A DNA stretch of 64,000 nt from Patescibacteria group bacterium (GTDB lineage Bacteria > Patescibacteriota > Patescibacteriia > Patescibacteriales > JBAZCA01): NCBI GenBank assembly GCA_041661505.1, contig JBAZUF010000003.1, positions 10,772-74,771 on the forward strand, written 5' to 3'. A program made the position numbers and the translations under genes. Below are positions 1 through 64,000 of this stretch, one piece after another. The notes beneath the pieces are model-generated. The model was not told the origin of the DNA. It saw nothing but the letters and a program-made list of their open reading frames with translations, and made no database searches. Position 1 is the first letter of the stretch. Every line of letters starts with the position of its first letter.

Positions 1-570
1 GATTTAAGCTATGGCGAGATTTACGAAGCGATTAAGAAGAAGGATCTGGCAAAATGGAAAGGAACAATCGAGTTTTACCCAGAAGAAGGCATGTATCACT
101 ACGATGGCCATCGCGAACATAACACCCGCTTTACGCCGGCGGAAACGAAAAAAAATAAAGGCATTTGCCCGGTTTGTAAAAAGCCTTTGACTATCGGCGT
201 TTTGTATCGGGTTGACCAATTGGCTGACCGGCCGGAAGGCTTTAAGCCGAAAGGAGCGGCGCCGTTCATAAAACTGGTTGAGCTCGACAAAATTATCGCC
301 GAAAGCCTTGGAATAAAGTCACGAAGTTCGGTAAAAGTGCAGGAGGAATACAAAAACATGATAGCGGCCGGCGGAACAGAAGTAAAGATACTGCTTGACC
401 TGCCGATTGAAGAAATAAAAAAATTTACCAGAGCTGAAATTGCCGAAGGGATAAGGCGGGTGCGCGCCGGCGAATTGAAGATTGAGCCCGGATACGACGG
501 AGAATACGGGGTTGTAAAAATTTTTGGCGAAGGCGAAAGGCCGAAAACCCGGCAGGGAAAAATGTTTTAA
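1..570 (+). CDS. Endonuclease Q (EndoQ/TIGR00375)-like protein, C-terminal part; the 5' end lies outside the window
   Basis: Frame 1 is open from base 1 (DLSYGEIYEAIKKKDLAKWKGTIEFYPEEGMYHYDGHR...), so the listed 91..570 ORF is only the tail of a longer gene. YHYDGHR followed by CPVCKKPLTIGVLYRVDQLADR matches the C-terminal zinc-finger block I recall for EndoQ-family proteins. TAA stop at 568-570. Confidence 0.5.
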   Translation, partial: DLSYGEIYEAIKKKDLAKWKGTIEFYPEEGMYHYDGHREHNTRFTPAETKKNKGICPVCKKPLTIGVLYRVDQLADRPEGFKPKGAAPFIKLVELDKIIAESLGIKSRSSVKVQEEYKNMIAAGGTEVKILLDLPIEEIKKFTRAEIAEGIRRVRAGELKIEPGYDGEYGVVKIFGEGERPKTRQGKMF

Positions 571-1673
571 TCGAAGATAATTTTCACTATTTCCGCCTGG
601 GTAAAAATTCGAAGCGGCGGACCCCAAGTGCCGGCGCCGGATGAAGTGTAAAGAGAGAAGTTTCCATCCTTACGCAAGCCATAATCCATGCCCTTGTAGA
701 TAAGGCGGGTAATGATATTGGCCGGAAAAACTTGGCCGCCGTGAGTATGGCCGGACAGCATAAGGCTAACTCCGGCTTTTTTTATTTCTCCGAGATAGCG
801 GGGCATTGGGTCATGATAAAGAAGGATTGAGGGGCCGCTGTTTTTTAATGAAGCAAAGATTGGCGCCATTTCTTTAATTAAACCTTCGGCCGGGTAGGCG
901 ATGCCGATTAATTGCACCCCGCTTACTTCGACCGACTCGTCATTTAAGATTTTAACCGGAGTCTTTGAAAGCGCTTCTTCGACTTGGCTCAAACCGGAAT
1001 AAGATTCATGGTTGCCGGTTACAAAATAGATTCCCCATGGCGCATGCAAGCCGTTTAAAGGTTTTGCCAGCTCATCAAAATTACGGGTTGAGCCGTCAAA
1101 AAGATCGCCGGTTATAAAAATAAGATCCGGCTTTTGTTCGTTTGCGATTTTCACGATTTTTTCTAAAAACGCCGCACCGTTTATAGCTCCTAAATGGGTA
1201 TCGGAAATCTGGATGGCGGTTTTTCCTTTCCATTCCGCGGGCAAGCCCGGTATTTCAACACTTATGGTTTTAAGCTTGAGGTCGGTTGCGTTCCAAGCGC
1301 CGTAAATTGCGATTACTAATGATAAGACTGTAAGAATTGTTCCCAAGGCAAAGGTGTTTATTCCTACGCCAGCTTGCCGGGACGCGAATATCACAAGCCA
1401 GCCTAAAATAACCGCCAAAAACAAGTAAAGAGCCAGGCCAATCCAAAAGGCCGAGATATAATAAAGACTGTTTAAAAATGCGCCATTTTTCCAGTGCAGG
1501 ATTGCCGATAGGGCGATAAAACTGATAGATAAAATGAAGAGTGCGGCGTAAACGAAGATTTGATGCGAGTCCGAACTAATGCCGAAGAATTTAATAAAAG
1601 AGAAGCCGACGAAAAAATGCCCGCCGAAAAGCACTAAGGAAAACAGGGTTAAGATAATTATGGCCGTCATCAT
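567..1673 (-). CDS. Membrane-anchored metallophosphoesterase (calcineurin-like, YkuE type)
   Basis: About 5 N-terminal hydrophobic helices are followed by the phosphoesterase motifs ISDTHLG, GDLFD, GNHE and GHTHGGQ. Confidence 0.85.
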   Translation of the reverse strand: MMTAIIILTLFSLVLFGGHFFVGFSFIKFFGISSDSHQIFVYAALFILSISFIALSAILHWKNGAFLNSLYYISAFWIGLALYLFLAVILGWLVIFASRQAGVGINTFALGTILTVLSLVIAIYGAWNATDLKLKTISVEIPGLPAEWKGKTAIQISDTHLGAINGAAFLEKIVKIANEQKPDLIFITGDLFDGSTRNFDELAKPLNGLHAPWGIYFVTGNHESYSGLSQVEEALSKTPVKILNDESVEVSGVQLIGIAYPAEGLIKEMAPIFASLKNSGPSILLYHDPMPRYLGEIKKAGVSLMLSGHTHGGQVFPANIITRLIYKGMDYGLRKDGNFSLYTSSGAGTWGPPLRIFTQAEIVKIIFD

Positions 1674-1899
1674 AAATATTGCCTAATTAATTTCAGATTA
1701 GCCTTTCTCCATTAAGATTTTAAAAAGATAGGTTGCTTATAGTCTACTAAGGATGCATGTAAAACACAATCCGCGCTCTCCAGGCTCAAAAATTACGAAG
1801 GATTTTTGGATAGATGTGGAGGTTGGGGTTATGTTAATGTTCAGGTACTAATTTTTTCTGCCAGTTTTCTCTTTTAACAAATTATGATAAAATTTGTGC

Positions 1900-4800
1900 A
1901 TGAGCTATCGGAGGGAACTCATATTAACAATTTTATTTTTTGTTTTATCTCTTTTTTCTTTAATGGCTAAGGCCGAAACGCCGTCGCCGGATATTTTTAT
2001 AAACGAAATTGCCTGGATGGGGACCGGATCCAGCACCTCGGACGACGAGTGGATGGAATTGAAAAATACTACCGGCCAGGAAATAGATTTATCCGGCTGG
2101 ACATTGGAAGCGATAACCAGCCTGTCTAAACGGCCGAAAATTAAATTAAACGGGAAGATAGCCCCAGGCGGCTATTTTTTGTTGGAGCGAACTGATGACG
2201 GCACTCTGCCGAATCTGCTGGCGGATCAGATTTACAGCGGATTACTGGGGGACGGCGGGGAAACCCTTGAATTAAAAGATGCCAGCGGAAGCATTGTTGA
2301 CAGGATTGACGCTTCTTCAGGCTGGCCGGCCGGTGAATCAAGTACGAGAAAAACCATGGAGCGAAAAGACCAGGCCGCCTGGGAAACCAGCCTGGCCGCG
2401 GGCGGAACGCCAAAGGCTAAAAATAGCTGTATTGATAATTCAAATGGCCAGCCGCCAGCTGAAAATCCGCCGCCGCCAGTAGCCGATTCTGACGACCCAA
2501 CAAACGACACCGCGACCAGCACTCCGGCCAGCCCAAATCAAGGAACTGCCGGAGCTCCTCTCCCGGATACAGTCCGGCTGGGCGATGTGGTCATTAACGA
2601 ATTGGTAAGCGATCCGGAAGACGGGGACGAGTGGGTGGAATTATATAACACCACATCCCGGGAGCGGGATTTGGGCGGCTGGACCATAGAAGACGGAAGC
2701 GGCGCTAAAACCGCCCTGGAGGGAAAAATATCAAGCGAAGGAAAGGATAAATATTTGGTAATTGAAAAGCCCAAAGGGAATTTAAACAACAAGGGAGATA
2801 TAGTAATTTTGCGCGACCAGGACGGCAATTTAATCGACCAGGCCGCTTATGGGGATTGGAATGACGGCGACAAGGATAATAACGCGCCAGCGGCCGGTGA
2901 TCCCTATTCGATAGCGAGAAAAATTGACGGCTTCAATTCTTTTAATAACTTAAATGATTTTGAAACAACAAAAAAGATTACTAAAGGAACAAGTAATATT
3001 ATTGAACATCCGGAAGAGGGCGGGATTTCGGGAACCGGCAGTTTGTGCGCCAATCTATTAATTACGGAAATTTTACCTGACCCGGTTGGCGAAGACGCCG
3101 AAGAATTTATTGAAATTTTTAACGCAAGCGATAAGGTGATTGATTTGGCTGGCTGGCGGATTGAAGATGAAGGCAAAAATAGCTATGTTTTCAAGGCGGA
3201 CGCGGAAAAAAATATAATCCAGCCTGGCGCGTATTATATTCTTAAAAGGAACCTTGGAAAAATCGCCTTAAACAACGATTCGGACAGCTTGAAGATTTAT
3301 GAGCCGCAAAAAGAAACGGCTTGCAGGACGGTAAAATACGAAAAGGCCATTGAAGGCGGGAGCTATAGCTATGATTTGAAGGATAAAAACTGGGCCTGGT
3401 CAGAAATAATGACGCCGGGAAAAGAGAATATAATAAAAAAATATAATTCACCCCCTTTGGTCGATTTTAATTTGCCGAAAAATATCTATACCGGCTTGCC
3501 GATGAAATTCGACAGTTCGGATACGATTGATGCGGATGATGACCAGCTAAAATTTCTTTGGGATTTCGGGGATGGAGAAAAAAATATTTTAGCCGGCCCC
3601 GAGCACGCTTACCTTAAGGCCGGAAGCTTCAGGGTTAAGCTTTCGGTTTCTGACGGGAAAGCGACTTCGACTAAAGAAAGGGTGGTTAAGGTGGTAAATA
3701 AAGAAGAAAAAATAGCCGAAGAAAAAATACCGATAACTTTATCCGAAAACCAAACCAGCCTTACCGGCGTTAAAATAAATGAAATTTTTCCCAACCCGGC
3801 AGGGGATGATTCAGAGGGAGAATTTATCGAATTTTGGAATGATGGAGGAGAGCGGGCCAATCTATTAAACTGGATTGTCCGCGACGCAAGCGCGACTGGC
3901 CGTTACCAGTTTAAAGACGATTTTTGGATTGAGCCGGACGGATTTTTTTCTTTGAAGCGGGTGGAAAGCGGATTGGCCCTAAATAATGACGCGGACAAAG
4001 TCCGGTTGTTTAATGATTCGGAAAAACTAATTGAAGAAGTTTCTTATGATAATGTTCTTGAAGGGGGCTCCTACGCCCGGGGCGAAAACGGCAAATGGTT
4101 TTGGACAACCAGGGCAACCCCGGGAAAGAAAAATGTTATTTCGGTCGCGCAAATTAAAGACAAGAATTTGGGGATCGCGGGAAGCGTGAAAGGCGTAAAA
4201 ATTCCGCCGTCAAAAGATTATAATTTTTTGGAATTAAAAAAGGCGGCCCAAGCCGATGTCGGCGAAAGAATAAAAACTCGGGGGGTGGTAGCCGTCCCTC
4301 CGGGAATTCTGGGCGCTCAATTTTTTTATATTGTCGAAGAAGAAAAGTCCGGCAGTCCGGATGTCGCGGCTAGCGGACAAAAAAGAATCCCGGAGTTAAT
4401 TAAGAAGGCGCGGGCCCAGGAGGCAAATACGGCAAAAATCGGCGCCATCCAGGTTTACAATTATAAAAAAGAATTTCCCGGGTTGCGCCTGGGGGATCTA
4501 ATTGAAGTTTCCGGCGAAATATCCGAATCCGCCGGCGAAAAAAGAATAAAAACTTCGGCGAAAGATGATTTGGCGGTTTTAAGCCATGGAAAAACTGCCA
4601 CAGTGGCAGAGATAAGTTCAACCCAAATCGGAGACGAGCCTTCCGGCCAGCTTATAAAAATTTCCGGTGAAATCACAAAAAAGAGCGGCTCGACTTTTTA
4701 TATTGACGACGGCAACGGCGAAGTAATCGGTTATGTAAAAAAGGGAACCGGAATTAAACTGGCGGCTATAAAAGAAGGGGACCAGATTGAATTGACCGGA

Positions 4801-5046
4801 ATCCTTAATCGGACCGAATCCGGGACAAAAGTTTTTCCCCGGTACCAAAGCGATATTATAAAAATCGAAAATAGCGCGGCTGACGGATCGGGAGTAGAGG
4901 TAGTCGGGGAAATCCCTCCTGGGAGCGAGTGGGAGCTAGCCAGCCGAGACCGGAAGCTGGAGCAATTTAAATATATTTTAATGATTGCCGGCGCTCTAAT
5001 CGCCGGGCTTGTCGCGTGGCTCGTAAAATTGGCAAGAAAGCAGTGA
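1900..5046 (+). CDS. Large secreted, C-terminally membrane-anchored surface protein with four lamin-tail domains (LTD) and one PKD domain
   Basis: Signal-like N-terminus (ILTILFFVLSLFSLMAKA). Four copies of the LTD signature: INEI..G....EWMELKN..DLSGWTLE, INELVSDP..EWVELYN..DLGGWTIED, ITEILPDPVG..EFIEIFN..DLAGWRIEDE and INEIFPNPAGDD..EFIEFWN..NLLNWIVRD. PKD-like block FDSSDTIDADDDQLKFLWDFGDGE...H.Y...G...V.L.VSDG. Terminal TM helix YILMIAGALIAGLVAWLV. The first ATG is at 1900; the track starts at an upstream TTG at 1894. Confidence 0.8.
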   Translation: MSYRRELILTILFFVLSLFSLMAKAETPSPDIFINEIAWMGTGSSTSDDEWMELKNTTGQEIDLSGWTLEAITSLSKRPKIKLNGKIAPGGYFLLERTDDGTLPNLLADQIYSGLLGDGGETLELKDASGSIVDRIDASSGWPAGESSTRKTMERKDQAAWETSLAAGGTPKAKNSCIDNSNGQPPAENPPPPVADSDDPTNDTATSTPASPNQGTAGAPLPDTVRLGDVVINELVSDPEDGDEWVELYNTTSRERDLGGWTIEDGSGAKTALEGKISSEGKDKYLVIEKPKGNLNNKGDIVILRDQDGNLIDQAAYGDWNDGDKDNNAPAAGDPYSIARKIDGFNSFNNLNDFETTKKITKGTSNIIEHPEEGGISGTGSLCANLLITEILPDPVGEDAEEFIEIFNASDKVIDLAGWRIEDEGKNSYVFKADAEKNIIQPGAYYILKRNLGKIALNNDSDSLKIYEPQKETACRTVKYEKAIEGGSYSYDLKDKNWAWSEIMTPGKENIIKKYNSPPLVDFNLPKNIYTGLPMKFDSSDTIDADDDQLKFLWDFGDGEKNILAGPEHAYLKAGSFRVKLSVSDGKATSTKERVVKVVNKEEKIAEEKIPITLSENQTSLTGVKINEIFPNPAGDDSEGEFIEFWNDGGERANLLNWIVRDASATGRYQFKDDFWIEPDGFFSLKRVESGLALNNDADKVRLFNDSEKLIEEVSYDNVLEGGSYARGENGKWFWTTRATPGKKNVISVAQIKDKNLGIAGSVKGVKIPPSKDYNFLELKKAAQADVGERIKTRGVVAVPPGILGAQFFYIVEEEKSGSPDVAASGQKRIPELIKKARAQEANTAKIGAIQVYNYKKEFPGLRLGDLIEVSGEISESAGEKRIKTSAKDDLAVLSHGKTATVAEISSTQIGDEPSGQLIKISGEITKKSGSTFYIDDGNGEVIGYVKKGTGIKLAAIKEGDQIELTGILNRTESGTKVFPRYQSDIIKIENSAADGSGVEVVGEIPPGSEWELASRDRKLEQFKYILMIAGALIAGLVAWLVKLARKQ

Positions 5047-5090
5047 GAGAATGTTAACTGTCGAACTATTAGCTGGACAGATACAAGACA

Positions 5091-5119
5091 TTGATTTTTT
5101 TTCTAATTTAAAGCATAAT
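5091..5119 (+). promoter_or_regulatory. Candidate sigma70-type promoter (TTGATT-17 nt-CATAAT) upstream of acpP and its structured leader
   Basis: TTGATT at 5091-5096, a 17-nt spacer, and CATAAT at 5114-5119, all read directly from the sequence. Confidence 0.35.
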
Positions 5120-5293
5120 GCTAGCTAAGGCAAAAACAATAGCCGACTTAATAGTCGGCTATTGCGCTCTATAAGTCCAAAATTGAAAGGAGGAAAAGTA
5201 AGATCTTTAAACAACAGGGGATAGACAATAGCCTTGGGCATACGTTATGCCCAAGATTGAATTGAATTTTTTCGAAGACGAAAGGATAACGAA

Positions 5294-5539
5294 ATGGATT
5301 TTTTTTCCGAACGGGAAAGGATCGTTGACATCATCGCTAACCAGCTCGGGGTCGATAAGGAAATTGTCACCCCGGAGGCAAGCATAGTGGATGACCTTGG
5401 GGCTGATTCGCTTGATGTCGTGGAACTCGTAATGGCCCTGGAAGAGGCCTTCGATACTGAAATTCCGGACGACGATGCGGAGAAAATCCGTTACGTCCAG
5501 GACATCTTTGACTACCTGGAAAAGAGATTAGCGGCCTGA
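5294..5539 (+). CDS. acpP: Acyl carrier protein
   Basis: 81 aa. The phosphopantetheine attachment motif [19 protein letters not shown] and an acidic helix II are typical ACP features in length and layout. Confidence 0.85.
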
Positions 5540-5559
5540 AAAAGCCGCTGAACTCTATC

Positions 5560-5653
5560 AATGGCAACCAGCAGACACCTCATCTGTGCGCCGCCCCCTC
5601 GGCGCCTAACGTGCCTCGCCCTCCCGCCCGTCTTAGGGCGCGGCACACAACCC
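5560..5653 (+). ncRNA. Candidate structured, C-rich RNA element (3' UTR element or small RNA) between acpP and its terminator
   Basis: A visibly G+C-rich stretch in an AT-rich intergenic context. Nested complementary segments: tgtgc..gcaca, gcgcc-N8-ggcgc, and cgccc-N14-gggcg. C-rich unpaired runs (ccccctc, ccctcccgccc). No family recognised. Confidence 0.25.
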
Positions 5654-5697
5654 GGACCTGTCGCTTTCTCCCTCCTCGCGATAGGTCCCTTTTTTTT
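5654..5697 (+). terminator. Rho-independent terminator
   Basis: An 11-bp stem, ggacctgtcgc (5654-5664) with gcgataggtcc (5678-5688), containing one G-U pair. The loop is tttctccctcctc. A T8 run follows at 5690-5697. Confidence 0.75.
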
Positions 5698-5752
5698 GAG
5701 TCAGATTGATGATATAATTAATTTGAGCTAACTAATAAGCTGTATTTTAATT

Positions 5753-8359
5753 ATGGCCAGGCGCGGAAGAAAGAAAAAACTGATTAGCCGCCTTTATACC
5801 CCTATTTTGCCGTCAATGGACCTTGATCCGGCAACCAAAAGGGGTATTTATATTATCATTGTCCTGGCTTTGGGCGCCATCGGCCTTTTGAGTCTTTTTG
5901 ACCTGGCCGGGAGCCTGGGAATTTATTATGCCAAAGGCCTTACTTATGTTTTTGGCTGGGGAAAATTCATTTTGCCCATAGCCTTGCTCGGTTTAGGCTA
6001 CCTCTTGTATGCTTCGGAAAAATACTACATCCGCGGCTCGAATTACCTTGGACTTTTTATATTTATAATCTCCATCCAAGCCATGTTCCAGTTTTTTGTT
6101 TCCGAAAGCGAGTGGAAATTCGCTCTGGATGAAGGCCGGGGAGGAGGATACTTGGGCTATTTCCTGGCCGGGGGGCTGGTTAAGGTGCTTGGGCTTTGGG
6201 CGTCAATAATTTTAGTTTTGTGCCTGATTGCTATTTCCCTGCTCCTTCTTTTTGATACGACTCTAGCTTCGCTCGTTGGTTCAGAAAGTATATTTGCTAA
6301 AATCGGAGCGGCTTTTAATAAGGCCATAGCTTTTGTCTTAAGGAGAAAGGCAAAAGGCGAAGACGCGCCAGAAGACGAGGGCGAGGAGGAATCGGAAGAA
6401 CCGATCGACGAATCAGAAGCGGTAACGGCTTCAGAGTTTAGTTCAAGAAAAATTTTTCCGGCCGGTGAACCGAAGAAAAAAGAAGAGGAGAAGACCTGGA
6501 AGCCGAGCCACGTAAAAATTGATCTGCCTTTAGGACTTTTATCGGATAAAATATCCAAGCCGACGGCGGGCGACATAAAATTTAATGCCGAAACTATCGA
6601 GCGGACGTTAAAAAATTTCGGGATTGAAGTAGCGATGGGCGAAATATCGGTCGGGCCGACGGTTACCCAATATACTTTTAAGCCGGCCGAGGGAATTAAG
6701 CTTTCTAAAATCACTACTTTGGGTAATGACCTGGCTTTGGCTTTAGCCGCCCATCCGATAAGAATTGAGGCGCCGATACCGGGAAAATCTTTGGTTGGCG
6801 TCGAAGTGCCAAATCAAACCAAAGCCATTGTCGGACTGCGCCAAGTTCTCGAAAGCAAGGAATTTAAAGGCCGTAAATCAAACATCTATATCTCCTTGGG
6901 AAAAGACGTGTCGGGCAAGCCTTGGGTTTATGATATTGCTAAAATGCCCCATCTTTTAGTTGCCGGCGCTACCAATTCCGGAAAGTCAGTATGCTTGAAT
7001 TCGATTATTGTAAGCCTTCTATACCAAAATAGTCCGGATGATCTCCGTTTCATCATGGTCGATCCTAAAAGAGTCGAGTTGCCGATCTATAATGGAATCT
7101 CGCATCTCTTAACGCCGGTAATCACTGACGTAGATAAAACCATTAATGCCTTAAAATGGTGTTTAAACGAAATGGACCGGCGTTTTGACATCCTGTCCAA
7201 ATGCGGGAAAAGAAATATTCAATCCTATAACGAAACCGCCGCCGGCAACGGAAAATCAAACGGAAAAGCTGGAATGGAAAAAATGCCCTACATTATTTTC
7301 ATTATCGACGAATTGGCGGATTTGATGGTGGCTTCAGCCCGCGAAGTTGAAGGGGCGGTAATCCGCTTGGCCCAGATGGCCCGGGCAGTCGGCATCCACC
7401 TGGTTTTAGCGACGCAAAGGCCGAGCGTTGACGTTATTACTGGACTAATCAAAGCCAATATGCCGGCTCGCGTCGCGTTTTCGGTAGCATCGAGCGTCGA
7501 CTCAAGGACAATTTTGGATTCTTTGGGCGCGGAAAAACTATTAGGGTCCGGGGATATGCTATTTATCACCGCCGAACTCTCAAAGCCCAAGCGCATCCAG
7601 GGAGCGTTCGTATCCGACCATGAAATAAAAAGGATCGTCCGGTATATAAAAGAAAACGGCGGGGAGGCCAACTATATTGACGGAATAACTGAAAGACAAA
7701 AAGTAAAAGGAATGGGCGCGGCCGGTTATGATTCAGGATCTTCGGATGATGATTCGCTATTGGAAGAAGCTAAAGAGATAGTAATTAATATGGGCCGGGC
7801 CTCAACTTCGCTTTTGCAAAGGAGGCTTTCGGTCGGTTATTCCCGGGCGGCCAAATTAATTGACATGCTGGAAGAAGCCGGAGTAGTTGGTCCGGCTAAC
7901 GGCTCAAAGCCAAGAGAGATTTTAGTTTCCAAAGACCAGTATGAAGGTTTGATAAACCAGGGAGTGTCAGGCGTTTCACTCCACAACCGGGATGAAGCCC
8001 AGGCTCCGGATGCATATCTGCCTGGCGGGGACGAGGATGGTGAGGATGATGGAGCTTCCGAGAATGAAGACGAATATGACGAAGAAGATTCGGATGAGGC
8101 GAACGATGCGAATAATAAAACGCCGAGCGGCAAGCCCGGTAAAAAAATGCATTATTCCGAAGAACAGATAAAAGAAGTTGATGATTTACATGAAGATGAT
8201 GAGGAGGAAGAAGATGTTTTGGAAAAAATATCCAAAAATTCCAAAGCGGTTAAGAGGGAAACGGCGGTTAAAGTGGAAGGGCCTGCGCCCTCTAACCTTG
8301 AGAATGGCCCGCCATCAAGCGATGATGACGAGGATGATGGCATGTATTTTGCCAAATAG
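5753..8359 (+). CDS. ftsK: DNA translocase FtsK/SpoIIIE with a long acidic C-terminal tail
   Basis: N-terminal TM helices and a charged linker. Motor domain with Walker A VAGATNSGKSV and IIDELADLM. Gamma winged-helix LLQRRLSVGYSRAAKLIDMLEEAGVVGP. About 135 aa of D/E-rich tail follow. Confidence 0.9.
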   Translation: MARRGRKKKLISRLYTPILPSMDLDPATKRGIYIIIVLALGAIGLLSLFDLAGSLGIYYAKGLTYVFGWGKFILPIALLGLGYLLYASEKYYIRGSNYLGLFIFIISIQAMFQFFVSESEWKFALDEGRGGGYLGYFLAGGLVKVLGLWASIILVLCLIAISLLLLFDTTLASLVGSESIFAKIGAAFNKAIAFVLRRKAKGEDAPEDEGEEESEEPIDESEAVTASEFSSRKIFPAGEPKKKEEEKTWKPSHVKIDLPLGLLSDKISKPTAGDIKFNAETIERTLKNFGIEVAMGEISVGPTVTQYTFKPAEGIKLSKITTLGNDLALALAAHPIRIEAPIPGKSLVGVEVPNQTKAIVGLRQVLESKEFKGRKSNIYISLGKDVSGKPWVYDIAKMPHLLVAGATNSGKSVCLNSIIVSLLYQNSPDDLRFIMVDPKRVELPIYNGISHLLTPVITDVDKTINALKWCLNEMDRRFDILSKCGKRNIQSYNETAAGNGKSNGKAGMEKMPYIIFIIDELADLMVASAREVEGAVIRLAQMARAVGIHLVLATQRPSVDVITGLIKANMPARVAFSVASSVDSRTILDSLGAEKLLGSGDMLFITAELSKPKRIQGAFVSDHEIKRIVRYIKENGGEANYIDGITERQKVKGMGAAGYDSGSSDDDSLLEEAKEIVINMGRASTSLLQRRLSVGYSRAAKLIDMLEEAGVVGPANGSKPREILVSKDQYEGLINQGVSGVSLHNRDEAQAPDAYLPGGDEDGEDDGASENEDEYDEEDSDEANDANNKTPSGKPGKKMHYSEEQIKEVDDLHEDDEEEEDVLEKISKNSKAVKRETAVKVEGPAPSNLENGPPSSDDDEDDGMYFAK

Positions 8360-8423
8360 TATATTGCTAAGGCTGCATAAAAAACGTATACTAAATATAG
8401 TCATTATTCAATAATCAAAACAT

Positions 8424-10454
8424 ATGGCCAATGAACAAGAAAAAGGGGGAAAGCCACCGATTGAAGAAAAAGGCGGAGTTGGGAATGAACTGACTCCTGA
8501 TGAGAAAGTTTTGTCAGAAGTAACCGACGATCAGTTCCATGCGATGATGAATGATGCCGTATTAGGAAAAATAGATCCGAAAGTTATAAAAGATAATGAA
8601 GAAATATTTAAAAAGCCTTCGAAAAAACGAAATCAGCCAAAAAACCAGGGAGCGGCTGAAGGACCTGGAGTTACCGGCGCAGACGGGGAAATAGTTTTGG
8701 GAACATCTGAATCTCCTGAAGAAGCTTTAAAAAGGCAGATTAAAGAAGGGGTTATTTATGATTCCTCGGAAGGATTGACTGCCGAAGACATGGATAAAGC
8801 GGAAGAAGATTATGCGCGGGCGGAAAAAGAGCCGGGCGAAGAAGATTTAATTGATGAGACTAGAGAATATGATCCTGAAAATAAAGAGGTCGTGCATTTG
8901 GGCGAGATTGACGCAACTGAAGATAATAAAGAGGATAGGAGCGGGAAAACTTATGCCGAGAGGACGGGAGGGAAAAGGTTGAGAAAAAAAGAAAGAGGAT
9001 ATGAGGAAAGGGAGTTTGACAAGGGAAGCAGAATGCAGAGGGCGGATATTTTAAGTAAAGATCAGACTAATATTTTGGATGAGTCGAAAATTTATGCTGA
9101 CAGCCCCCATCGCGGCGTTGAGGCGGCGGCCAAAAAGGTGTATGGTTCAGACGTGGAAACAATAAAATCTAAAGCTGGTCCGATGGAAAGATTAAAAATT
9201 TTTGCCGCAGAAAAGCTTGGAATTGGTTCGGTATCAGAAAAAGTAGGCGAAGCCGCCAAAAGGATAATAAAAGAAGAATTAGAGACAGCCAAATTAACCG
9301 TTGGAGTCCAATTAAGAGCGCAAAAAGAAGCTCTAACTCAACATAAAGCTGATTCGGAAAAAAGTTTAAAGGCCGTAAGAGAGCTTGGTGATGACGGCCT
9401 GTCCGCGAAATCCATAGCTGAAGCGGAAACTAGAGCGGCTCAAAGTAATGAGCAGCTGGTAAAAGAAGTGGAAGCGGCAAAAAGGGCGCTTGAAAGCAAA
9501 ATCGGCCGGATAAGGGATTCGTATATTGAAGAACAAGAGGATTTAAAGGTTGCTTTGGAAGATTATACCGGCGTTTATGAAACTGCCTCTAAAGAAAAAG
9601 ACCAGCTCACTTCATCAATCGGAAAATATGAGGCTGTGTTGACAACCTCGAAAGATCTGGCGCTTAATGCTGAAATAAATAATAAATTAAAAGAGCTTAG
9701 GTGGAGCTTGGAGCAGGTTGTAGAAGATATGGCCAAAACGAAGATGAGGCTGGACGCGGTAAAAGCCAATAAGGCTGAAATTGATAAGGTAGTGGCGGAG
9801 ATAAATAAGATCGGAAAGACCGATGAGGAATTGAAAAAAGAAGAGGACGAAAAGAAAAAGTTGGATAAAGAAGAAAGAAAAAGAAAGTTCGACGAATTTA
9901 GAGAAAAAGTTTTTGGCAAAGAGGCGGAAGAGGGCAAGGGCGGAGAGGAAAAAAAGTCCGGCGAAAAAGGTGGAAAAACAACTGAAGGATGGCAGGAAGA
10001 TGAAGACATAGAAGCTGGAGAAAAAAAACAAACACCACCGTCATCTGAATCGGGTGAAACTAAACAGACCGGGGGTGGCAAAGAACCGGCTGGTGAAAAA
10101 AAGACCAGCCAAAACGAAGAAAGTGTGGGAGGTCAAGAGGGAGAGAATGTAAGAGCAGGGGAGGGGAAAAAATTAGAAGCAGGACCGCTAAAGCCCAGGC
10201 CGATAAAAGAATGGTTTCAGATGTTTAAAATAACCAACATCAAAAATCCCAAGGATAGGCAGGCAAGGAACGATTCCTTTGCCGATAAGGATGGGGATTT
10301 TGGCTATGATACAGTTATGAGCGAAGAGGACGCGAAAAACCGTTTGATTAAATTTAATATGAAAAGAGGAGGTAAGATGAGAAAGAGTAAGCATGAAGCT
10401 GAAAGGGATGTAGTAAATTTAATTAAAAGGCTAAGAGAGGAAAAAAAGAGTTAA
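8424..10454 (+). CDS. Hypothetical, highly charged (K/E-rich) coiled-coil protein
   Basis: A 676-aa ORF with no competing ORF. It has long heptad-like K/E/A/L stretches and no motif I recognise. Confidence 0.6.
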   Translation: MANEQEKGGKPPIEEKGGVGNELTPDEKVLSEVTDDQFHAMMNDAVLGKIDPKVIKDNEEIFKKPSKKRNQPKNQGAAEGPGVTGADGEIVLGTSESPEEALKRQIKEGVIYDSSEGLTAEDMDKAEEDYARAEKEPGEEDLIDETREYDPENKEVVHLGEIDATEDNKEDRSGKTYAERTGGKRLRKKERGYEEREFDKGSRMQRADILSKDQTNILDESKIYADSPHRGVEAAAKKVYGSDVETIKSKAGPMERLKIFAAEKLGIGSVSEKVGEAAKRIIKEELETAKLTVGVQLRAQKEALTQHKADSEKSLKAVRELGDDGLSAKSIAEAETRAAQSNEQLVKEVEAAKRALESKIGRIRDSYIEEQEDLKVALEDYTGVYETASKEKDQLTSSIGKYEAVLTTSKDLALNAEINNKLKELRWSLEQVVEDMAKTKMRLDAVKANKAEIDKVVAEINKIGKTDEELKKEEDEKKKLDKEERKRKFDEFREKVFGKEAEEGKGGEEKKSGEKGGKTTEGWQEDEDIEAGEKKQTPPSSESGETKQTGGGKEPAGEKKTSQNEESVGGQEGENVRAGEGKKLEAGPLKPRPIKEWFQMFKITNIKNPKDRQARNDSFADKDGDFGYDTVMSEEDAKNRLIKFNMKRGGKMRKSKHEAERDVVNLIKRLREEKKS

Positions 10455-10474
10455 CATTATTGGAATAATTTTTT

Positions 10475-10663
10475 ATGACAGAAGCTAAAGATAAAAAAAT
10501 TCTCAAAGATTTGGAGAAGGAAGCGAAAAAGGCTTTAGGGGCGGTAAAAAGCATAAAAGCTCGGCTGGCGGCGGCGGATTTAAAGTTTGGCAGGGCAATG
10601 CTAAAAAGAGATATAAGGAATATAAAAACCGCCAGGCAGATAATAAAATCTCGGGTGAAATGA
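10475..10663 (+). CDS. Small hypothetical basic helical protein
   Basis: A 62-aa ORF, co-directional, starting 20 nt after the preceding gene. No recognisable motif. Confidence 0.4.
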   Translation: MTEAKDKKILKDLEKEAKKALGAVKSIKARLAAADLKFGRAMLKRDIRNIKTARQIIKSRVK

Positions 10664-10793
10664 GCGAAAGAACCAGTCTCTTTTCGATTGACAATCCTGC
10701 CTGATTTGCTATATTTAAAGTAGGGTATTTACCTGCTTTTTTATTGATAATTTATACTTTTCCATATAATTTTTAAGGCATAAAATCGGACTT

Positions 10794-11441
10794 ATGTACA
10801 TAACCTGGCTGGGGCACTCTTGTTTTAAAATCCAAGATAAAACCACTTCGGACGCGATCACTATCGTTACCGATCCTTTTGATAAGGAAACCGGCTATAA
10901 AGTCCCGCATATTGAAGCTGATATTGTTACCGTGTCGCATGACCATCATGACCATAGCAATATTGAAGCCTTGCGCGGAAAACCGTTTGTAATCAAATCG
11001 GCCGGCGAGTATGACGCCAAAGGAGTTTCGATTGAAGGGATTGATGCCTATCATGACGATAAAGAAGGGGCCGAGCGTGGCGGAAATATTATCTATTGGA
11101 TCGAGATGGACGGCATCGCCATCGTGCATTTAGGCGATCTCGGGCAGGTCTTGACCGATAAACAGAGGGAGAAAATCGCCAAGTGCGATATATTAATGAT
11201 ACCGGTTGGAGGAAAGTATACGCTGGACGCGAATAAGGCCATTGAAGTAATTAATTTGATTGAGCCGCGGATTGTAATCCCCATGCATTACCGCACTCCT
11301 GAATCAAACATCAAGGATATTGAAGGAGTGGATAAATTCGTCAAAGGCTTGGGGATTAAGCCGCGCTATGAAGAGAAGCTGAAAGTCGGGAAAAAAGATT
11401 TGCCCCAGGACGATATGGAACTGGTTATTTTAAAAGTTTAG
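10794..11441 (+). CDS. MBL-fold metal-dependent hydrolase (UPF0173/YtkL-like)
   Basis: N-terminal ITWLGHSCFKI, metal motif VSHDHHDH, and ~215 aa length are typical of UPF0173. Confidence 0.8.
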   Translation: MYITWLGHSCFKIQDKTTSDAITIVTDPFDKETGYKVPHIEADIVTVSHDHHDHSNIEALRGKPFVIKSAGEYDAKGVSIEGIDAYHDDKEGAERGGNIIYWIEMDGIAIVHLGDLGQVLTDKQREKIAKCDILMIPVGGKYTLDANKAIEVINLIEPRIVIPMHYRTPESNIKDIEGVDKFVKGLGIKPRYEEKLKVGKKDLPQDDMELVILKV

Positions 11442-11537
11442 CTTCCGCTACCTGTTTTTACTTTTGGTATGAAAAGTCTGCCCAAGAGGGCTGGATGGGG
11501 GCTTGAAAATTGCCAATTTTCAATTTAACAATTTATT

Positions 11538-12125
11538 ATGCCAAGGAGGAAAAAAGAGGGAGAAAAAAAGGCCGCTAAATCAAAACGCGAGCCGGGGAAG
11601 CCGAAAAAAAGCTTTATTAAAGTAAATCTGATTAATGTAAAAAAGAAAGCCGAGCGGGAAAATGAAGAGCGCCTGGTGAATTTGCGGGAGAAAGAAGCCG
11701 AAAATTTCCAAAATGAGACTGAGAATTACGAAAAGGTGGAGAGAAGCAAACGGCTGGTGATGTGGAGCGGAGTGTCTTTTTTTATGCTGGTAATAGTTGT
11801 CGTTTGGTTTTTTAACATCCGGTCGGTTTTTCAGGTTTCTTCCAGCTCGCAAAGTAATTTTGACTGGAACGCGATATCAAATGACGTAAGCAAGTCAATG
11901 GAAGAAGCGAAAAAAGGCTTTGAGGAGATAAAAAAAGCCAGCGAGATGGCATCGACTTCTCCTTCTTCGCTCGAAAATAGCGCGCCAACCGCAAGTTCTA
12001 CTCCTGCTACTTTGCCGAAAGAGGAGACAAGCGCCGTTGCCACCTCAAGCCCGGACGAGGCCGGGCAAGCTGATTTAAAAGAGCTAAAGAAAAGAATTGA
12101 TGAGCTGGAGCAAAAATTAAAGTAG
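11538..12125 (+). CDS. Hypothetical single-pass membrane protein with a basic N-terminus and a C-terminal coiled coil
   Basis: K/R-rich N-terminus, one TM helix (VSFFMLVIVVVWFF), an S/T/P-rich region, and a terminal DLKELKKRIDELEQKLK. Confidence 0.55.
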   Translation: MPRRKKEGEKKAAKSKREPGKPKKSFIKVNLINVKKKAERENEERLVNLREKEAENFQNETENYEKVERSKRLVMWSGVSFFMLVIVVVWFFNIRSVFQVSSSSQSNFDWNAISNDVSKSMEEAKKGFEEIKKASEMASTSPSSLENSAPTASSTPATLPKEETSAVATSSPDEAGQADLKELKKRIDELEQKLK

Positions 12126-12192
12126 GCGGGTGCAGTAAAAAGTTAAGTTTTTAGATGGAGGACAAAAAGAGAGCTTAAACAGAAAAATAATT

Positions 12193-14847
12193 ATGCCAAA
12201 AGATATTAAAAAGAAAAAAGGGGCGCAAGAATCCGGCGCCAAGGACGAAAAACCAAAAAAACCGGCTGAATTTGAAAAGATAGAAAACGAAGCAAAGGGC
12301 AAAAACAAAGCCGCGGCTTTGCAAGATGAAATTGCGGTTTTGGAAAAGGAAGGCGGGTCTAGGTCCGGAGTTCCGATTATCCGGGATAAAAAAGTTTCCA
12401 CCGCCTTTGGCATGATTGAGCCAAGATCAATTGTCAAGGAAATGGAAATATCCTATCTGGACTACGCCATGACCGTAATTGTTGCCCGCGCCCTGCCCGA
12501 CGTCCGGGACGGCTTAAAGCCGGTGCACCGGCGGATTTTGTATGCCATGTGGAATTTGGGGCTCCGGGCTAATGCCAAGTTCAGGAAATCAGCTACCGTC
12601 GTCGGCGAAGTTTTAGGCAAATACCATCCGCACGGCGATTCGGCGGTTTATGATTCTATGGTCCGGATGGCGCAGGACTTTTCCATGCGCTACATGCTCG
12701 TCCGCGGCCAGGGAAACTTCGGCTCAATGGATGGCGACAGAGCGGCGGCGATGAGATATACCGAAGCTAAATTGGCCAAAATCGCTGAAGAAATTTTATT
12801 CGATATTGATAAGGATACGGTGGATTTTGTCCCGAACTACGACGGCTCGCAAAAAGAGCCCCGGGTCCTTCCAGCCAAATTGCCGAACCTTCTAATGAAC
12901 GGCGCTATGGGCATCGCCGTCGGCATGGCGACCAATATTCCTCCCCACAACCTGGGCGAGCTGATTGACGGCATTACCTATTTAATCGACAATCCGGACG
13001 CCGACGTCGAGGACTTAATGAAATTCGTGAAAGGCCCGGATTTTCCGACTGGCGGAATCATCTATAATAAGCAGGATATTTTGCAGGCTTATGCCACCGG
13101 CAAAGGCGGCATAGTCGCGCGCGGCCGGGCGGAAATTATCGAAGCCAAGGCCGGCGGATTTCAAATTATTATTTCCGAAATTCCTTTCCAGGTCAACAAA
13201 GCCAATTTAGTCGAAAAAATCGCTGACTTAGTAAAAGACAAAAAAATCGACGGCATTAGAGATTTGCGCGACGAATCGGACAAGGACGGCGTCCGGATTG
13301 TCATTGAATTAAAAAAAGACGCTTACCCGAAAAAGATTTTAAACAATCTCTATAAGATGACCCAATTGCAGGAGACTTTCCACGTCAATATGCTGGCTCT
13401 AGTGGACGGCATCCAGCCGAAAGTTTTGACCTTAAAGATGATTCTGGAGGAATATATAAAACATCGGGAAATAGTTGTCCGGCGCCGGGCCGAGCATGAA
13501 CTAAAAAAAGCCCGCGAACGCGCTCATATTTTAGAAGGCTTGATGATCGCCTTGGCAAAAATCGACGAGGTTATAAAAACGATTAAGAAGTCAAAAGACC
13601 GGGAAGAGGCTAAAGTTAATTTAATTAAGCGGTTTAAACTGTCCGAGCGCCAGGCGATAGCCATCCTTGAAATGAAGCTGGCGACTTTAGCTAACCTTGA
13701 GAGATTGAGAATCGAAACCGAGCTTAAGGAAAAAACCAAGATCATCAAAGAATTGGAAGAGCTTTTAAAATCCAAAAAGAAAATTTTAGGAATAATAAAA
13801 GACGAATTAAAAGGAATTGATGAGGATTTCCGCGATGAACGGCGTACTACTATTGTAGCCGGAGACATAAAAGAATTTAAAATGGAAGACCTTGTGCCGG
13901 ACGAGGAAGCGGTCGTTATGATGACCCGCGACGGCTATATTAAGCGCATGGCGCCGGACACGTTTAAATCCCAGGCCCGGGGAGGCAAAGGCGTAATCGG
14001 TTTGACGACTAAAGAGGAGGACATGGTTGAATTTATGCTTACGACTAACACCCATAACGATTTACTGTTTTTTACCACCAAAGGCCGGGTATTCCAATTG
14101 AAAGCCTATGAAATCCCCCAGGCCGCCCGGACCGCCAAAGGTCAAGCCATTGTTAATTTTTTACAGCTGGAAGGCTCGGAAGGGGTAACTTCAATTTTGC
14201 CTTTGTCAAAAATTGCTAATTATAAGTTCCTGTTTTTCGCCACTGAAAAAGGACTGGTAAAAAAAGTGGAGCTTTCGGCCTTTTCCAATGTCCGGCGTTC
14301 AGGGCTGATTGCTATTAAGATTAAAGAAGATGACAAGCTGATTTGGGCCAAGCCGACCGGCGGGACCGATCAGATCCAATTGATTACCGCCCGCGGCCAG
14401 GCCATCCGCTTTAAGGAAACCGATGTGCGCGATATGGGCCGGGGCGCTTCGGGGGTTTTCGGCATCCGTCTGAAAAAAGGCGACTGGGTCGTTGGCATGG
14501 GGATAATAAGGACTGATAAAGAAAAGATGAAAAAATACCAGGTTTTGACCGTAATGGAGAATGGTTACGGTAAATCATCCGCCTTGGATCTATTTAAAGT
14601 TCAGGGCCGCGGCGGATCAGGAATTAAAACCGCCAAAGTGACTTCGAAAACCGGAAGCATTATTAACGCCTTTATGGTGGACAAAGAGAAAATGGCGGAC
14701 AAGGATTTAATAATTATTACCGCCCAGGGTCAAGTCATCCGGCTGCCATTCAAAACTGTCCCAAAGCTTGGCCGGGACACCCAGGGAGTGCGCTTGATGC
14801 GCTTTAAGGAAAAAGATGATAAAGTGGCTTCAACCACCTGGGCCTAG
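12193..14847 (+). CDS. gyrA: DNA gyrase subunit A
   Basis: [28 protein letters not shown], active-site [10 protein letters not shown], and a C-terminal beta-pinwheel repeat region. The ORF carries a 73-codon K/E-rich extension before a canonical-looking start at 12412 ([11 protein letters not shown]...). Confidence 0.9.
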
Positions 14848-14881
14848 CTTTAATCGGTAAACGCCGATTAATAATTAAAAT

Positions 14882-14986
14882 ATGCCGCTAGTTGATGAAA
14901 AAAATTTAGGCACTTCATTTTTAAAGATATTCTCATTCTTGATTATCTCTTTGGCTATTGTTATAACTTTATTAATCATACTTTAA
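14882..14986 (+). CDS. Candidate 34-aa single-TM peptide (below the ORF-track size cut-off)
   Basis: My own translation is MPLVDEKNLGTSFLKIFSFLIISLAIVITLLIIL*. It has one hydrophobic helix, no SD, and sits in an AT-rich spacer, so it could be a chance ORF. Confidence 0.2.
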   Translation: MPLVDEKNLGTSFLKIFSFLIISLAIVITLLIIL

Positions 14987-15019
14987 TTAACTCATTATTT
15001 TTAGGAGGGGATAAAATTT

Positions 15020-16024
15020 ATGAAAGGAAAAATGATCAAGTGGGGGAAGCTTTCCGGACTAGCCTTGGCGCTAATCCTGGTTTTAGCCGGCTGCAGCCTA
15101 AATTTAGCCAGCGCCAAAAAGAATTTGAAGCCCGACGAGGCCAAAGCCAAAGCCGAGAAATACATTAACGACAACCTGATGCAAGGGAGCAAGGCTACCG
15201 TCGATAGCGTTACCGAAGAAAACGGACTATATAAGCTTAAAGTAAATATAGGCAACGGACAGACTGTCGACTCCTATATTACCAAAGACGGAAAAACTTT
15301 TTTCCCGCAATCAATGGCTATTGAAGAATCCACTACCCCGCCCGCCCCTGATAGTACCGGCGATACCGCCCAGAAAAATAACGAGCCGGCGCCAACCAAC
15401 GCCCCAAAAACCGACAAGCCAGTGGTTGAGCTTTTTGTCATGAGCCATTGCCCGTACGGATTGCAGATTGAAAAGGGGATTATTCCGGTTGTGGAAAAAC
15501 TCGGAAATAAAATTGATTTTAAATTGAAATTCTGCGATTATGCCATGCACGGGGAAAATGAGTTAAAAGAAGAATTAAACCAAACCTGCATAGCTAAAAA
15601 TGATCCGGGCAAACTCATGGCCTATTTAAAATGCTTTACCAAATCGGGTGACGGAGCCGCCTGCATAAAGGAGGTTAAAATCGATTCGGGTAAATTATCA
15701 AGCTGTGTAAGCGCGACTGACAAGCAATTCCAGGTTATGAAGAAATTTGCCGACAAAACGGATTATAAGGGCAGTTATCCCCCGTTTGACGTTTTTGCCG
15801 CCGATAACCAAAAGTACAACGTAGGCGGATCGCCGACTCTGGTAGTCAACGGAACCGAAATCCAATCGGGCCGATCGGCATCTGATTTGATGGCGGCAAT
15901 TTGTTCGGCCTTTAATAAAACGCCGGGAGCTTGTTCTGAAAAACTTGATTCAGCTTCTCCGTCGGCCGGTTTTGGAGCCGGTACGGCTAGTGATTCTGGC
16001 GCCGCCGCCGGATGCGGGCAGTAA
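15020..16024 (+). CDS. Lipoprotein with a thioredoxin-like (DsbA/GILT-like) domain
   Basis: Strong SD (aggagggg) 8 nt upstream. Lipobox LVLAGC. VELFVMSHCPYG...KLKFCDYAMHGENELKEELNQTCI resembles thiol-oxidoreductase folds. The active site reads CPYG rather than CxxC. Confidence 0.55.
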   Translation: MKGKMIKWGKLSGLALALILVLAGCSLNLASAKKNLKPDEAKAKAEKYINDNLMQGSKATVDSVTEENGLYKLKVNIGNGQTVDSYITKDGKTFFPQSMAIEESTTPPAPDSTGDTAQKNNEPAPTNAPKTDKPVVELFVMSHCPYGLQIEKGIIPVVEKLGNKIDFKLKFCDYAMHGENELKEELNQTCIAKNDPGKLMAYLKCFTKSGDGAACIKEVKIDSGKLSSCVSATDKQFQVMKKFADKTDYKGSYPPFDVFAADNQKYNVGGSPTLVVNGTEIQSGRSASDLMAAICSAFNKTPGACSEKLDSASPSAGFGAGTASDSGAAAGCGQ

Positions 16025-16049
16025 AGGGCTGTACCAAAGAGTTATTTAA

Positions 16050-16085
16050 AAGAGAGAGCGCCAAACCGCTCTCTCTTGATTTATT
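16050..16085 (+). terminator. Rho-independent terminator after the lipoprotein gene
   Basis: A perfect 10-bp stem, agagagagcg (16051-16060) with cgctctctct (16067-16076), followed by a U-rich tgatttatt. Confidence 0.55.
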
Positions 16086-16288
16086 GGAGTTTTCATGTAT
16101 AATAAAGGAAATTAACAATCCGCCAAGAAAGGGCGGAAAAATATGCCTTTAATTTAATCTCCGGATGGCAGACGGAGAACTTCCTGAAAATCGGGGGTTA
16201 AGAAGCCTTTTTTTATTTTAAAATATCATCAGATACTTTATAAAAGGTTTAGGGCCGGTTCGCGCAACGCGTACGGACACCGAAATTT

Positions 16289-17608
16289 ATGAGCGAAGAA
16301 AAAAAATCAAAAACGGATGAATTTAAAGAACTTTTGGAAGAAAATCCGATTAAGGTTCCCAAAGTCGGGGATATCGTAACCGGCGCCGTAGTTTCGGCTT
16401 CCAAAGCTGAAGTGCGCCTGGACATCGACGGCATTATGACCGGCGTAGTCCGCGGCCGCGAATTATATAACGAAGCCGAAGAGTATTCAACCCTAAAGTC
16501 CGGCGATACGACCGAAGCGACCGTAATCGAAGAAGAAAACGAGAATGGCGAAATGGAATTGTCCTTCCGGCACGCAGGCGAGGAAAAAGCCTGGCAGATT
16601 TTAAGGGACGGTTTAGCCGAAAGAACTAATATTAAGGTAAAGATTCTGGCGGCTAATAAAGGCGGACTCTTGGCATCCTTTAGGCAAATAAACGGATTTT
16701 TGCCCGTGTCCCAGCTTTCCCCGGAAAATTATCCGCGGGTTGAGGGCGGAGACAAGAGTAAAATTTTGGACAAGCTAAGGTCTTTTGTCGGAAAAGAACT
16801 GGAAGTAAAACTTATTACATTGGACGAAAAGGAGAATAAAATTATTTTCTCGGAAAAGGACGCCTGGCTTGAGCGGAGAAAGGATATTATCGGCCAGTAC
16901 CAGATTGGCTCGGTGATTGAAGGAACGATAACCGCTGTAACTGATTTCGGCATTTTTATCAAGTTCGGGGAAAATCTTGAAGGCCTAATCCATATCTCCG
17001 AACTGGCCTGGCAAAGGATTGATAATCCGTCCTCCCTCTATAAAGTCGGCGACATAATCAAGGCGGAGATTATTTCCATGAGCGGATCGAAGATTTTCTT
17101 GTCCGCCAAGAAGCTAATGAAAAATCCTTGGGACGAAGTGGAAGGAAGGTACAAGGTGGAACAAACCGTCAAAGGAAAAATCCTCAAGGTTAATCCGTTC
17201 GGCCTGTTTGTCGCTTTGGATGAAGACATTCACGGCTTAGCTCATATCAACCAGCTTAATCTTGCCCCGACCCAGAAAATAAACGAAGTCTATAAAGAAG
17301 GGGAGGCGAGGGACTTTGTAATTATCTCCATGGAACCCAAAGAACACAGGCTTGGGTTAGCGGTAAAGGCTGACGAAGGCAAAGAGGTCAAGAAGAAGAA
17401 ATCTTCTAAAGCCGAAGCCACGGCTGATACTGAAAAGAGTGGGGAGCCGGACGCCGAGCCGAAAAAGGCTAAGCGAGCCCCAAAGGCTAAAGCGGAAAAG
17501 CCAGCTAAGGACGAAAAAGAAAAATCAGAACCCACTAAAGCTGACGGCGAAAAGGACACGGCAAAGAAGCCTAGGGCTAAAAAAGAGATCAAGAAAGCCA
17601 AAGATTAA
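16289..17608 (+). CDS. rpsA: 30S ribosomal protein S1 (four S1 domains) with a Lys-rich C-terminal tail
   Basis: Repeated S1/OB motifs (VGDIVTGAVV, GFLPVSQLS, GSVIEGTITAVTDFGIFIKF, VKGKILKVNPFGLFVAL..GLAHINQL). The final ~80 aa are rich in K, A, E and P. Confidence 0.85.
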   Translation: MSEEKKSKTDEFKELLEENPIKVPKVGDIVTGAVVSASKAEVRLDIDGIMTGVVRGRELYNEAEEYSTLKSGDTTEATVIEEENENGEMELSFRHAGEEKAWQILRDGLAERTNIKVKILAANKGGLLASFRQINGFLPVSQLSPENYPRVEGGDKSKILDKLRSFVGKELEVKLITLDEKENKIIFSEKDAWLERRKDIIGQYQIGSVIEGTITAVTDFGIFIKFGENLEGLIHISELAWQRIDNPSSLYKVGDIIKAEIISMSGSKIFLSAKKLMKNPWDEVEGRYKVEQTVKGKILKVNPFGLFVALDEDIHGLAHINQLNLAPTQKINEVYKEGEARDFVIISMEPKEHRLGLAVKADEGKEVKKKKSSKAEATADTEKSGEPDAEPKKAKRAPKAKAEKPAKDEKEKSEPTKADGEKDTAKKPRAKKEIKKAKD

Positions 17609-17626
17609 GACTCCTATAGGAGTTGA

Positions 17627-17660
17627 TAAAAAAACCGCCTCAATAAAAGGGGCGGTTTTT
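17627..17660. terminator. Bidirectional Rho-independent terminator between convergent genes
   Basis: The sequence aaaaaaaccgcc-tcaataaaag-gggcggttttt has an A-run, a G+C stem and a T-run, so it can serve both strands. Confidence 0.7.
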
Positions 17661-17693
17661 GGTAGCGGCTACACTTTATTATTCCTTTCCTTC

Positions 17694-18428
17694 TCAAATT
17701 TTTTTAATATCGAAATCTTCAGCCCATTCTTGCCTTGTAAAAAACCTAAAATCTTTCTTTAGCCCTTCAAAAGTATCTCCGGGCTTAATCGGCTTTCCTG
17801 CTAGAGCCGCCCTTATTCTTTTATCATAGTCTAAGACTTTTTCTATAACGCCAGCTCTGACCCCGCCGCCCAATGCTTCAAAGGCCGCTTTGACCTGTTC
17901 CGCGGTTGAATTAGCAGGAGTTTCTATTTTTGCTGTCGGGGCTGGAGTTTTAGCTTCTTGTTTAGGGATGCCAATATCTTCACGGATAGCATTAGCTTTA
18001 TTATTATCAGCTATTTTTTGGCCAGACAGCAATTCTTCAAAAGCGATTTTTTGGAAAAGATTATCGTAAATTTTTTGATCTAAGGGGTTGCCAAACTTGC
18101 ATACAAAATTTTCGCCCGGGGTTGACTTTTCAAATTTTATATATGCTTCGCGAACTTTTTTCAATACGGACGATTCTTCATGAGTCAGGCCGTCGTAGAC
18201 TAGATCTCCTTTAATCAAATTTTGTAGAATTTCTGCTGCTTTTTCTTGGGCTTGCGGAAACTGATTTTTTTGTTCAGGCGACAATTCTCTGTATAGTTTG
18301 TTTAACTGTTGGCTGTCTTCGTTGGCTCTTTTATCCATAAGCGATTCCGCCGGCTCAACGGGTCTGTCTGGAGATGGATTCACTTGTTCGGCTTTATTCT
18401 TGGTTAATTCTTGGTCGGGTGTTGTCAT
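17694..18428 (-). CDS. Hypothetical protein
   Basis: The ORF extends to 18485, but the first ATG giving a plausible N-terminus (MTTPDQELTKNK) is at 18428. No recognisable motif. Confidence 0.5.
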   Translation of the reverse strand: MTTPDQELTKNKAEQVNPSPDRPVEPAESLMDKRANEDSQQLNKLYRELSPEQKNQFPQAQEKAAEILQNLIKGDLVYDGLTHEESSVLKKVREAYIKFEKSTPGENFVCKFGNPLDQKIYDNLFQKIAFEELLSGQKIADNNKANAIREDIGIPKQEAKTPAPTAKIETPANSTAEQVKAAFEALGGGVRAGVIEKVLDYDKRIRAALAGKPIKPGDTFEGLKKDFRFFTRQEWAEDFDIKKI

Positions 18429-18619
18429 AAGAGTGTAATAATTGATTAATATGTTGCTAGCTAGATTATACAACAAAAAAGACAAGGTTTCTATAACTAG
18501 CTATAAAATATATTGCTAGTCTCATTTTTTTCTCCCTATCTCATTTTGCATGACTTTGTAAGATAAGATAGGGAGAAGAGGCAAGCACAGCAAACCTCCT
18601 CTCTGGTATAATGAGCAGA

Positions 18620-18799
18620 TCATTGTTTTCGAGGCAATGCTTGTCGCTCCGACTTAAAGATACTTGCCGCCATTATCATAATGAGTGGCCCGACAACGAT
18701 GAAACCAATCGCTGTCATGGCTAGACCGGCAAAAAACATTATTATTGCCCAGCCGATGGCAACACCGGTAATATCGTCTAAGTCATTGTTAGTATGCAT
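18620..18799 (-). CDS. Small (59 aa) two-helix membrane protein, missed by the 60-aa ORF track
   Basis: My own translation is MHTNNDLDDITGVAIGWAIIMFFAGLAMTAIGFIVVGPLIMIMAASIFKSERQALPRKQ*. A strong SD (gggagaggaaga) lies directly upstream of the ATG at 18799. The TGA stop is at 18620-18622. Confidence 0.5.
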   Translation of the reverse strand: MHTNNDLDDITGVAIGWAIIMFFAGLAMTAIGFIVVGPLIMIMAASIFKSERQALPRKQ

Positions 18800-18962
18800 T
18801 CTTCCTCTCCCTTTCGCACAGTTGCAAGGATCATTTGTTCCATTCCCGAATATTTTATTATTTCAGAATACCATTTTTCTGTCATTACATAATTATTATA
18901 TTTTCAATTATTGGATAGCATTTACTTAATATTAGCTATATATATTTTATAATAAACAAAAA

Positions 18963-19004
18963 AATGTCAGAAATGTTGACATTTTTAGGTAAGTTAGCTA
19001 TGCT
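18963..19004 (+). promoter_or_regulatory. Candidate promoter of the TrmB-like gene with an overlapping inverted repeat (possible operator)
   Basis: Inverted repeat aatgtca (18963-18969), 7-nt spacer, tgacatt (18977-18983). TTGACA at 18976-18981, a 17-nt spacer, then TATGCT at 18999-19004. Confidence 0.35.
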
Positions 19005-19046
19005 TATTATGGCGATGAGCTGATTTATTATAATGATAAGCTAAAT

Positions 19047-19805
19047 ATGGACAGGGAAAATTGCCAGCAAATACTTTTGAACTACGGCCTTGATCAAAAA
19101 GAAGCCGAGGTTTATTTGTCTATGCTTAAAACTGGGCTGGGCTCGATACTAAAAATCTCCCAGGCGACGGAGATTAAAAGAAGCACGGTATACCTGGCTA
19201 TAGAAAGCCTGGTTGCCAAAGGTTTGGTACGGCCGATTGTTAAGGGGAAGAAGCGCTATTATTTAGCCGAAGACCCGGAAAAGCTGGTAGCGCTGATTGA
19301 TGACAAAAAAAAGGAAATTGAAAAAATAATCCCCTTGCTTAAAAGCGATTATCTGAAACAAAGCGAAAAACCGCGGGTAACATTTTACGAGGGAAAAGAG
19401 GGAATCAAGAAAATCTATAAAGAGGCCTTAGCCAGCAAAAAAGAAACGCTTTGGTATGGGTCGGCTAAGGATATGAAAGAAGAATTCACCGAGTATTATT
19501 ATAAGATGCTAGAGGTGCGAAAAACCAACTCTGATTTTGGCGGCATCCGGGACATTATCAATAATATTAAAGTTGATAAAGATTACGCCAAAATCCAAAA
19601 CTCTTATAATGATCCCCGGATTAAGGTAAAGGCGCTCCGGCCCGAACTGCTATTCTTTAATGTGGATAACGTTATTTTTGACAATAAAGTGGCATTGCTT
19701 TCAATCAAAAGGGACTTTTACGCCGTGGTCATTGAAAGCGCGGAAATCGCGAACGGCTACCGGAACATGTTTGAAATGGCCTGGAGATCGGCTGCCTCGA
19801 TATAG
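19047..19805 (+). CDS. TrmB-family (winged-helix) transcriptional regulator
   Basis: The N-terminal LLNYGLDQKEAEVYLSMLKTGLGSILKISQATEIKRSTVYLAIESLVAKGLV is the TrmB-type HTH pattern. Length ~250 aa. Confidence 0.65.
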   Translation: MDRENCQQILLNYGLDQKEAEVYLSMLKTGLGSILKISQATEIKRSTVYLAIESLVAKGLVRPIVKGKKRYYLAEDPEKLVALIDDKKKEIEKIIPLLKSDYLKQSEKPRVTFYEGKEGIKKIYKEALASKKETLWYGSAKDMKEEFTEYYYKMLEVRKTNSDFGGIRDIINNIKVDKDYAKIQNSYNDPRIKVKALRPELLFFNVDNVIFDNKVALLSIKRDFYAVVIESAEIANGYRNMFEMAWRSAASI

Positions 19806-19983
19806 GGCCTCAAACTGTAGCTGGCGGAAACTCTTATCTATTAAAGGAGCTTTTGCCGACACTTGTTTTTTATAATTAAAGATTGTATAATTGCTTTGAT
19901 TTAAAAATAATTTAATCTTAGGGTTTTATAATTGCGTTAGCGCGTTTACCGCCTAATGCGGGATTTAAGCCTGATAATTTATT

Positions 19984-21834
19984 ATGTCCAACTTATTAAA
20001 GAATTTTTTTATATTTTTTCTGGTTTTTATTCTGATAATCAGTATTTTTAGTTTTTTCCAGAACGGAGTGGATTTGGGGAAAAAGACCGATACGCTCGGC
20101 ATTCCCGCGCTTGTCACCCAAATTAATAAAGGCGAGGTGCAAAAGATTTCAATTGAAGGCGACAATCTGAATGTTATCCTAAAAGACGGGAAAACAGAAA
20201 CCGTTAAAAAAGAGGCCGGAGAATCTTTTTCACAGGTTATGAAAAACTACAGCGTTGATCCGCAAAAAATTTCAGCGGTTGATGTTGAAGTCAAAAGCGA
20301 GTCGGGATCATCTTTTTGGATCTCGTCAGTCCTTCCGTTCATCCTGCCGGCGATTCTAATCGGCGTTTTTATTTATTTTATGATGCGCTCGGTCGCCGGA
20401 GCAAACAACCGGGCGATGATGTTCGGCCAATCCCAGGCCAAGGAGTTTGGGAAAGAAAATAAAGTTAAAATTACCTTTAAAGATGTGGCTGGCGTAAAAG
20501 AGGCTAAAGAAGAGTTGAAAGAGGTAGTAGATTTCTTAAAATATCCGAAAAAATTTATAGAGCTCGGGGCGCGCATTCCCCGCGGAGTGCTTTTACTAGG
20601 AGCGCCGGGCGTCGGCAAGACATTACTAGCTAAGGCTGTGGCCGGCGAAGCCAACGTTCCGTTTTACAGCATTTCTGGGTCGGAATTCGTAGAAATGTTT
20701 GTCGGCGTCGGCGCTTCCCGGGTTCGCGATTTATTCCGGCGCGCGAAAAAAAGTTCTCCCTGCATCGTTTTTATCGATGAAATTGACGCGGTCGGCCGGA
20801 GGCGGGGAGCGGGCCTGGGCGGATCGCACGACGAACGCGAACAAACCTTAAACCAAATTTTAGTGGAAATGGACGGCTTTGAAGAAAATGAGAATGTGAT
20901 AATTGTCGCGGCCACCAACCGCCCGGACGTTTTAGATCCGGCGCTACTGCGCCCCGGCCGCTTTGACCGGAGGGTAATTTTGGATGAGCCGGATATTGCC
21001 GACCGCGAAGCCATTTTGAAAGTCCATGCCCGCCAGAAGCCTTTAGGAAAAGATGTCAATTTGCGCCGGGTAGCCGAGCGGACTCCGGGATTTTCCGGCG
21101 CCGATTTAGCCAACCTTCTAAACGAAGCCGCGATTTTGTCGGCGCGCCAGAATAAAAAAGTAATTGAAATGCCGGATGTTTTGGAATCGGTCGAAAAGGT
21201 AATGCTAGGGCCTGAACGGCGCTCGAGAATTTTATCCGAAAACGAGAAAAAAATAACGGCTTACCACGAAGGCGGGCACGCGATCGTCGCGCACTTTTTG
21301 CCCCATACCGATGCGGTCCACAAGGTTTCGATCGTCGCCCGCGGCCGGGCCGGCGGCTATACCCTAAAGCTTCCTTCAGAAGACAAGCATTACCATACCC
21401 GGACTGAATTCATCGAAGAAATCGCCGTCCTTCTCGCCGGCTTTATAACGGAGAAGGAAATTTTCGGCGAGCCCTCTACCGGCGCCACTTCTGATATCCG
21501 CCGGGCGACCCAGCTGGCCCGGAAATTGATTACTGACTATGGAATGTCCGGTACGCTTGGACCGCGGACATTCGGCGAAAAAGAGGAAATGATTTTTCTC
21601 GGCCGGGAAATTCACGAGCAAAGGGATTATTCGGAAAAAATTGCCGAAGAAATTGACAAGGAAATCGCGACGCTGATGAAAGAGGGGATTAGAATGGCGG
21701 AAGATATTATTAAAAAGGAAAAAGTTCAGCTGGAAAAAGTGGTTAAAGAATTGATGGAGAAAGAAACAATAGAAAAAGAAGGATTTGAAAAATTAGTCGG
21801 CCCGAAAACAAGGGAGCAGGGCCGGGTCATCTAA
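19984..21834 (+). CDS. ftsH: ATP-dependent zinc metalloprotease FtsH
   Basis: Two TM helices. AAA+ Walker [19 protein letters not shown], Walker [13 protein letters not shown] region, and zinc motif HEGGHA. Confidence 0.95.
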
Positions 21835-22046
21835 AAAAGCGCATCAAATAAAAAGTACTCATCATCAGCCAAAATAAATTCCGGGGTTACTCTTCTCAAC
21901 CTGGGCGATAAATGGTATAATTGGGTTAGCCTTTTTTTTTCTTGCTTAGTCGGCCTTGAAAGGCTCATCAAATACTTTAATAATGCGGTTTAAGCCGCCA
22001 TATTTCTCTGCCGGGAAAACAAATCCTGGCGGAAAAAACCATAATT

Positions 22047-23033
22047 ATGACTTTCTATCGCCATATCTTAAAGAAGGCCTGGGAAATAACCTGGAAATTG
22101 AAATTCCTTTGGTTTTTCGGGATTTTCGCCGCACTTTTGGGTAATGGCGGGGAATATGAAATTATTACGAAAACATTTATTGATGACGGGCAGACCCAGC
22201 TTTTTCCCAACTTAAGCACTATTGCCTCAACCGGGATTTTTACCCCCCAAGGCTTAAAAAACGTCTTGAAGACGGCCCAAACCGACCCGATAAATTTCGC
22301 GATAGTCATTTTGTTTTTACTTGTATTTTTAGCCTTGTCGGCCTTCTTAGTCTGGCTGGTAGTTGTTTGCCAGGCATCGTTAGTCGGCGCTTCGGCGAAG
22401 TATATCCAAAATAAAAAACCCGTCTTCAAGGATTCAATCCAGTCCGGCATCGGCAATTTTTGGCCGGTGTTTACTTTGAATCTCATCAACCGGATAATCC
22501 TTACCGGAGTTTTCACTCTATTATTAATCCCGATTTTGATGAGTTTTAGAATGGTTAGCCTTACTTATATAGCTGCTTTTATAATTCTTATACCGGCCGC
22601 CATTTTTATTTCTTTTCTTATTAAATATTCGATCGGCTACGTCGTTATAAAGGGCCAGGGAACGATGGAATCAATCCGGTCCGGCTGGGAGCTTTTTAAA
22701 GCCAATTGGCTGGTTAGCATCGAGATGGCTTTACTCTTGGCCTTGATAAATCTTGGTTTAGGCATCATCGCCATCCTCTTAATCTTAATAATCGCGATTC
22801 CATTTTTATTTCTAGCGGCGGTCTTTTTGAATCTGGCCTTTAAAGCCGGATTCTGGCTGGTGATGATCCTGGGCCTTTTATCCTTTATCGGCCTAATCGT
22901 ATTAACCGGAGCGATTATCGCTACTTTTCAAGTATCGGCCTGGACCGGGTTATTCCTCGAATTGATTAATAAAGGAGGGGTAAGTAAAATTGTCAGGATT
23001 TTTTCCAGGGAAAATACGCAAAACTCCCAATAA
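22047..23033 (+). CDS. Hypothetical polytopic membrane protein
   Basis: 328 aa with 6-7 hydrophobic helices. No catalytic motif recognised. Confidence 0.6.
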   Translation: MTFYRHILKKAWEITWKLKFLWFFGIFAALLGNGGEYEIITKTFIDDGQTQLFPNLSTIASTGIFTPQGLKNVLKTAQTDPINFAIVILFLLVFLALSAFLVWLVVVCQASLVGASAKYIQNKKPVFKDSIQSGIGNFWPVFTLNLINRIILTGVFTLLLIPILMSFRMVSLTYIAAFIILIPAAIFISFLIKYSIGYVVIKGQGTMESIRSGWELFKANWLVSIEMALLLALINLGLGIIAILLILIIAIPFLFLAAVFLNLAFKAGFWLVMILGLLSFIGLIVLTGAIIATFQVSAWTGLFLELINKGGVSKIVRIFSRENTQNSQ

Positions 23034-23063
23034 TTCTATAATTAAAAACTTTATTATTAATAT

Positions 23064-23288
23064 ATGCAGATCTATAAAAAGATAGAAAAAAAAGTTGATT
23101 ATTTTGTTTACGGACTGATTGGCAACGGGGTTATATTGCTCCTTTTAGGAATCTTGATTGTTTGGACTGATTTTATGCTCCGTTTGGTTATGGGTCTTAT
23201 TGCCATTATGATCGCCTACGGTTTTTTCTACATGGCTTATAAGATCCATGTGATAAAAAAAGAAATCAATAAATTCATAAGAATGTAA
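23064..23288 (+). CDS. Small hypothetical two-TM membrane protein
   Basis: 74 aa with two hydrophobic helices, co-directional with its neighbours. Confidence 0.45.
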   Translation: MQIYKKIEKKVDYFVYGLIGNGVILLLLGILIVWTDFMLRLVMGLIAIMIAYGFFYMAYKIHVIKKEINKFIRM

Positions 23289-23384
23289 GTCATTTTCCTA
23301 TCCGGGCCCAGGTTTGACAAAAGCAATTCGGCGCGCAATAATAATCCCGTCCCTTCTTTAGAGGGGCGGGATAATTTAATAAAA

Positions 23385-23864
23385 ATGATTATGAAAAAAT
23401 TGAATTTAATCCTGGCCGGAATTTTAGCCCTATCGGTTCTTACCGGCTGCAGTCTTTTTAATAAGCCGCCGATGGACGAGTTAAATAAAGAGGGAGTTTA
23501 TAATTACCGGAACGAAGGCTTGAAATTTTCTTTGGAGTTGACGGCCGAGTTTTTATATTATCAGACCCAAAGCAAGGACGCCGACGGGTATAGAGATATA
23601 GAATTTTTTGTCCCCACTTCGGACAAAAGCATTCCCCAGGAAGTTCCCGGATACGCAAAGCCGATTGTCATTAGGGCTTATGAAGAAGAAAAATGGAAAG
23701 AGCTGGCTGACAAAGAGAGAAGCAATGTAAATTTTGAGGAGTTGAAAGCCGGGAATAATAGAATCTATTTAATTAAGTTTTGGGACCAGGCACCGGCTGA
23801 CTGGCAGGATAAATGGACCTCTAAAATGAGGGAGGACATTAAATCAAGCTTTAAACTGGACTGA
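23385..23864 (+). CDS. Hypothetical lipoprotein
   Basis: Signal peptide with the lipobox LTGC (MKKLNLILAGILALSVLTGC). Confidence 0.6.
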   Translation: MIMKKLNLILAGILALSVLTGCSLFNKPPMDELNKEGVYNYRNEGLKFSLELTAEFLYYQTQSKDADGYRDIEFFVPTSDKSIPQEVPGYAKPIVIRAYEEEKWKELADKERSNVNFEELKAGNNRIYLIKFWDQAPADWQDKWTSKMREDIKSSFKLD

Positions 23865-23882
23865 AATTTGCCTATAAAATGG

Positions 23883-23913
23883 CCTCTCCCTGGCAAGCAA
23901 GGAGAGGTTTTTT
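23883..23913 (+). terminator. Rho-independent terminator
   Basis: Stem cctctcc (23883-23889) with ggagagg (23901-23907), followed by T6. Confidence 0.75.
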
Positions 23914-23990
23914 AGTGATTGATTTTTGGCTAAAAATGTGTTAGAATTCAAATAGTTAAGCGCGTAAAGCGAGGAAAAAATAACAATAAT

Positions 23991-25640
23991 ATGTTAAATC
24001 CAACTCTGACCCAAAGGAAAAATGAAAATAAGACGACCATCGACGAAAGGGCGAAAAAACTTTTTGGAGTCATTTATGATGAAAAAGAAAAAGTTGAACC
24101 GGAAAACGATGAGCCAAAAATCAAGGTATCGGCGCTAATATCCAAAATGGCTTTTTTTTACGAAAAAATCAGATATTCGGTAGATTACAAGGACGAACAC
24201 CTCTTAAGGAAATATTCCATTGAAAGAAACCTGAAGCGGCAGCTGGTCATCCAGGGGTCGATTGAAAAAAGAAAGGCCGGCGAAGTAGCCCGCCTGCTTC
24301 TGACCGAATTGATTCGGGCTGATTATCTTCCCAATAACAAAATCCCGGAAACCAAGATTGATGAGATAGCGGAGGTGATCAATAAATACATGAAATTAAA
24401 CGCCTATTCTTTGAAGTCCGGCCGTCTTAAGGATAAAAAGGGGCTGACCGGCTGGATTATCGGCATCGCCGCTTCGGAAATTGAAGAGCGTTTGGGGCGG
24501 ACTCTTTCCCAGGAGACTCTGATTAATTATATGTATGAGATTTTGAATAAAGATATTATCGTCTCCGACCAGAATTTTGAAAAAGACAAGGAAATTCAGA
24601 TTTACCTTGGAATTAATAGGAATTATTTCCGCTTCGACCGAAACATGATGGAGTTCATCCTTTTTAAATATTTTAATGAAGGCTGGGGAGCGCCTGGCGA
24701 CGAGCAAATAGCAAAGATCGCCAATAATCTCGAATTTCTAAAAGAGGCGATCGGCTATCAAATCGACCATCCGCTTTCAGCCCGGGTCGATAAAGTAATC
24801 GGGCGATATACCGTCTTTTTTTCCGTTTTAACTGAAGTGATTGAAGCCGATCCGATCGGCGCATATAACAAGATGAAAAACGAACCGTCCGAATTCGAAA
24901 AAACGATCAAGGCGGTTTGCGAAAAAAAGTATAAGGGCGCGAGGTCAAAACTTTGGCGGGCGGCAGTACGCAGTATTATTTACATTTTTATGACAAAAAT
25001 GGTTTTGGCCTTTATCCTGGAGGTCCCGGTTACCCAGATTCTCGGCCAAACCGTTAACGCTTTTTCCCTGGCTATTAATATCGGATTCCCGCCCATCCTG
25101 CTTTTTATTATTGTTATGTTTACTTCAGTCCCTTCAGACGAGAATACGAAAAAAATAATTGAAGGGATAAAACAAATTACTTATGTTGAATTTGAGCGCC
25201 AGGAGCCTTACAAGATAAGAGTTCCCTTAAAGAAAAGCGGCAGCCTGAATACTTTTTTCGGGTTGATTTATATAATTACTTTTTTTGCCTCCTTCGGGTT
25301 TGTGGTCTGGCTTCTGACGGAAATAAACTTTAATTTTATCAGTATTACCATCTTCCTTTTCTTCCTGACCTTGGTGAGTTTTTTCAGCTTAAGGATCAGA
25401 AAGCGGGTAAGGGAGCTTGTGGTTACCGACCAAAAAGAGAACTTTTTGGGGCTTTTAGCCGATTTTTTCTATACTCCGATTTTAGCCGTCGGCAAGTGGC
25501 TTTCGGAAAAGTTCTCCCGGATGAACGTTTTTGTCTTTGTTCTCGATTTTATTATTGAGGCGCCTTTCAAAATTTTCGTAGAATTGACTGAAGAATGGAC
25601 CAAGTACGTAAGGGAGCGCCGGGAGGAGCTGGGACAGTAA
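23991..25640 (+). CDS. Hypothetical membrane protein (soluble N-terminal half, polytopic C-terminal half)
   Basis: 549-aa ORF with several TM helices in its second half. No motif recognised. Confidence 0.6.
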   Translation: MLNPTLTQRKNENKTTIDERAKKLFGVIYDEKEKVEPENDEPKIKVSALISKMAFFYEKIRYSVDYKDEHLLRKYSIERNLKRQLVIQGSIEKRKAGEVARLLLTELIRADYLPNNKIPETKIDEIAEVINKYMKLNAYSLKSGRLKDKKGLTGWIIGIAASEIEERLGRTLSQETLINYMYEILNKDIIVSDQNFEKDKEIQIYLGINRNYFRFDRNMMEFILFKYFNEGWGAPGDEQIAKIANNLEFLKEAIGYQIDHPLSARVDKVIGRYTVFFSVLTEVIEADPIGAYNKMKNEPSEFEKTIKAVCEKKYKGARSKLWRAAVRSIIYIFMTKMVLAFILEVPVTQILGQTVNAFSLAINIGFPPILLFIIVMFTSVPSDENTKKIIEGIKQITYVEFERQEPYKIRVPLKKSGSLNTFFGLIYIITFFASFGFVVWLLTEINFNFISITIFLFFLTLVSFFSLRIRKRVRELVVTDQKENFLGLLADFFYTPILAVGKWLSEKFSRMNVFVFVLDFIIEAPFKIFVELTEEWTKYVRERREELGQ

Positions 25641-25720
25641 TTTATCTAAGTATTTTTGGCTGCTCATTAGTGATAAATTCGGGAGTTAAGGAAAAAATTT
25701 ACGGACAAAATTTCAAACTA

Positions 25721-26506
25721 ATGTCTACTTTATACATAGTCGCCACCCCAATCGGAAATCTTGAAGATATCACTTTAAGGGCTCTGCGCATTTTAGGCGA
25801 AGTGGATTTTATTTTGTGCGAGGATACGAGGATTACCAAACGGCTTTTGGATCACTATAAGATTTCTACCCCGACAATCTCTTACCATCAGCATTCGGAC
25901 TTAAATAAGATTGAGCATATTTTAGAGCTCCTTTCCCGGGGCAAAAGCCTGGCTTTAGTGTCGGACGCCGGCACGCCGGGAATTTCCGACCCTGGCGGGA
26001 AGCTCGTCCAGGCGGTGATCGAAAGGTTTGGAGCGGACAACGAGGATGGGTTTGGCGCTAAGAATACTGTCCAAATCGAATCAGTTCCCGGGCCGTCGGC
26101 CGTAACAGCCGCTTTGTCAATTTCCGGCATCCCGACCGATAAGTTTATTTTTCTAGGCTTTCCGCCGCATAAAAAAGGGCGGAATAAATTTTTAAAACGG
26201 ATTTTTTTAAGCGAATATCCGGTCGTAGTATACGAGTCCAAGCACCGGATAATCAAGTTTTTAGAAGAGCTCAAAGCAATGGCCGAAGAGATAAAGAGAG
26301 AGGCGCCCGCCGCGATTAAGGAGAAGCCGTACCGGAAGGCTAAAGAGGAAAAAAAGAAAAAAAAGGAGATTACTTCTGTAGTAGTATGCCGAGAACTATC
26401 CAAAATGTACGAGACGGTTTATCGGGGGGAGACCGGCCATATTATTGAACAGATTAAAGGCAGTCCGGACGACCAAAAAGGGGAGTTTGTCGTAATTATA
26501 GCTTAG
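25721..26506 (+). CDS. rsmI: 16S rRNA (cytidine1402-2'-O)-methyltransferase RsmI
   Basis: MSTLYIVATPIGNLEDITLRAL..ILCEDTR..SDAGTPGISDPG. The start is moved to the ATG at 25721, because the 42 upstream codons overlap the preceding gene and are not RsmI-like. The protein contains a Lys-rich insertion. Confidence 0.85.
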   Translation: MSTLYIVATPIGNLEDITLRALRILGEVDFILCEDTRITKRLLDHYKISTPTISYHQHSDLNKIEHILELLSRGKSLALVSDAGTPGISDPGGKLVQAVIERFGADNEDGFGAKNTVQIESVPGPSAVTAALSISGIPTDKFIFLGFPPHKKGRNKFLKRIFLSEYPVVVYESKHRIIKFLEELKAMAEEIKREAPAAIKEKPYRKAKEEKKKKKEITSVVVCRELSKMYETVYRGETGHIIEQIKGSPDDQKGEFVVIIA

Positions 26507-26509
26507 CCT

Positions 26510-27232
26510 ATGTTAAAAATTGATTTACATATCCATACTGTCGCCAGCTTGCACGCCCAAAGCACTATTTTTGAGTATGTTAACCGGGCGAAAGAGCTGG
26601 GAATGGAAGTTATCGGTATTTCCGAACATGGGCCGGATTTGGAATCAAACCATGCCGACTATAATTATTTTAATACTATTTTGCGGATTCCTCATTGGAT
26701 AAACGGCATCCGCCTTTTGAGGGGAGTGGAAGCCAATATTATTGATAAAGACGGCAATATTGACGTAACGGAAGAAATGTTAAAAAAATTGGATTACGTC
26801 ATGGCCGGATTTCATAAGAACGCGGGATACGAGGATTCGGGTAAGAAGTTAAATACTAACGCGATGGTTGGGGCGATTAGGTCGGGAAAAATTGATATTA
26901 TCACCCACCCATTCGTTACTTTCATTTTTCCGGCCGATGTAAGGAAAATTTCGGAAGAAGCCTGCAAAAGAAAAATCCTTTTGGAAATCAATTTAAGTTA
27001 TATTCGAGAGCGCAAATTAAGATCGGATACGCTGGAAAATTTAAAGACAATAATTAAGACGGTTAAGAAATACAAACAAAAGTTGATTGTTAACAGCGAT
27101 TCGCATAATGTTTGGGAATTGGGGGACGACTCTTCTTTGGATAAAATAAAGAAGAAGATCGGGCTGACGGATAATTTGATTATTAATAATTATCCCAAAG
27201 AATTGTTTAAACTGTTAAATATAAAGATGTAG
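26510..27232 (+). CDS. PHP-domain phosphoesterase (YcdX/histidinol-phosphatase-like)
   Basis: DLHIHTVAS..., ISEHGP, and later His/Asp motifs (GFHK, ITHPF, NSDSH) follow the PHP fold pattern. Confidence 0.75.
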   Translation: MLKIDLHIHTVASLHAQSTIFEYVNRAKELGMEVIGISEHGPDLESNHADYNYFNTILRIPHWINGIRLLRGVEANIIDKDGNIDVTEEMLKKLDYVMAGFHKNAGYEDSGKKLNTNAMVGAIRSGKIDIITHPFVTFIFPADVRKISEEACKRKILLEINLSYIRERKLRSDTLENLKTIIKTVKKYKQKLIVNSDSHNVWELGDDSSLDKIKKKIGLTDNLIINNYPKELFKLLNIKM

Positions 27233-27275
27233 ATTAGACTGACTTTTTCGAGATAGATTAATAAATTAAATCAAG

Positions 27276-28706
27276 ATGCCAAAATCAAAAAAATTCTATA
27301 TTACCACGCCGATTTATTACGTTAATGCCAAACCGCATATCGGCCATACTTATACGACCGTGGCGGCCGATGTTTTGGCGCGCTATCACCGGCAAATCGG
27401 CGATAAAACATTCTTCTTAACCGGGACTGACGAGCATGGGGCGAAAATCGCGGAAAAAGCTGAAAGTGAAGGCAAAAACCCAAAAGAGTTTGTTGATGGA
27501 ATTGCCAATGAATTTAAAAAAGCCTGGAAAGAAATGGATATTAGCTATGATAAATTCATCCGGACGACGGATGGGGATCATATCCGGGCAGTGCAGAACG
27601 CGATGCAGGTTATGTATGAAAAAGGGGATATATACTTAGGAAGCTACGAGGGGCTTTACTGCACCGGCTGTGAGCAGTTTAAGAATGAAAAAGATTTAAT
27701 AAACGGCCTTTGCCCGGACCATAAAATCCCGCCTATTCATCTCAAAGAAGAGAGCTACATGTTTAAAATGTCAAAGTATGAAAAGGAACTTTTAAAGCTG
27801 ATTGAAAAAGATGAACTCTTGATCCGGCCGGAAGGGAAAAAGAATGAAGTTTTGAGTTTTTATAAAAAGGAAGGCTTAAAAGATGTGTCATTTTCCCGGA
27901 AGAATGTAAGCTGGGGAATACCTATCCCTTGGGACAAGAGCCATACGATTTATGTTTGGGCGGACGCTTTTTTAAACTATTTGACTGGCCTGGACTGGGA
28001 CGGTTCTTTGGGGAAGGCGCCGGAAATGTGGCCGCCCGACGCTGAATTAATGAGTAAGGACATCTTAAGAGTGCACGCGACGATTTGGCCGGCCATGCTA
28101 ATGTCCTTGGAGCTTTCCTTGCCTAAAGAACTGTTCGTGCATGGATACTTTTTGGTAAGCGGCGAAAAAATGAGTAAATCAGTTGGCAATGTAATTTCGC
28201 CCGAGGAACTGATTAGCCGCTACGGCGTTGACGCGACCAGATACTTACTAATGGCCGCCGCAGTTTTTGGGAACGACGCCGATATTGGCTGGAAGTGGCT
28301 TGATGAAAAATTTAACGCCGAGCTGGCTAACGGGCTCGGGAACTTAGCCGGACGGGTGGCTACTCTTTTGGAGAAAAATAAGATAGAATTAGATATAGCC
28401 GGGTATGAAGATAGGGAGCTTGCCAAGAACTTCGGCAAAAGAATGGAAGCGCTGGCGCTGGATGACGCTTTGAAGCTTGTTCAGATAAAAGTCAGAGAAA
28501 CGGACGAGTTTTTAAGCTCCCGGGCGCCCTGGAAGTTAAAAGATGTTAAAGAAGTGAAAGAAGTTTTGGAGCCGGCGGCGAAGAATATCATTGCCATCGG
28601 AAAATTATTGGCGCCTTTTATGCCGGAAGTGTCAAAAAAGATAGTCGAACAATTCAGCCAAAAACAAATAAAAAAACAAGCTTCACTATTTCCGAGAGTC
28701 AATTAA
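27276..28706 (+). CDS. metG: Methionine--tRNA ligase (minimal form without a C-terminal appended domain)
   Basis: HIGH motif (PHIGHTYT), KMSKS motif (GEKMSKSVGN), and a Cys-containing connective peptide (CTGCEQF...CPDH). Confidence 0.9.
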   Translation: MPKSKKFYITTPIYYVNAKPHIGHTYTTVAADVLARYHRQIGDKTFFLTGTDEHGAKIAEKAESEGKNPKEFVDGIANEFKKAWKEMDISYDKFIRTTDGDHIRAVQNAMQVMYEKGDIYLGSYEGLYCTGCEQFKNEKDLINGLCPDHKIPPIHLKEESYMFKMSKYEKELLKLIEKDELLIRPEGKKNEVLSFYKKEGLKDVSFSRKNVSWGIPIPWDKSHTIYVWADAFLNYLTGLDWDGSLGKAPEMWPPDAELMSKDILRVHATIWPAMLMSLELSLPKELFVHGYFLVSGEKMSKSVGNVISPEELISRYGVDATRYLLMAAAVFGNDADIGWKWLDEKFNAELANGLGNLAGRVATLLEKNKIELDIAGYEDRELAKNFGKRMEALALDDALKLVQIKVRETDEFLSSRAPWKLKDVKEVKEVLEPAAKNIIAIGKLLAPFMPEVSKKIVEQFSQKQIKKQASLFPRVN

Positions 28707-28765
28707 TTTATTGGGTTAAATGCGTCATGTTTCCAGCCAGGGACATGATTTAACACTTCTATATT

Positions 28766-29398
28766 ATGAGCGGCTTTGATATCTTTCTCATTCTCGTCAT
28801 CGCCGGATTTGCTTTTTACGGCTTGTTCCATGGTTTAATAAAAACTATCGGAGCGATTATCGCGTTAATCGTCGGCGTCTGGATTGCAAATTTATTTTAT
28901 CTTCCAGCTTATGATTTGGCGAAAAAAATATTTTTCGGCTTTGATACTTTAGGCCATGTTCTAGTTTTTATGGTTCTTTTCGTAATAGCTAACCGGCTGG
29001 TTAATTTAGTATTCGTCCTTATCGAAGGAAGTTATAATTCGCTTTTCTTCATTCCGTTTTTAAAAACAATCAACCGATTGTTAGGCGCGATTTTCGGCCT
29101 GATCCTTGGCGGTTTGATTGTCGGCTTTTCCTTATATGGGTTAGAGCAGGCAGGATTTTTAAAAAGTTTTTTAGCCCCTTATTTAGAGGGATCGCAGATC
29201 GCTCCGCCCCTTCTGAAATACGTTGGAGTTATTGTCCCGCTCTTACCAAACCTTTGGAATAAAATTATCGGGGCTAAGGATATGAAAAAACCCGACGCTA
29301 TTAATTTTAGCAGCGTAAAACTGGAAGACTTTAATTTGGATAAGATAAAAACTACCGGGCAACAGCTGAAGGAAAGCGTATGGAACACCTCAAAGTGA
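28766..29398 (+). CDS. cvpA: CvpA-family membrane protein
   Basis: An N-terminal DIFLILVIAGFAFYGLFHGLIKTIGAIIALIVG pattern and 4 TM helices are typical of CvpA. Confidence 0.7.
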   Translation: MSGFDIFLILVIAGFAFYGLFHGLIKTIGAIIALIVGVWIANLFYLPAYDLAKKIFFGFDTLGHVLVFMVLFVIANRLVNLVFVLIEGSYNSLFFIPFLKTINRLLGAIFGLILGGLIVGFSLYGLEQAGFLKSFLAPYLEGSQIAPPLLKYVGVIVPLLPNLWNKIIGAKDMKKPDAINFSSVKLEDFNLDKIKTTGQQLKESVWNTSK

Positions 29399-29970
29399 AT
29401 TTAAAAAAAATACAGAAAAACGAAATTGACAGGATTGTCAATTTTTTAAACCGTGGAAAGGTAATTGTTTATCCGACGGATACGATTTACGGATTAGGGT
29501 GCCTCGCGACCGATAAAAAAGCCATTAAAAAAATTTATAAAATTAAGAAGCGGGAAAAGGGAAAGCCCATGCTTATCTTAGTTAGCAGTCTCGCGATGGC
29601 AAAAAAATATTCCCGGATCAATAAGGCGCAAAATAAGTATTTAAAGAAAATCTGGCCCGGACCGGTTTCGGTCGTGCTTGAAAAAAAGAGAGGCCTGCCC
29701 CGGGAATTGTCCGGCGGTCTAAAGACGCAGGCGATGAGGCTGCCTAAAAATGATTTTCTCCTTAAAATAATTAGAAAGCTCGGAGCACCTATCATATCCA
29801 CCAGCTTGAATTTAAGCGGCAAAGCGCCGGCCAAGGATGTCCGGGGGATAAGCCGGATATTTAAAAAAGAAAAGCCGGACTTAGTAGTGGACGGCGGAAA
29901 GCTAAAAGGCCGATCCTCAAAACTCATTGACTTAAGGGATGTTAAAAATATTAAAATTATCAGGAAATAA
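29380..29970 (+). CDS. tsaC: L-threonylcarbamoyladenylate synthase (TsaC/YrdC family)
   Basis: VIVYPTDTIYGLGC, MRLP and STSLNLSG motifs. Confidence 0.8.
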   Translation: MEHLKVNLKKIQKNEIDRIVNFLNRGKVIVYPTDTIYGLGCLATDKKAIKKIYKIKKREKGKPMLILVSSLAMAKKYSRINKAQNKYLKKIWPGPVSVVLEKKRGLPRELSGGLKTQAMRLPKNDFLLKIIRKLGAPIISTSLNLSGKAPAKDVRGISRIFKKEKPDLVVDGGKLKGRSSKLIDLRDVKNIKIIRK

Positions 29971-29973
29971 TAT

Positions 29974-30816
29974 ATGTTCATCGATACCCACGCCCATGTA
30001 AATTTCCGCGCCTTTAGGGAAGACGCCGACGAGGTGATTAAACGCGCCTTGGAAAACGATACCTGGATGATTCTGGTTGGCTCCGAATACCGGACCTCGA
30101 AGCGGGCGATTGATTACGCCAATAAGTTTGAGAAAGGCGTTTACGCCGCTATCGGCATCCATCCGATCCATTTGCACCCAATGGAATTTTCAGAAGAGGA
30201 AGAAGAAATGAGCGCTACCGGAGAGGAATTTAATTTCGATATGTATGAGAAGCTGACGACTTTCGAGAAAGTTGTGGCAATTGGCGAAATTGGCCTGGAC
30301 TATTTTCATTTGCCTAAAACGGGCGACCTGGAGGAGGTGAAAGAGAAACAAAAGAAAGTATTTCTTGAACAAGTCATCTTGGGAAGGACAAAAAATTTGC
30401 CGGTGATAATCCACTGCCGGGACGCACATGACGATATGCTCGCGATTTTGAAAGAGTTCAAAAGGAAGAATAAGGAGCTTTTTCCGGCTGACGGGCGGCC
30501 ATGGGGCGTGATGCATTGCTTTTACGGTTCGGAAGATCTAGCTTGGCAGTATTTTAATTTAGGGCTATTAGTCTCTTTTACTGGATTGATAACCTTTAAC
30601 CGCCAAAATGACGAGCTCTTGCGCAAAGTACCTTTGCATAAATTTATGGTAGAGACCGATTGTCCCTTTATGGCGCCGGAGCCATTCCGGGGAAAAAGAA
30701 ACGAACCGTCGCTCGTAAAATACGTAGCGGCGCGGATTGCCGAGGCAAAAGGTTTGACAATAGATAAAATTGCTGACGTAACTACAAAAAATGCCCGTGA
30801 ATTGTTTAATATTTAA
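29974..30816 (+). CDS. tatD: TatD-family metal-dependent hydrolase/DNase
   Basis: FIDTHAHV, IGEIGLDY, IHCRDA, HCF and ETDCPF motifs. Confidence 0.85.
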   Translation: MFIDTHAHVNFRAFREDADEVIKRALENDTWMILVGSEYRTSKRAIDYANKFEKGVYAAIGIHPIHLHPMEFSEEEEEMSATGEEFNFDMYEKLTTFEKVVAIGEIGLDYFHLPKTGDLEEVKEKQKKVFLEQVILGRTKNLPVIIHCRDAHDDMLAILKEFKRKNKELFPADGRPWGVMHCFYGSEDLAWQYFNLGLLVSFTGLITFNRQNDELLRKVPLHKFMVETDCPFMAPEPFRGKRNEPSLVKYVAARIAEAKGLTIDKIADVTTKNARELFNI

Positions 30817-30849
30817 GGCAAGAAAGCGGTTGAAACGTCAAAAAAAGTA

Positions 30850-30878
30850 TTGACTTATGTCTTCATTTGATATTAAAT
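30850..30878 (+). promoter_or_regulatory. Candidate promoter of the atp operon
   Basis: TTGACT at 30850-30855, a 17-nt spacer, then TTAAAT at 30873-30878. Confidence 0.4.
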
Positions 30879-30893
30879 ATAGAAGAGAGAAGT

Positions 30894-31199
30894 ATGAATG
30901 AAGATGACCAAACTCCACAAGGATTGGATGATTCTAAAAAGAAATCCAAAGAAAAAGCCTGGTGGACGCCAGCGCTAATTTTATTTTTCCGGTTTTCTTC
31001 CTGGATTGCCTTTCCGGTTCTAATCGGGGCGTTTATCGGCAACTGGGTTGATGATAAATATAACGGCGGAAAATCTTTTTACCTTTTTTTCCTGATCGGC
31101 TTATCGTTTTTCGTTTCCATGTTCGGTCTGGTCAGGGAAGCCGGGAGGGAATTTAAAAGGATTGAAGAGGAAGAGGATGAAAAGAAAAGTAAAAAATAA
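30894..31199 (+). CDS. AtpI/AtpZ-like small membrane protein preceding the F0 genes
   Basis: Two TM helices (WWTPALILFFRFSSWIAFPVLIGAFIGNWVDD.., FYLFFLIGLSFFVSMFGLV), located immediately upstream of atpB. The ATG at 30894 is preferred over the TTG at 30867. Confidence 0.55.
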   Translation: MNEDDQTPQGLDDSKKKSKEKAWWTPALILFFRFSSWIAFPVLIGAFIGNWVDDKYNGGKSFYLFFLIGLSFFVSMFGLVREAGREFKRIEEEEDEKKSKK

Positions 31200-31219
31200 A
31201 TATTTGGCTATTAGATATT

Positions 31220-32176
31220 ATGCCTGAAGTTAAGGAACAACAAAATAACGCGGTACAGCACGAGGGAAGCGCCCAGGCTGTCGAAGCAGTGAGTAATACC
31301 GAGGCTCAAAGCAGTAAAGAGGGGAGTGCTGGGACCGGCACCGAGGCGCAAGCCGGAGGCAAAGAGGAAATTGTCACCGAAAACACGCTGTTCGCCGAGC
31401 CGATTATTCATTTTAAAAATTTTACCATTACCAATTCGCTTATCAATTCCTGGGTGGCGATTTTCATAATTTTAATTTTAGCCGTTATTGTCCGTTTTAA
31501 AATCAAGGCCATACCGCGCGGCATCCAGAACGTTTTTGAGATGGTTATTGAAGGGTTTTTGGGAATCTTTGACTCGGTTACCGGATCTAGAGAAAAATCC
31601 CTAAAATTCTTTCCCTTAGTATTCAGTTTTTTTATATTGATTTTAATCAATAACTGGTTAGGGCTCCTGCCGGGCGTCGGTTCGGTCGGACAGGTAGTTT
31701 CCGAGCATGGTGAAAAAGTATTTATTCCGTTTTTACGGGGCGGCACGGCTGATTTGAATACGACTTTAGCTTTGGCGATTATCGGCGTAGTAGTTTCGCA
31801 CATTTTCGGCGTCATAGCTTTAGGCTGGTGGGAATATCTGAATAAGTTTATCAATATAAAAGCCTTTTTAGAAATCCCGAAAAAGATAAAAGAAGATCCG
31901 ACTGTTTTGGTGGTGAATCCGATAAAAGCTTTGGTGGGCCTAATAGAAATAATTTCCGAACTGGCCAAAGTGGCAAGCCTTTCTTTCCGGTTATTCGGCA
32001 ATATTTTTGCCGGCGAAGTGCTTCTAGCTTCTATGGCCGCTATTTTAGCTTTTGTTTTGCCGGTACCATTCATGTTTTTAGAAGTAATTGTCGGGTTGAT
32101 CCAGGCTTTGATATTTAGCATGCTGATCTTGGCGTACTTGACCATGAATACCACTTCGCACGAAGAAGAGCATTAA
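31220..32176 (+). CDS. atpB: F0F1 ATP synthase subunit a
   Basis: Polytopic. The conserved LSFRLFGNIFAGE region contains the essential Arg. The operon position fits. An ~55-aa hydrophilic N-terminal extension is present. Confidence 0.85.
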   Translation: MPEVKEQQNNAVQHEGSAQAVEAVSNTEAQSSKEGSAGTGTEAQAGGKEEIVTENTLFAEPIIHFKNFTITNSLINSWVAIFIILILAVIVRFKIKAIPRGIQNVFEMVIEGFLGIFDSVTGSREKSLKFFPLVFSFFILILINNWLGLLPGVGSVGQVVSEHGEKVFIPFLRGGTADLNTTLALAIIGVVVSHIFGVIALGWWEYLNKFINIKAFLEIPKKIKEDPTVLVVNPIKALVGLIEIISELAKVASLSFRLFGNIFAGEVLLASMAAILAFVLPVPFMFLEVIVGLIQALIFSMLILAYLTMNTTSHEEEH

Positions 32177-32193
32177 TTAATTATTATATTTAA

Positions 32194-32415
<222 letters not shown>

Positions 32416-32430
32416 TAGTAGTTTTACGGA

Positions 32431-32460
32431 CTGCCTCCCGCCAACAAAAGTGGGAGGCAG
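32431..32460 (+). other. Stable stem-loop directly downstream of atpE with no U-tract
   Basis: A perfect 9-bp stem, ctgcctccc (32431-32439) with gggaggcag (32452-32460), and a 12-nt loop. It is followed by aggtaag, so it is not a canonical terminator. Confidence 0.6.
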
Positions 32461-32476
32461 AGGTAAGACTATTAAT

Positions 32477-32510
32477 CAATTGTCAATTAACAATGTACAA
32501 TTATCAATTG
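32477..32510 (+). repeat. CAATT-rich 34-nt intergenic repeat, copy A (upstream of atpF)
   Basis: caattgtcaattaacaatgtacaattatcaattg matches copy B at 28 of 34 positions by hand alignment. A 14-nt direct repeat aattgaaaattgaa follows at 32506-32519 and 32527-32540. Confidence 0.6.
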
Positions 32511-32543
32511 AAAATTGAAGATTGATAATTGAAAATTGAATTT

Positions 32544-33056
32544 ATGGATTCACTAATTGAGACTTTTCACATTGATTTAAAACTGCTTTTAGCCCAGGCC
32601 ATTAACTTTGCCATCGTCTTAGCCGTGCTTTACTATTTGATTTTGAAGCCGATTATGAAAACTATGGGCGAACGGACGTCAAAAATAGAAAAGAGCCTGG
32701 CCGACGCCGAACGGATTGAAAAGGAATTAAAGAAGACTGAAGTTGACCGGAAGGAAGTACTCGCCCGGGCGAAAAAGGAAGCTAATGATATTATGGAGAA
32801 GACCGCCGCGATGGCCGAAGAGAAGAAAAAGGAAATGATTAACAAGGCTCGGGAAGAAATCGGCGTGATAATCAATAAGGAAAAAGAAAAGATGCAGTTT
32901 GAAAAAGAAATCACTCTAAAAGAAATCCGAAAAGAAATCGGAGAATTGGTAGTTTTAGCGGTAGAAAAAGTATTAAATAAAAAGGTGGATTCACGCGAAG
33001 ATAAGGAGTTAATTGAGAAGATGGTTAAGGAAACTAAAGGGATTATAAATAATTGA
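32544..33056 (+). CDS. atpF: F0F1 ATP synthase subunit b
   Basis: One N-terminal TM helix (LLAQAINFAIVLAVLYYLILKPI) followed by a long charged helix. The operon position fits. The ATG at 32544 is preferred over the TTG at 32529. Confidence 0.8.
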   Translation: MDSLIETFHIDLKLLLAQAINFAIVLAVLYYLILKPIMKTMGERTSKIEKSLADAERIEKELKKTEVDRKEVLARAKKEANDIMEKTAAMAEEKKKEMINKAREEIGVIINKEKEKMQFEKEITLKEIRKEIGELVVLAVEKVLNKKVDSREDKELIEKMVKETKGIINN

Positions 33057-33083
33057 CAATCTACAATGATCAATTATCAATTG
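33050..33083 (+). repeat. CAATT-rich 34-nt intergenic repeat, copy B (overlaps the atpF stop, upstream of atpH)
   Basis: taattgacaatctacaatgatcaattatcaattg. See copy A. Confidence 0.6.
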
Positions 33084-33090
33084 CGATAGT

Positions 33091-33492
33091 ATGAAAATTT
33101 CCGCCAAACAATACGCGCTTGCGCTCTACGAAACCATCCAGGGGAAAAAGGACGGCCAGGTTATAGATGCCTTGAAAAAATTTGTTAAAATGCTCGCTAA
33201 AAACAACGATTTTAAAAAAGCTAAAGATATTGCCCGAGAACTGGATAAGATATATAGGAAAGAAGAGGGAGTGCTAGAGGCCGAAATAACGAGCGCTAAT
33301 CCGCTAAAAAGGGAAATGGCTAATATGCTAAAGGAGTATGTCGCAGGAATTAGCGGAGCGAAAAAAGTGGAAATGAAGGAAAGCGTCGATAAGGATATCT
33401 TGGGCGGCGTAATTATAAGATATGAAGACAAAGTAATTGATGGAAGTTTAAGAAATCGGCTAAGTGAACTAAAAAGGGATTTAGCTAAATAA
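33091..33492 (+). CDS. atpH: F0F1 ATP synthase subunit delta (short, 133 aa)
   Basis: Operon position between atpF and atpA. The C-terminal [32 protein letters not shown] matches the delta/OSCP C-terminal pattern. Confidence 0.75.
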
Positions 33493-33511
33493 TTACCTCA
33501 TAAATAATAAT

Positions 33512-35026
33512 ATGGCAACAAAAGATTTTATTATCGAACAATTAAAAAATGAAATTTCCGGTTTTAAGGCTGAAGCAAAAAAGCAGTCAGTCGGCACCGT
33601 TATTGAAGTCGGGGACGGCATCGCGCGCATTTCAGGATTGTCCGACGCTTTGGCTTCGGAAATGCTTGAATTCGTCGCCGGATCCGGAAAAAAAGTCTAC
33701 GGCGTGGTATTTAACCTGGAGGAAGATAACGTCGGCGCGGTAATTTTAGGGGACTATACGGAAATTAAGGAAGGGGACCAGGTAAACCGGACTGATAAGA
33801 TTTTGTCCGTGCCGGTAGGCGAGGGCGTTGTCGGCCGGGTGGTGAACGCTTTGGGCGAACCGGTGGACGGCAAAGGCGCCATCGAATCCAAAAATTTTTA
33901 TCCGGTGGAAAAAATCGCTCCGGGCGTTATTACCCGCGAATCAGTCAAACAGCCGGTCCAGACCGGAATTAAAGCCATTGACGCCATGATCCCGATCGGC
34001 CGCGGACAGCGCGAACTCATCATCGGCGACCGCCAAATCGGTAAAACCGCGATTGCCATCGATACGATTATTAACCAGAAGGGCCAGAACATGAAATGCA
34101 TTTACGTAGCGGTCGGACAAAAAGAATCCAAAGTCGCTAATATCGTCGCGCGATTAGAAGCCGCCGGAGCCATGGATTACACAACAATAGTTTTAGCCGG
34201 CGCTTCTGACCCGGCGTCTCTTCTCTATATCGCCCCTTACGCCGGAACTGCTATGGCCGAATACTTCTTAGATAAAGGCGAAGACGTTCTTGTGGTTTAT
34301 GACGATTTGTCCAAGCACGCCGTCGCTTACCGCGAAATATCACTGCTCCTTCGCCGGCCTCCGGGACGGGAAGCTTATCCCGGCGACGTATTCTATTTAC
34401 ATTCCCGCTTGCTGGAAAGATCGTGCAAGCTAAATAAAGATTTTGGCGGCGGATCAATTACCGCTTTGCCGATTATTGAAACCCAGGCCGGCGACTTGTC
34501 CGCTTATATTCCGACTAACGTAATTTCCATTACTGACGGACAAATCTTTTTGGAAGGCGACTTATTCTACCAGGGCCAGCGCCCGGCTATTAACGCGGGA
34601 CTTTCCGTATCCCGGGTTGGCAGTTCCGCTCAAATTAAGGCGATGAAAAAAGTAGCCGGCCAGATGCGCTTAGACGCCGCCCAATACCGCGAATTAGCCG
34701 CCTTTGCTCAATTTGGTTCAGACTTAGACGCCGAAACCAAATCTAAGCTTGAGCTCGGAAAACGGCTGATGGAAATCCTAAAGCAAGACCAGTACGCGAC
34801 CGTGTCAGTAACCCAGCAGGTATTAATTTTCTTCGCGCTGATTAATGGCTATGTTAACGATGTAGCGGTAGAAAAAGTCAGGGAATTCGAAGCAGGCCTT
34901 CATAAATACGCCGCTACTAACGGCGAAAAGATATTAAAGGCCATTGAAGAGACTAAAGAAATCAGCGAGAAAGCGGAAAAAGACGTAAGGAAATTAATTG
35001 AAGATTATAAAGCGACTTTAAGTTAA
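33512..35026 (+). CDS. atpA: F0F1 ATP synthase subunit alpha
   Basis: Walker A GDRQIGKT, plus [40 protein letters not shown]. Confidence 0.95.
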
Positions 35027-35027
35027 T

Positions 35028-36008
35028 ATGCCGTCAACCAGAGACATAAGAAGAAGGATAAAATCGGTCGGGAACATGAAAAAAATTACCCGGGCGATGG
35101 AAATGGCTTCGGCCGCGAAAATGCGCAAAGCCATTGAAGCCGTACTCCGCACCCGGACTTACGCCAATTTAAGCTGGGAGACGGTTTTACATTTGTCTCA
35201 AACTTCGAACGGCAGTAACGGCTCCGAAGGCCTGCACCCCCTTTTGACGGCAAAGAAAAACGCGAAGCGTATTGGAATAATTTTAGTTACATCCAACCGG
35301 GGGCTTTGCGGCGGCTTTAACATGAATGTCATAAAAAAAGTCCACGAATCCATAAAAAAGCACCAATATATCGGCTCGCAAATTGAAATTGAACCGGAAA
35401 TAATTTTAATCGGTAAAAAGGGCCAGGCGGTTGCCCGCTACTATGGCTATAAGCTCGGCGCCGAGTTCCCGAAAGAGGATTTTGTTACCGAAGTGAATGA
35501 AGTTATCCCGATCGCCAAGTTCGCAATCGATGAATATTTGGCCGGGAATTACGACAAAGTAATGGTTGGTTATACGGATTTTGTAAACGCCGCCCGCCAG
35601 GTGCCGAGAGTAAAGCAATTATTGCCAGTGGAAGTAGAATATGAAGAAGATCATCTCGGGATTGTCGGAGAGGATACGAGGGTAGGGATTGATAAAAAAT
35701 TAATGGATGAGAAAAAGGAAAAGCACTTGGCTAAAGCCGAGAACGTTTATGATTATACTTTTGAACCCTCGCCCCGGGAAGTCTTGGACGAGATGGTCCC
35801 GCGCTTAATTGAGGTGCAATTGTTCCAAGCGCTCTTGGAATCAAATGCATCTGAACACAGCGCCCGGATGGCCGCCATGCACCAAGCGACCGAAGCGGCC
35901 GGCGATATGATCGACGAGTTAACGCTCTTTTATAACAAGGCGCGGCAAGCCGGCATTACCCGCGAGATCGCGGAAATTTCGGCTGGGGCGAATGCTTTGG
36001 TTGAATAG
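35028..36008 (+). CDS. atpG: F0F1 ATP synthase subunit gamma
   Basis: N-terminal IRRRIKSVGNMKKITRAMEMASAAKMRKA and C-terminal ELTLFYNKARQAGITREIAEISAGANAL. Confidence 0.9.
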   Translation: MPSTRDIRRRIKSVGNMKKITRAMEMASAAKMRKAIEAVLRTRTYANLSWETVLHLSQTSNGSNGSEGLHPLLTAKKNAKRIGIILVTSNRGLCGGFNMNVIKKVHESIKKHQYIGSQIEIEPEIILIGKKGQAVARYYGYKLGAEFPKEDFVTEVNEVIPIAKFAIDEYLAGNYDKVMVGYTDFVNAARQVPRVKQLLPVEVEYEEDHLGIVGEDTRVGIDKKLMDEKKEKHLAKAENVYDYTFEPSPREVLDEMVPRLIEVQLFQALLESNASEHSARMAAMHQATEAAGDMIDELTLFYNKARQAGITREIAEISAGANALVE

Positions 36009-36010
36009 CT

Positions 36011-36041
36011 GAAAAAGAAAAACCCCCTGACGGACAGAGGG
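36011..36041 (-). terminator. Rho-independent terminator oriented for the minus-strand gene inside the atp operon
   Basis: The minus-strand RNA reads CCCUCUG-UCCGU-CAGGGGG followed by UUUUUCUUUUU. On the plus strand the same stem has no downstream U-tract. Confidence 0.65.
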
Positions 36042-36125
36042 CTTATAAAGTGGTAAATCACGGGCGATGCTTTGGCGAATTTTACGCCATGGCACGAATC
36101 GCGGGGGCACTGGCTGGACTCGGCG

Positions 36126-36383
36126 TCATCTCTCCGAGGGAATTACTTCTTTGTCTTCGGGGACGCCAACAAACCAACCCAGGCAATGGATTGCATTAAA
36201 GGAGTCGTACGAAAATCCATCGGCGCCCAGGGAAGCTGCCTCTATGAAAGCCTCACATTCCGAAAGCTTAACCACCGGTTCGGGAAATTTAGTGCAGTAC
36301 TCTCCTATCGCCGCACTTTTTTCCGAAAGGTAAAATCTTCCGCCGGGCTTGATCTTACTAAAGGGCGTTTTTGAAATCTCCAT
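36126..36383 (-). CDS. Hypothetical 85-aa protein encoded antisense between atpG and atpD
   Basis: The ATG at 36383 is preceded by a near-perfect SD (aaaggaggtg) with 8-nt spacing, and the gene has its own terminator at 36011-36041. Product: MEISKTPFSKIKPGGRFYLSEK...LGWFVGVPEDKEVIPSER. No family confidently recognised. Confidence 0.55.
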   Translation of the reverse strand: MEISKTPFSKIKPGGRFYLSEKSAAIGEYCTKFPEPVVKLSECEAFIEAASLGADGFSYDSFNAIHCLGWFVGVPEDKEVIPSER

Positions 36384-36451
36384 TATCTTCACCTCCTTTC
36401 TGTGATGTAATAAAGAACATTAGGCTAGTAAGCTTATAATATTTTATATAA

Positions 36452-37858
<1,407 letters not shown>

Positions 37859-37934
37859 TTTAAGACAAGCCATGGCAGGCGTTCAATCGCGGATTTTATG
37901 CGGCGCCAGGATAATCAATAAATAAGCCATCAAT

Positions 37935-38378
37935 ATGGCCGATCAAAAAACTATACAATTTGAAATAGTCACCCCGGAAAGGGAGCTGTTAAAAGAACAG
38001 GTAATCCAAGTTACGGTTCCGACCAAGTCCGGGGAAATTACGGTTTTGCCCAACCACATCCCTTTAGTTTCAGTTTTAGTTCCGGGAGTGATTGAAGTGA
38101 AACTGGCTAACGGAAATTATGAAGTAATGTCGGTTTCCGGCGGTTTTATCGAAGTCTTGAAAGACAAGGTAGTGATTTTAGCCGATACGGCCGAGCGGGC
38201 CGAAGAAATTGATATTTCGCGCGCCGAAGAAGCAAAACAGCGGGCGGAGAAGACCCGGGAAAATCTCGAAAGATTTGATCAGGAGCAATTTGCCGATATT
38301 GCCGCGAAGATTTCTAAAGAATTGGCGCGCACCCGGGCGGCGAACAGATGGAGAAAACTAAGAGAGAACATCAAATAA
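37935..38378 (+). CDS. atpC: F0F1 ATP synthase subunit epsilon
   Basis: Operon position. The N-terminal beta-sandwich pattern (FEIVTPE...V.VPT..GEITVLPNHIPL...L..G) is followed by a C-terminal helical hairpin. Confidence 0.85.
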   Translation: MADQKTIQFEIVTPERELLKEQVIQVTVPTKSGEITVLPNHIPLVSVLVPGVIEVKLANGNYEVMSVSGGFIEVLKDKVVILADTAERAEEIDISRAEEAKQRAEKTRENLERFDQEQFADIAAKISKELARTRAANRWRKLRENIK

Positions 38379-38407
38379 AACGATTCAATTTTTTAAGACT
38401 TTTAAAA

Positions 38408-38438
38408 ACGGCCCATTAATTATCGGGGCTGTTTTTTT
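38408..38438 (+). terminator. Rho-independent terminator ending the atp operon
   Basis: Stem cggccc (38409-38414) with ggggctg (38425-38431), including one G-U pair, followed by T7. Confidence 0.7.
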
Positions 38439-38569
38439 GTAATATCCATCATCCTCGCCCGTCATCATAGGCAACAATAGAATAATAATTAATAAGTCTC
38501 TGAATTAAATAGCGGAGAAATTAATAGCAAGGAAGCAAGGTGAGAAAATAAAGGGGGCGCTGTTTAAAG

Positions 38570-39121
38570 ATGAGCGAAATTTATATGAGAAATAAAACAC
38601 TTTTGTCAGCATTGGGAGCAGTAATGATTGTTGGCTTGTCGTTAGGATTGGTTCCGGCGGCTTTGGCCGCCACTCCGGTTCTTACCGCTATCAATCTGAC
38701 ACCCGCGGTAGTAGCCGTTGGTGCGACCCACCAATTTACGGCCTCGCCTTTAGACCAATTCGGAAATCCAATTGCGGCGACTCTAACCTGGACATCAAGC
38801 AATACTACGGTAGGAACAGTTAACGGAAGCGGTTTGTTTAGCGCCTTAGCGGCTGGGCCTGCCACCGTAACCGCTACGAGCGGTTCGGTAAGCGGTACCG
38901 CCGGAGTATCGGTTACAAGCATGCCAGCCGGCAACAATGGCCATGAAGAAGAGAATGAAAATGAAGGAAATGAAAACGAAAGGGATCATAATAATCAGGG
39001 CGAGGAGAGTCATGAAAATGAAATGGAACATCATAACTGGCGTGATTGGGGTGAAGATGGAAATGGAATGAACCATCAGAATCCGAATGTAAGCTCGGAA
39101 TCACCTCATCAAGACGATTAA
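38570..39121 (+). CDS. Secreted protein with a bacterial Ig-like (Big_2) domain and a His/Asn/Glu-rich C-terminal tail
   Basis: Signal peptide (MRNKTLLSALGAVMIVGLSLGLVPAALA). Big_2-like block LTAINLTPAVVAVGATHQFTA...TWTSSNTTVGTVNGSGLFSALAAGPATVTATSGSVSGTA. Tail: NNGHEEENENEGNENERDHNNQGEESHENEMEHHNWRDWGEDGNGMNHQNPN. Confidence 0.65.
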   Translation: MSEIYMRNKTLLSALGAVMIVGLSLGLVPAALAATPVLTAINLTPAVVAVGATHQFTASPLDQFGNPIAATLTWTSSNTTVGTVNGSGLFSALAAGPATVTATSGSVSGTAGVSVTSMPAGNNGHEEENENEGNENERDHNNQGEESHENEMEHHNWRDWGEDGNGMNHQNPNVSSESPHQDD

Positions 39122-39163
39122 GCGCCTGTATTGCCCGAGTTTGACCGAAAAACCAAAGCATAA

Positions 39164-39196
39164 AACACTAATGCGGCTATAAGCATTGGTGTTTTT
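39164..39196 (+). terminator. Rho-independent terminator
   Basis: An 11-bp stem, aacactaatgc (39164-39174) with gcattggtgtt (39183-39193), containing one G-U pair and running into T-rich sequence. Confidence 0.75.
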
Positions 39197-39199
39197 ATA

Positions 39200-39228
39200 T
39201 TGACTTTTTGTTTTTTTAGTAATATATT
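39200..39228 (+). promoter_or_regulatory. Candidate promoter
   Basis: TTGACT at 39200-39205, a 17-nt spacer, then TATATT at 39223-39228. Confidence 0.45.
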
Positions 39229-39263
39229 ATTTAATAGTTTAATTCAGGTAATAATTTTTTTGT

Positions 39264-39683
39264 ATGGCTCATAAATGCAAATCTTTGGTTATTCATTGCA
39301 TGGATTTCCGGCTGGTGGAAAGTATCCGCGACTGGATGAAAAGCGAGGGAATGCTTTGCGACGCGGACGTAGTATCTTTAGCCGGAGCCGGAAAAGAACT
39401 TTTGACTGATGGAGCCGGACGGGAGATTTTATTAAAACAAATCGAACTGTCGGCTAAATTGCATCACGCCACACAGGTAATTTTACTCCACCATTCCGAT
39501 TGCGGCGCTTATAAGGCTAGTTATACTTTTAATTCTTTTGACGAAGAAAAGGCCCGGCACTCCGAAGACATGACTAAAGAAGCGGAAATAATTAGAGAAA
39601 AATTTCCGGAAATGGAAGTTATTAAAGTGCTGGCGATCATGAAAGACGGGGAAGGGAAAGAGGTGGAATTTGAGAAAATGTAA
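39264..39683 (+). CDS. Small (139 aa) protein with a beta-carbonic-anhydrase-like metal-site signature
   Basis: IHCMDFR (Cys-x-Asp-x-Arg) and LLHHSDCGAY (His-x-x-Cys-Gly) are spaced ~65 aa apart, matching the beta-CA zinc-ligand pattern CxDxR...HxxC. The protein is much shorter than the classical beta-CAs I know of. Confidence 0.55.
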   Translation: MAHKCKSLVIHCMDFRLVESIRDWMKSEGMLCDADVVSLAGAGKELLTDGAGREILLKQIELSAKLHHATQVILLHHSDCGAYKASYTFNSFDEEKARHSEDMTKEAEIIREKFPEMEVIKVLAIMKDGEGKEVEFEKM

Positions 39684-39713
39684 GGTTTTCAATAGTTAAG
39701 TTGGTTTAGGAGG

Positions 39714-39742
39714 TTGACGGGAAGATAATTTAATGGTATATA
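39714..39742 (+). promoter_or_regulatory. Candidate promoter with an extended -10
   Basis: TTGACG at 39714-39719, a 17-nt spacer, then TATATA at 39737-39742 preceded by TGg. Confidence 0.5.
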
Positions 39743-39746
39743 TGCA

Positions 39747-39778
39747 ACAAGTTCGTAGGCGGTCTACGGGCTTGTTTT
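39747..39778 (+). promoter_or_regulatory. 12-bp inverted repeat/hairpin abutting the -10 (5'-terminal stem-loop, attenuator or operator)
   Basis: acaagttcgtag-gcggt-ctacgggcttgt forms 12 pairs, including two G-U, and is followed by ttt. Confidence 0.55.
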
Positions 39779-39818
39779 AGAATAATTGGACTGCACATTC
39801 AAATCGGAGGAATAAGAA

Positions 39819-40604
39819 GTGAAAAAACATTCCGCATCTGCAACTATAACCCATCCAGCTTATCTGGATGAAGTTTGGACGGGTCAAAACGGAAACGCTT
39901 TTCTTAAGAGCCTGAAAGCTCATGGCTTTTCCGAATCGTTCCCTTGTGCCAGGGGTTTTTTCGAAGCTTTTGCAAATGTACCGGAGGGGATTGTCTGCTC
40001 TGATGAAAGAGTTAGAATCCCCAGGATGGTAACCCTCGACTTTGTCGCCCAGCTCTTGTTAGCTGACGAAGAAGATCTGGATAGGTTTGTGCATGTTTAT
40101 AAAGGAAGGTTGCCGCTCATCTTCAGCCACAGCAACTGTGGCGGCTCCCTGGCGAAATACGAAGAACTCCGGCAATTCGGAAACCTTCCAAAAGGTACGC
40201 ACCCTGATGATGTGGCAATTGCCCATACCCAAAAGCTGGGTCGTGAACTTGAGTCTCACTACAGCCACCTCGTCATTAATGATGCTCCTCACACGGCCCG
40301 GGGGGTGTTCGTGGACGGAACCGGGAGATTGGATAGCTGGGCTCTGGACGCGCCGCCGTTCTTTAAGTCCAGCGCCGCCGGATGTGGGTTGAGCCCCGAA
40401 TTTATCCTTAAGGAGGTAAGCACAATTTGCTCTATTGCCCGGGGCGGACACAGCTTTGGCGCCCGGTTTACGCCTGACCGGCCATTCTACGTGCTGGTTA
40501 CCGCGAAGGACGATCGGCAACGCAAGGCGCTTCACGACCTCTGTGAAGAGGTTGCAGAGGCGCATAACGGATGTGTCAAGGTCGGTTCGTGGTCGCCGGA
40601 ATAA
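39819..40604 (+). CDS. 261-aa protein with a second beta-carbonic-anhydrase-like CxDxR / HxxCG signature
   Basis: GTG start with an SD (ggagg) 8 nt upstream. Motifs GIVCSDERV and IFSHSNCGG. The C-terminal ~130 aa are unrecognised. The gene has its own promoter and terminator. The DNA is visibly more G+C-rich, which spawns several overlapping shadow ORFs. Confidence 0.5.
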   Translation: MKKHSASATITHPAYLDEVWTGQNGNAFLKSLKAHGFSESFPCARGFFEAFANVPEGIVCSDERVRIPRMVTLDFVAQLLLADEEDLDRFVHVYKGRLPLIFSHSNCGGSLAKYEELRQFGNLPKGTHPDDVAIAHTQKLGRELESHYSHLVINDAPHTARGVFVDGTGRLDSWALDAPPFFKSSAAGCGLSPEFILKEVSTICSIARGGHSFGARFTPDRPFYVLVTAKDDRQRKALHDLCEEVAEAHNGCVKVGSWSPE

Positions 40605-40632
40605 CCCGGAGAGCGCAACCATATTTAGATCG

Positions 40633-40665
40633 CCGCGGAAGCAAGGAGCTCCGCGGTATTTTTTT
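40633..40665 (+). terminator. Rho-independent terminator
   Basis: Stem ccgcgga (40633-40639) with tccgcgg (40650-40656), followed by tattttttt. Confidence 0.75.
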
Positions 40666-40735
40666 GGTTTTGGTGAAAAAAATTTGGCTAATATTTAAAC
40701 AAAATTAGCTTCTAAAAAGATGGGAAAGAAGGGGC

Positions 40736-40763
40736 TTGACAAAGGCTGTTCTTGTGCTAAAAT
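40736..40763 (+). promoter_or_regulatory. groESL promoter (TTGACA-16 nt-TGcTAAAAT)
   Basis: A consensus -35 at 40736-40741. An extended -10 with TGc at 40755-40757 and TAAAAT at 40758-40763. Confidence 0.6.
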
Positions 40764-40773
40764 ATGAACACAT

Positions 40774-40800
40774 TTAGCAGTCTATTGGCTTAAGTGCTAA
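40774..40800 (+). promoter_or_regulatory. CIRCE operator (HrcA binding site), slightly degenerate
   Basis: TTAGCAGTC-N9-AAGTGCTAA compared with the consensus TTAGCACTC-N9-GAGTGCTAA. It lies between the promoter and groES. Confidence 0.75.
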
Positions 40801-40877
40801 TAGCTGTTTTCGAAAATATTAATTATTTTTTGCCTGGGCATGGAGCGTAATGCTGCATGTCCCCGGGTATTGAAACT

Positions 40878-41168
40878 ATGAATATCAAACCTCTGCACGA
40901 CAACGTGATTGTAAAACCAATCTCCGAAGACGAAGTGACTAAATTCGGATTAGTCATCCCGGAAACGATCGACAAGGAAAAACCGGAAAAAGGCGAAGTG
41001 ATTGCTGTCGGCGCCGGAAAAATTCTAGATAACGGCCAGCTCGCCCCAATGAGCGTCAAAGTCGGCGATAAAGTAATGTTTAAAAAATATTCGCCGGATG
41101 AAATTAAGATTGACGGGAAAGAAGTTTTAGTAATCAGTGAACGGGATATAATTGCAATTTTAGGTTAA
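40878..41168 (+). CDS. groES: Co-chaperonin GroES
   Basis: MNIKPLHDNVIVKP..., 96 aa. The ATG at 40878 is preferred over the track start at 40857. Confidence 0.9.
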   Translation: MNIKPLHDNVIVKPISEDEVTKFGLVIPETIDKEKPEKGEVIAVGAGKILDNGQLAPMSVKVGDKVMFKKYSPDEIKIDGKEVLVISERDIIAILG

Positions 41169-41230
41169 TAAATTTGATTATTAATTTTTAGCGTGTCATG
41201 CACGAATACTGCTCATGTCATGCACAATAA

Positions 41231-42889
<1,659 letters not shown>

Positions 42890-42912
42890 TTTAGAGCCAA
42901 TTTTATAGAAAA

Positions 42913-42937
42913 AGCATCTCGAGAGAGGTGCTTTTTT
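42913..42937 (+). terminator. Rho-independent terminator after groEL
   Basis: Stem agcatctc, loop gaga, stem gaggtgct (one G-U pair), followed by T6. Confidence 0.75.
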
Positions 42938-42992
42938 GTTGCCCGTTAAGCGGTTTTAGCGTATAATGGAATAAGATAAATTTTTCAAAAAT

Positions 42993-44024
42993 ATGGATTC
43001 CAAGCGCTACATCAATATTAATATCTCTACTATTACCCTGATAAAGGTGCTTATAATCGGCTTCCTGATTTATATTTTGTTTCTAATCCGGGACATCTTG
43101 GTTGTCTTTTTTATTTCCCTAATTTTCGCTGCCGCTATAGGCCCGGCAGTCGATTGGATGCAGAAGCGGAAAATACCGCGGACTTTGGGAGTAGTTTTTA
43201 TTTACCTGGCCTTATTCATTTTAATCGGTTCAGTAATTTACTTAATCATCCCGCCGATTACCACCCAGATGAAAGAGCTGTCAGATAATTTTCCCCAGTA
43301 CGTGGAAAAACTGGCGAATGGCACTTCCTTTTTAGGAGGGTACCAGGGGAATGTCGTTTCCAGCATAAAAGGCGCCCTGGACGCCATAAAAGATAATCTG
43401 CAAAATAACGCCGGCAGCGTCTTTTCCACCGTTTCTAATGTCTTCGGGAGTATATTTTCTTTCTTTCTGGCTTTAGTTATTACTTTTTACATGGCGGTGG
43501 AAGATAATGCCATGAAAAAAATCGTCCGTTCGATTGTCCCGTTTAAGCACCAGCCGTATGCCTTAAACTTAACCACCCGGATGCAAAAAAAGATCGGCCT
43601 TTGGCTAAGAGGGCAGCTGATTCTATGCCTCTCTGTCGGAGTTTTAGTCTATATCGGCTTATCAATCCTGGGCATAAAATACGCCCTGGTCCTCGCTCTA
43701 ATCGCCGGCATAACTGAATTCGTCCCCTATATGGGGCCAATTATCGGCGCTGTTCCCGGAGTTATCATTGCTTTTTCGGTTTCGCCCATGCTCGCTTTAA
43801 TCGCGGCCGCGTTTTATTACCTGGTCCAGCTGACGGAAAACAATATTTTAGTGCCGAAAATTATGCAAAAGGCTGTCGGCTTAAATCCGATCGTAAGCAT
43901 CGCGGTTTTATTAATCGGTTTTCAGCTGGCGGGAATTGCCGGGGCGATCCTTTCCATTCCGGTAGCGACGGCGGCGAGCGTTTTTATCCAGGATATTTTT
44001 GATCACCGCCTGGCCGAAGAATAA
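42993..44024 (+). CDS. AI-2E family transporter (PerM/UPF0118)
   Basis: About 8 TM helices. The conserved C-terminal block ITEFVPYMGPIIGAVPG...ENNILVPKIM is typical of the family. Confidence 0.8.
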   Translation: MDSKRYININISTITLIKVLIIGFLIYILFLIRDILVVFFISLIFAAAIGPAVDWMQKRKIPRTLGVVFIYLALFILIGSVIYLIIPPITTQMKELSDNFPQYVEKLANGTSFLGGYQGNVVSSIKGALDAIKDNLQNNAGSVFSTVSNVFGSIFSFFLALVITFYMAVEDNAMKKIVRSIVPFKHQPYALNLTTRMQKKIGLWLRGQLILCLSVGVLVYIGLSILGIKYALVLALIAGITEFVPYMGPIIGAVPGVIIAFSVSPMLALIAAAFYYLVQLTENNILVPKIMQKAVGLNPIVSIAVLLIGFQLAGIAGAILSIPVATAASVFIQDIFDHRLAEE

Positions 44025-44062
44025 AAAATTATTATGACTATTTTGATAAATAGAATAAATCA

Positions 44063-45016
44063 ATGAGTTTTGGCGTAATTCATAGTATGATTGAGATTGC
44101 GAACCTCACCAAAAAATTAGGCAACAATACAATTCTTGATAATCTCTCTTTTTCCGTAAGAAAGGGGGAGATTTTAGGTTTTTTAGGTCCGAACGGGGCC
44201 GGAAAAACCACTACCATGAAAATAATTACCAGTTTTTGGGCGCCCACCAGCGGCCAGGTTTTGATTGACGGCGCGGAAGTCGTAAAAAATTCTTTAGACA
44301 TCCGGTCAAAAATCGGCTATTTGCCGGAAACCGTGCCGCTGTACGAGGACATGAAGGTAAAAGAATATTTGAAATTCGTCGCTGAAATCCGCCGGATTCC
44401 CAAAGAAAAAACAGCCGGGCGGATAAAAGAGGTGGTTATGGCCTGCGGGTTAAAAGAGGTATATGACCGGCTGATTGACGAATTATCCAAGGGCTACCGC
44501 CAAAGAGTGGGGTTGGCCCAGGCAATAATCCACGACCCGCAGATTCTAATTTTAGACGAACCGACGACCGGCCTGGATCCCAACCAAATCGCCGAGATCC
44601 GGGAATTGATAAAAAATCTCGGAAAGGAAAAAACCGTAATTTTTTCCACCCATATTTTACAGGAGGTTGCGGCGGTTTGCGGCCGGGTAATAATTATTAA
44701 CAAAGGAAAAATCGCCGGGGAAGGAACGCCCGAAGAATTAATGAACCGCGCCGGAGGGAGAGAACTGATTTACGTAAAAATAAAAGGCGCGCGCGAGTCA
44801 GTGCTGGAAAAAATTAGAGCTTTAGAAAATGTGATCCGCGCCGACGCGGCGGACAAAGAGGCTCTGGATATCTACGGCTATTCAATTGAACCCAAGCCGG
44901 GAGTTGATCTGCGCGAACAATTATCAAAGACGGTTATGAATAACAATTGGAGTATTTTGGAATTCTCCAAAAAATCAGCCACCCTGGAAGATGTGTTTAG
45001 GGAATTAACCAAGTAA
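44063..45016 (+). CDS. ABC transporter ATP-binding protein (ABC-2/GldA-like)
   Basis: Walker A GPNGAGKTT, signature LSKGYRQRV, and Walker B LILDEPTTGLD. An alternative start at 44087 (MIEIANL) is possible. Confidence 0.9.
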   Translation: MSFGVIHSMIEIANLTKKLGNNTILDNLSFSVRKGEILGFLGPNGAGKTTTMKIITSFWAPTSGQVLIDGAEVVKNSLDIRSKIGYLPETVPLYEDMKVKEYLKFVAEIRRIPKEKTAGRIKEVVMACGLKEVYDRLIDELSKGYRQRVGLAQAIIHDPQILILDEPTTGLDPNQIAEIRELIKNLGKEKTVIFSTHILQEVAAVCGRVIIINKGKIAGEGTPEELMNRAGGRELIYVKIKGARESVLEKIRALENVIRADAADKEALDIYGYSIEPKPGVDLREQLSKTVMNNNWSILEFSKKSATLEDVFRELTK

Positions 45017-45079
45017 GAGACAGGGCTGGCAGTTTGTCTTGCCGCCGGCTTTTATAAAAATAGGCGTAAGTATAAAAAA

Positions 45080-45808
45080 ATGCTTAAAGAAATCGGCTGC
45101 AAAAATATATATATTTTATTTAAAAAGGAGTTATGGGCTTATTTTAATTCGCCGATTGCCTATATTTTTATTGCCGTATTTTTGGTTGCCGGAAACTGGC
45201 TTTTTTTCAATTCCTTTTTCATCTCCGGCCAGGCCAGCTTAAGAAATTATTTTTCACTTCTTCCCTGGATGTTTTTATTTTTAGCTCCGGCTTTGACTAT
45301 GCGCCTTTGGGCCGAAGAAAAAAAATCCGGCACGATCGAGTTCCTTTTAACCCTGCCGGTTACTGACTCCGAAGCGGTTTTAGGAAAATTTTTCGGCGCT
45401 TTGTCATTCCTTTTTATCACGCTTTTACTGTCTGTAAGCGTCCCCATAAGCATCGCCTTTTTAGGAAGCGTTGATATGGGGCCGGTAGCCGGCGGTTATT
45501 TGGGCGCTCTTTTTCTAGGAGGATCATATCTGGCGCTCGGACTTTTTATTTCTTCTTTGACGAAAAATCAAATTATCGCTTTTATTCTGGCCTTGGCGGC
45601 CTGCTTCTTGTTTTTTATGGCTGGGGCCGACTTTGCCGTTTCCAGCGCCCCGCAATTTTTACAGCCGCTAATGCAGTTTCTGGGGCTGGGCAGCCATTTT
45701 TATAATATCGCCAAAGGGGTAATCGATACCAAAGACATTATTTATTATCTGTCGTTTATGTTTTTATTTTTATGGTTAAACGCCAAGATGATTGAAGCCC
45801 GCAAGTAG
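45080..45808 (+). CDS. ABC-2 type transporter permease (GldF-like)
   Basis: Six TM helices, located directly after the ATPase gene. ELWAYFNSPIAYIFIAVFL is the typical N-terminus of this permease family. Confidence 0.7.
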   Translation: MLKEIGCKNIYILFKKELWAYFNSPIAYIFIAVFLVAGNWLFFNSFFISGQASLRNYFSLLPWMFLFLAPALTMRLWAEEKKSGTIEFLLTLPVTDSEAVLGKFFGALSFLFITLLLSVSVPISIAFLGSVDMGPVAGGYLGALFLGGSYLALGLFISSLTKNQIIAFILALAACFLFFMAGADFAVSSAPQFLQPLMQFLGLGSHFYNIAKGVIDTKDIIYYLSFMFLFLWLNAKMIEARK

Positions 45809-45873
45809 CAATAATTTTAGGATAAGCAGATATGGAAAAATTCGGATTTTATGGAAGATAAAAAATCGTTAAT

Positions 45874-47424
45874 ATGATGGACAAAGTTAAAAAGCTGAAA
45901 ATCGCCAAAAAATTAAATCTTTCGGTTACGATTGTCTTGGTAATCGCGATTTTGGCGGTTATTAATTTCATTTCTTATAAAGCATTTTTCCGGTGGGACA
46001 TAACCGAGTCGCATGATTTTTCCATTTCCAAAGCTTCAAAGACAACCGCTGGGGAGCTGGATGATGTAGTTAATATTAAGGCTTATTTTAGCAAAAATTT
46101 GCCTAGCCAATTCTTGAATTTAAAGCAAGAAGTGGCCGATATTTTGAGCGAATACCAAAGCTACAGCCAGGGAAAAATTAAGGTGGAATTTATCGATCCT
46201 GGGAATGACGAGGAGATGAAGAATAAATTATATCTGGCCGGCATTCCGCCTCTGCAGCTGAATGTTTTAGAAAAGGATAAATATCAGGTGGTGCAGGGCT
46301 ACTTGGGGCTGGCTATTAGCTACGGTGATAAAACCGAAGCTATTCCGGTGGTAAAAAGCTCTGATGATTTAGAATACCAGATTACCACGGCCATTAAAAA
46401 AGTGTCTGGCAAGGAATCGCCGGTAATCGGCTATTTAACGAGCTATGGAACCATTCAGCCGGAAGAAGCGAATACGGCTCTGGCGGAATTAAAGAAAATA
46501 TATGAAGTCCAAAATATTGATCTTAAGGCCGCCGGCCAGATTCCCAAAGAAATTAAGACTTTAATAATCGCCGGCCCTAAAGAAAAATTTGGAGACAAGG
46601 AATTGAAGGCGGTCGACTCTTATTTGAGTGGCGGCGGTTCAATTCTTTTACTCATTGACGGGGTTAACGTCGGCCAGGGGCTAACCGCCGAAAAGAATGA
46701 GACTGGCCTGGAAAAGTTATTGGAAAAATACGGAATTAGGGCCAATACCGACTTAATCGCCGATCCGCAATCAGGAGTCGCTTCGTTTAACCAGGGCTAT
46801 ATCACTTTTTCCGTCGAATATCCGTTTTGGCCGAAGATTTTAAAGGGCAATTTCGATAAAAACGTGTCGGCGGTTTCTAATCTCGAAACCGTAATTCTCC
46901 CCTGGGTTTCGAGTATCGATGTAATTCCCGATAAGATGAATAAAGACAACAGAGTTTCTAATTTAATTATGAGCTCGGAAAAATCTTGGCGGGTTGCCGG
47001 CGACTATAACATCAGTCCGCAGGGAATAACTATGCCTAAAGAAGGCGCAGGCTCTTACAGCTTGGCGGTTTTAGCTTCCGGAAGTTTTACTTCGGCTTAT
47101 GACGCAAAAAAAACCTTCAATTCAAAGATTGCGGTGGTTGGAGACAGTGATTTTATCCGCGAAAATTTTGCCGGCAACGCGCCCGACAATTTGGCCCTAT
47201 TCCAGAACCTAACCGATATTTTAAGCCTGGATGAGGCTTTAATAAATATCCGGTCCAAAGGAGTAACCAGCCGGCCGGTCAAGGAGTTGAGCGAAGCGGG
47301 GAAGGCGGGGATTAGGTACGCAAACGTGTTTGGCATGACAATAATCATCGTCGGGCTGGGGGCGCTAAGGTATATAACAAGAAGGAGAAAAAGGCAGGTA
47401 AATAAGGATTTTGATAGTTTCTAA
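45874..47424 (+). CDS. GldG-like auxiliary component of the ABC-2 system (N- and C-terminal TM anchors)
   Basis: Topology (TM, large soluble region, TM, basic tail) and position after the GldA/GldF-like genes. Assigned from remembered family architecture. Confidence 0.6.
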   Translation: MMDKVKKLKIAKKLNLSVTIVLVIAILAVINFISYKAFFRWDITESHDFSISKASKTTAGELDDVVNIKAYFSKNLPSQFLNLKQEVADILSEYQSYSQGKIKVEFIDPGNDEEMKNKLYLAGIPPLQLNVLEKDKYQVVQGYLGLAISYGDKTEAIPVVKSSDDLEYQITTAIKKVSGKESPVIGYLTSYGTIQPEEANTALAELKKIYEVQNIDLKAAGQIPKEIKTLIIAGPKEKFGDKELKAVDSYLSGGGSILLLIDGVNVGQGLTAEKNETGLEKLLEKYGIRANTDLIADPQSGVASFNQGYITFSVEYPFWPKILKGNFDKNVSAVSNLETVILPWVSSIDVIPDKMNKDNRVSNLIMSSEKSWRVAGDYNISPQGITMPKEGAGSYSLAVLASGSFTSAYDAKKTFNSKIAVVGDSDFIRENFAGNAPDNLALFQNLTDILSLDEALINIRSKGVTSRPVKELSEAGKAGIRYANVFGMTIIIVGLGALRYITRRRKRQVNKDFDSF

Positions 47425-47434
47425 TTTTTTATTC

Positions 47435-48343
47435 ATGAAAAAAAATTTATACCTGTTGATATTATTGATAATTTTAGCCGGAGGCGCCTATTTATACGAG
47501 GGGCCTTTTCAAAAATGGAATGAATCGCGGAAGGCGCCGAAGAATTTTTTGAATACCATTAATTTTGAGTCAGCGGATAAAATAGAAATAATTAGAACCG
47601 AAAAGACCGAGGTTTTAAATAAAGACGGCGAACGCTGGAAATTGGATGATGGAAAATTCTACGCTTCTAGTGAAGCGGTTAGCGCCTTAAAGGAAAGCTT
47701 TCAGAAAGCCCAGTCGTCCCGGTTTGAAATCGCGAGCGCCAACAAAGAAAAAAAAGGCGATTTTGATTTAACTAAAGAATTCGGGACTGAAGTTAGAATG
47801 TCTTCGGGGGGCAAGGCGATTGGCGATTTTTTGATCGGCAAGCTTACAAGCGATTACATGGGCTCATATATCAGCCAGCCGGATAGCGCCGATTCGTACA
47901 TGCTCCCAGTCGCGCTAGCCAGCGCATTCTCTCCTTATGAGTGGCGCGATTTGTCCATTTTTAAAATTTCCAAAGAGAAAATTGAAAAATTAAGATTCCA
48001 ATATCCGGATCGGGAGTTAAAATTCGAAAAAAAAGACGGCGGGTGGCAGGTGGTTTCGCCGGAAAAATTTAAAGCCGAAGATACAGCCGTCGACGAGGCA
48101 TTGGCCGCTCTTGCCGGCCTTAATGCTGAAGCTATCCCGGCCCAAAGTTTTTCCGGCACTGATTTGGAAAAGCACTTAATTATTGTCGAAGCCCAAGGAT
48201 CCGAAGGAAATTTTACTTTAATGATCGGGAAGGACAACGGCCGCGGCCAATATTACGCTAAGCGCGGAGATTCGGAGAATGTCTATTTAATCGGCAAAGC
48301 CAACCGGGATTTGTTTGATAAAAAGATCGGGGATTTTAAATAG
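47435..48343 (+). CDS. DUF4340-like protein (commonly follows gldG)
   Basis: An N-terminal anchor (MKKNLYLLILLIILAGGAYL) and repeated beta-rich modules. The synteny-based call is tentative. The ATG at 47435 is preferred over the TTG at 47411. Confidence 0.45.
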   Translation: MKKNLYLLILLIILAGGAYLYEGPFQKWNESRKAPKNFLNTINFESADKIEIIRTEKTEVLNKDGERWKLDDGKFYASSEAVSALKESFQKAQSSRFEIASANKEKKGDFDLTKEFGTEVRMSSGGKAIGDFLIGKLTSDYMGSYISQPDSADSYMLPVALASAFSPYEWRDLSIFKISKEKIEKLRFQYPDRELKFEKKDGGWQVVSPEKFKAEDTAVDEALAALAGLNAEAIPAQSFSGTDLEKHLIIVEAQGSEGNFTLMIGKDNGRGQYYAKRGDSENVYLIGKANRDLFDKKIGDFK

Positions 48344-48361
48344 TAAACGGAAGACAATAAA

Positions 48362-48385
48362 GGCCGGCCAAGAAGCCGGTTTTTT
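48362..48385 (+). terminator. Rho-independent terminator
   Basis: Stem ccggc, loop caagaa, stem gccgg, followed by T6. Confidence 0.6.
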
Positions 48386-48429
48386 GTTGCCGGTTACTTG
48401 TGATACAATAGTAAAAGAAAGTTAAATTT

Positions 48430-49485
48430 ATGGGGATATCTAATTTTTTTAAAAGTGAAAAAAAGACCAACCCCGGCCTTTCCGGACTGGAAAAGCCTGA
48501 ACGTTCGAATAGTCCGGAAAATCCCGACAGAAGGGAAAAATTAATAACGCTGGCGGCGGCGGCATTATTTTCCGGGCTCTGGGCGGGAAAAAGGGTGCGT
48601 GATTTGTATAAGGCCGGAGAAACAAAAGAAACGCACCTGGATTTGGATAAAGACTACTCTGCGCCCGTTAAAAGAGAAACGCCAAAACCGCCCGCTAAAA
48701 AAACTCCTGCCGCAGAGATTGACAGGCCGCCCGCCAAAGAAAAAGACCCGGCCTTGCGAGTATGCAAAAACGCCGAACTATGGCTTCGGCAGATTGAGAA
48801 TTCCCCGGTTTGGCCGAAAAATTTATTCACTCCGGATTTATTTTTAGCCCAGGAAATGCAAGAATCGAAATTCGGACGTTTCTTAAAAAGCCCCAAAGGC
48901 GCCGTCGGGGTAATGCAGAATATGGGCATATCAGTTAAAGATGTTTTAAGATATTTGGGAAAGCTCCAGAGGAATACCAAATTAAAATTTGAAGGATTGG
49001 AAGATTTAGACGGCGAAGTCCTGGAAAAAGCGATGGAGATAATTCACGGCGAAGAAAAATACAGCCGCGCTTTCGGAAAAATATTCATGGCGGCGCTCGG
49101 TGACGAAAAATACGGCTATGCGGCGGGCAAGGCAGAAGGCCGGCAGAGCGAAGAAGATCGGGCAACGGAAAAAAGGAAAAGGATTTTGGCCGCTTATAAC
49201 GGCGGCCCGTCGCTAAAAGGCTTGGACGAGGATGCCTGGCCGGAAGAATCAAAAAAATACGCCTACAAGGTGCTAAATTACGAAGAAAGGATTAGAAATA
49301 TCCGGGAGGCTTTGGCCGAAACCAATGTTATTAATCCTTATGATGATGAGACGGTAAAGTATTTTGCTTTGATGATGGATTTTTACAAAAGCCAAAAAGA
49401 GAAATATCGGTTTATCGGCCGAACCATTGAAAAGATAATGAAGTCGCCGGCCGCCAAAGGAAAACAAGCCCTAGGATTCAGGTAG
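48430..49485 (+). CDS. Lytic transglycosylase (SLT)-domain protein with a Pro/Lys-rich N-terminal region
   Basis: AQEMQESKF (catalytic Glu-Ser) and GAVGVMQ motifs. One TM-like segment (LITLAAAALFSGLWA). Confidence 0.55.
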   Translation: MGISNFFKSEKKTNPGLSGLEKPERSNSPENPDRREKLITLAAAALFSGLWAGKRVRDLYKAGETKETHLDLDKDYSAPVKRETPKPPAKKTPAAEIDRPPAKEKDPALRVCKNAELWLRQIENSPVWPKNLFTPDLFLAQEMQESKFGRFLKSPKGAVGVMQNMGISVKDVLRYLGKLQRNTKLKFEGLEDLDGEVLEKAMEIIHGEEKYSRAFGKIFMAALGDEKYGYAAGKAEGRQSEEDRATEKRKRILAAYNGGPSLKGLDEDAWPEESKKYAYKVLNYEERIRNIREALAETNVINPYDDETVKYFALMMDFYKSQKEKYRFIGRTIEKIMKSPAAKGKQALGFR

Positions 49486-49531
49486 ATAAGAGAGATATTG
49501 GGCTAAAAATTTTTATTGCGGGCAAAAAAAT

Positions 49532-49553
49532 GCCGCCTTTTGGCGGAGTTTTT
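49532..49553 (+). terminator. Probable Rho-independent terminator
   Basis: Stem gccgcc, loop tttt, stem ggcgga, followed by gttttt. Confidence 0.5.
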
Positions 49554-49631
49554 ATTTGGGTGGAAATATGATACAATTAGGGGAGAAAAAAGGCTTAATC
49601 GGCCTTGATTTATCATTATCTTCAAAGCAAT

Positions 49632-50615
49632 ATGGCTTACGATTTAATATCAATTGGAGGGGCTACCGAGGACATAACTTTTTACACCTCCGAAGGCGTG
49701 TTAATGGACAATAAAAAGGATGTCTTAAGGCAGAAGCTAATCTGCTTTGAATACGGAGCTAAAATTAAGGTGGATCGCTCGCATACGACCTTTGGCGGCG
49801 GGGCGGCTAACGTCGCGGTGGCCGGCGCTAGGCTGGGGCTAAAGACGGCTCTTATCGCTTGCGTTGGCAATGACAGCCGGGGAGAAGAGATAAAAAAGAA
49901 TTTGGCCGGCCAAAACGTGGATACCAGCCTAATGGAAACAACCGAAAAAAAGGAAACCGGCTTTTCCTTTCTCTTAACCGGGCCGGGAAACGAGCACGTG
50001 GTTTTTTCCAATCGGGCCTCAAACGACGAGCTTTCGATTAATAAAGACCATCTAACCGCGCTGGAAGAAGCTAAGTGGATTTATATTACCTCGCTGTCCG
50101 GGGAGTGGAAGCCGGTACTGGATAGCGTATTTATGGCCGGCCGGCCGAAGATCGCCTGGAATCCCGGCCACCGGCAGCTTTTAGAGGGTTGCGCGGCAAT
50201 AGCGGAATATTTGAAAAAAGTTGAAGTTTTGATTTTAAACAAAGACGAGGCTATTGAACTGGTTAAATCGAATAAAGGTTATGCCAAAAAAGATAATGAG
50301 TTTTTAAACGATATCAGGAACCTCTTGAAAGTTATGATTTCACTGGGGCCGAAGATAGTCGTAATAACGAACGGCCGGCATGGGGCTTATGCCCAGGACG
50401 AAAAAAAATCATATTTTCAAAAAATTTTTAAAGAGGCAATCAGGCTGAATACTACCGGAGTGGGGGACGCTTTTGGGTCGTCTTTTATCGCCGGATTGCA
50501 AATCTATAAAGGAAATATAAAAAAGGCAATGCTTTTAGGCGTAAAGAATACGGCTTCGGTGGTCGCTCATTACGGCGCCCAAACCGGATTATTAACTAGA
50601 AAAGAAATTATATGA
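49632..50615 (+). CDS. PfkB-family carbohydrate/nucleoside kinase
   Basis: MAYDLISIGGATEDI, GGGAANVAV, and the C-terminal TGVGDAFGSSF anion-hole motif. The ATG at 49632 is preferred. Confidence 0.8.
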   Translation: MAYDLISIGGATEDITFYTSEGVLMDNKKDVLRQKLICFEYGAKIKVDRSHTTFGGGAANVAVAGARLGLKTALIACVGNDSRGEEIKKNLAGQNVDTSLMETTEKKETGFSFLLTGPGNEHVVFSNRASNDELSINKDHLTALEEAKWIYITSLSGEWKPVLDSVFMAGRPKIAWNPGHRQLLEGCAAIAEYLKKVEVLILNKDEAIELVKSNKGYAKKDNEFLNDIRNLLKVMISLGPKIVVITNGRHGAYAQDEKKSYFQKIFKEAIRLNTTGVGDAFGSSFIAGLQIYKGNIKKAMLLGVKNTASVVAHYGAQTGLLTRKEII

Positions 50616-51181
50616 GAATTCCAATAGAAGTATCTGCCAGACACCTGCACTTATCGCCCAAGGACCTGGAAAAACTTTTTGGCCGAGGCTACAAGTTAAA
50701 GAAATTGCATGCCTTGTCCCAAAAGGGCGAATTCGCGGCCAGGGAAGAGGTAAAGATAGCCGGAAAAAAAACTAATTTGGGAGTAAGAATCGTCGGCCCG
50801 GCGAGAAGCAAGACGCAATTGGAAATTTCCGCTTCCGACGCCCACCGGCTGGGAATCTATCCGGCGGTTAGGCTGTCCGGCGATATAGAAAACACCCCGG
50901 GCTTTGAACTTATCGGCCCTAAAGGCAAAGCAGAAGTTAATAGAGGCATGATTATCGCCAAAAGACACCTCCATTTAAACCCGGCTGACGCCAAGAAATT
51001 GAGGCTCGGCCACCGGCATGTAATAAAAGTTAAGACCGAAGGCGAGCGGGAGGTGATTTTTGATAAAGTGGTCGTCAGGGTCGGCAAAAATTTTAAGCTC
51101 TCTTTGCATATTGATACCGACGAGGCTAACGCCGCCGGTCTTTGGAAGAAAAAAAATTACGGAAGATGGCTGCGGAGCTGA
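50612..51181 (+). CDS. pduL: Phosphate acyltransferase PduL
   Basis: Duplicated PduL signature SARHLHLS...GPAR..TQLEIS..DA and AKRHLHLNPADA. ATGA overlap with the pfkB stop. Confidence 0.8.
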   Translation: MRIPIEVSARHLHLSPKDLEKLFGRGYKLKKLHALSQKGEFAAREEVKIAGKKTNLGVRIVGPARSKTQLEISASDAHRLGIYPAVRLSGDIENTPGFELIGPKGKAEVNRGMIIAKRHLHLNPADAKKLRLGHRHVIKVKTEGEREVIFDKVVVRVGKNFKLSLHIDTDEANAAGLWKKKNYGRWLRS

Positions 51182-51233
51182 TGAAATAAAAAGATGGCGT
51201 TTTATTTAGATTTACGATGAGTTAACAATTTTT

Positions 51234-52358
51234 ATGCCGAATATTCTAGTCATCAACTCCGGCTCGACTTCAATAAAGTTCAAGGTCTTTGGCGATAAGG
51301 GAGAAAGCTTTAAAGAAGGGAGCATCGATAATGTTACCGATTACGATAAGGCGATAAAAAATATTTTAAGGCAGATCGGCGACTTTCGGGATATCGCCGG
51401 CATCGGCCACCGGGTAGTTCACGGAGGGGAGAAATTTTTCGAGCCAACGGTGATTAATGATAAGGTTATATCTGAATTGGAGAAAATTAGCGAGCTGGCC
51501 CCGCTTCATAATCCTTATAACCTGGCCGGGGTAAAGGCGGCTATTAATTTTTTACCGGATATTCCCGAGGCGGCGGTTTTTGATACCGGTTTTTACCGCG
51601 ATTTGCCGGAAACGGCAAGTTTTTACGCCCTGCCTAAACAGCTGTCGCTGCGCTATAAAATCAGGCGCTATGGTTTTCATGGCATATCCCATGAGCTGGC
51701 CGGAATGGAAGGCGCGAAAAAGCTGGGTTTGGATTTTAAAAAAGCCAATCTTATAACCTGCCATTTGGGCGGCGGCTGGTCGGTAACGGCGATTAAAAAC
51801 GGCAAAGCCGTTGATACTTCCATGGGCTTTACGCCAATGGAAGGGCTTATGATGATGACCCGTTCGGGCGATATTGATCCGGGAATTATTTTTCTATTGA
51901 TGAAGCATCGCGAGCTTTTGGATGAAACCGACGATAAGGGAAGAATTATTATGGATTTTTCCCATTCCCAAGAAAACGCCGTTAACGTGCATGAAGAGGA
52001 TTTAATGGCCCGCCGGGTAGAAAATATTTTAAACCAAGAGTCGGGGATTAAGGGCCTCACTGAAGGGATTTCCGACTATAAAGAACTTCTAAAAGCAGTC
52101 TCCCTTGGAAAAGAATCGGCAAAAACAGCCTTTGACATGGCGATTCGCCGTCTGGTAAAATACATTGGCTCTTATTACGCCATCCTAGAAGGCAATTTGG
52201 ATGGGATAATATTTACCGGCCGGATCGGCGCCGGCAACCCTATGACAAGAAACTCGGTTATGCGCAAGCTAAAATTCCTAAAATGCCCGGGCATACCGAT
52301 AGAGCCGAATGAAGAAAAGCTTATTGCCGATAAAGTCCGCGAATTATTAAAAATTTAA
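51234..52358 (+). CDS. ackA: Acetate kinase
   Basis: ILVINSGSTSIKF, GHRVVHGG, HNP, RRYGFHGISH and TCHLGGG motifs. Confidence 0.9.
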   Translation: MPNILVINSGSTSIKFKVFGDKGESFKEGSIDNVTDYDKAIKNILRQIGDFRDIAGIGHRVVHGGEKFFEPTVINDKVISELEKISELAPLHNPYNLAGVKAAINFLPDIPEAAVFDTGFYRDLPETASFYALPKQLSLRYKIRRYGFHGISHELAGMEGAKKLGLDFKKANLITCHLGGGWSVTAIKNGKAVDTSMGFTPMEGLMMMTRSGDIDPGIIFLLMKHRELLDETDDKGRIIMDFSHSQENAVNVHEEDLMARRVENILNQESGIKGLTEGISDYKELLKAVSLGKESAKTAFDMAIRRLVKYIGSYYAILEGNLDGIIFTGRIGAGNPMTRNSVMRKLKFLKCPGIPIEPNEEKLIADKVRELLKI

Positions 52359-52371
52359 ATCACATAAGCTT

Positions 52372-52908
52372 ATGAGTTCAAAAACGAAAATTTTATTAGC
52401 CATTCTGGTAATTGCGCTAGCCGCCGGTTCAAGGCTCATAGACCACCCGTTTAACTTTACGCCGATTGCCGCGATGAGCATTTTTGCCGGCTGTTATTTT
52501 CATAAGCGCTGGGGCGTGCTTTTGCCCCTGCTCGCCATGGTATTAAGCGACTACATTATCGGATTTTACCACTGGCCGGTTATGATTTCGGTTTATCTCG
52601 GCGTCGCCCTATCGTATTATATCGGCTGGCAATTGGCCAGAAATAAAAAATGGCCGGGAGTATTGGGAGCCAGCGTTTTTTCCTCGGTATTATTTTTTCT
52701 TTTGACCAATTTTTCAGTCTGGGCTTTTTTTAACTGGTACCCCCACACCTTAACCGGGCTCTTGAACTGCTTTACCCTGGCCTTGCCTTTTTTCAGAAAC
52801 AGCCTGGCGGGAGATTTAACTTATACTCTAATATTCTTCGGGGCGTTTGAAGCGGTGCTTTGGGCGGCCAGAGTCAATAAGAAAGCGCAATTGGCGGAGA
52901 ATTCTTAA
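52372..52908 (+). CDS. Small polytopic membrane protein (possible solitary vitamin/substrate-capture-type transporter)
   Basis: 178 aa with 5-6 TM helices. No catalytic motif. The family call is tentative. Confidence 0.55.
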   Translation: MSSKTKILLAILVIALAAGSRLIDHPFNFTPIAAMSIFAGCYFHKRWGVLLPLLAMVLSDYIIGFYHWPVMISVYLGVALSYYIGWQLARNKKWPGVLGASVFSSVLFFLLTNFSVWAFFNWYPHTLTGLLNCFTLALPFFRNSLAGDLTYTLIFFGAFEAVLWAARVNKKAQLAENS

Positions 52909-52915
52909 ATTACCT

Positions 52916-54517
52916 ATGGGACTTCGCATTTTAAGGGAAGTTTATAAGAGGAAGACCATAGTCAAGTTTATTTTTTCCGGCGGGACAGCGGCCTTTACTG
53001 ACTTGGCGCTCTTATATGCTTTAACGAGCGTATTCGGAATCTGGTACCTTATATCGGCCATGATAGCTTTTGTCGTGGCTTTTTTTGTAAGTTTTTTTCT
53101 GCAGAAATTTTGGACCTTCCGGGATGGCGACAAAAAGAAAATGTACCGCCAGATGACTAAATATTTTATTGTTGGCGTCTTCAATCTGGGCATCAATACG
53201 ATAGGCATGTATTTGACCGTGGATATTTTCCGCGTCTTTTATCTATTTGCCCAGGTGATAGTTAGCGCTTTTGTCGCCATAGAAAGCTTTTTAATCTATA
53301 AGCATTTTATTTTTCGAAAAGAAGGCGAATCATCCGCGGAAGAAAAAAAAGGACAGCGGATATTAATTGCCACCGGGCTTTATCCGCCGGACTTCCGCGG
53401 ACCGGCGACGCTACTGGAGTCTTTGCCCGAAGCCTTGCGCGGCAAGGGATACGAGGTGAAAGTGCTTACCTATTCTGACGCGAAGGAGGTTGAGGGGGAA
53501 GCCGGATTAGTTTACCGGATTAACCGGAATCGAAACGGGTTTTTTAGGAGGGCCGCGTATTTGATTAAATTATGGCGGTTGTCCGACTGGGCTGATTTGG
53601 TCTACGCGACCGATGTTTACGGCGTTGGCTATCTGGTTAATTTTGTCTGCCATATCCAGAGGAAAAAGTATCTTATCCGCTTTACCGGCGACAGCGCCTG
53701 GGAAACCGCTTTGTTAAAAGGCGAAACCCAGGATTATATCAGTGATTTTCAAACTAAAAAATACGGGAGCCGAACCGAAAAATTAAAGGAAAGGAGAAAG
53801 AAAATAATGCTTGGCGCCGCGAAAATTATCGTTGACTGCCGGTTTATGGCCGATATCGCAAAAATTATCGGAGTCGGCGCCGATCAGATTAAAGTGATTT
53901 ACAATTCTTTAAACACCGATAAATTTAAGGAAAGCCAGGCAAGGATAGAGGAAATCAAAAAACAATTCGGTTCAAATTCCCGGTTAATTATCGCCATCGG
54001 CCAGCTAAATCCGTGGAAAGGGTTTGACGGCATAATTAGGGTGATGCCCCGGGTCTTGGAAAGGTTCGGGCCGGACGCTAAGCTTTTGATCCTGGGTGAA
54101 GGGCCGGAAAAGGAGAAATTAAATGAGCTCGCCAAAGAAAAAGGCGTTTCGAAAAATGTTTTTTTCTTGGGAAAGATCGCGCATTCGGACATTATTAATT
54201 ATCTTAAAGCCGGTGATTTATTTATCCTAAATTCCAATTACGAAGGCTGTTCGCATTTAATCCTTGAGGCCATGCACGCCGGATCGCCGATAATCGCTTC
54301 CCGGTCAGGCGGCAATCCTGAACTAATAGGCGGGGAAAAAGAGGGACTCTTAGTAAATTACAATAATGAAGAAGAAATTTTCAGAGCCTTATGCGAAATT
54401 CTTGGTAATAAGGAAAAAGCGGGCCTTTTAGCCCTGAATGCCAAAAATAAATCCGCGGAGTATCAATGGGAAAGGGTAGTAGGCGATACTATATGCGCAT
54501 TCAAGGAGGCCTTATGA
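52916..54517 (+). CDS. Fusion of a GtrA-like membrane domain with a family 4 (GT-B) glycosyltransferase
   Basis: The N-terminus has 4 TM helices with a GtrA pattern (KFIFSGGTAAFTDLALLYAL...QKFWTFRD). The C-terminal GT-B domain shows ILNSNYEGCSHLILEAMHAGSPIIASRSGGNPELI. The ATG at 52916 is preferred, because the upstream part overlaps the preceding gene. Confidence 0.75.
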   Translation: MGLRILREVYKRKTIVKFIFSGGTAAFTDLALLYALTSVFGIWYLISAMIAFVVAFFVSFFLQKFWTFRDGDKKKMYRQMTKYFIVGVFNLGINTIGMYLTVDIFRVFYLFAQVIVSAFVAIESFLIYKHFIFRKEGESSAEEKKGQRILIATGLYPPDFRGPATLLESLPEALRGKGYEVKVLTYSDAKEVEGEAGLVYRINRNRNGFFRRAAYLIKLWRLSDWADLVYATDVYGVGYLVNFVCHIQRKKYLIRFTGDSAWETALLKGETQDYISDFQTKKYGSRTEKLKERRKKIMLGAAKIIVDCRFMADIAKIIGVGADQIKVIYNSLNTDKFKESQARIEEIKKQFGSNSRLIIAIGQLNPWKGFDGIIRVMPRVLERFGPDAKLLILGEGPEKEKLNELAKEKGVSKNVFFLGKIAHSDIINYLKAGDLFILNSNYEGCSHLILEAMHAGSPIIASRSGGNPELIGGEKEGLLVNYNNEEEIFRALCEILGNKEKAGLLALNAKNKSAEYQWERVVGDTICAFKEAL

Positions 54518-55962
54518 ATAAAATAATTTTGATCAATCCGCCCTTTAATATCGCTAAAGACAATTATGACAGCTCGGTTTCGGTCGGGCTTTTATCCATC
54601 GCCACGTACCTTGATAGCCGGGAGTATGGCGTTAAAATAATTGACGGAGTAAGGCAGAAAAATTATTTTGCCGAAATCGAAAAATTAGCGCCGGACTGCG
54701 AATATTTCGGATTATCGGTTATGACCATGCAGATTCCGGAAGCTTTGAAGATTTCCCAAAGGATAAAAGAATTAAATCCCAAAGCTAAAATCATCTGGGG
54801 CGGAGCCCACCCGACTTTTTTTACGAAAGAGACGGCAAGCCATCCTTTGGTTGACTTGGCGGTTTTTGGTGAAGGGGAAAAAACAGTCGAAGAAGTGCTC
54901 TCTGGCCGGGTATTAAAAGAAATTAGCGGATTGGCTTTTAAGGAAAACGGCGCAATAACCGTAAATACGGCGCGAGAATTAACCGATCCTCGCGAAATGC
55001 CTTTATTTAACTGGGATTTAGTTGCCGGCGAAGTGCTCGAAAATTTGTATCTCATTCCATCCTTAACTTCAAGGGGCTGTCCGCACCAATGCACGTTTTG
55101 CATAAACGCGATTTTAAAAAATCGCTTTAGGCCCCGGTCTTCAGAACAAGTAATCCGCGACTTAGAAATTATCCAGGCGAAGAGCTATTTTAAAAATAAG
55201 AAAATAAGGTTTTGGGACGAGAATTTTTTCGTGGATATAAATCGGGCCAAATCGATCGTGGACGGGATGATTTCCCGGAGGCTTATTATACCCTGGGAAA
55301 CGACGGTCCGGGCTAACTATCTTCGCGCCGGAATGATTGACGGCGAATTTATGGCCCGCATAAAGAAATCCGGCTGTTATCTTTTGTCTTTTGGCGCCGA
55401 GTCGGGGAGCCCGGCAATTTTAAAAAAAATAAAGAAAGGAATTACGCCGGAAGAAATTATTAATTCGGCCAAGATGTGCTTAAGGCATGATATTATTCCC
55501 CAGTATTCGTTTATGATCGGACTTCCCGGAGAAACTAAGAAAGACATGAAGATGACTCTTCGGCTGATAGACGAACTGTTATCTTTGAGCGATAAAGTGC
55601 AAATTCTCGGACCCCAGGCTTTCCGGCCATATCCCGGGTCTGAACTTTATTCCGAATGCGTTAAGTCCGGCTGGCGTTCGCCTGGCAGTCTGGAAGAGTG
55701 GGCCGAACTCGCGCGAAATGAATTAAGCTACCTGGCCGTTAAAAACTTTCCCTGGGTAAAGGACAAAAGCTATGTCGAATCAATGGAAGCTTATGTTCGT
55801 TTCGGCGCTCATAGCTTAAAAAGCTCCCTTGGTTCTTCGGTTAAGGCGGGTAAATGGCTAAAGCTCGGATTCGTTTTATTATGCAAACTGCGCTGGAAGC
55901 TGAAATTTTTTTATTTTCCCGTTGAATTCAAGCTGGCTAAATATTTTGTTGTTGGAAAATAA
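54514..55962 (+). CDS. B12-binding-domain radical SAM protein (class B) #1
   Basis: SD aggagg lies 5 nt upstream of the ATG at 54514. The N-terminal Rossmann-like region (KIILINPPF...) has the layout typical of B12-binding rSAM enzymes. CxxxCxxC cluster SRGCPHQCTFC. Confidence 0.85.
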   Translation: MNKIILINPPFNIAKDNYDSSVSVGLLSIATYLDSREYGVKIIDGVRQKNYFAEIEKLAPDCEYFGLSVMTMQIPEALKISQRIKELNPKAKIIWGGAHPTFFTKETASHPLVDLAVFGEGEKTVEEVLSGRVLKEISGLAFKENGAITVNTARELTDPREMPLFNWDLVAGEVLENLYLIPSLTSRGCPHQCTFCINAILKNRFRPRSSEQVIRDLEIIQAKSYFKNKKIRFWDENFFVDINRAKSIVDGMISRRLIIPWETTVRANYLRAGMIDGEFMARIKKSGCYLLSFGAESGSPAILKKIKKGITPEEIINSAKMCLRHDIIPQYSFMIGLPGETKKDMKMTLRLIDELLSLSDKVQILGPQAFRPYPGSELYSECVKSGWRSPGSLEEWAELARNELSYLAVKNFPWVKDKSYVESMEAYVRFGAHSLKSSLGSSVKAGKWLKLGFVLLCKLRWKLKFFYFPVEFKLAKYFVVGK

Positions 55963-56040
55963 TTTGAGCCTTAGACTGGACAGTAATGCAATCTCAATTA
56001 AGGAGCCTTAGCCTGTTATAGAGTAATCTTTATTAACCTT

Positions 56041-57141
56041 ATGAAGATATTATCATTAAGCCTGGACAGTAATTATGCCAAACCTGATTCGCCGGTTTCT
56101 TTGCGGACCAAAGAATACGGGGCGCTGGCGGATCTTTACTGGGTTATTGCCCCGGGAGAAAGGGGCGCCAACCTGGAGCTAGGTGAAAAAGTTAAGGTAA
56201 TTTTTTCGGGCGGGCATACGAAGCCAGTAAGGCTCGCGCGGATTTACCATATTGCCAGCCGGGTCATTAAGGAAAATAAATTCGATGTAATAACCGTGCA
56301 AGACGCATATTTTCTAGCCATGCTCGGCTGGGTTATTGCTAAAAGATTTGATCTGGGCCTGGAATTGCAAATCCACGGGTTTGAAAAATTTTTTGGACTA
56401 AGAAAAATTATTGCTAAGTTCGTTCTTCCTAAAGCCGATTCAATTAGAACTGTAAGCCAAAGGATGAAAAATTTTCTAATCAATAATTTTAATATCAAGG
56501 AAAAGGCAGTAACGGCTGTTCCGGTTTATTATGACGTAAAAAGGCCGGCCGTTCCCGAATTCAGGCATTCCGCGTCCGGCCAGCCGGATGGCGAAAAAGA
56601 AATTTTTGTATTTTTAACTGTTGCCAGGCTGGCGGCAGTTAAAAGGATTGATTCGCAGGTTATGGCACTGGCGCAAATTGTAAAAAAATTTCCCCAAGCC
56701 AGGTTATGGATTGCCGGTTCAGGTCCGGAGGAGAAAAGGCTTAAAGAACTGGCCCGGAAAACACAGCTTGAAAACTACGTCCAATTCTTCGGCTGGCAGG
56801 AGAATCCGGATGAATTTTATTCCCGGGCCGGCGCCTACCTCCTTACTTCGGATTCGGAAGGCTGGGGAATGTCGGTAATTGAGGCGGCGGCTTACGGACT
56901 GCCGATAATCATGACCGACGCCGGCTGCGCCGGAGAAATAATAATTAATGGAGAAAGCGGAATAGTAGTACCGGCCGGAAATACGCGTGAATTAATTAGA
57001 AGCATGGAATTGCTGATTAGTGATCCGGAGCTAAGGAAAAAACTCGGCCAAGGGGCAAAAGCGGCTTTAAAAAAATTAAAAACCAAGGAAGAAACTTTGA
57101 AGCTCTACAAAAAGAGCTGGGAGCGGGCAATAATAAAATAA
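56041..57141 (+). CDS. Glycosyltransferase family 4 (GT-B)
   Basis: LLTSDSEGWGMSVIEAAAYGLPIIMTDAGCAGEII is the E-x7-E type motif. Confidence 0.8.
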   Translation: MKILSLSLDSNYAKPDSPVSLRTKEYGALADLYWVIAPGERGANLELGEKVKVIFSGGHTKPVRLARIYHIASRVIKENKFDVITVQDAYFLAMLGWVIAKRFDLGLELQIHGFEKFFGLRKIIAKFVLPKADSIRTVSQRMKNFLINNFNIKEKAVTAVPVYYDVKRPAVPEFRHSASGQPDGEKEIFVFLTVARLAAVKRIDSQVMALAQIVKKFPQARLWIAGSGPEEKRLKELARKTQLENYVQFFGWQENPDEFYSRAGAYLLTSDSEGWGMSVIEAAAYGLPIIMTDAGCAGEIIINGESGIVVPAGNTRELIRSMELLISDPELRKKLGQGAKAALKKLKTKEETLKLYKKSWERAIIK

Positions 57142-57213
57142 AAAGCATTTATATCTTACGATATAACTTTCATTCGCTCGTCCCGCATCCCGCGGGGCTC
57201 GCTTATATCAATT

Positions 57214-57912
57214 ATGAAAACTTTATCAATAGTCATTCCAGTTTATAATGAAGAAAATACGATTTTAAAAATTATCGGAGCTATTGAGTCAGTGGACCTG
57301 CGGGAGATTAACAAGCAATTAATTATCGTTGATGACAAATCAATTGACGGCACCAGGAAAATTCTGGAAGGAATAAAAGGAAAATACAAGGTAATTTTTA
57401 AGGAAGAGAATGGCGGAAAGGGAAGCGCCATCCGGACGGGTTTTAGGGAAGCCCAAGGCGACATAGTTCTAGTCCAGGATGCTGACCTGGAATATGATCC
57501 GGAAGAATATCCGAAGCTGATTTCTCCTATTTTAGACGGTAAAGCCGACGTAGTGTACGGTTCGAGGTTTATGGGAGGCGAGCCGCACCGGGTGCTTTAT
57601 TTTTGGCATTCGGCCGCCAATAAACTGCTTACTCTTTTATGCAACATCTTCAGCGGCTTGAATTTAACTGACATGGAAACCGGCTATAAAGTTTTTACCC
57701 GGGAGGCGCTAGGAAAGTTAGCGCCCAGGCTTACCGCCAATCGTTTCGGCATTGAACCGGAAATGACCATCAAAATCGCCCGGTTAAAGCTTCGGGTTTA
57801 TGAAGTGGGAATTTCTTACTCCGGCCGGACTTATGCCGAAGGAAAAAAAATAAATTGGAAAGACGGCTTTGCCGCCGTCTGGCATATAATCAAATACGGG
57901 ATCATTTCTTAA
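57214..57912 (+). CDS. Glycosyltransferase family 2 (polyprenol-phosphate glycosyltransferase-like)
   Basis: LSIVIPVYNEE, IIVDDKSIDGT and QDADLEYDP (DxD) motifs. Confidence 0.85.
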   Translation: MKTLSIVIPVYNEENTILKIIGAIESVDLREINKQLIIVDDKSIDGTRKILEGIKGKYKVIFKEENGGKGSAIRTGFREAQGDIVLVQDADLEYDPEEYPKLISPILDGKADVVYGSRFMGGEPHRVLYFWHSAANKLLTLLCNIFSGLNLTDMETGYKVFTREALGKLAPRLTANRFGIEPEMTIKIARLKLRVYEVGISYSGRTYAEGKKINWKDGFAAVWHIIKYGIIS

Positions 57913-57915
57913 TAT

Positions 57916-58995
57916 ATGAAGCTTTTAGTAATAACCCAAAAGGTGGATATTAATGACGATCTTTTAGGCTTCTTTCATAAGTGGCTGGAAGAGCTGGCGG
58001 CGCGCTGGGAGAAGCTAACCGTAATCACCCTTGGCCAGGGAGAGACGAAACTGCCGGCTAATGTCCGGGTCTTAAGCCTGGGAAAGGAAAAAGGGGCGCC
58101 CAGAATGTTTAGAAAATCCATTTACACATGGAATTTTTTTAAGCTGATTATAAGGGAACGGAAAAATTATGACGCGGTTTTTGTCCACATGAACCAGGAA
58201 TACGTAATCCTCGGCGGCCTTCTTTGGAAATTGTGGAATAAAAAAATCGGCTTTTGGTACGTCCATAAAAAAGTGAGCTTTAAACTGCGGCTGGCCGAAA
58301 AGCTGGCGGATTATATTTTTACCGCTTCCGAAGAAGGCTTTAGGCTGGGGTCAAAAAAAGTTTTGATCACTGGCCATGGTATTAATACGGAACAGTTTAG
58401 TCCGGCAAAAGCGGAAAGAAAACCAGAGGGCGCCTTTAAAATAATTTACGTCGGACGCATCAGCCCGATAAAAAATCAAAAGTTATTGGTCGAGGCTTTG
58501 GATATATTGGTGAATAAAAAAGGCATCACTGATTCGCGGATTAAATTTATCGGCGCGCCGGTTTATCCTGAAGATGAAGCTTACTTAGGACAATTGAAAG
58601 AAGCGGTTAGGAGGGATAAGCTGGAAGGGTGCGTGGACTTCATCGGCAGCGTCCCATACCGGGAAATCTCTAAATATTATGCCGAGGCCGATTTGGCCGT
58701 AAATTTATGCCCAACCGGCGGGATGGACAAGGCGGTTTTGGAAGCTATGGCCGCCGGGCTGCCGGTCATTGCCTATAATAAAGCTTTTGTTTCTTTGTTT
58801 GGACAATATGCCGGTCTAATGGTATTGGAAAATGACGACAAGATAGAGCTGGCAAAAAAAATAACGGCCCTGAAAATTCTGCCTTTAGGCGAGAAGATAG
58901 TTTTGTCGGAGCGCTTAATATCTATAGTAAAGGAGAGATACAGTTTGGGAAATTTGATTGAAAAGATAACCAAAAAATTCCAAAGCCGCGAATAA
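57916..58995 (+). CDS. Glycosyltransferase (GT-B, family 1/4-like)
   Basis: C-terminal GGMDKAVLEAMAAGLPVIAYN motif, and ~360 aa GT-B length. Confidence 0.7.
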   Translation: MKLLVITQKVDINDDLLGFFHKWLEELAARWEKLTVITLGQGETKLPANVRVLSLGKEKGAPRMFRKSIYTWNFFKLIIRERKNYDAVFVHMNQEYVILGGLLWKLWNKKIGFWYVHKKVSFKLRLAEKLADYIFTASEEGFRLGSKKVLITGHGINTEQFSPAKAERKPEGAFKIIYVGRISPIKNQKLLVEALDILVNKKGITDSRIKFIGAPVYPEDEAYLGQLKEAVRRDKLEGCVDFIGSVPYREISKYYAEADLAVNLCPTGGMDKAVLEAMAAGLPVIAYNKAFVSLFGQYAGLMVLENDDKIELAKKITALKILPLGEKIVLSERLISIVKERYSLGNLIEKITKKFQSRE

Positions 58996-59002
58996 TGATT
59001 GT

Positions 59003-60490
59003 ATGGCAAAAAAAGTTGCGTTAATCTCTTTGTACGCCGGGAGCGCCCGGGGCATACCGCCCCTGGGGTCTTTGTATTTGGCGACAGCTTTAAAAAAAAA
59101 GGGAATAGGCGCAAAAATTTTCCATGCTGACGCCGGACAGCTCGAAGAACTAATTTCAAAAATCAGGAGCTATTGTCCGGATTTGGCTGGTATGTCGGTT
59201 TTTACCGGCCATTTAAATAAAAAGTATGTCCAATTGTCGAAAGAACTAAAAAAGGAAGGATACCAAACCGTTTGGGGAAACGCCCACCCTTCGCTCTTGC
59301 CGAATGAAGTGTTAAAAGAAAACTACGTCGATTTTATTATAATCGGAGAAGGGGAAGAAGCCTTGGCCGAGCTGGCGGAAAGCCTTGACGCCAGGGACCA
59401 ATTCGCCCGGATAAAAAATCTTGGCTACAAAGATGATTCAGGCGGAATCCATATCAATCCCCGGCGGGAATTTTCCGATATTGATGAATATTTAATTGAT
59501 TGGTCCCTAATAAATCTGGAAGAGTACATAATTCCGTATTTTTCCGGCCGCTTCCAAAGGACTTTGGCGGTTGTAAGTTCCCGGGGCTGTCCGTATAATT
59601 GCCAGTTCTGCTACAACCTGGTTTTTAATAACCGGCGGTGGCGGGCCCATTCTCCGGAAAAAATTGCCGCTAACCTGGAGCCGATAATAAAGAAGTACGG
59701 GATTGAAGCTATCCGGTTTCTTGATGATAATTTTTTTGTTGACAAAGAAAGGGCTTTTAAGATCGTAGAGGCGCTCGGTCTTCCATTTTCCGCCGACTGC
59801 CGGGTGGAATACATAACTGAAGATTTTGTCAGCCGGCTGAAATCGGCCAAATGCCTTGAGCTTACTTTCGGTTTTGAATCCGGGTCAGACAGAATTTTAA
59901 AGGAAGTAATAAAAAAGGGAACTGGCACGGCGGAAATTATCCGGGCGGTAACGCTTTTGTCCGGCTCGGGGATAATTGCCTCGGCTGGAATAATTTTCGG
60001 AGCGCCGACCGAGACTAAAAGCGAATATCTGGAAACTTTGAATTTTATCATCCGGCTTCTGAAAATCAATCCTAATCTGGCTTTTACCTGCGGATGGTTT
60101 CTGCCTTATCCCGGAACCGGACTTTACGAAAAATCCAAGGAACTCGGGTTCCGGCCGCCCCAGAGCATTGAGGAGTGGGATAAGTTTGACCGCTGGAGGG
60201 ATGATTACGAGATGGAGTGGGTTGGCTGGGACGCTAAAAGAGCGGTAAAATACTCAAGGCGGTTTGTTCATCTTCTGGCCCTGGCTTATAAAAGGAACAT
60301 CCCGATTTTAAAATCGCTGTTAAAATGGAGGGCTGGCCGCGCTAATTTCAGTTTTCCGCTGGATATATATATATTTTCCCGCTTGAGGCAAATTTACCTT
60401 TTTGAAAGCGGTGAAAAAGCCCATAACCGGATTATCAAAAAAATTCTCAATTTCATTATTAAATCCGCCCGCGCGGCGAAAAAAATATGA
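59003..60490 (+). CDS. B12-binding-domain radical SAM protein (class B) #2, paralog of 54514..55962
   Basis: SRGCPYNCQFC cluster. The same domain order and several colinear blocks with #1, for example IRFLDDNFFVDKERAFKIVEAL against IRFWDENFFVDINRAKSIVDGM. Confidence 0.85.
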   Translation: MAKKVALISLYAGSARGIPPLGSLYLATALKKKGIGAKIFHADAGQLEELISKIRSYCPDLAGMSVFTGHLNKKYVQLSKELKKEGYQTVWGNAHPSLLPNEVLKENYVDFIIIGEGEEALAELAESLDARDQFARIKNLGYKDDSGGIHINPRREFSDIDEYLIDWSLINLEEYIIPYFSGRFQRTLAVVSSRGCPYNCQFCYNLVFNNRRWRAHSPEKIAANLEPIIKKYGIEAIRFLDDNFFVDKERAFKIVEALGLPFSADCRVEYITEDFVSRLKSAKCLELTFGFESGSDRILKEVIKKGTGTAEIIRAVTLLSGSGIIASAGIIFGAPTETKSEYLETLNFIIRLLKINPNLAFTCGWFLPYPGTGLYEKSKELGFRPPQSIEEWDKFDRWRDDYEMEWVGWDAKRAVKYSRRFVHLLALAYKRNIPILKSLLKWRAGRANFSFPLDIYIFSRLRQIYLFESGEKAHNRIIKKILNFIIKSARAAKKI

Positions 60491-61071
60491 CCCGGGAAAA
60501 ATTTTTATTTAAGCATTTAGGCGCGGGAAAAATTCTTGATATCGGCAATTTAGGCGGAGGAGCCAGAATCCATAAGGAGATTATCAGCCGTTTTCCCGGA
60601 GCGGAGGTTTATGGCCTTGATTCGCAAAGCGCCGGCGGGCTCGGTTTTAGTTTTCCCAATCAAGCGGCCGGGCGGGCGGAAGACCTTCCTTATCCGGATA
60701 ACCACTTTGATTTTATATATTTAGGTGAAGTTTTGGAGCATAGCTGGGAGCCGAAGAAAATTACCGACGAGTGCTTTCGGGCTTTAAAGTTTGGGGGAGT
60801 ATTGGTTCTTGATACCCCTAATATTTATGCTCTTTCCCGGATGCTCCGTTATTTTTTCACCGGCCGGGACATAATCCTTGGGGATCCGGACCACAAAATA
60901 TTTTTTTCCCGAGCTATGCTTTCAAATCTTCTCGATAAATCCGGATTTGATGTCTTAGATCTTTTGAGTGATGGACTCTGCACAATTAAATGCCGGAATT
61001 TTCGATTGCCTGGAATTGGGCCGTTTAACTATATGGGCGAGCACCTTCTTTGCGCCTGCCGAAAGAAATAA
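60487..61071 (+). CDS. Class I SAM-dependent methyltransferase
   Basis: ILDIGNLGGG (motif I-like), FDFIYLGEVLEH and LKFGGVLVLDTPN. ATGA overlap with the upstream gene. Confidence 0.75.
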   Translation: MTREKFLFKHLGAGKILDIGNLGGGARIHKEIISRFPGAEVYGLDSQSAGGLGFSFPNQAAGRAEDLPYPDNHFDFIYLGEVLEHSWEPKKITDECFRALKFGGVLVLDTPNIYALSRMLRYFFTGRDIILGDPDHKIFFSRAMLSNLLDKSGFDVLDLLSDGLCTIKCRNFRLPGIGPFNYMGEHLLCACRKK

Positions 61072-61105
61072 TTTTAAGAGTCGGCACAATAAATATAGTA
61101 GTAAT

Positions 61106-61762
61106 ATGGAAAGCCAAAATAATGATCATTGCGTGCGTGATGCCGGCAAAAAAACATCATACGCCAACAACTTTAATAAGTATTGCGACCCTAATCGCTG
61201 GGCCAGCTACTGGCACCAAATAAACAGCGTTTTAGGTTGTAGGGCGGAAAAAGTACTGGAAATCGGGATCGGCGACCGGGTGCTGGCCAACTACTTAAAA
61301 AGTAATACTAGCATTGATTATCATTCGGTTGACGTTTCACCGGATTTGTGTCCGGATATCGTTAACAGTATTGACGACCTTAAGGATATAGAGGATAATT
61401 TTTTTGATGTGGTTTGCGCTTTTGAAGTATTGGAACACCTGCCTTATGAGAAATTTAATAAAGCGCTGGGCGAACTTTACCGGGTGTCCAGCCGGCATGT
61501 CATTTTAAGCCTTCCTCACTGGGGCCGGCATTTTTCTTTTGATTTCCGCCTGCCTTTTATAAAAAGGATAAGATGGCAGATAAAGCTCCAAATATTCGGA
61601 AAAAAGCATAAATTCGACGGCCATCATTTTTGGGAGCTGGGGAAGAGGGGCTATAGCCTGAAGAGGGTAAAAAGTGAGCTAGTAAAGGCCGGTTTTAAAA
61701 TTGAAAAAGATTATATTGCCTTTGAGTCGCCCTATCACCACTTTTTTATTTTGAAAAAATAA
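61106..61762 (+). CDS. Class I SAM-dependent methyltransferase
   Basis: VLEIGIGDRVL and FDVVCAFEVLEHLP. The ATG at 61106 is preferred over the track start at 60968, which overlaps the previous gene. Confidence 0.7.
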   Translation: MESQNNDHCVRDAGKKTSYANNFNKYCDPNRWASYWHQINSVLGCRAEKVLEIGIGDRVLANYLKSNTSIDYHSVDVSPDLCPDIVNSIDDLKDIEDNFFDVVCAFEVLEHLPYEKFNKALGELYRVSSRHVILSLPHWGRHFSFDFRLPFIKRIRWQIKLQIFGKKHKFDGHHFWELGKRGYSLKRVKSELVKAGFKIEKDYIAFESPYHHFFILKK

Positions 61763-61765
61763 TTT

Positions 61766-62449
61766 ATGAGATTTTCTTTAGTAATACCCGCCTATAACGA
61801 ATCATCCAGCCTGAATTCGGCGATTAGTCCGCTTATGGATGAAATCGAGAAAGTTGAGACTGATTTTGAAATAATTTTAGTGGACAACGGTTCGACCGAT
61901 GATACCCGGGAACGGCTGGCCGGATTAGAGAAAATTTTCCCCCGGCTAAAAACTGTAAGGGTTTTTCCGAATCAGGGATATGGAAACGGAATCCTGGCCG
62001 GCCTGAAGTCGGCCCGGGGCGAGATTATCGGCTGGACTCACGCCGATAATCAGATAGCCCCGGCTGATATCGTCCGCGCTTACCAAAAAATGCTTAATGA
62101 AAATCTCCAATTATGCAAAGCAGTTCGAAAAGAAAGAGAATCCGGCTGGCGCCGGACACAAAGCCGGGCCTATAATTTTATCTTTCACCGGCTTTTTAAA
62201 TCCGGCCTTCGCGATATTAATTCGCCCCCAAAGATTTTTTCGCGTTCGCTTTATGAAAAAATAAATTTATGCTCTTTAGGCTGGTTTATTGATCCGGAAT
62301 TGGTAATCAAAGCCCTTCGCGAAGGGGCGAAAATCGGAGAAGTTGAAATTTCCTGGAAACCCCGAGAAGGAAGCCGGTCGAAGGTATCTTTGACCGCCTC
62401 TTTGGATTTTTTATTCAACATGATAAAGTACAGGCTCAACTTTGATTAG
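61766..62449 (+). CDS. Glycosyltransferase family 2
   Basis: FSLVIPAYNES, ILVDNGSTDDT and WTHADNQ motifs. Confidence 0.8.
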   Translation: MRFSLVIPAYNESSSLNSAISPLMDEIEKVETDFEIILVDNGSTDDTRERLAGLEKIFPRLKTVRVFPNQGYGNGILAGLKSARGEIIGWTHADNQIAPADIVRAYQKMLNENLQLCKAVRKERESGWRRTQSRAYNFIFHRLFKSGLRDINSPPKIFSRSLYEKINLCSLGWFIDPELVIKALREGAKIGEVEISWKPREGSRSKVSLTASLDFLFNMIKYRLNFD

Positions 62450-62456
62450 AAAAAAT

Positions 62457-63266
62457 ATGGAAACAGAAAAATCGCTTGATGTCTCGCAAATCCCGGTGGT
62501 AATTTTCTGCGGAGGGCGGGGCACCAGGCTAAAAGAAGAAACGGAAATAATTCCCAAACCGCTGGTTCGAGTCGGCGGCAAGCCGATTTTGTGGCATATA
62601 ATGAAAATCTACTATGCCCAGGGTTTCCGTAAGTTCGTCCTCTTAATTGGCTATAAAGGAGAGCTGATTAAAGAATACTTTTGCCGCTATCATCTGCATC
62701 AATGCGATTTTACCATCCGCCCTAAGGACAAGCGGCGTGAAATTATTTACCACAGCCTTCCGGCTGAAGACTGGGAAATTAGCTTCATAGATACTGGAGC
62801 CGACACCCAGACCGGTGCCAGGCTAAAAGGCGCGGAAAAGCTTTTGAAAGGCCGGCTTTTTATGCTTACTTACGGCGACGGGGTGGCGGACGTTGATCTT
62901 TCCCGGCTTTTGAAAGTCCATAACCAGGAAAAGAAAATGATTACTATCACCGGAGTTTTTCCGCCCAGCCGTTTCGGAGAAATAATTATGGAAGGCAATT
63001 CGGTGGTTGGGTTTTGGGAGAAGCCGCAGGTGCAAAGCGGGTATATTAACGGCGGATTCTTTGCCGTTAACCCGGAGATTTTTGATCACCTGGCTGGCGA
63101 CGATTCATTGAACTTTGAAAAAGACGTTTTGTCCCGGCTGGCCAAAGAAGGAAATATGGCTGCCTGCCCGCACAACGGCTATTGGCAGTGCATGGATACG
63201 GTCAGGGACATGGAGCTGTTAAATGAGGTATGGCAAAGCGGAGCGGCTCCCTGGAAGGTTTGGTAG
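62457..63266 (+). CDS. rfbF: Glucose-1-phosphate cytidylyltransferase
   Basis: VVIFCGGRGTRLKEETEIIPKPLVRVGGKPILWHIMKIYYAQGFRKFVLLIGYKGELIKEYF closely follows the RfbF N-terminal pattern. About 270 aa. Confidence 0.85.
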   Translation: METEKSLDVSQIPVVIFCGGRGTRLKEETEIIPKPLVRVGGKPILWHIMKIYYAQGFRKFVLLIGYKGELIKEYFCRYHLHQCDFTIRPKDKRREIIYHSLPAEDWEISFIDTGADTQTGARLKGAEKLLKGRLFMLTYGDGVADVDLSRLLKVHNQEKKMITITGVFPPSRFGEIIMEGNSVVGFWEKPQVQSGYINGGFFAVNPEIFDHLAGDDSLNFEKDVLSRLAKEGNMAACPHNGYWQCMDTVRDMELLNEVWQSGAAPWKVW

Positions 63267-63343
63267 ATAATTTCTTGCCCCGCTTTTTATATGGCTTTAT
63301 GTTTTATTTTTGTTCATAGGGCCGCCTGTCAAGCAAATTGGCT

Positions 63344-64000
63344 ATGAAAAAAACAGATACAATTCTTTTAACCGGCGGGACTGGATTTTTAGGAAGCCAA
63401 ATATTAAAATTGCTGGCTAAAAAGGGGCAAAGGGTGATTGTTTTAAAAAGGAAAAATTCAGACCTATCCCGTGTCAGGGGTGTGGTAAAGAAAAATAGGA
63501 TAATCTATGTCGATTTAAAACCCGGCTTTTCTAATGCCGGCGCAATTTTTAGGAAATATAAAATTGATTATGTAATTCATGCGGCGACCTGCTATGGCCG
63601 GAAGGGGGAACCGGAATCAAAGGTAATAGAAGCAAACTTAACCCTGCCTCTTCTCTTGTTGGGAACGGGGATAACGAGCGGCGTAAAGGGTTTTATTAAC
63701 GCCGATACCTTTACCAGAGACAAAAAATGGATTTATGCCCGAACCAAGGAGGAGCTGGTTAGCCGGGCAAAAAAAATGGTTAAAGGGAAAAAAATAAAGT
63801 TCATCAATTTAAAGATTGAACATATGTACGGGCCGGGCGACAGCGCCCATAAATTTATCCCTTGGGTAATCGGCGAGCTAAAAAGAAACGCCCCGGCAAT
63901 TTCTTTTACTAAAGGCCGGCAAAAAAGAGACTTAGTCTGCGTGGAAGATGCATCAAGGGCATTTTTCAAAGCCATAGAAAATTTTAGCGCATTAGCTAAT
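63344..64000 (+). CDS. NAD-dependent epimerase/dehydratase (extended SDR), 3' end outside the window
   Basis: This ORF is not in the ORF track because it has no stop within the window. My own translation from the ATG at 63344 stays open for 219 codons. It shows ILLTGGTGFLGSQIL (the GxxGxxG motif) and YARTK (the YxxxK motif). Confidence 0.75.
   Translation, partial: MKKTDTILLTGGTGFLGSQILKLLAKKGQRVIVLKRKNSDLSRVRGVVKKNRIIYVDLKPGFSNAGAIFRKYKIDYVIHAATCYGRKGEPESKVIEANLTLPLLLLGTGITSGVKGFINADTFTRDKKWIYARTKEELVSRAKKMVKGKKIKFINLKIEHMYGPGDSAHKFIPWVIGELKRNAPAISFTKGRQKRDLVCVEDASRAFFKAIENFSALAN

What the first reader, a model, noticed from the sequence alone, without database searches (positions are those of the whole stretch)
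52916..64000. Glycan locus combining two paralogous cobalamin-type radical SAM enzymes, two methyltransferases, five glycosyltransferases and a CDP-hexose branch
About 11 kb of tightly packed, co-directional genes, with ATGA overlaps at 54514 and 60487 and 3-8 nt gaps elsewhere.

Gene order: GtrA-like domain fused to GT4, B12-rSAM #1 (CPHQCTFC), GT4, GT2, GT-B, B12-rSAM #2 (CPYNCQFC), two class I SAM methyltransferases, GT2, rfbF, and an SDR enzyme that runs off the window.

Class B radical SAM enzymes are established in antibiotic, lipid and cofactor chemistry (Fom3, GenK, TsrM, HpnP, BchE). A duplicated pair embedded in an envelope-glycan locus next to a CDP-glucose pathway is not a pathway I know to be described. 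The organism looks like a reduced CPR bacterium that should not make cobalamin.

This suggests a radical-modified (C-methylated or otherwise rearranged) deoxyhexose-containing surface glycan or glycolipid.
Basis: partly seen in the sequence, partly recalled or inferred. Interest (0 to 1): 0.7.

Follow-up and report, generated by a model that had tools for sequence, protein, structure and literature searches.

The report
Patescibacteria glycan locus with B12-type radical enzymes
This is a real, uncharacterised sugar-polymer gene cluster of a tiny symbiotic-type (Patescibacteria) bacterium, whose conserved heart is a glycosyltransferase paired with a vitamin-B12-type radical enzyme found at about 67% identity in at least 80 related species, pointing to unusual sugar chemistry and a possible need to scavenge B12.

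Summary
All eleven genes have the stated domains in the stated order. Both radical SAM (rSAM) proteins pass Pfam thresholds for B12-binding plus Radical_SAM, and rfbF passes its NCBIfam equivalog cut-off.

- **Gene spacing:** four intergenic gaps are 34-78 nt, not 3-8 nt. Co-directionality is a property of the whole window.
- **Paralogy:** the two rSAMs are old paralogues (34% identity), not a recent duplicate pair.
- **Extent:** on the source contig the locus runs to at least 21 genes. It includes a third B12-type rSAM between an SDR enzyme and a true CDP-glucose 4,6-dehydratase, two polytopic membrane proteins (one PMT-like GT-C), and further glycosyltransferases and methyltransferases.
- **Conserved core:** in 84 related loci (81 of them distinct, all that carry an informative name being Patescibacteria) the conserved unit is GT4 + rSAM#1. 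The GT4 lies directly upstream in 76 of 84. The 80 scanned loci are 51-71% identical to rSAM#1.
- **Accessory part:** rfbF occurs only in the source locus.
- **Classification:** no rSAM reaches any named family cut-off. The closest solved structure is the methylase MgmA, but the B12-free AprD4 is nearly as similar.

Cobalamin use and the chemistry remain inferred. Sugar C-methylation is my leading guess. No description was found in the literature. I rate it a new variant of a known kind, moderately interesting.

The parts
52372..52908 (+). DUF6580 membrane protein with an ECF S-component-like fold. It is a possible vitamin or cofactor importer, or a membrane component of the pathway. I count it as associated with the locus, not as a proven part.
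   Evidence: PF20221 scores 168 bits, with a weak PF12822 hit. The AF2 model has pLDDT 91 and six helices, and its top PDB fold hits are all ECF S components (TM 0.5-0.64, E 0.03-0.8). The gene ends 7 nt before the next gene. It lies directly upstream of GT4-rSAM#1 in 9 of 84 loci. Two independently chosen homologues lie next to rSAM/GT genes.
52916..54517 (+). GtrA/DPMS transmembrane domain fused to a GT4 glycosyltransferase. This is the conserved partner of rSAM#1.
   Evidence: PF04138 80.6 bits and PF00534 128.2 bits. The best PDB match of the GT domain is PimB' 3oka, 76.7 bits. A homologue lies immediately upstream of rSAM#1 in 76 of 84 loci. The N-terminal GtrA domain is present in only about 14 of them.
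54514..55962 (+). rSAM#1, a class-B-type radical SAM enzyme (B12-binding-like Rossmann domain plus CPHQCTFC core). It is the most conserved gene of the locus.
   Evidence: PF02310 64.5 bits and PF04055 71.3 bits. The best NCBIfam match is HpnJ at 158 bits against a cut-off of 577.6. The best PDB sequence match is 9ccb (MgmA/QCMT). The AF2 model has pLDDT 84, and Foldseek gives 9ccb at E 3e-21. Median identity to 78 orthologues is 67%. It overlaps the upstream GT4 by ATGA.
56041..57141 (+). GT4 glycosyltransferase (GT4b).
   Evidence: PF00534 140 bits. A homologue lies downstream of rSAM#1 in 52 of 84 loci.
57214..57912 (+). Short GT2 of the polyprenyl-phosphate sugar synthase type (DPMS/GtrB/ArnC/AglJ-like catalytic domain without a TM segment).
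   Evidence: PF00535 114.7 bits. The best NCBIfam match is AglJ at 118 bits, below its cut-off. The best PDB match is Pyrococcus DPMS 5mlz at 78 bits, followed by ArnC and GtrB. Median identity across 28 loci is 58%.
57916..58995 (+). GT-B fold, GT4-like glycosyltransferase.
   Evidence: PF13692 75.5 bits and PF00534 69 bits. Present in 46 of 84 loci.
59003..60490 (+). rSAM#2, a class-B-type radical SAM enzyme (CPYNCQFC).
   Evidence: PF02310 60 bits and PF04055 75.4 bits. The best NCBIfam match is BchE at 143.8 bits against a cut-off of 481. The best PDB match is the rSAM core of AprD4 at 58 bits. It is 34% identical to rSAM#1. True orthologues (55-63% identity) occur in only a few loci.
60487..61071 (+). 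Class I SAM methyltransferase, overlapping rSAM#2 by ATGA.
   Evidence: PF08241 46.4 bits.
61106..61762 (+). Class I SAM methyltransferase.
   Evidence: PF08241 33.7 bits. The start at 61106 matches the public gene call.
61766..62449 (+). Short GT2, ArnC/DPMS-like.
   Evidence: PF00535 82.6 bits. The best NCBIfam match is ArnC at 66.9 bits, below its cut-off.
62457..63266 (+). rfbF, glucose-1-phosphate cytidylyltransferase.
   Evidence: TIGR02623 310.9 bits against a cut-off of 300.25. Public gene calls differ on the start: ATG at 62457 or TTG at 62442.
63344..64000 (+). SDR epimerase/reductase, 299 aa in full but cut by the window end. It is followed outside the window by rSAM#3 and rfbG.
   Evidence: PF01370 104.5 bits. 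The full gene and its downstream neighbours are on L001/L088.

Best explanation
This is the 5' half of a cell-envelope glycoconjugate biosynthesis locus of more than 20 kb and at least 21 genes, in a Patescibacteria (CPR) bacterium.

**Conserved core (inferred function).** The clade-wide core is a retaining GT4 glycosyltransferase, here fused to a GtrA/DPMS-type transmembrane domain. It is probably translationally coupled to rSAM#1, which has the class-B (cobalamin-type) radical SAM architecture. I infer that the GT4 places a sugar on a membrane-bound, probably polyprenyl-phosphate-linked, acceptor. rSAM#1 then modifies that sugar by radical chemistry. Methylation of an unactivated carbon is the most likely reaction.

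**Variable decoration (inferred function).** rSAM#2, the two class I methyltransferases and the other GT4 and GT-B enzymes extend and decorate the glycan. This set varies from lineage to lineage.

**Extracytoplasmic step (inferred function).** The two short DPMS/ArnC-like GT2 enzymes make polyprenyl-phosphate sugars. Polytopic GT-C-type enzymes encoded just downstream would use them outside the membrane.

**CDP-hexose cassette (inferred function).** The strain-specific cassette rfbF, SDR, rSAM#3, rfbG supplies a modified CDP-6-deoxyhexose.

**Shown:** domain identities, the rfbF and rfbG assignments, the synteny, and the conservation.

**Inferred:** the acceptor, the order of steps, the use of cobalamin, and the chemistry of each rSAM.
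For: - **Domains.**
- **Locus extent.** The source contig adds SDR299, rSAM#3, rfbG (TIGR02622, 451.7 bits against a cut-off of 278.45) and a protein with about 13 TM helices. After these come a methyltransferase, an FAD oxidoreductase, a GT4, a PMT-like GT-C (PF02366, 25.3 bits against a cut-off of 22.7), a GT2 and an AsnB-like gene.
- **Conserved pair.** In 84 loci the GT4 homologue is directly upstream of rSAM#1 in 76, and within 150 bp in 67. The junction overlaps by 4 nt in 17 and by 8 nt in 14 of the 74 junctions that could be measured.
- **Conservation.** Median identity to the source is 67% for rSAM#1, 43% for the partner GT4 and 31% for GT4b.
- **Variable parts.** rSAM#2-like genes occur in 24 of 84 loci, rSAM#3-like in 27 of 84, and rfbF in 1 of 84.
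- **Class-B architecture.** The rSAM#1 model (pLDDT 84) matches MgmA at E 3e-21, and also OxsB, TsrM, CysS and TokK. All three rSAMs share S/T-x-M/F-T, GG/GN-x-H, GEGE and CxxxCxxC motifs.
- **rSAM#3 family in sugar cassettes.** In a Saganbacteria locus a 43%-identical homologue lies between an NDP-hexose 2,3-dehydratase and a ketoreductase. FdtA, two DegT aminotransferases and Wza/Wzz are nearby.
- **Polyprenyl-phosphate link.** GT2a matches Pyrococcus DPMS, ArnC and GtrB. The GT4 domain's best match is the glycolipid mannosyltransferase PimB'.
Against: - No product, substrate or cofactor has been observed.
- No rSAM reaches the cut-off of any named family. HpnJ scores 158, 113 and 222 bits against 577.6.
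- The B12-free dehydratase AprD4 is structurally almost as close as the cobalamin enzymes (E 2e-16). It is the best PDB sequence hit for rSAM#2 and rSAM#3.
- The window holds no cobalamin riboswitch. No recognised B12 transport or salvage family was hit among the 49 window ORFs scanned.
- No initiating phosphoglycosyltransferase, Wzx or Wzy was recognised in the roughly 30 kb read.
- The whole genome region is co-directional and compact. Adjacency within this one genome is weak evidence, and the argument rests on cross-genome synteny.
- The GtrA fusion is present in only about 14 of the related loci.
Confidence: 0.55

Rival explanations
1. One or more of the rSAMs is cobalamin-independent and works like AprD4 (radical 1,2-diol dehydratase) paired with a reductase. 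In particular, rSAM#3 plus the adjacent 299-aa SDR would deoxygenate the CDP-hexose. That would replace the missing RfbH/E1-E3 system and give a 3,6-dideoxy- or otherwise deoxygenated hexose. A B12-free enzyme would also remove the problem of cobalamin supply in a reduced genome.
For: - AprD4 (6fd2) is the best PDB sequence hit for rSAM#3 (94.4 bits) and rSAM#2 (58 bits).
- AprD4 is among the top fold matches for rSAM#1 (E 2e-16, TM 0.62/0.66).
- AprD4 and ArsL carry Rossmann-like domains without binding cobalamin (PMC12931638).
- rSAM#3 overlaps the SDR gene and sits between rfbF and rfbG. No RfbH-like (DegT/PMP) gene is present in the locus.
- No B12 riboswitch or recognised B12 gene was found in the window.
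Against: - The AprD4 sequence matches cover only the rSAM core (query residues 159-398), not the N-terminal domain.
- The NF033070 AprD4 model scores only 37-105 bits against a cut-off of 500. It ranks below HpnJ, BchE and several methylases.
- PF02310 is matched above its gathering score over nearly its full length in rSAM#1 and rSAM#2.
- The S-x-M/L-like and GG motifs of the nucleotide-tail pocket are conserved.
Confidence: 0.17
2. rSAM#1 is a functional analogue of HpnJ or calditol synthase. It would contract the ring of the lipid-linked hexose installed by the partner GT4 into a carbocyclic cyclitol, giving a hydrolysis-resistant head group or anchor.
For: - HpnJ is the top NCBIfam match of rSAM#1 (158 bits, aligned over profile positions 46-425 of 472) and of rSAM#3 (222 bits).
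- HpnJ and Cds act on a sugar already attached to a membrane lipid by a glycosyltransferase (PMC13459092).
- The partner GT4 carries a membrane domain here, and its best PDB match is a glycolipid mannosyltransferase.
- In L004 a polysaccharide deacetylase directly follows rSAM#1, echoing HpnI/HpnK/HpnJ.
Against: - The scores are far below the HpnJ cut-off of 577.6.
- A deacetylase is found in only 9 of 84 loci and lies next to rSAM#1 in only about 2.
- The HpnI analogue is a GT2, not a GT4.
- The best structural match is a methylase, MgmA.
Confidence: 0.12
3. The 11 kb is not one pathway. It would be several independent glycan or glycosylation modules: the GT4-rSAM#1 core, a Gtr-like three-component glycosylation set, and a CDP-hexose cassette. 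These would lie side by side only because this compact genome strings same-strand genes together and glycan genes cluster in variable islands.
For: - The whole window is + strand and compact.
- Promoter- and terminator-like sites occur at chance level, so no operon structure can be read.
- Module content differs strongly between related loci, and rfbF is unique to this one.
- There are gaps of 72-78 nt after rSAM#1, GT4b and rfbF.
Against: - The same classes of genes (GT4, GT-B, methyltransferases, extra class-B rSAMs, DPMS-like GT2) recur around GT4-rSAM#1 in most of the 84 loci, across many candidate phyla-level groups.
- Several junctions overlap or are 3-7 nt apart.
Confidence: 0.12
4. The locus makes a secreted specialised metabolite, such as an aminoglycoside-like or moenomycin-like glycolipid, rather than an envelope glycan.
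For: The characterised class-B rSAMs that act on sugars (GenK, GenD1, MoeK5, Fms7) are all in antibiotic pathways, alongside GT4-type glycosyltransferases, deacetylases and methyltransferases (PMC12931638; pathway context from my own knowledge).
Against: - The core is conserved at about 67% identity in at least 80 species-level genomes with minimal metabolism. That pattern fits a housekeeping envelope function, not a specialised metabolite.
- No aminocyclitol, prenyl-phosphoglycerate, resistance or exporter genes were recognised.
- GT-C-type membrane enzymes and Wzx/Wzy appear in related loci.
Confidence: 0.04

Closest known systems
Class B (cobalamin-dependent) radical SAM enzymes with solved structures: MgmA/QCMT (9ccb), OxsB, TsrM, TokK, CysS
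   Same: They share the N-terminal Rossmann-type B12-binding domain followed by a CxxxCxxC partial TIM barrel. rSAM#1 matches 9ccb by sequence (87.8 bits) and by fold (E 3e-21, TM 0.62/0.71).
   Different: Identity is 14-20%. The substrates of the solved enzymes are a protein glutamine, a nucleoside, tryptophan, a carbapenem and an acyl-carrier-bound intermediate. The genomic context here is envelope glycan genes. Cobalamin binding has not been shown.
Sugar-acting class-B rSAM methylases of antibiotic pathways (GenK, GenD1, MoeK5, Fms7)
   Same: They are class-B rSAMs working alongside GT4-type glycosyltransferases and SAM methyltransferases on sugar carbons. MoeK5 acts on a lipid-phosphate-linked sugar. 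The enzymes are listed in PMC12931638; the pathway details are from my own knowledge.
   Different: Those are specialised-metabolite clusters of actinomycetes. Here the genes are a clade-wide, apparently core envelope locus of CPR bacteria.
HpnJ (hopanoid cyclitol ether) and calditol synthase Cds
   Same: HpnJ is the best-scoring named family for rSAM#1 and rSAM#3. These are rSAMs proposed to act on a hexose already linked to a membrane lipid by a glycosyltransferase.
   Different: The scores of 158-222 bits fall far short of the 577.6 cut-off. There are no hopanoid or GDGT genes. The partner glycosyltransferase belongs to a different family. A deacetylase partner is rare.
AprD4/AprD3 (radical SAM diol dehydratase plus reductase for sugar C3 deoxygenation)
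   Same: AprD4 is the best PDB sequence hit for rSAM#2 and rSAM#3. rSAM#3 is adjacent to an SDR reductase or epimerase and lies within a nucleotide-sugar cassette.
   Different: AprD4 binds no cobalamin. The matches cover the rSAM core only. The family model scores 37-105 bits against a cut-off of 500.
Classical CDP-3,6-dideoxyhexose pathway (RfbF, RfbG, RfbH/E1, RfbI/E3, RfbS/J, RfbE) of Salmonella and Yersinia O-antigens
   Same: RfbF and RfbG both pass their equivalog cut-offs, and an SDR that could reduce or epimerise is present.
   Different: No RfbH/E1 (PMP enzyme) or E3 reductase is present. A class-B-type rSAM occupies the position between the SDR and rfbG instead.
Gtr-type three-component glycosylation (GtrA flippase, GtrB polyprenyl-phosphate glycosyltransferase, GT-C transferase) and Ppm1/Pmt protein O-mannosylation
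   Same: The locus has a GtrA-family membrane domain, two DPMS/GtrB/ArnC-like GT2 catalytic domains and a PMT-like polytopic protein.
   Different: GtrA is fused to a GT4, not free-standing. The GT2 enzymes lack membrane anchors. The PMT match only narrowly clears its cut-off (25.3 bits against 22.7). The acceptor is unknown.

Membership tests
Class B (cobalamin-dependent) radical SAM enzymes | CxxxCxxC [4Fe-4S]/SAM motif within a Radical_SAM core domain | tested here: met
   rSAM#1 has CPHQCTFC, rSAM#2 has CPYNCQFC, and the three cysteines are invariant in a six-sequence alignment that includes rSAM#3. PF04055 scores 71.3 and 75.4 bits against a cut-off of 29.5. The cysteines are also invariant in 31 rSAM#1 orthologues.
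Class B (cobalamin-dependent) radical SAM enzymes | N-terminal Rossmann-type B12-binding domain | tested here: met
   PF02310 scores 64.5 and 60.0 bits against a cut-off of 32.1, covering profile positions 12-121. The AF2 model shows a beta-alpha N-terminal domain. The top fold matches are cobalamin-bound enzymes.
Class B (cobalamin-dependent) radical SAM enzymes | The enzyme actually binds and uses cobalamin | not testable with these tools
   AprD4 and ArsL show that related domains can lack cobalamin. AprD4 is nearly as close structurally. Purified protein is needed.
HpnJ (TIGR03471) | Score at or above the equivalog cut-off of 577.6 bits | tested here: not met
   rSAM#1 scores 158.1, rSAM#2 113.0 and rSAM#3 222.2 bits.
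BchE (TIGR02026) | Score at or above the cut-off of 481.35 bits | tested here: not met
   The scores are 98.0, 143.8 and 193.8 bits. The 'anaerobic Mg-protoporphyrin cyclase' names that JGI gives to some homologues are over-annotations.
AprD4 family radical SAM diol dehydratase (NF033070) | Score at or above the cut-off of 500 bits | tested here: not met
   The scores are 37.2, 69.7 and 104.6 bits.
Glucose-1-phosphate cytidylyltransferase RfbF (TIGR02623) | Score at or above the cut-off of 300.25 bits over the full length | tested here: met
   The score is 310.9 bits, aligned over profile positions 3-255 of 255.
CDP-glucose 4,6-dehydratase RfbG (TIGR02622) | Score at or above the cut-off of 278.45 bits | tested here: met
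   The score is 451.7 bits for L001 11970-13037, which lies outside the window.
CDP-3,6-dideoxyhexose pathway | Presence of an RfbH/E1 PMP-dependent 3-dehydrase and an E3 reductase | tested here: not met
   No DegT/aminotransferase-type or ferredoxin-reductase-type gene appears among the 20 downstream genes called on the source contig.
Gtr-type three-component glycosylation system | A GtrA-family membrane protein, a GtrB-like polyprenyl-phosphate GT2 and a GT-C transferase encoded together | tested here: inconclusive
   The GtrA domain (PF04138, 80.6 bits) is fused to a GT4. GT2a matches DPMS, ArnC and GtrB. The GT-C candidate matches PMT only marginally (25.3 bits against a cut-off of 22.7).
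ECF transporter S component (for the DUF6580 gene) | Six-helix S-component fold. Membership also needs an interaction with EcfT/A or a demonstrated substrate. | tested here: inconclusive
   The fold matches FolT, RibU, PanT and ThiT with TM 0.5-0.64 but E only 0.03-0.8. PF12822 scores 22.7 bits against a cut-off of 30.7. There is no PDB sequence hit. The substrate and partners are unknown.

The most novel reading that the evidence does not exclude
A large part of the Patescibacteria (the ABY1 and Paceibacteria-type lineages) builds an envelope glycoconjugate whose invariant step is a cobalamin-dependent radical modification of a membrane-linked sugar by the GT4-rSAM#1 pair. The modification would be C-methylation or carbocycle formation. 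Further class-B rSAMs would diversify nucleotide sugars such as the CDP-6-deoxyhexose. This would make these minimal, vitamin-auxotrophic cells obligately dependent on scavenged cobalamin for their surface. The linked DUF6580 protein would be a previously unrecognised solitary S-component-type importer that supplies it.
Probability: 0.2. Interest if true: 0.8.

Novelty: new variant of a known kind. Interest (0 to 1): 0.55.

Why it matters
**Envelope biology.** Almost nothing is known about the cell-surface chemistry of CPR/Patescibacteria, yet their epibiotic lifestyle depends on surface contact.

**Strength of conservation.** rSAM#1 is at about 67% identity across at least 80 species, while its neighbouring glycosyltransferases are at 31-43%. 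That points to a strongly constrained and probably important step.

**Enzymology.** If the enzymes use cobalamin, this would be the first envelope-glycan role for class-B radical SAM chemistry that I know of. Its known sugar substrates are so far confined to antibiotic pathways, so the result would widen the enzymology of C-branched or rearranged sugars.

**Ecology.** It would also reveal a specific micronutrient dependency of organisms that cannot make B12. That dependency could be exploited for cultivation and would bear on host-symbiont exchange.

**Wider reach.** The rSAM#3 family sits in nucleotide-sugar cassettes of unrelated phyla (Saganbacteria, Desulfobaccales). Solving one member would annotate thousands of genes now labelled 'radical SAM protein', 'YgiQ' or 'BchE'.

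Tried and rejected
- **Rfam and tRNA scan of the window.** Nothing was found, including no cobalamin riboswitch.
- **Promoter and terminator scan of 50500-64000.** The counts equal the shuffled expectation (22 against 22.1, and 22 against 20.3), so no operon boundaries can be read.
- **PDB sequence search with DUF6580.** No hit.
- **Ten literature searches.** The terms combined Patescibacteria or CPR, radical SAM, B12 or cobalamin, CDP-glucose, O-antigen, DUF6580 and C-methylation. No paper describing such a locus was found. PMC8672522 had nothing usable on B12 in CPR.
- **HpnI/J/K-like triad (glycosyltransferase + rSAM + deacetylase).** A PF01522 deacetylase follows rSAM#1 in L004, but homologues occur in only 9 loci and are adjacent in about 2. 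I rejected it as a general feature.
- **Transcobalamin-like DUF4430 as a B12-capture partner.** It was found next to DUF6580 in L090 but only in 3 loci, and not in the window. It remains an unconfirmed lead. PDB gave no support.
- **Conservation of the rfbF-SDR-rSAM#3-rfbG cassette.** The closest rSAM#3 homologue (60% identity, Falkowbacteria) has SDR-GT2 upstream and another rSAM plus a 724-aa membrane protein downstream, with no rfbF or rfbG. The Desulfobaccales and Nanoarchaeota homologues also lack them.
- **Search of 1.84 billion cluster representatives with rSAM#1.** It gave 3,411 hits at E<=1e-30 but no annotation or context. It only shows that the paralogue family is huge. The best representative is 46% identical.
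- **Deciding cobalamin binding from the AF2 model.** This was not possible, because AprD4 and the true B12 enzymes score alike.

Full report

The domain assignments are as follows.

| Gene | Coordinates | Key score |
|---|---|---|
| GtrA_DPMS_TM + GT4 fusion | 52916-54517 | PF04138 80.6 bits; PF00534 128 bits |
| rSAM#1 (CPHQCTFC) | 54514-55962 | PF02310 64.5 bits (cut-off 32.1); PF04055 71.3 bits (cut-off 29.5) |
| GT4 | 56041-57141 | Pfam |
| GT2 | 57214-57912 | Pfam |
| GT-B | 57916-58995 | Pfam |
| rSAM#2 (CPYNCQFC) | 59003-60490 | PF02310 60.0 bits; PF04055 75.4 bits |
| Class I methyltransferase | 60487-61071 | Pfam |
| Class I methyltransferase | 61106-61762 | Pfam |
| GT2 | 61766-62449 | Pfam |
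| rfbF | 62457-63266 | TIGR02623 310.9 bits (equivalog cut-off 300.25) |
| SDR, truncated | 63344 to end | PF01370 104.5 bits |

Both ATGA overlaps are present in the sequence.

Three details need correction:
- The spacing is 3-7 nt at only four junctions. Elsewhere it is 34-78 nt.
- Almost every gene in the 64-kb window is on the + strand and closely packed. Co-directionality carries no weight on its own.
- The two rSAM proteins are only 34% identical over 399 residues. They are old paralogues, not a recent duplication.

**2. What lies around it**

The rest of the window is ordinary Patescibacteria chromosome. It encodes FtsK, GyrA, an S1 protein, FtsH, RsmI, MetRS, Sua5, TatD, F-type ATPase subunits, GroEL, ABC transporters, a PfkB kinase, PTAC and acetate kinase. 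It has no tRNA and no Rfam hit, which means no cobalamin riboswitch.

Seven nucleotides upstream of the first glycosyltransferase lies a 178-aa DUF6580 membrane protein.

The same sequence occurs on public contigs of 50 kb and 247 kb. These show that the locus continues well past 64000. The downstream genes, in order, are:
- the full 299-aa SDR;
- a third B12-type rSAM of 470 aa, whose start overlaps the SDR gene and whose end overlaps the next gene;
- a true CDP-glucose 4,6-dehydratase (TIGR02622, 451.7 bits against a cut-off of 278.45);
- a 735-aa protein with about 13 predicted transmembrane helices and a soluble C-terminal domain;
- a methyltransferase;
- an FAD/amine-oxidase-type oxidoreductase;
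- a GT4;
- a 467-aa polytopic protein with a marginal PMT (GT-C) match;
- a GT2;
- an asparagine-synthase-like gene.

No RfbH/E1-type dehydrase is present.

**3. Related sequences**

*rSAM#1 homologues.* rSAM#1 has thousands of homologues. The best 120 are 61-80% identical over the full length. Where named, they come from Patescibacteria: Kuenen-, Falkow- and Buchananbacteria and others.

*Genome scan.* A scan of one genome per species returned 80 loci with a homologue 51-71% identical to rSAM#1. Every informative name is a Patescibacteria lineage: Falkow-, Buchanan-, Kuenen-, Uhr-, Magasanik-, Komeili-, Portnoy-, Terry-, Gribaldobacteria or Paceibacterota. The 'uncultured Gammaproteobacteria' and 'Saccharibacteria' titles on the binchicken TPA assemblies look like placeholder labels.

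*Synteny.* I called ORFs in 84 loci and classified them against the source proteins. These are the 80 scanned loci plus the source locus and three found by exact protein look-up. Three of the 84 duplicate another locus (L002, L003 and L004 re-read contigs also held as L010, L073 and L070), so 81 are distinct.

| Feature | Count |
|---|---|
| GT4 homologue directly upstream of rSAM#1 | 76 of 84 |
| ...and within 150 bp | 67 of 84 |
| Junction overlaps by 4 nt / by 8 nt | 17 / 14 of 74 measurable junctions |
| Next gene downstream is a GT4 | 52 loci |
| Next gene downstream is another rSAM | 17 loci |
| rSAM#2-like gene within ±10 kb | 24 of 84 |
| rSAM#3-like gene within ±10 kb | 27 of 84 |
| rfbF present | source locus only |
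| Loci of at least 20 kb with two or more class-B-like rSAM genes | 22 of 35 |
| ...with three or more | 11 of 35 |

GT-B, DPMS-like GT2, methyltransferase and further GT4 genes also recur within ±10 kb.

*Conservation.* Median identity to the source is 67% for rSAM#1. It is 43% for its partner GT4, 31% for the downstream GT4, 58% for the DPMS-like GT2 and 60% for DUF6580. The GtrA fusion on the partner GT4 is found in only about 14 loci.

The conserved unit is therefore GT4 + rSAM#1, inside a variable glycan locus. The CDP-hexose branch is a strain-specific accessory.

*rSAM#3 family.* This family is taxonomically wider, with 42-50% identity in Nanoarchaeota, Desulfobaccales, Omnitrophota and Saganbacteria.
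- In the Saganbacteria locus it sits between an NDP-hexose 2,3-dehydratase and a GFO/IDH/MocA ketoreductase. FdtA, two DegT aminotransferases, SDR enzymes, a methyltransferase and Wza/Wzz are nearby. This is a textbook nucleotide-deoxysugar cassette in a polysaccharide export locus.
- In Desulfobaccales two such rSAMs sit among GT2 and methyltransferase genes.
- Its closest homologue (60% identity, Falkowbacteria) has no rfbF or rfbG nearby. It keeps the neighbouring large membrane protein, which is 35% identical to the 735-aa protein.

**4. What the rSAM proteins are**

None reaches the cut-off of any named NCBIfam family.

| Family (cut-off, bits) | rSAM#1 | rSAM#2 | rSAM#3 |
|---|---|---|---|
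| HpnJ (577.6) | 158 | 113 | 222 |
| BchE (481) | 98 | 144 | 194 |
| AprD4 (500) | 37 | 70 | 105 |

Several methylase families score in the same range.

Among solved structures, the best sequence match of rSAM#1 is the glutamine C-methyltransferase MgmA/QCMT (9ccb, 87.8 bits). For rSAM#2 and rSAM#3 the best match is the rSAM core of AprD4.

An AlphaFold model of rSAM#1 (pLDDT 84) matches these structures:
- MgmA at E 3e-21;
- OxsB, TsrM and CysS at about 1e-17;
- AprD4 at 2e-16;
- TokK at 2e-15.

The three proteins share S/T-x-M/F-T, GG/GN-x-H and GEGE motifs in the Rossmann domain, plus the cluster cysteines. These motifs are invariant in 31 rSAM#1 orthologues. From my own knowledge, the S-x-L-like and GG elements resemble the nucleotide-tail pocket of cobalamin-binding domains.

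The architecture is class B. However, a recent review stresses that AprD4 and ArsL carry related domains and bind no cobalamin (PMC12931638). Cobalamin use is therefore likely but not shown.

**5. The other parts**

- The GT4 domain of the fusion protein is closest to the glycolipid mannosyltransferase PimB', and to BshA and MshA.
- The 232-aa GT2 matches Pyrococcus dolichol-phosphate mannose synthase over its whole catalytic domain, and also ArnC and GtrB.

Together with the GtrA/DPMS membrane domain and the PMT-like polytopic protein, this points to polyprenyl-phosphate-linked intermediates and an extracytoplasmic transfer step. That conclusion is an inference.

**6. DUF6580**

The DUF6580 model (pLDDT 91) is a six-helix bundle. 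Its only meaningful PDB matches are ECF-transporter S components: FolT, RibU, PanT and ThiT, with TM 0.5-0.64 and weak E-values. NCBI calls it a 'putative transport protein'.

It lies directly upstream of GT4-rSAM#1 in 9 of 84 loci. I then looked up two homologues chosen only for contig length:
- One is immediately followed by a B12-type rSAM, with the rSAM#1-type gene 5 kb further on.
- The other is followed by GT2, GT2, rSAM and Wzx.

The linkage to rSAM-containing glycan loci is real. Whether the protein imports cobalamin, imports something else, or handles a lipid-linked intermediate is unknown. In one locus a DUF4430 protein precedes it. From memory, DUF4430 is a transcobalamin-like domain. 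It is rare and absent from the window.

**7. Most likely mechanism**

*Shown:*
- This is a glycan locus with three class-B-architecture rSAMs.
- It has a proven-by-threshold CDP-glucose synthase and 4,6-dehydratase.
- It has DPMS-like GT2 enzymes and a clade-wide GT4-rSAM#1 pair.

*Inferred:*
- The GT4 glycosylates a membrane-bound acceptor, and rSAM#1 modifies that sugar. C-methylation is the commonest class-B reaction, and the best structural match is a methylase.
- rSAM#3 with the SDR modifies CDP-4-keto-6-deoxyglucose.
- rSAM#2 and the class I methyltransferases add further decoration.
- GT-C enzymes finish the job outside the membrane.

*Rivals:*
- AprD4-like, cobalamin-free deoxygenation, which is especially attractive for rSAM#3 + SDR because RfbH/E3 are missing.
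- HpnJ/Cds-like ring contraction to a cyclitol (PMC13459092).
- Several independent modules juxtaposed in a compact genome.
- A secreted metabolite.

**8. Novelty and score**

Class-B rSAMs acting on sugars are known from antibiotic pathways, and glycan loci of this general make-up are familiar. I found no characterised example of class-B rSAMs in an envelope-glycan pathway and no paper on this conserved Patescibacteria pair. The library searched is incomplete, so this is absence of evidence.

I rate it a new variant of a known kind, with interest 0.55. The case for a higher score rests on three things: the striking conservation of rSAM#1, the multiplicity of rSAMs, and the cobalamin question in vitamin-auxotrophic cells. 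The case for a lower score is that the chemistry and the cofactor are entirely inferred, and that radical SAM genes in polysaccharide loci are not rare.

Noticed in passing
window 52372-52908; L090 6001-6531; L091 6001-6549: The DUF6580 protein has an ECF S-component-like fold. It sits at the 5' edge of rSAM-containing glycan loci in many Patescibacteria: 9 of 84 loci, plus both homologues I picked independently. It may be a solitary importer, possibly for cobalamin, or a membrane part of the pathway.
   Followed up: partly
L090 1970-5984: In a Magasanikbacteria locus three genes lie just before DUF6580 and a B12-type rSAM: a DUF4430 protein, an 819-aa protein with weak DUF4430 and alpha/alpha-toroid (SQHop_cyclase_C) hits, and a UbiA prenyltransferase. 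From memory, DUF4430 is the transcobalamin-like C-terminal domain, which would suggest B12 capture. It was seen in only 3 loci.
   Followed up: partly
L087 1066-11293 (Saganbacteria): A homologue 43% identical to rSAM#3 is embedded in a complete-looking NDP-deoxyaminosugar cassette. The cassette has SDR enzymes, DegT, FdtA, a 2,3-dehydratase, a ketoreductase, a second DegT and a methyltransferase, and lies next to Wza/Wzz. It is a good system for working out what this rSAM family does to nucleotide sugars.
   Followed up: no
one search hits P0421 (2096 aa), P0448 (2331 aa), P0498 (2279 aa): These giant proteins each contain four rSAM#1-like stretches. They appear to be tandem fusions of class-B-type radical SAM modules.
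   Followed up: no
window 8001-10500 (ORF 8424-10454, 676 aa): This region has extreme strand composition: GC skew 0.335 and AT skew 0.333, against about 0.1 elsewhere. It encodes a 676-aa protein with no Pfam hit, probably a low-complexity or repetitive, purine-rich coding sequence.
   Followed up: no
window 1894-5046: A 1050-aa protein with four lamin-tail domains and a PKD domain, presumably a large surface or adhesion protein.
   Followed up: no
L005, L012, L013, L015 and others: Many binchicken TPA MAGs titled 'uncultured Gammaproteobacteria' or 'Saccharibacteria' carry this Patescibacteria-type locus at 65-71% identity. The titles look like placeholder or incorrect taxonomy.
   Followed up: no
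window 62442/62457 and 57214; L088 vs L089: Public gene calls disagree on start codons. rfbF is called as 269 aa (ATG at 62457) or 274 aa (TTG at 62442, overlapping the GT2 by 8 nt). The DPMS-like GT2 is called as 232 aa or 206 aa. rSAM#1 is called as 489 or 498 aa, against the 482 aa implied by the orthologue alignment.
   Followed up: partly
window 49605-52358: A PfkB-family kinase, a PTAC-type phosphate acyltransferase and acetate kinase lie in a row directly upstream of the glycan locus. This is a compact substrate-level phosphorylation module typical of fermentative CPR.
   Followed up: no
L004 16949-18262 and L091 8532-9989: These related loci contain rSAM genes whose N-terminal domain scores below the PF02310 threshold (17-20 bits). 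They may be members that have lost, or never had, a canonical B12 domain. They would be useful comparators for the cobalamin question.
   Followed up: no
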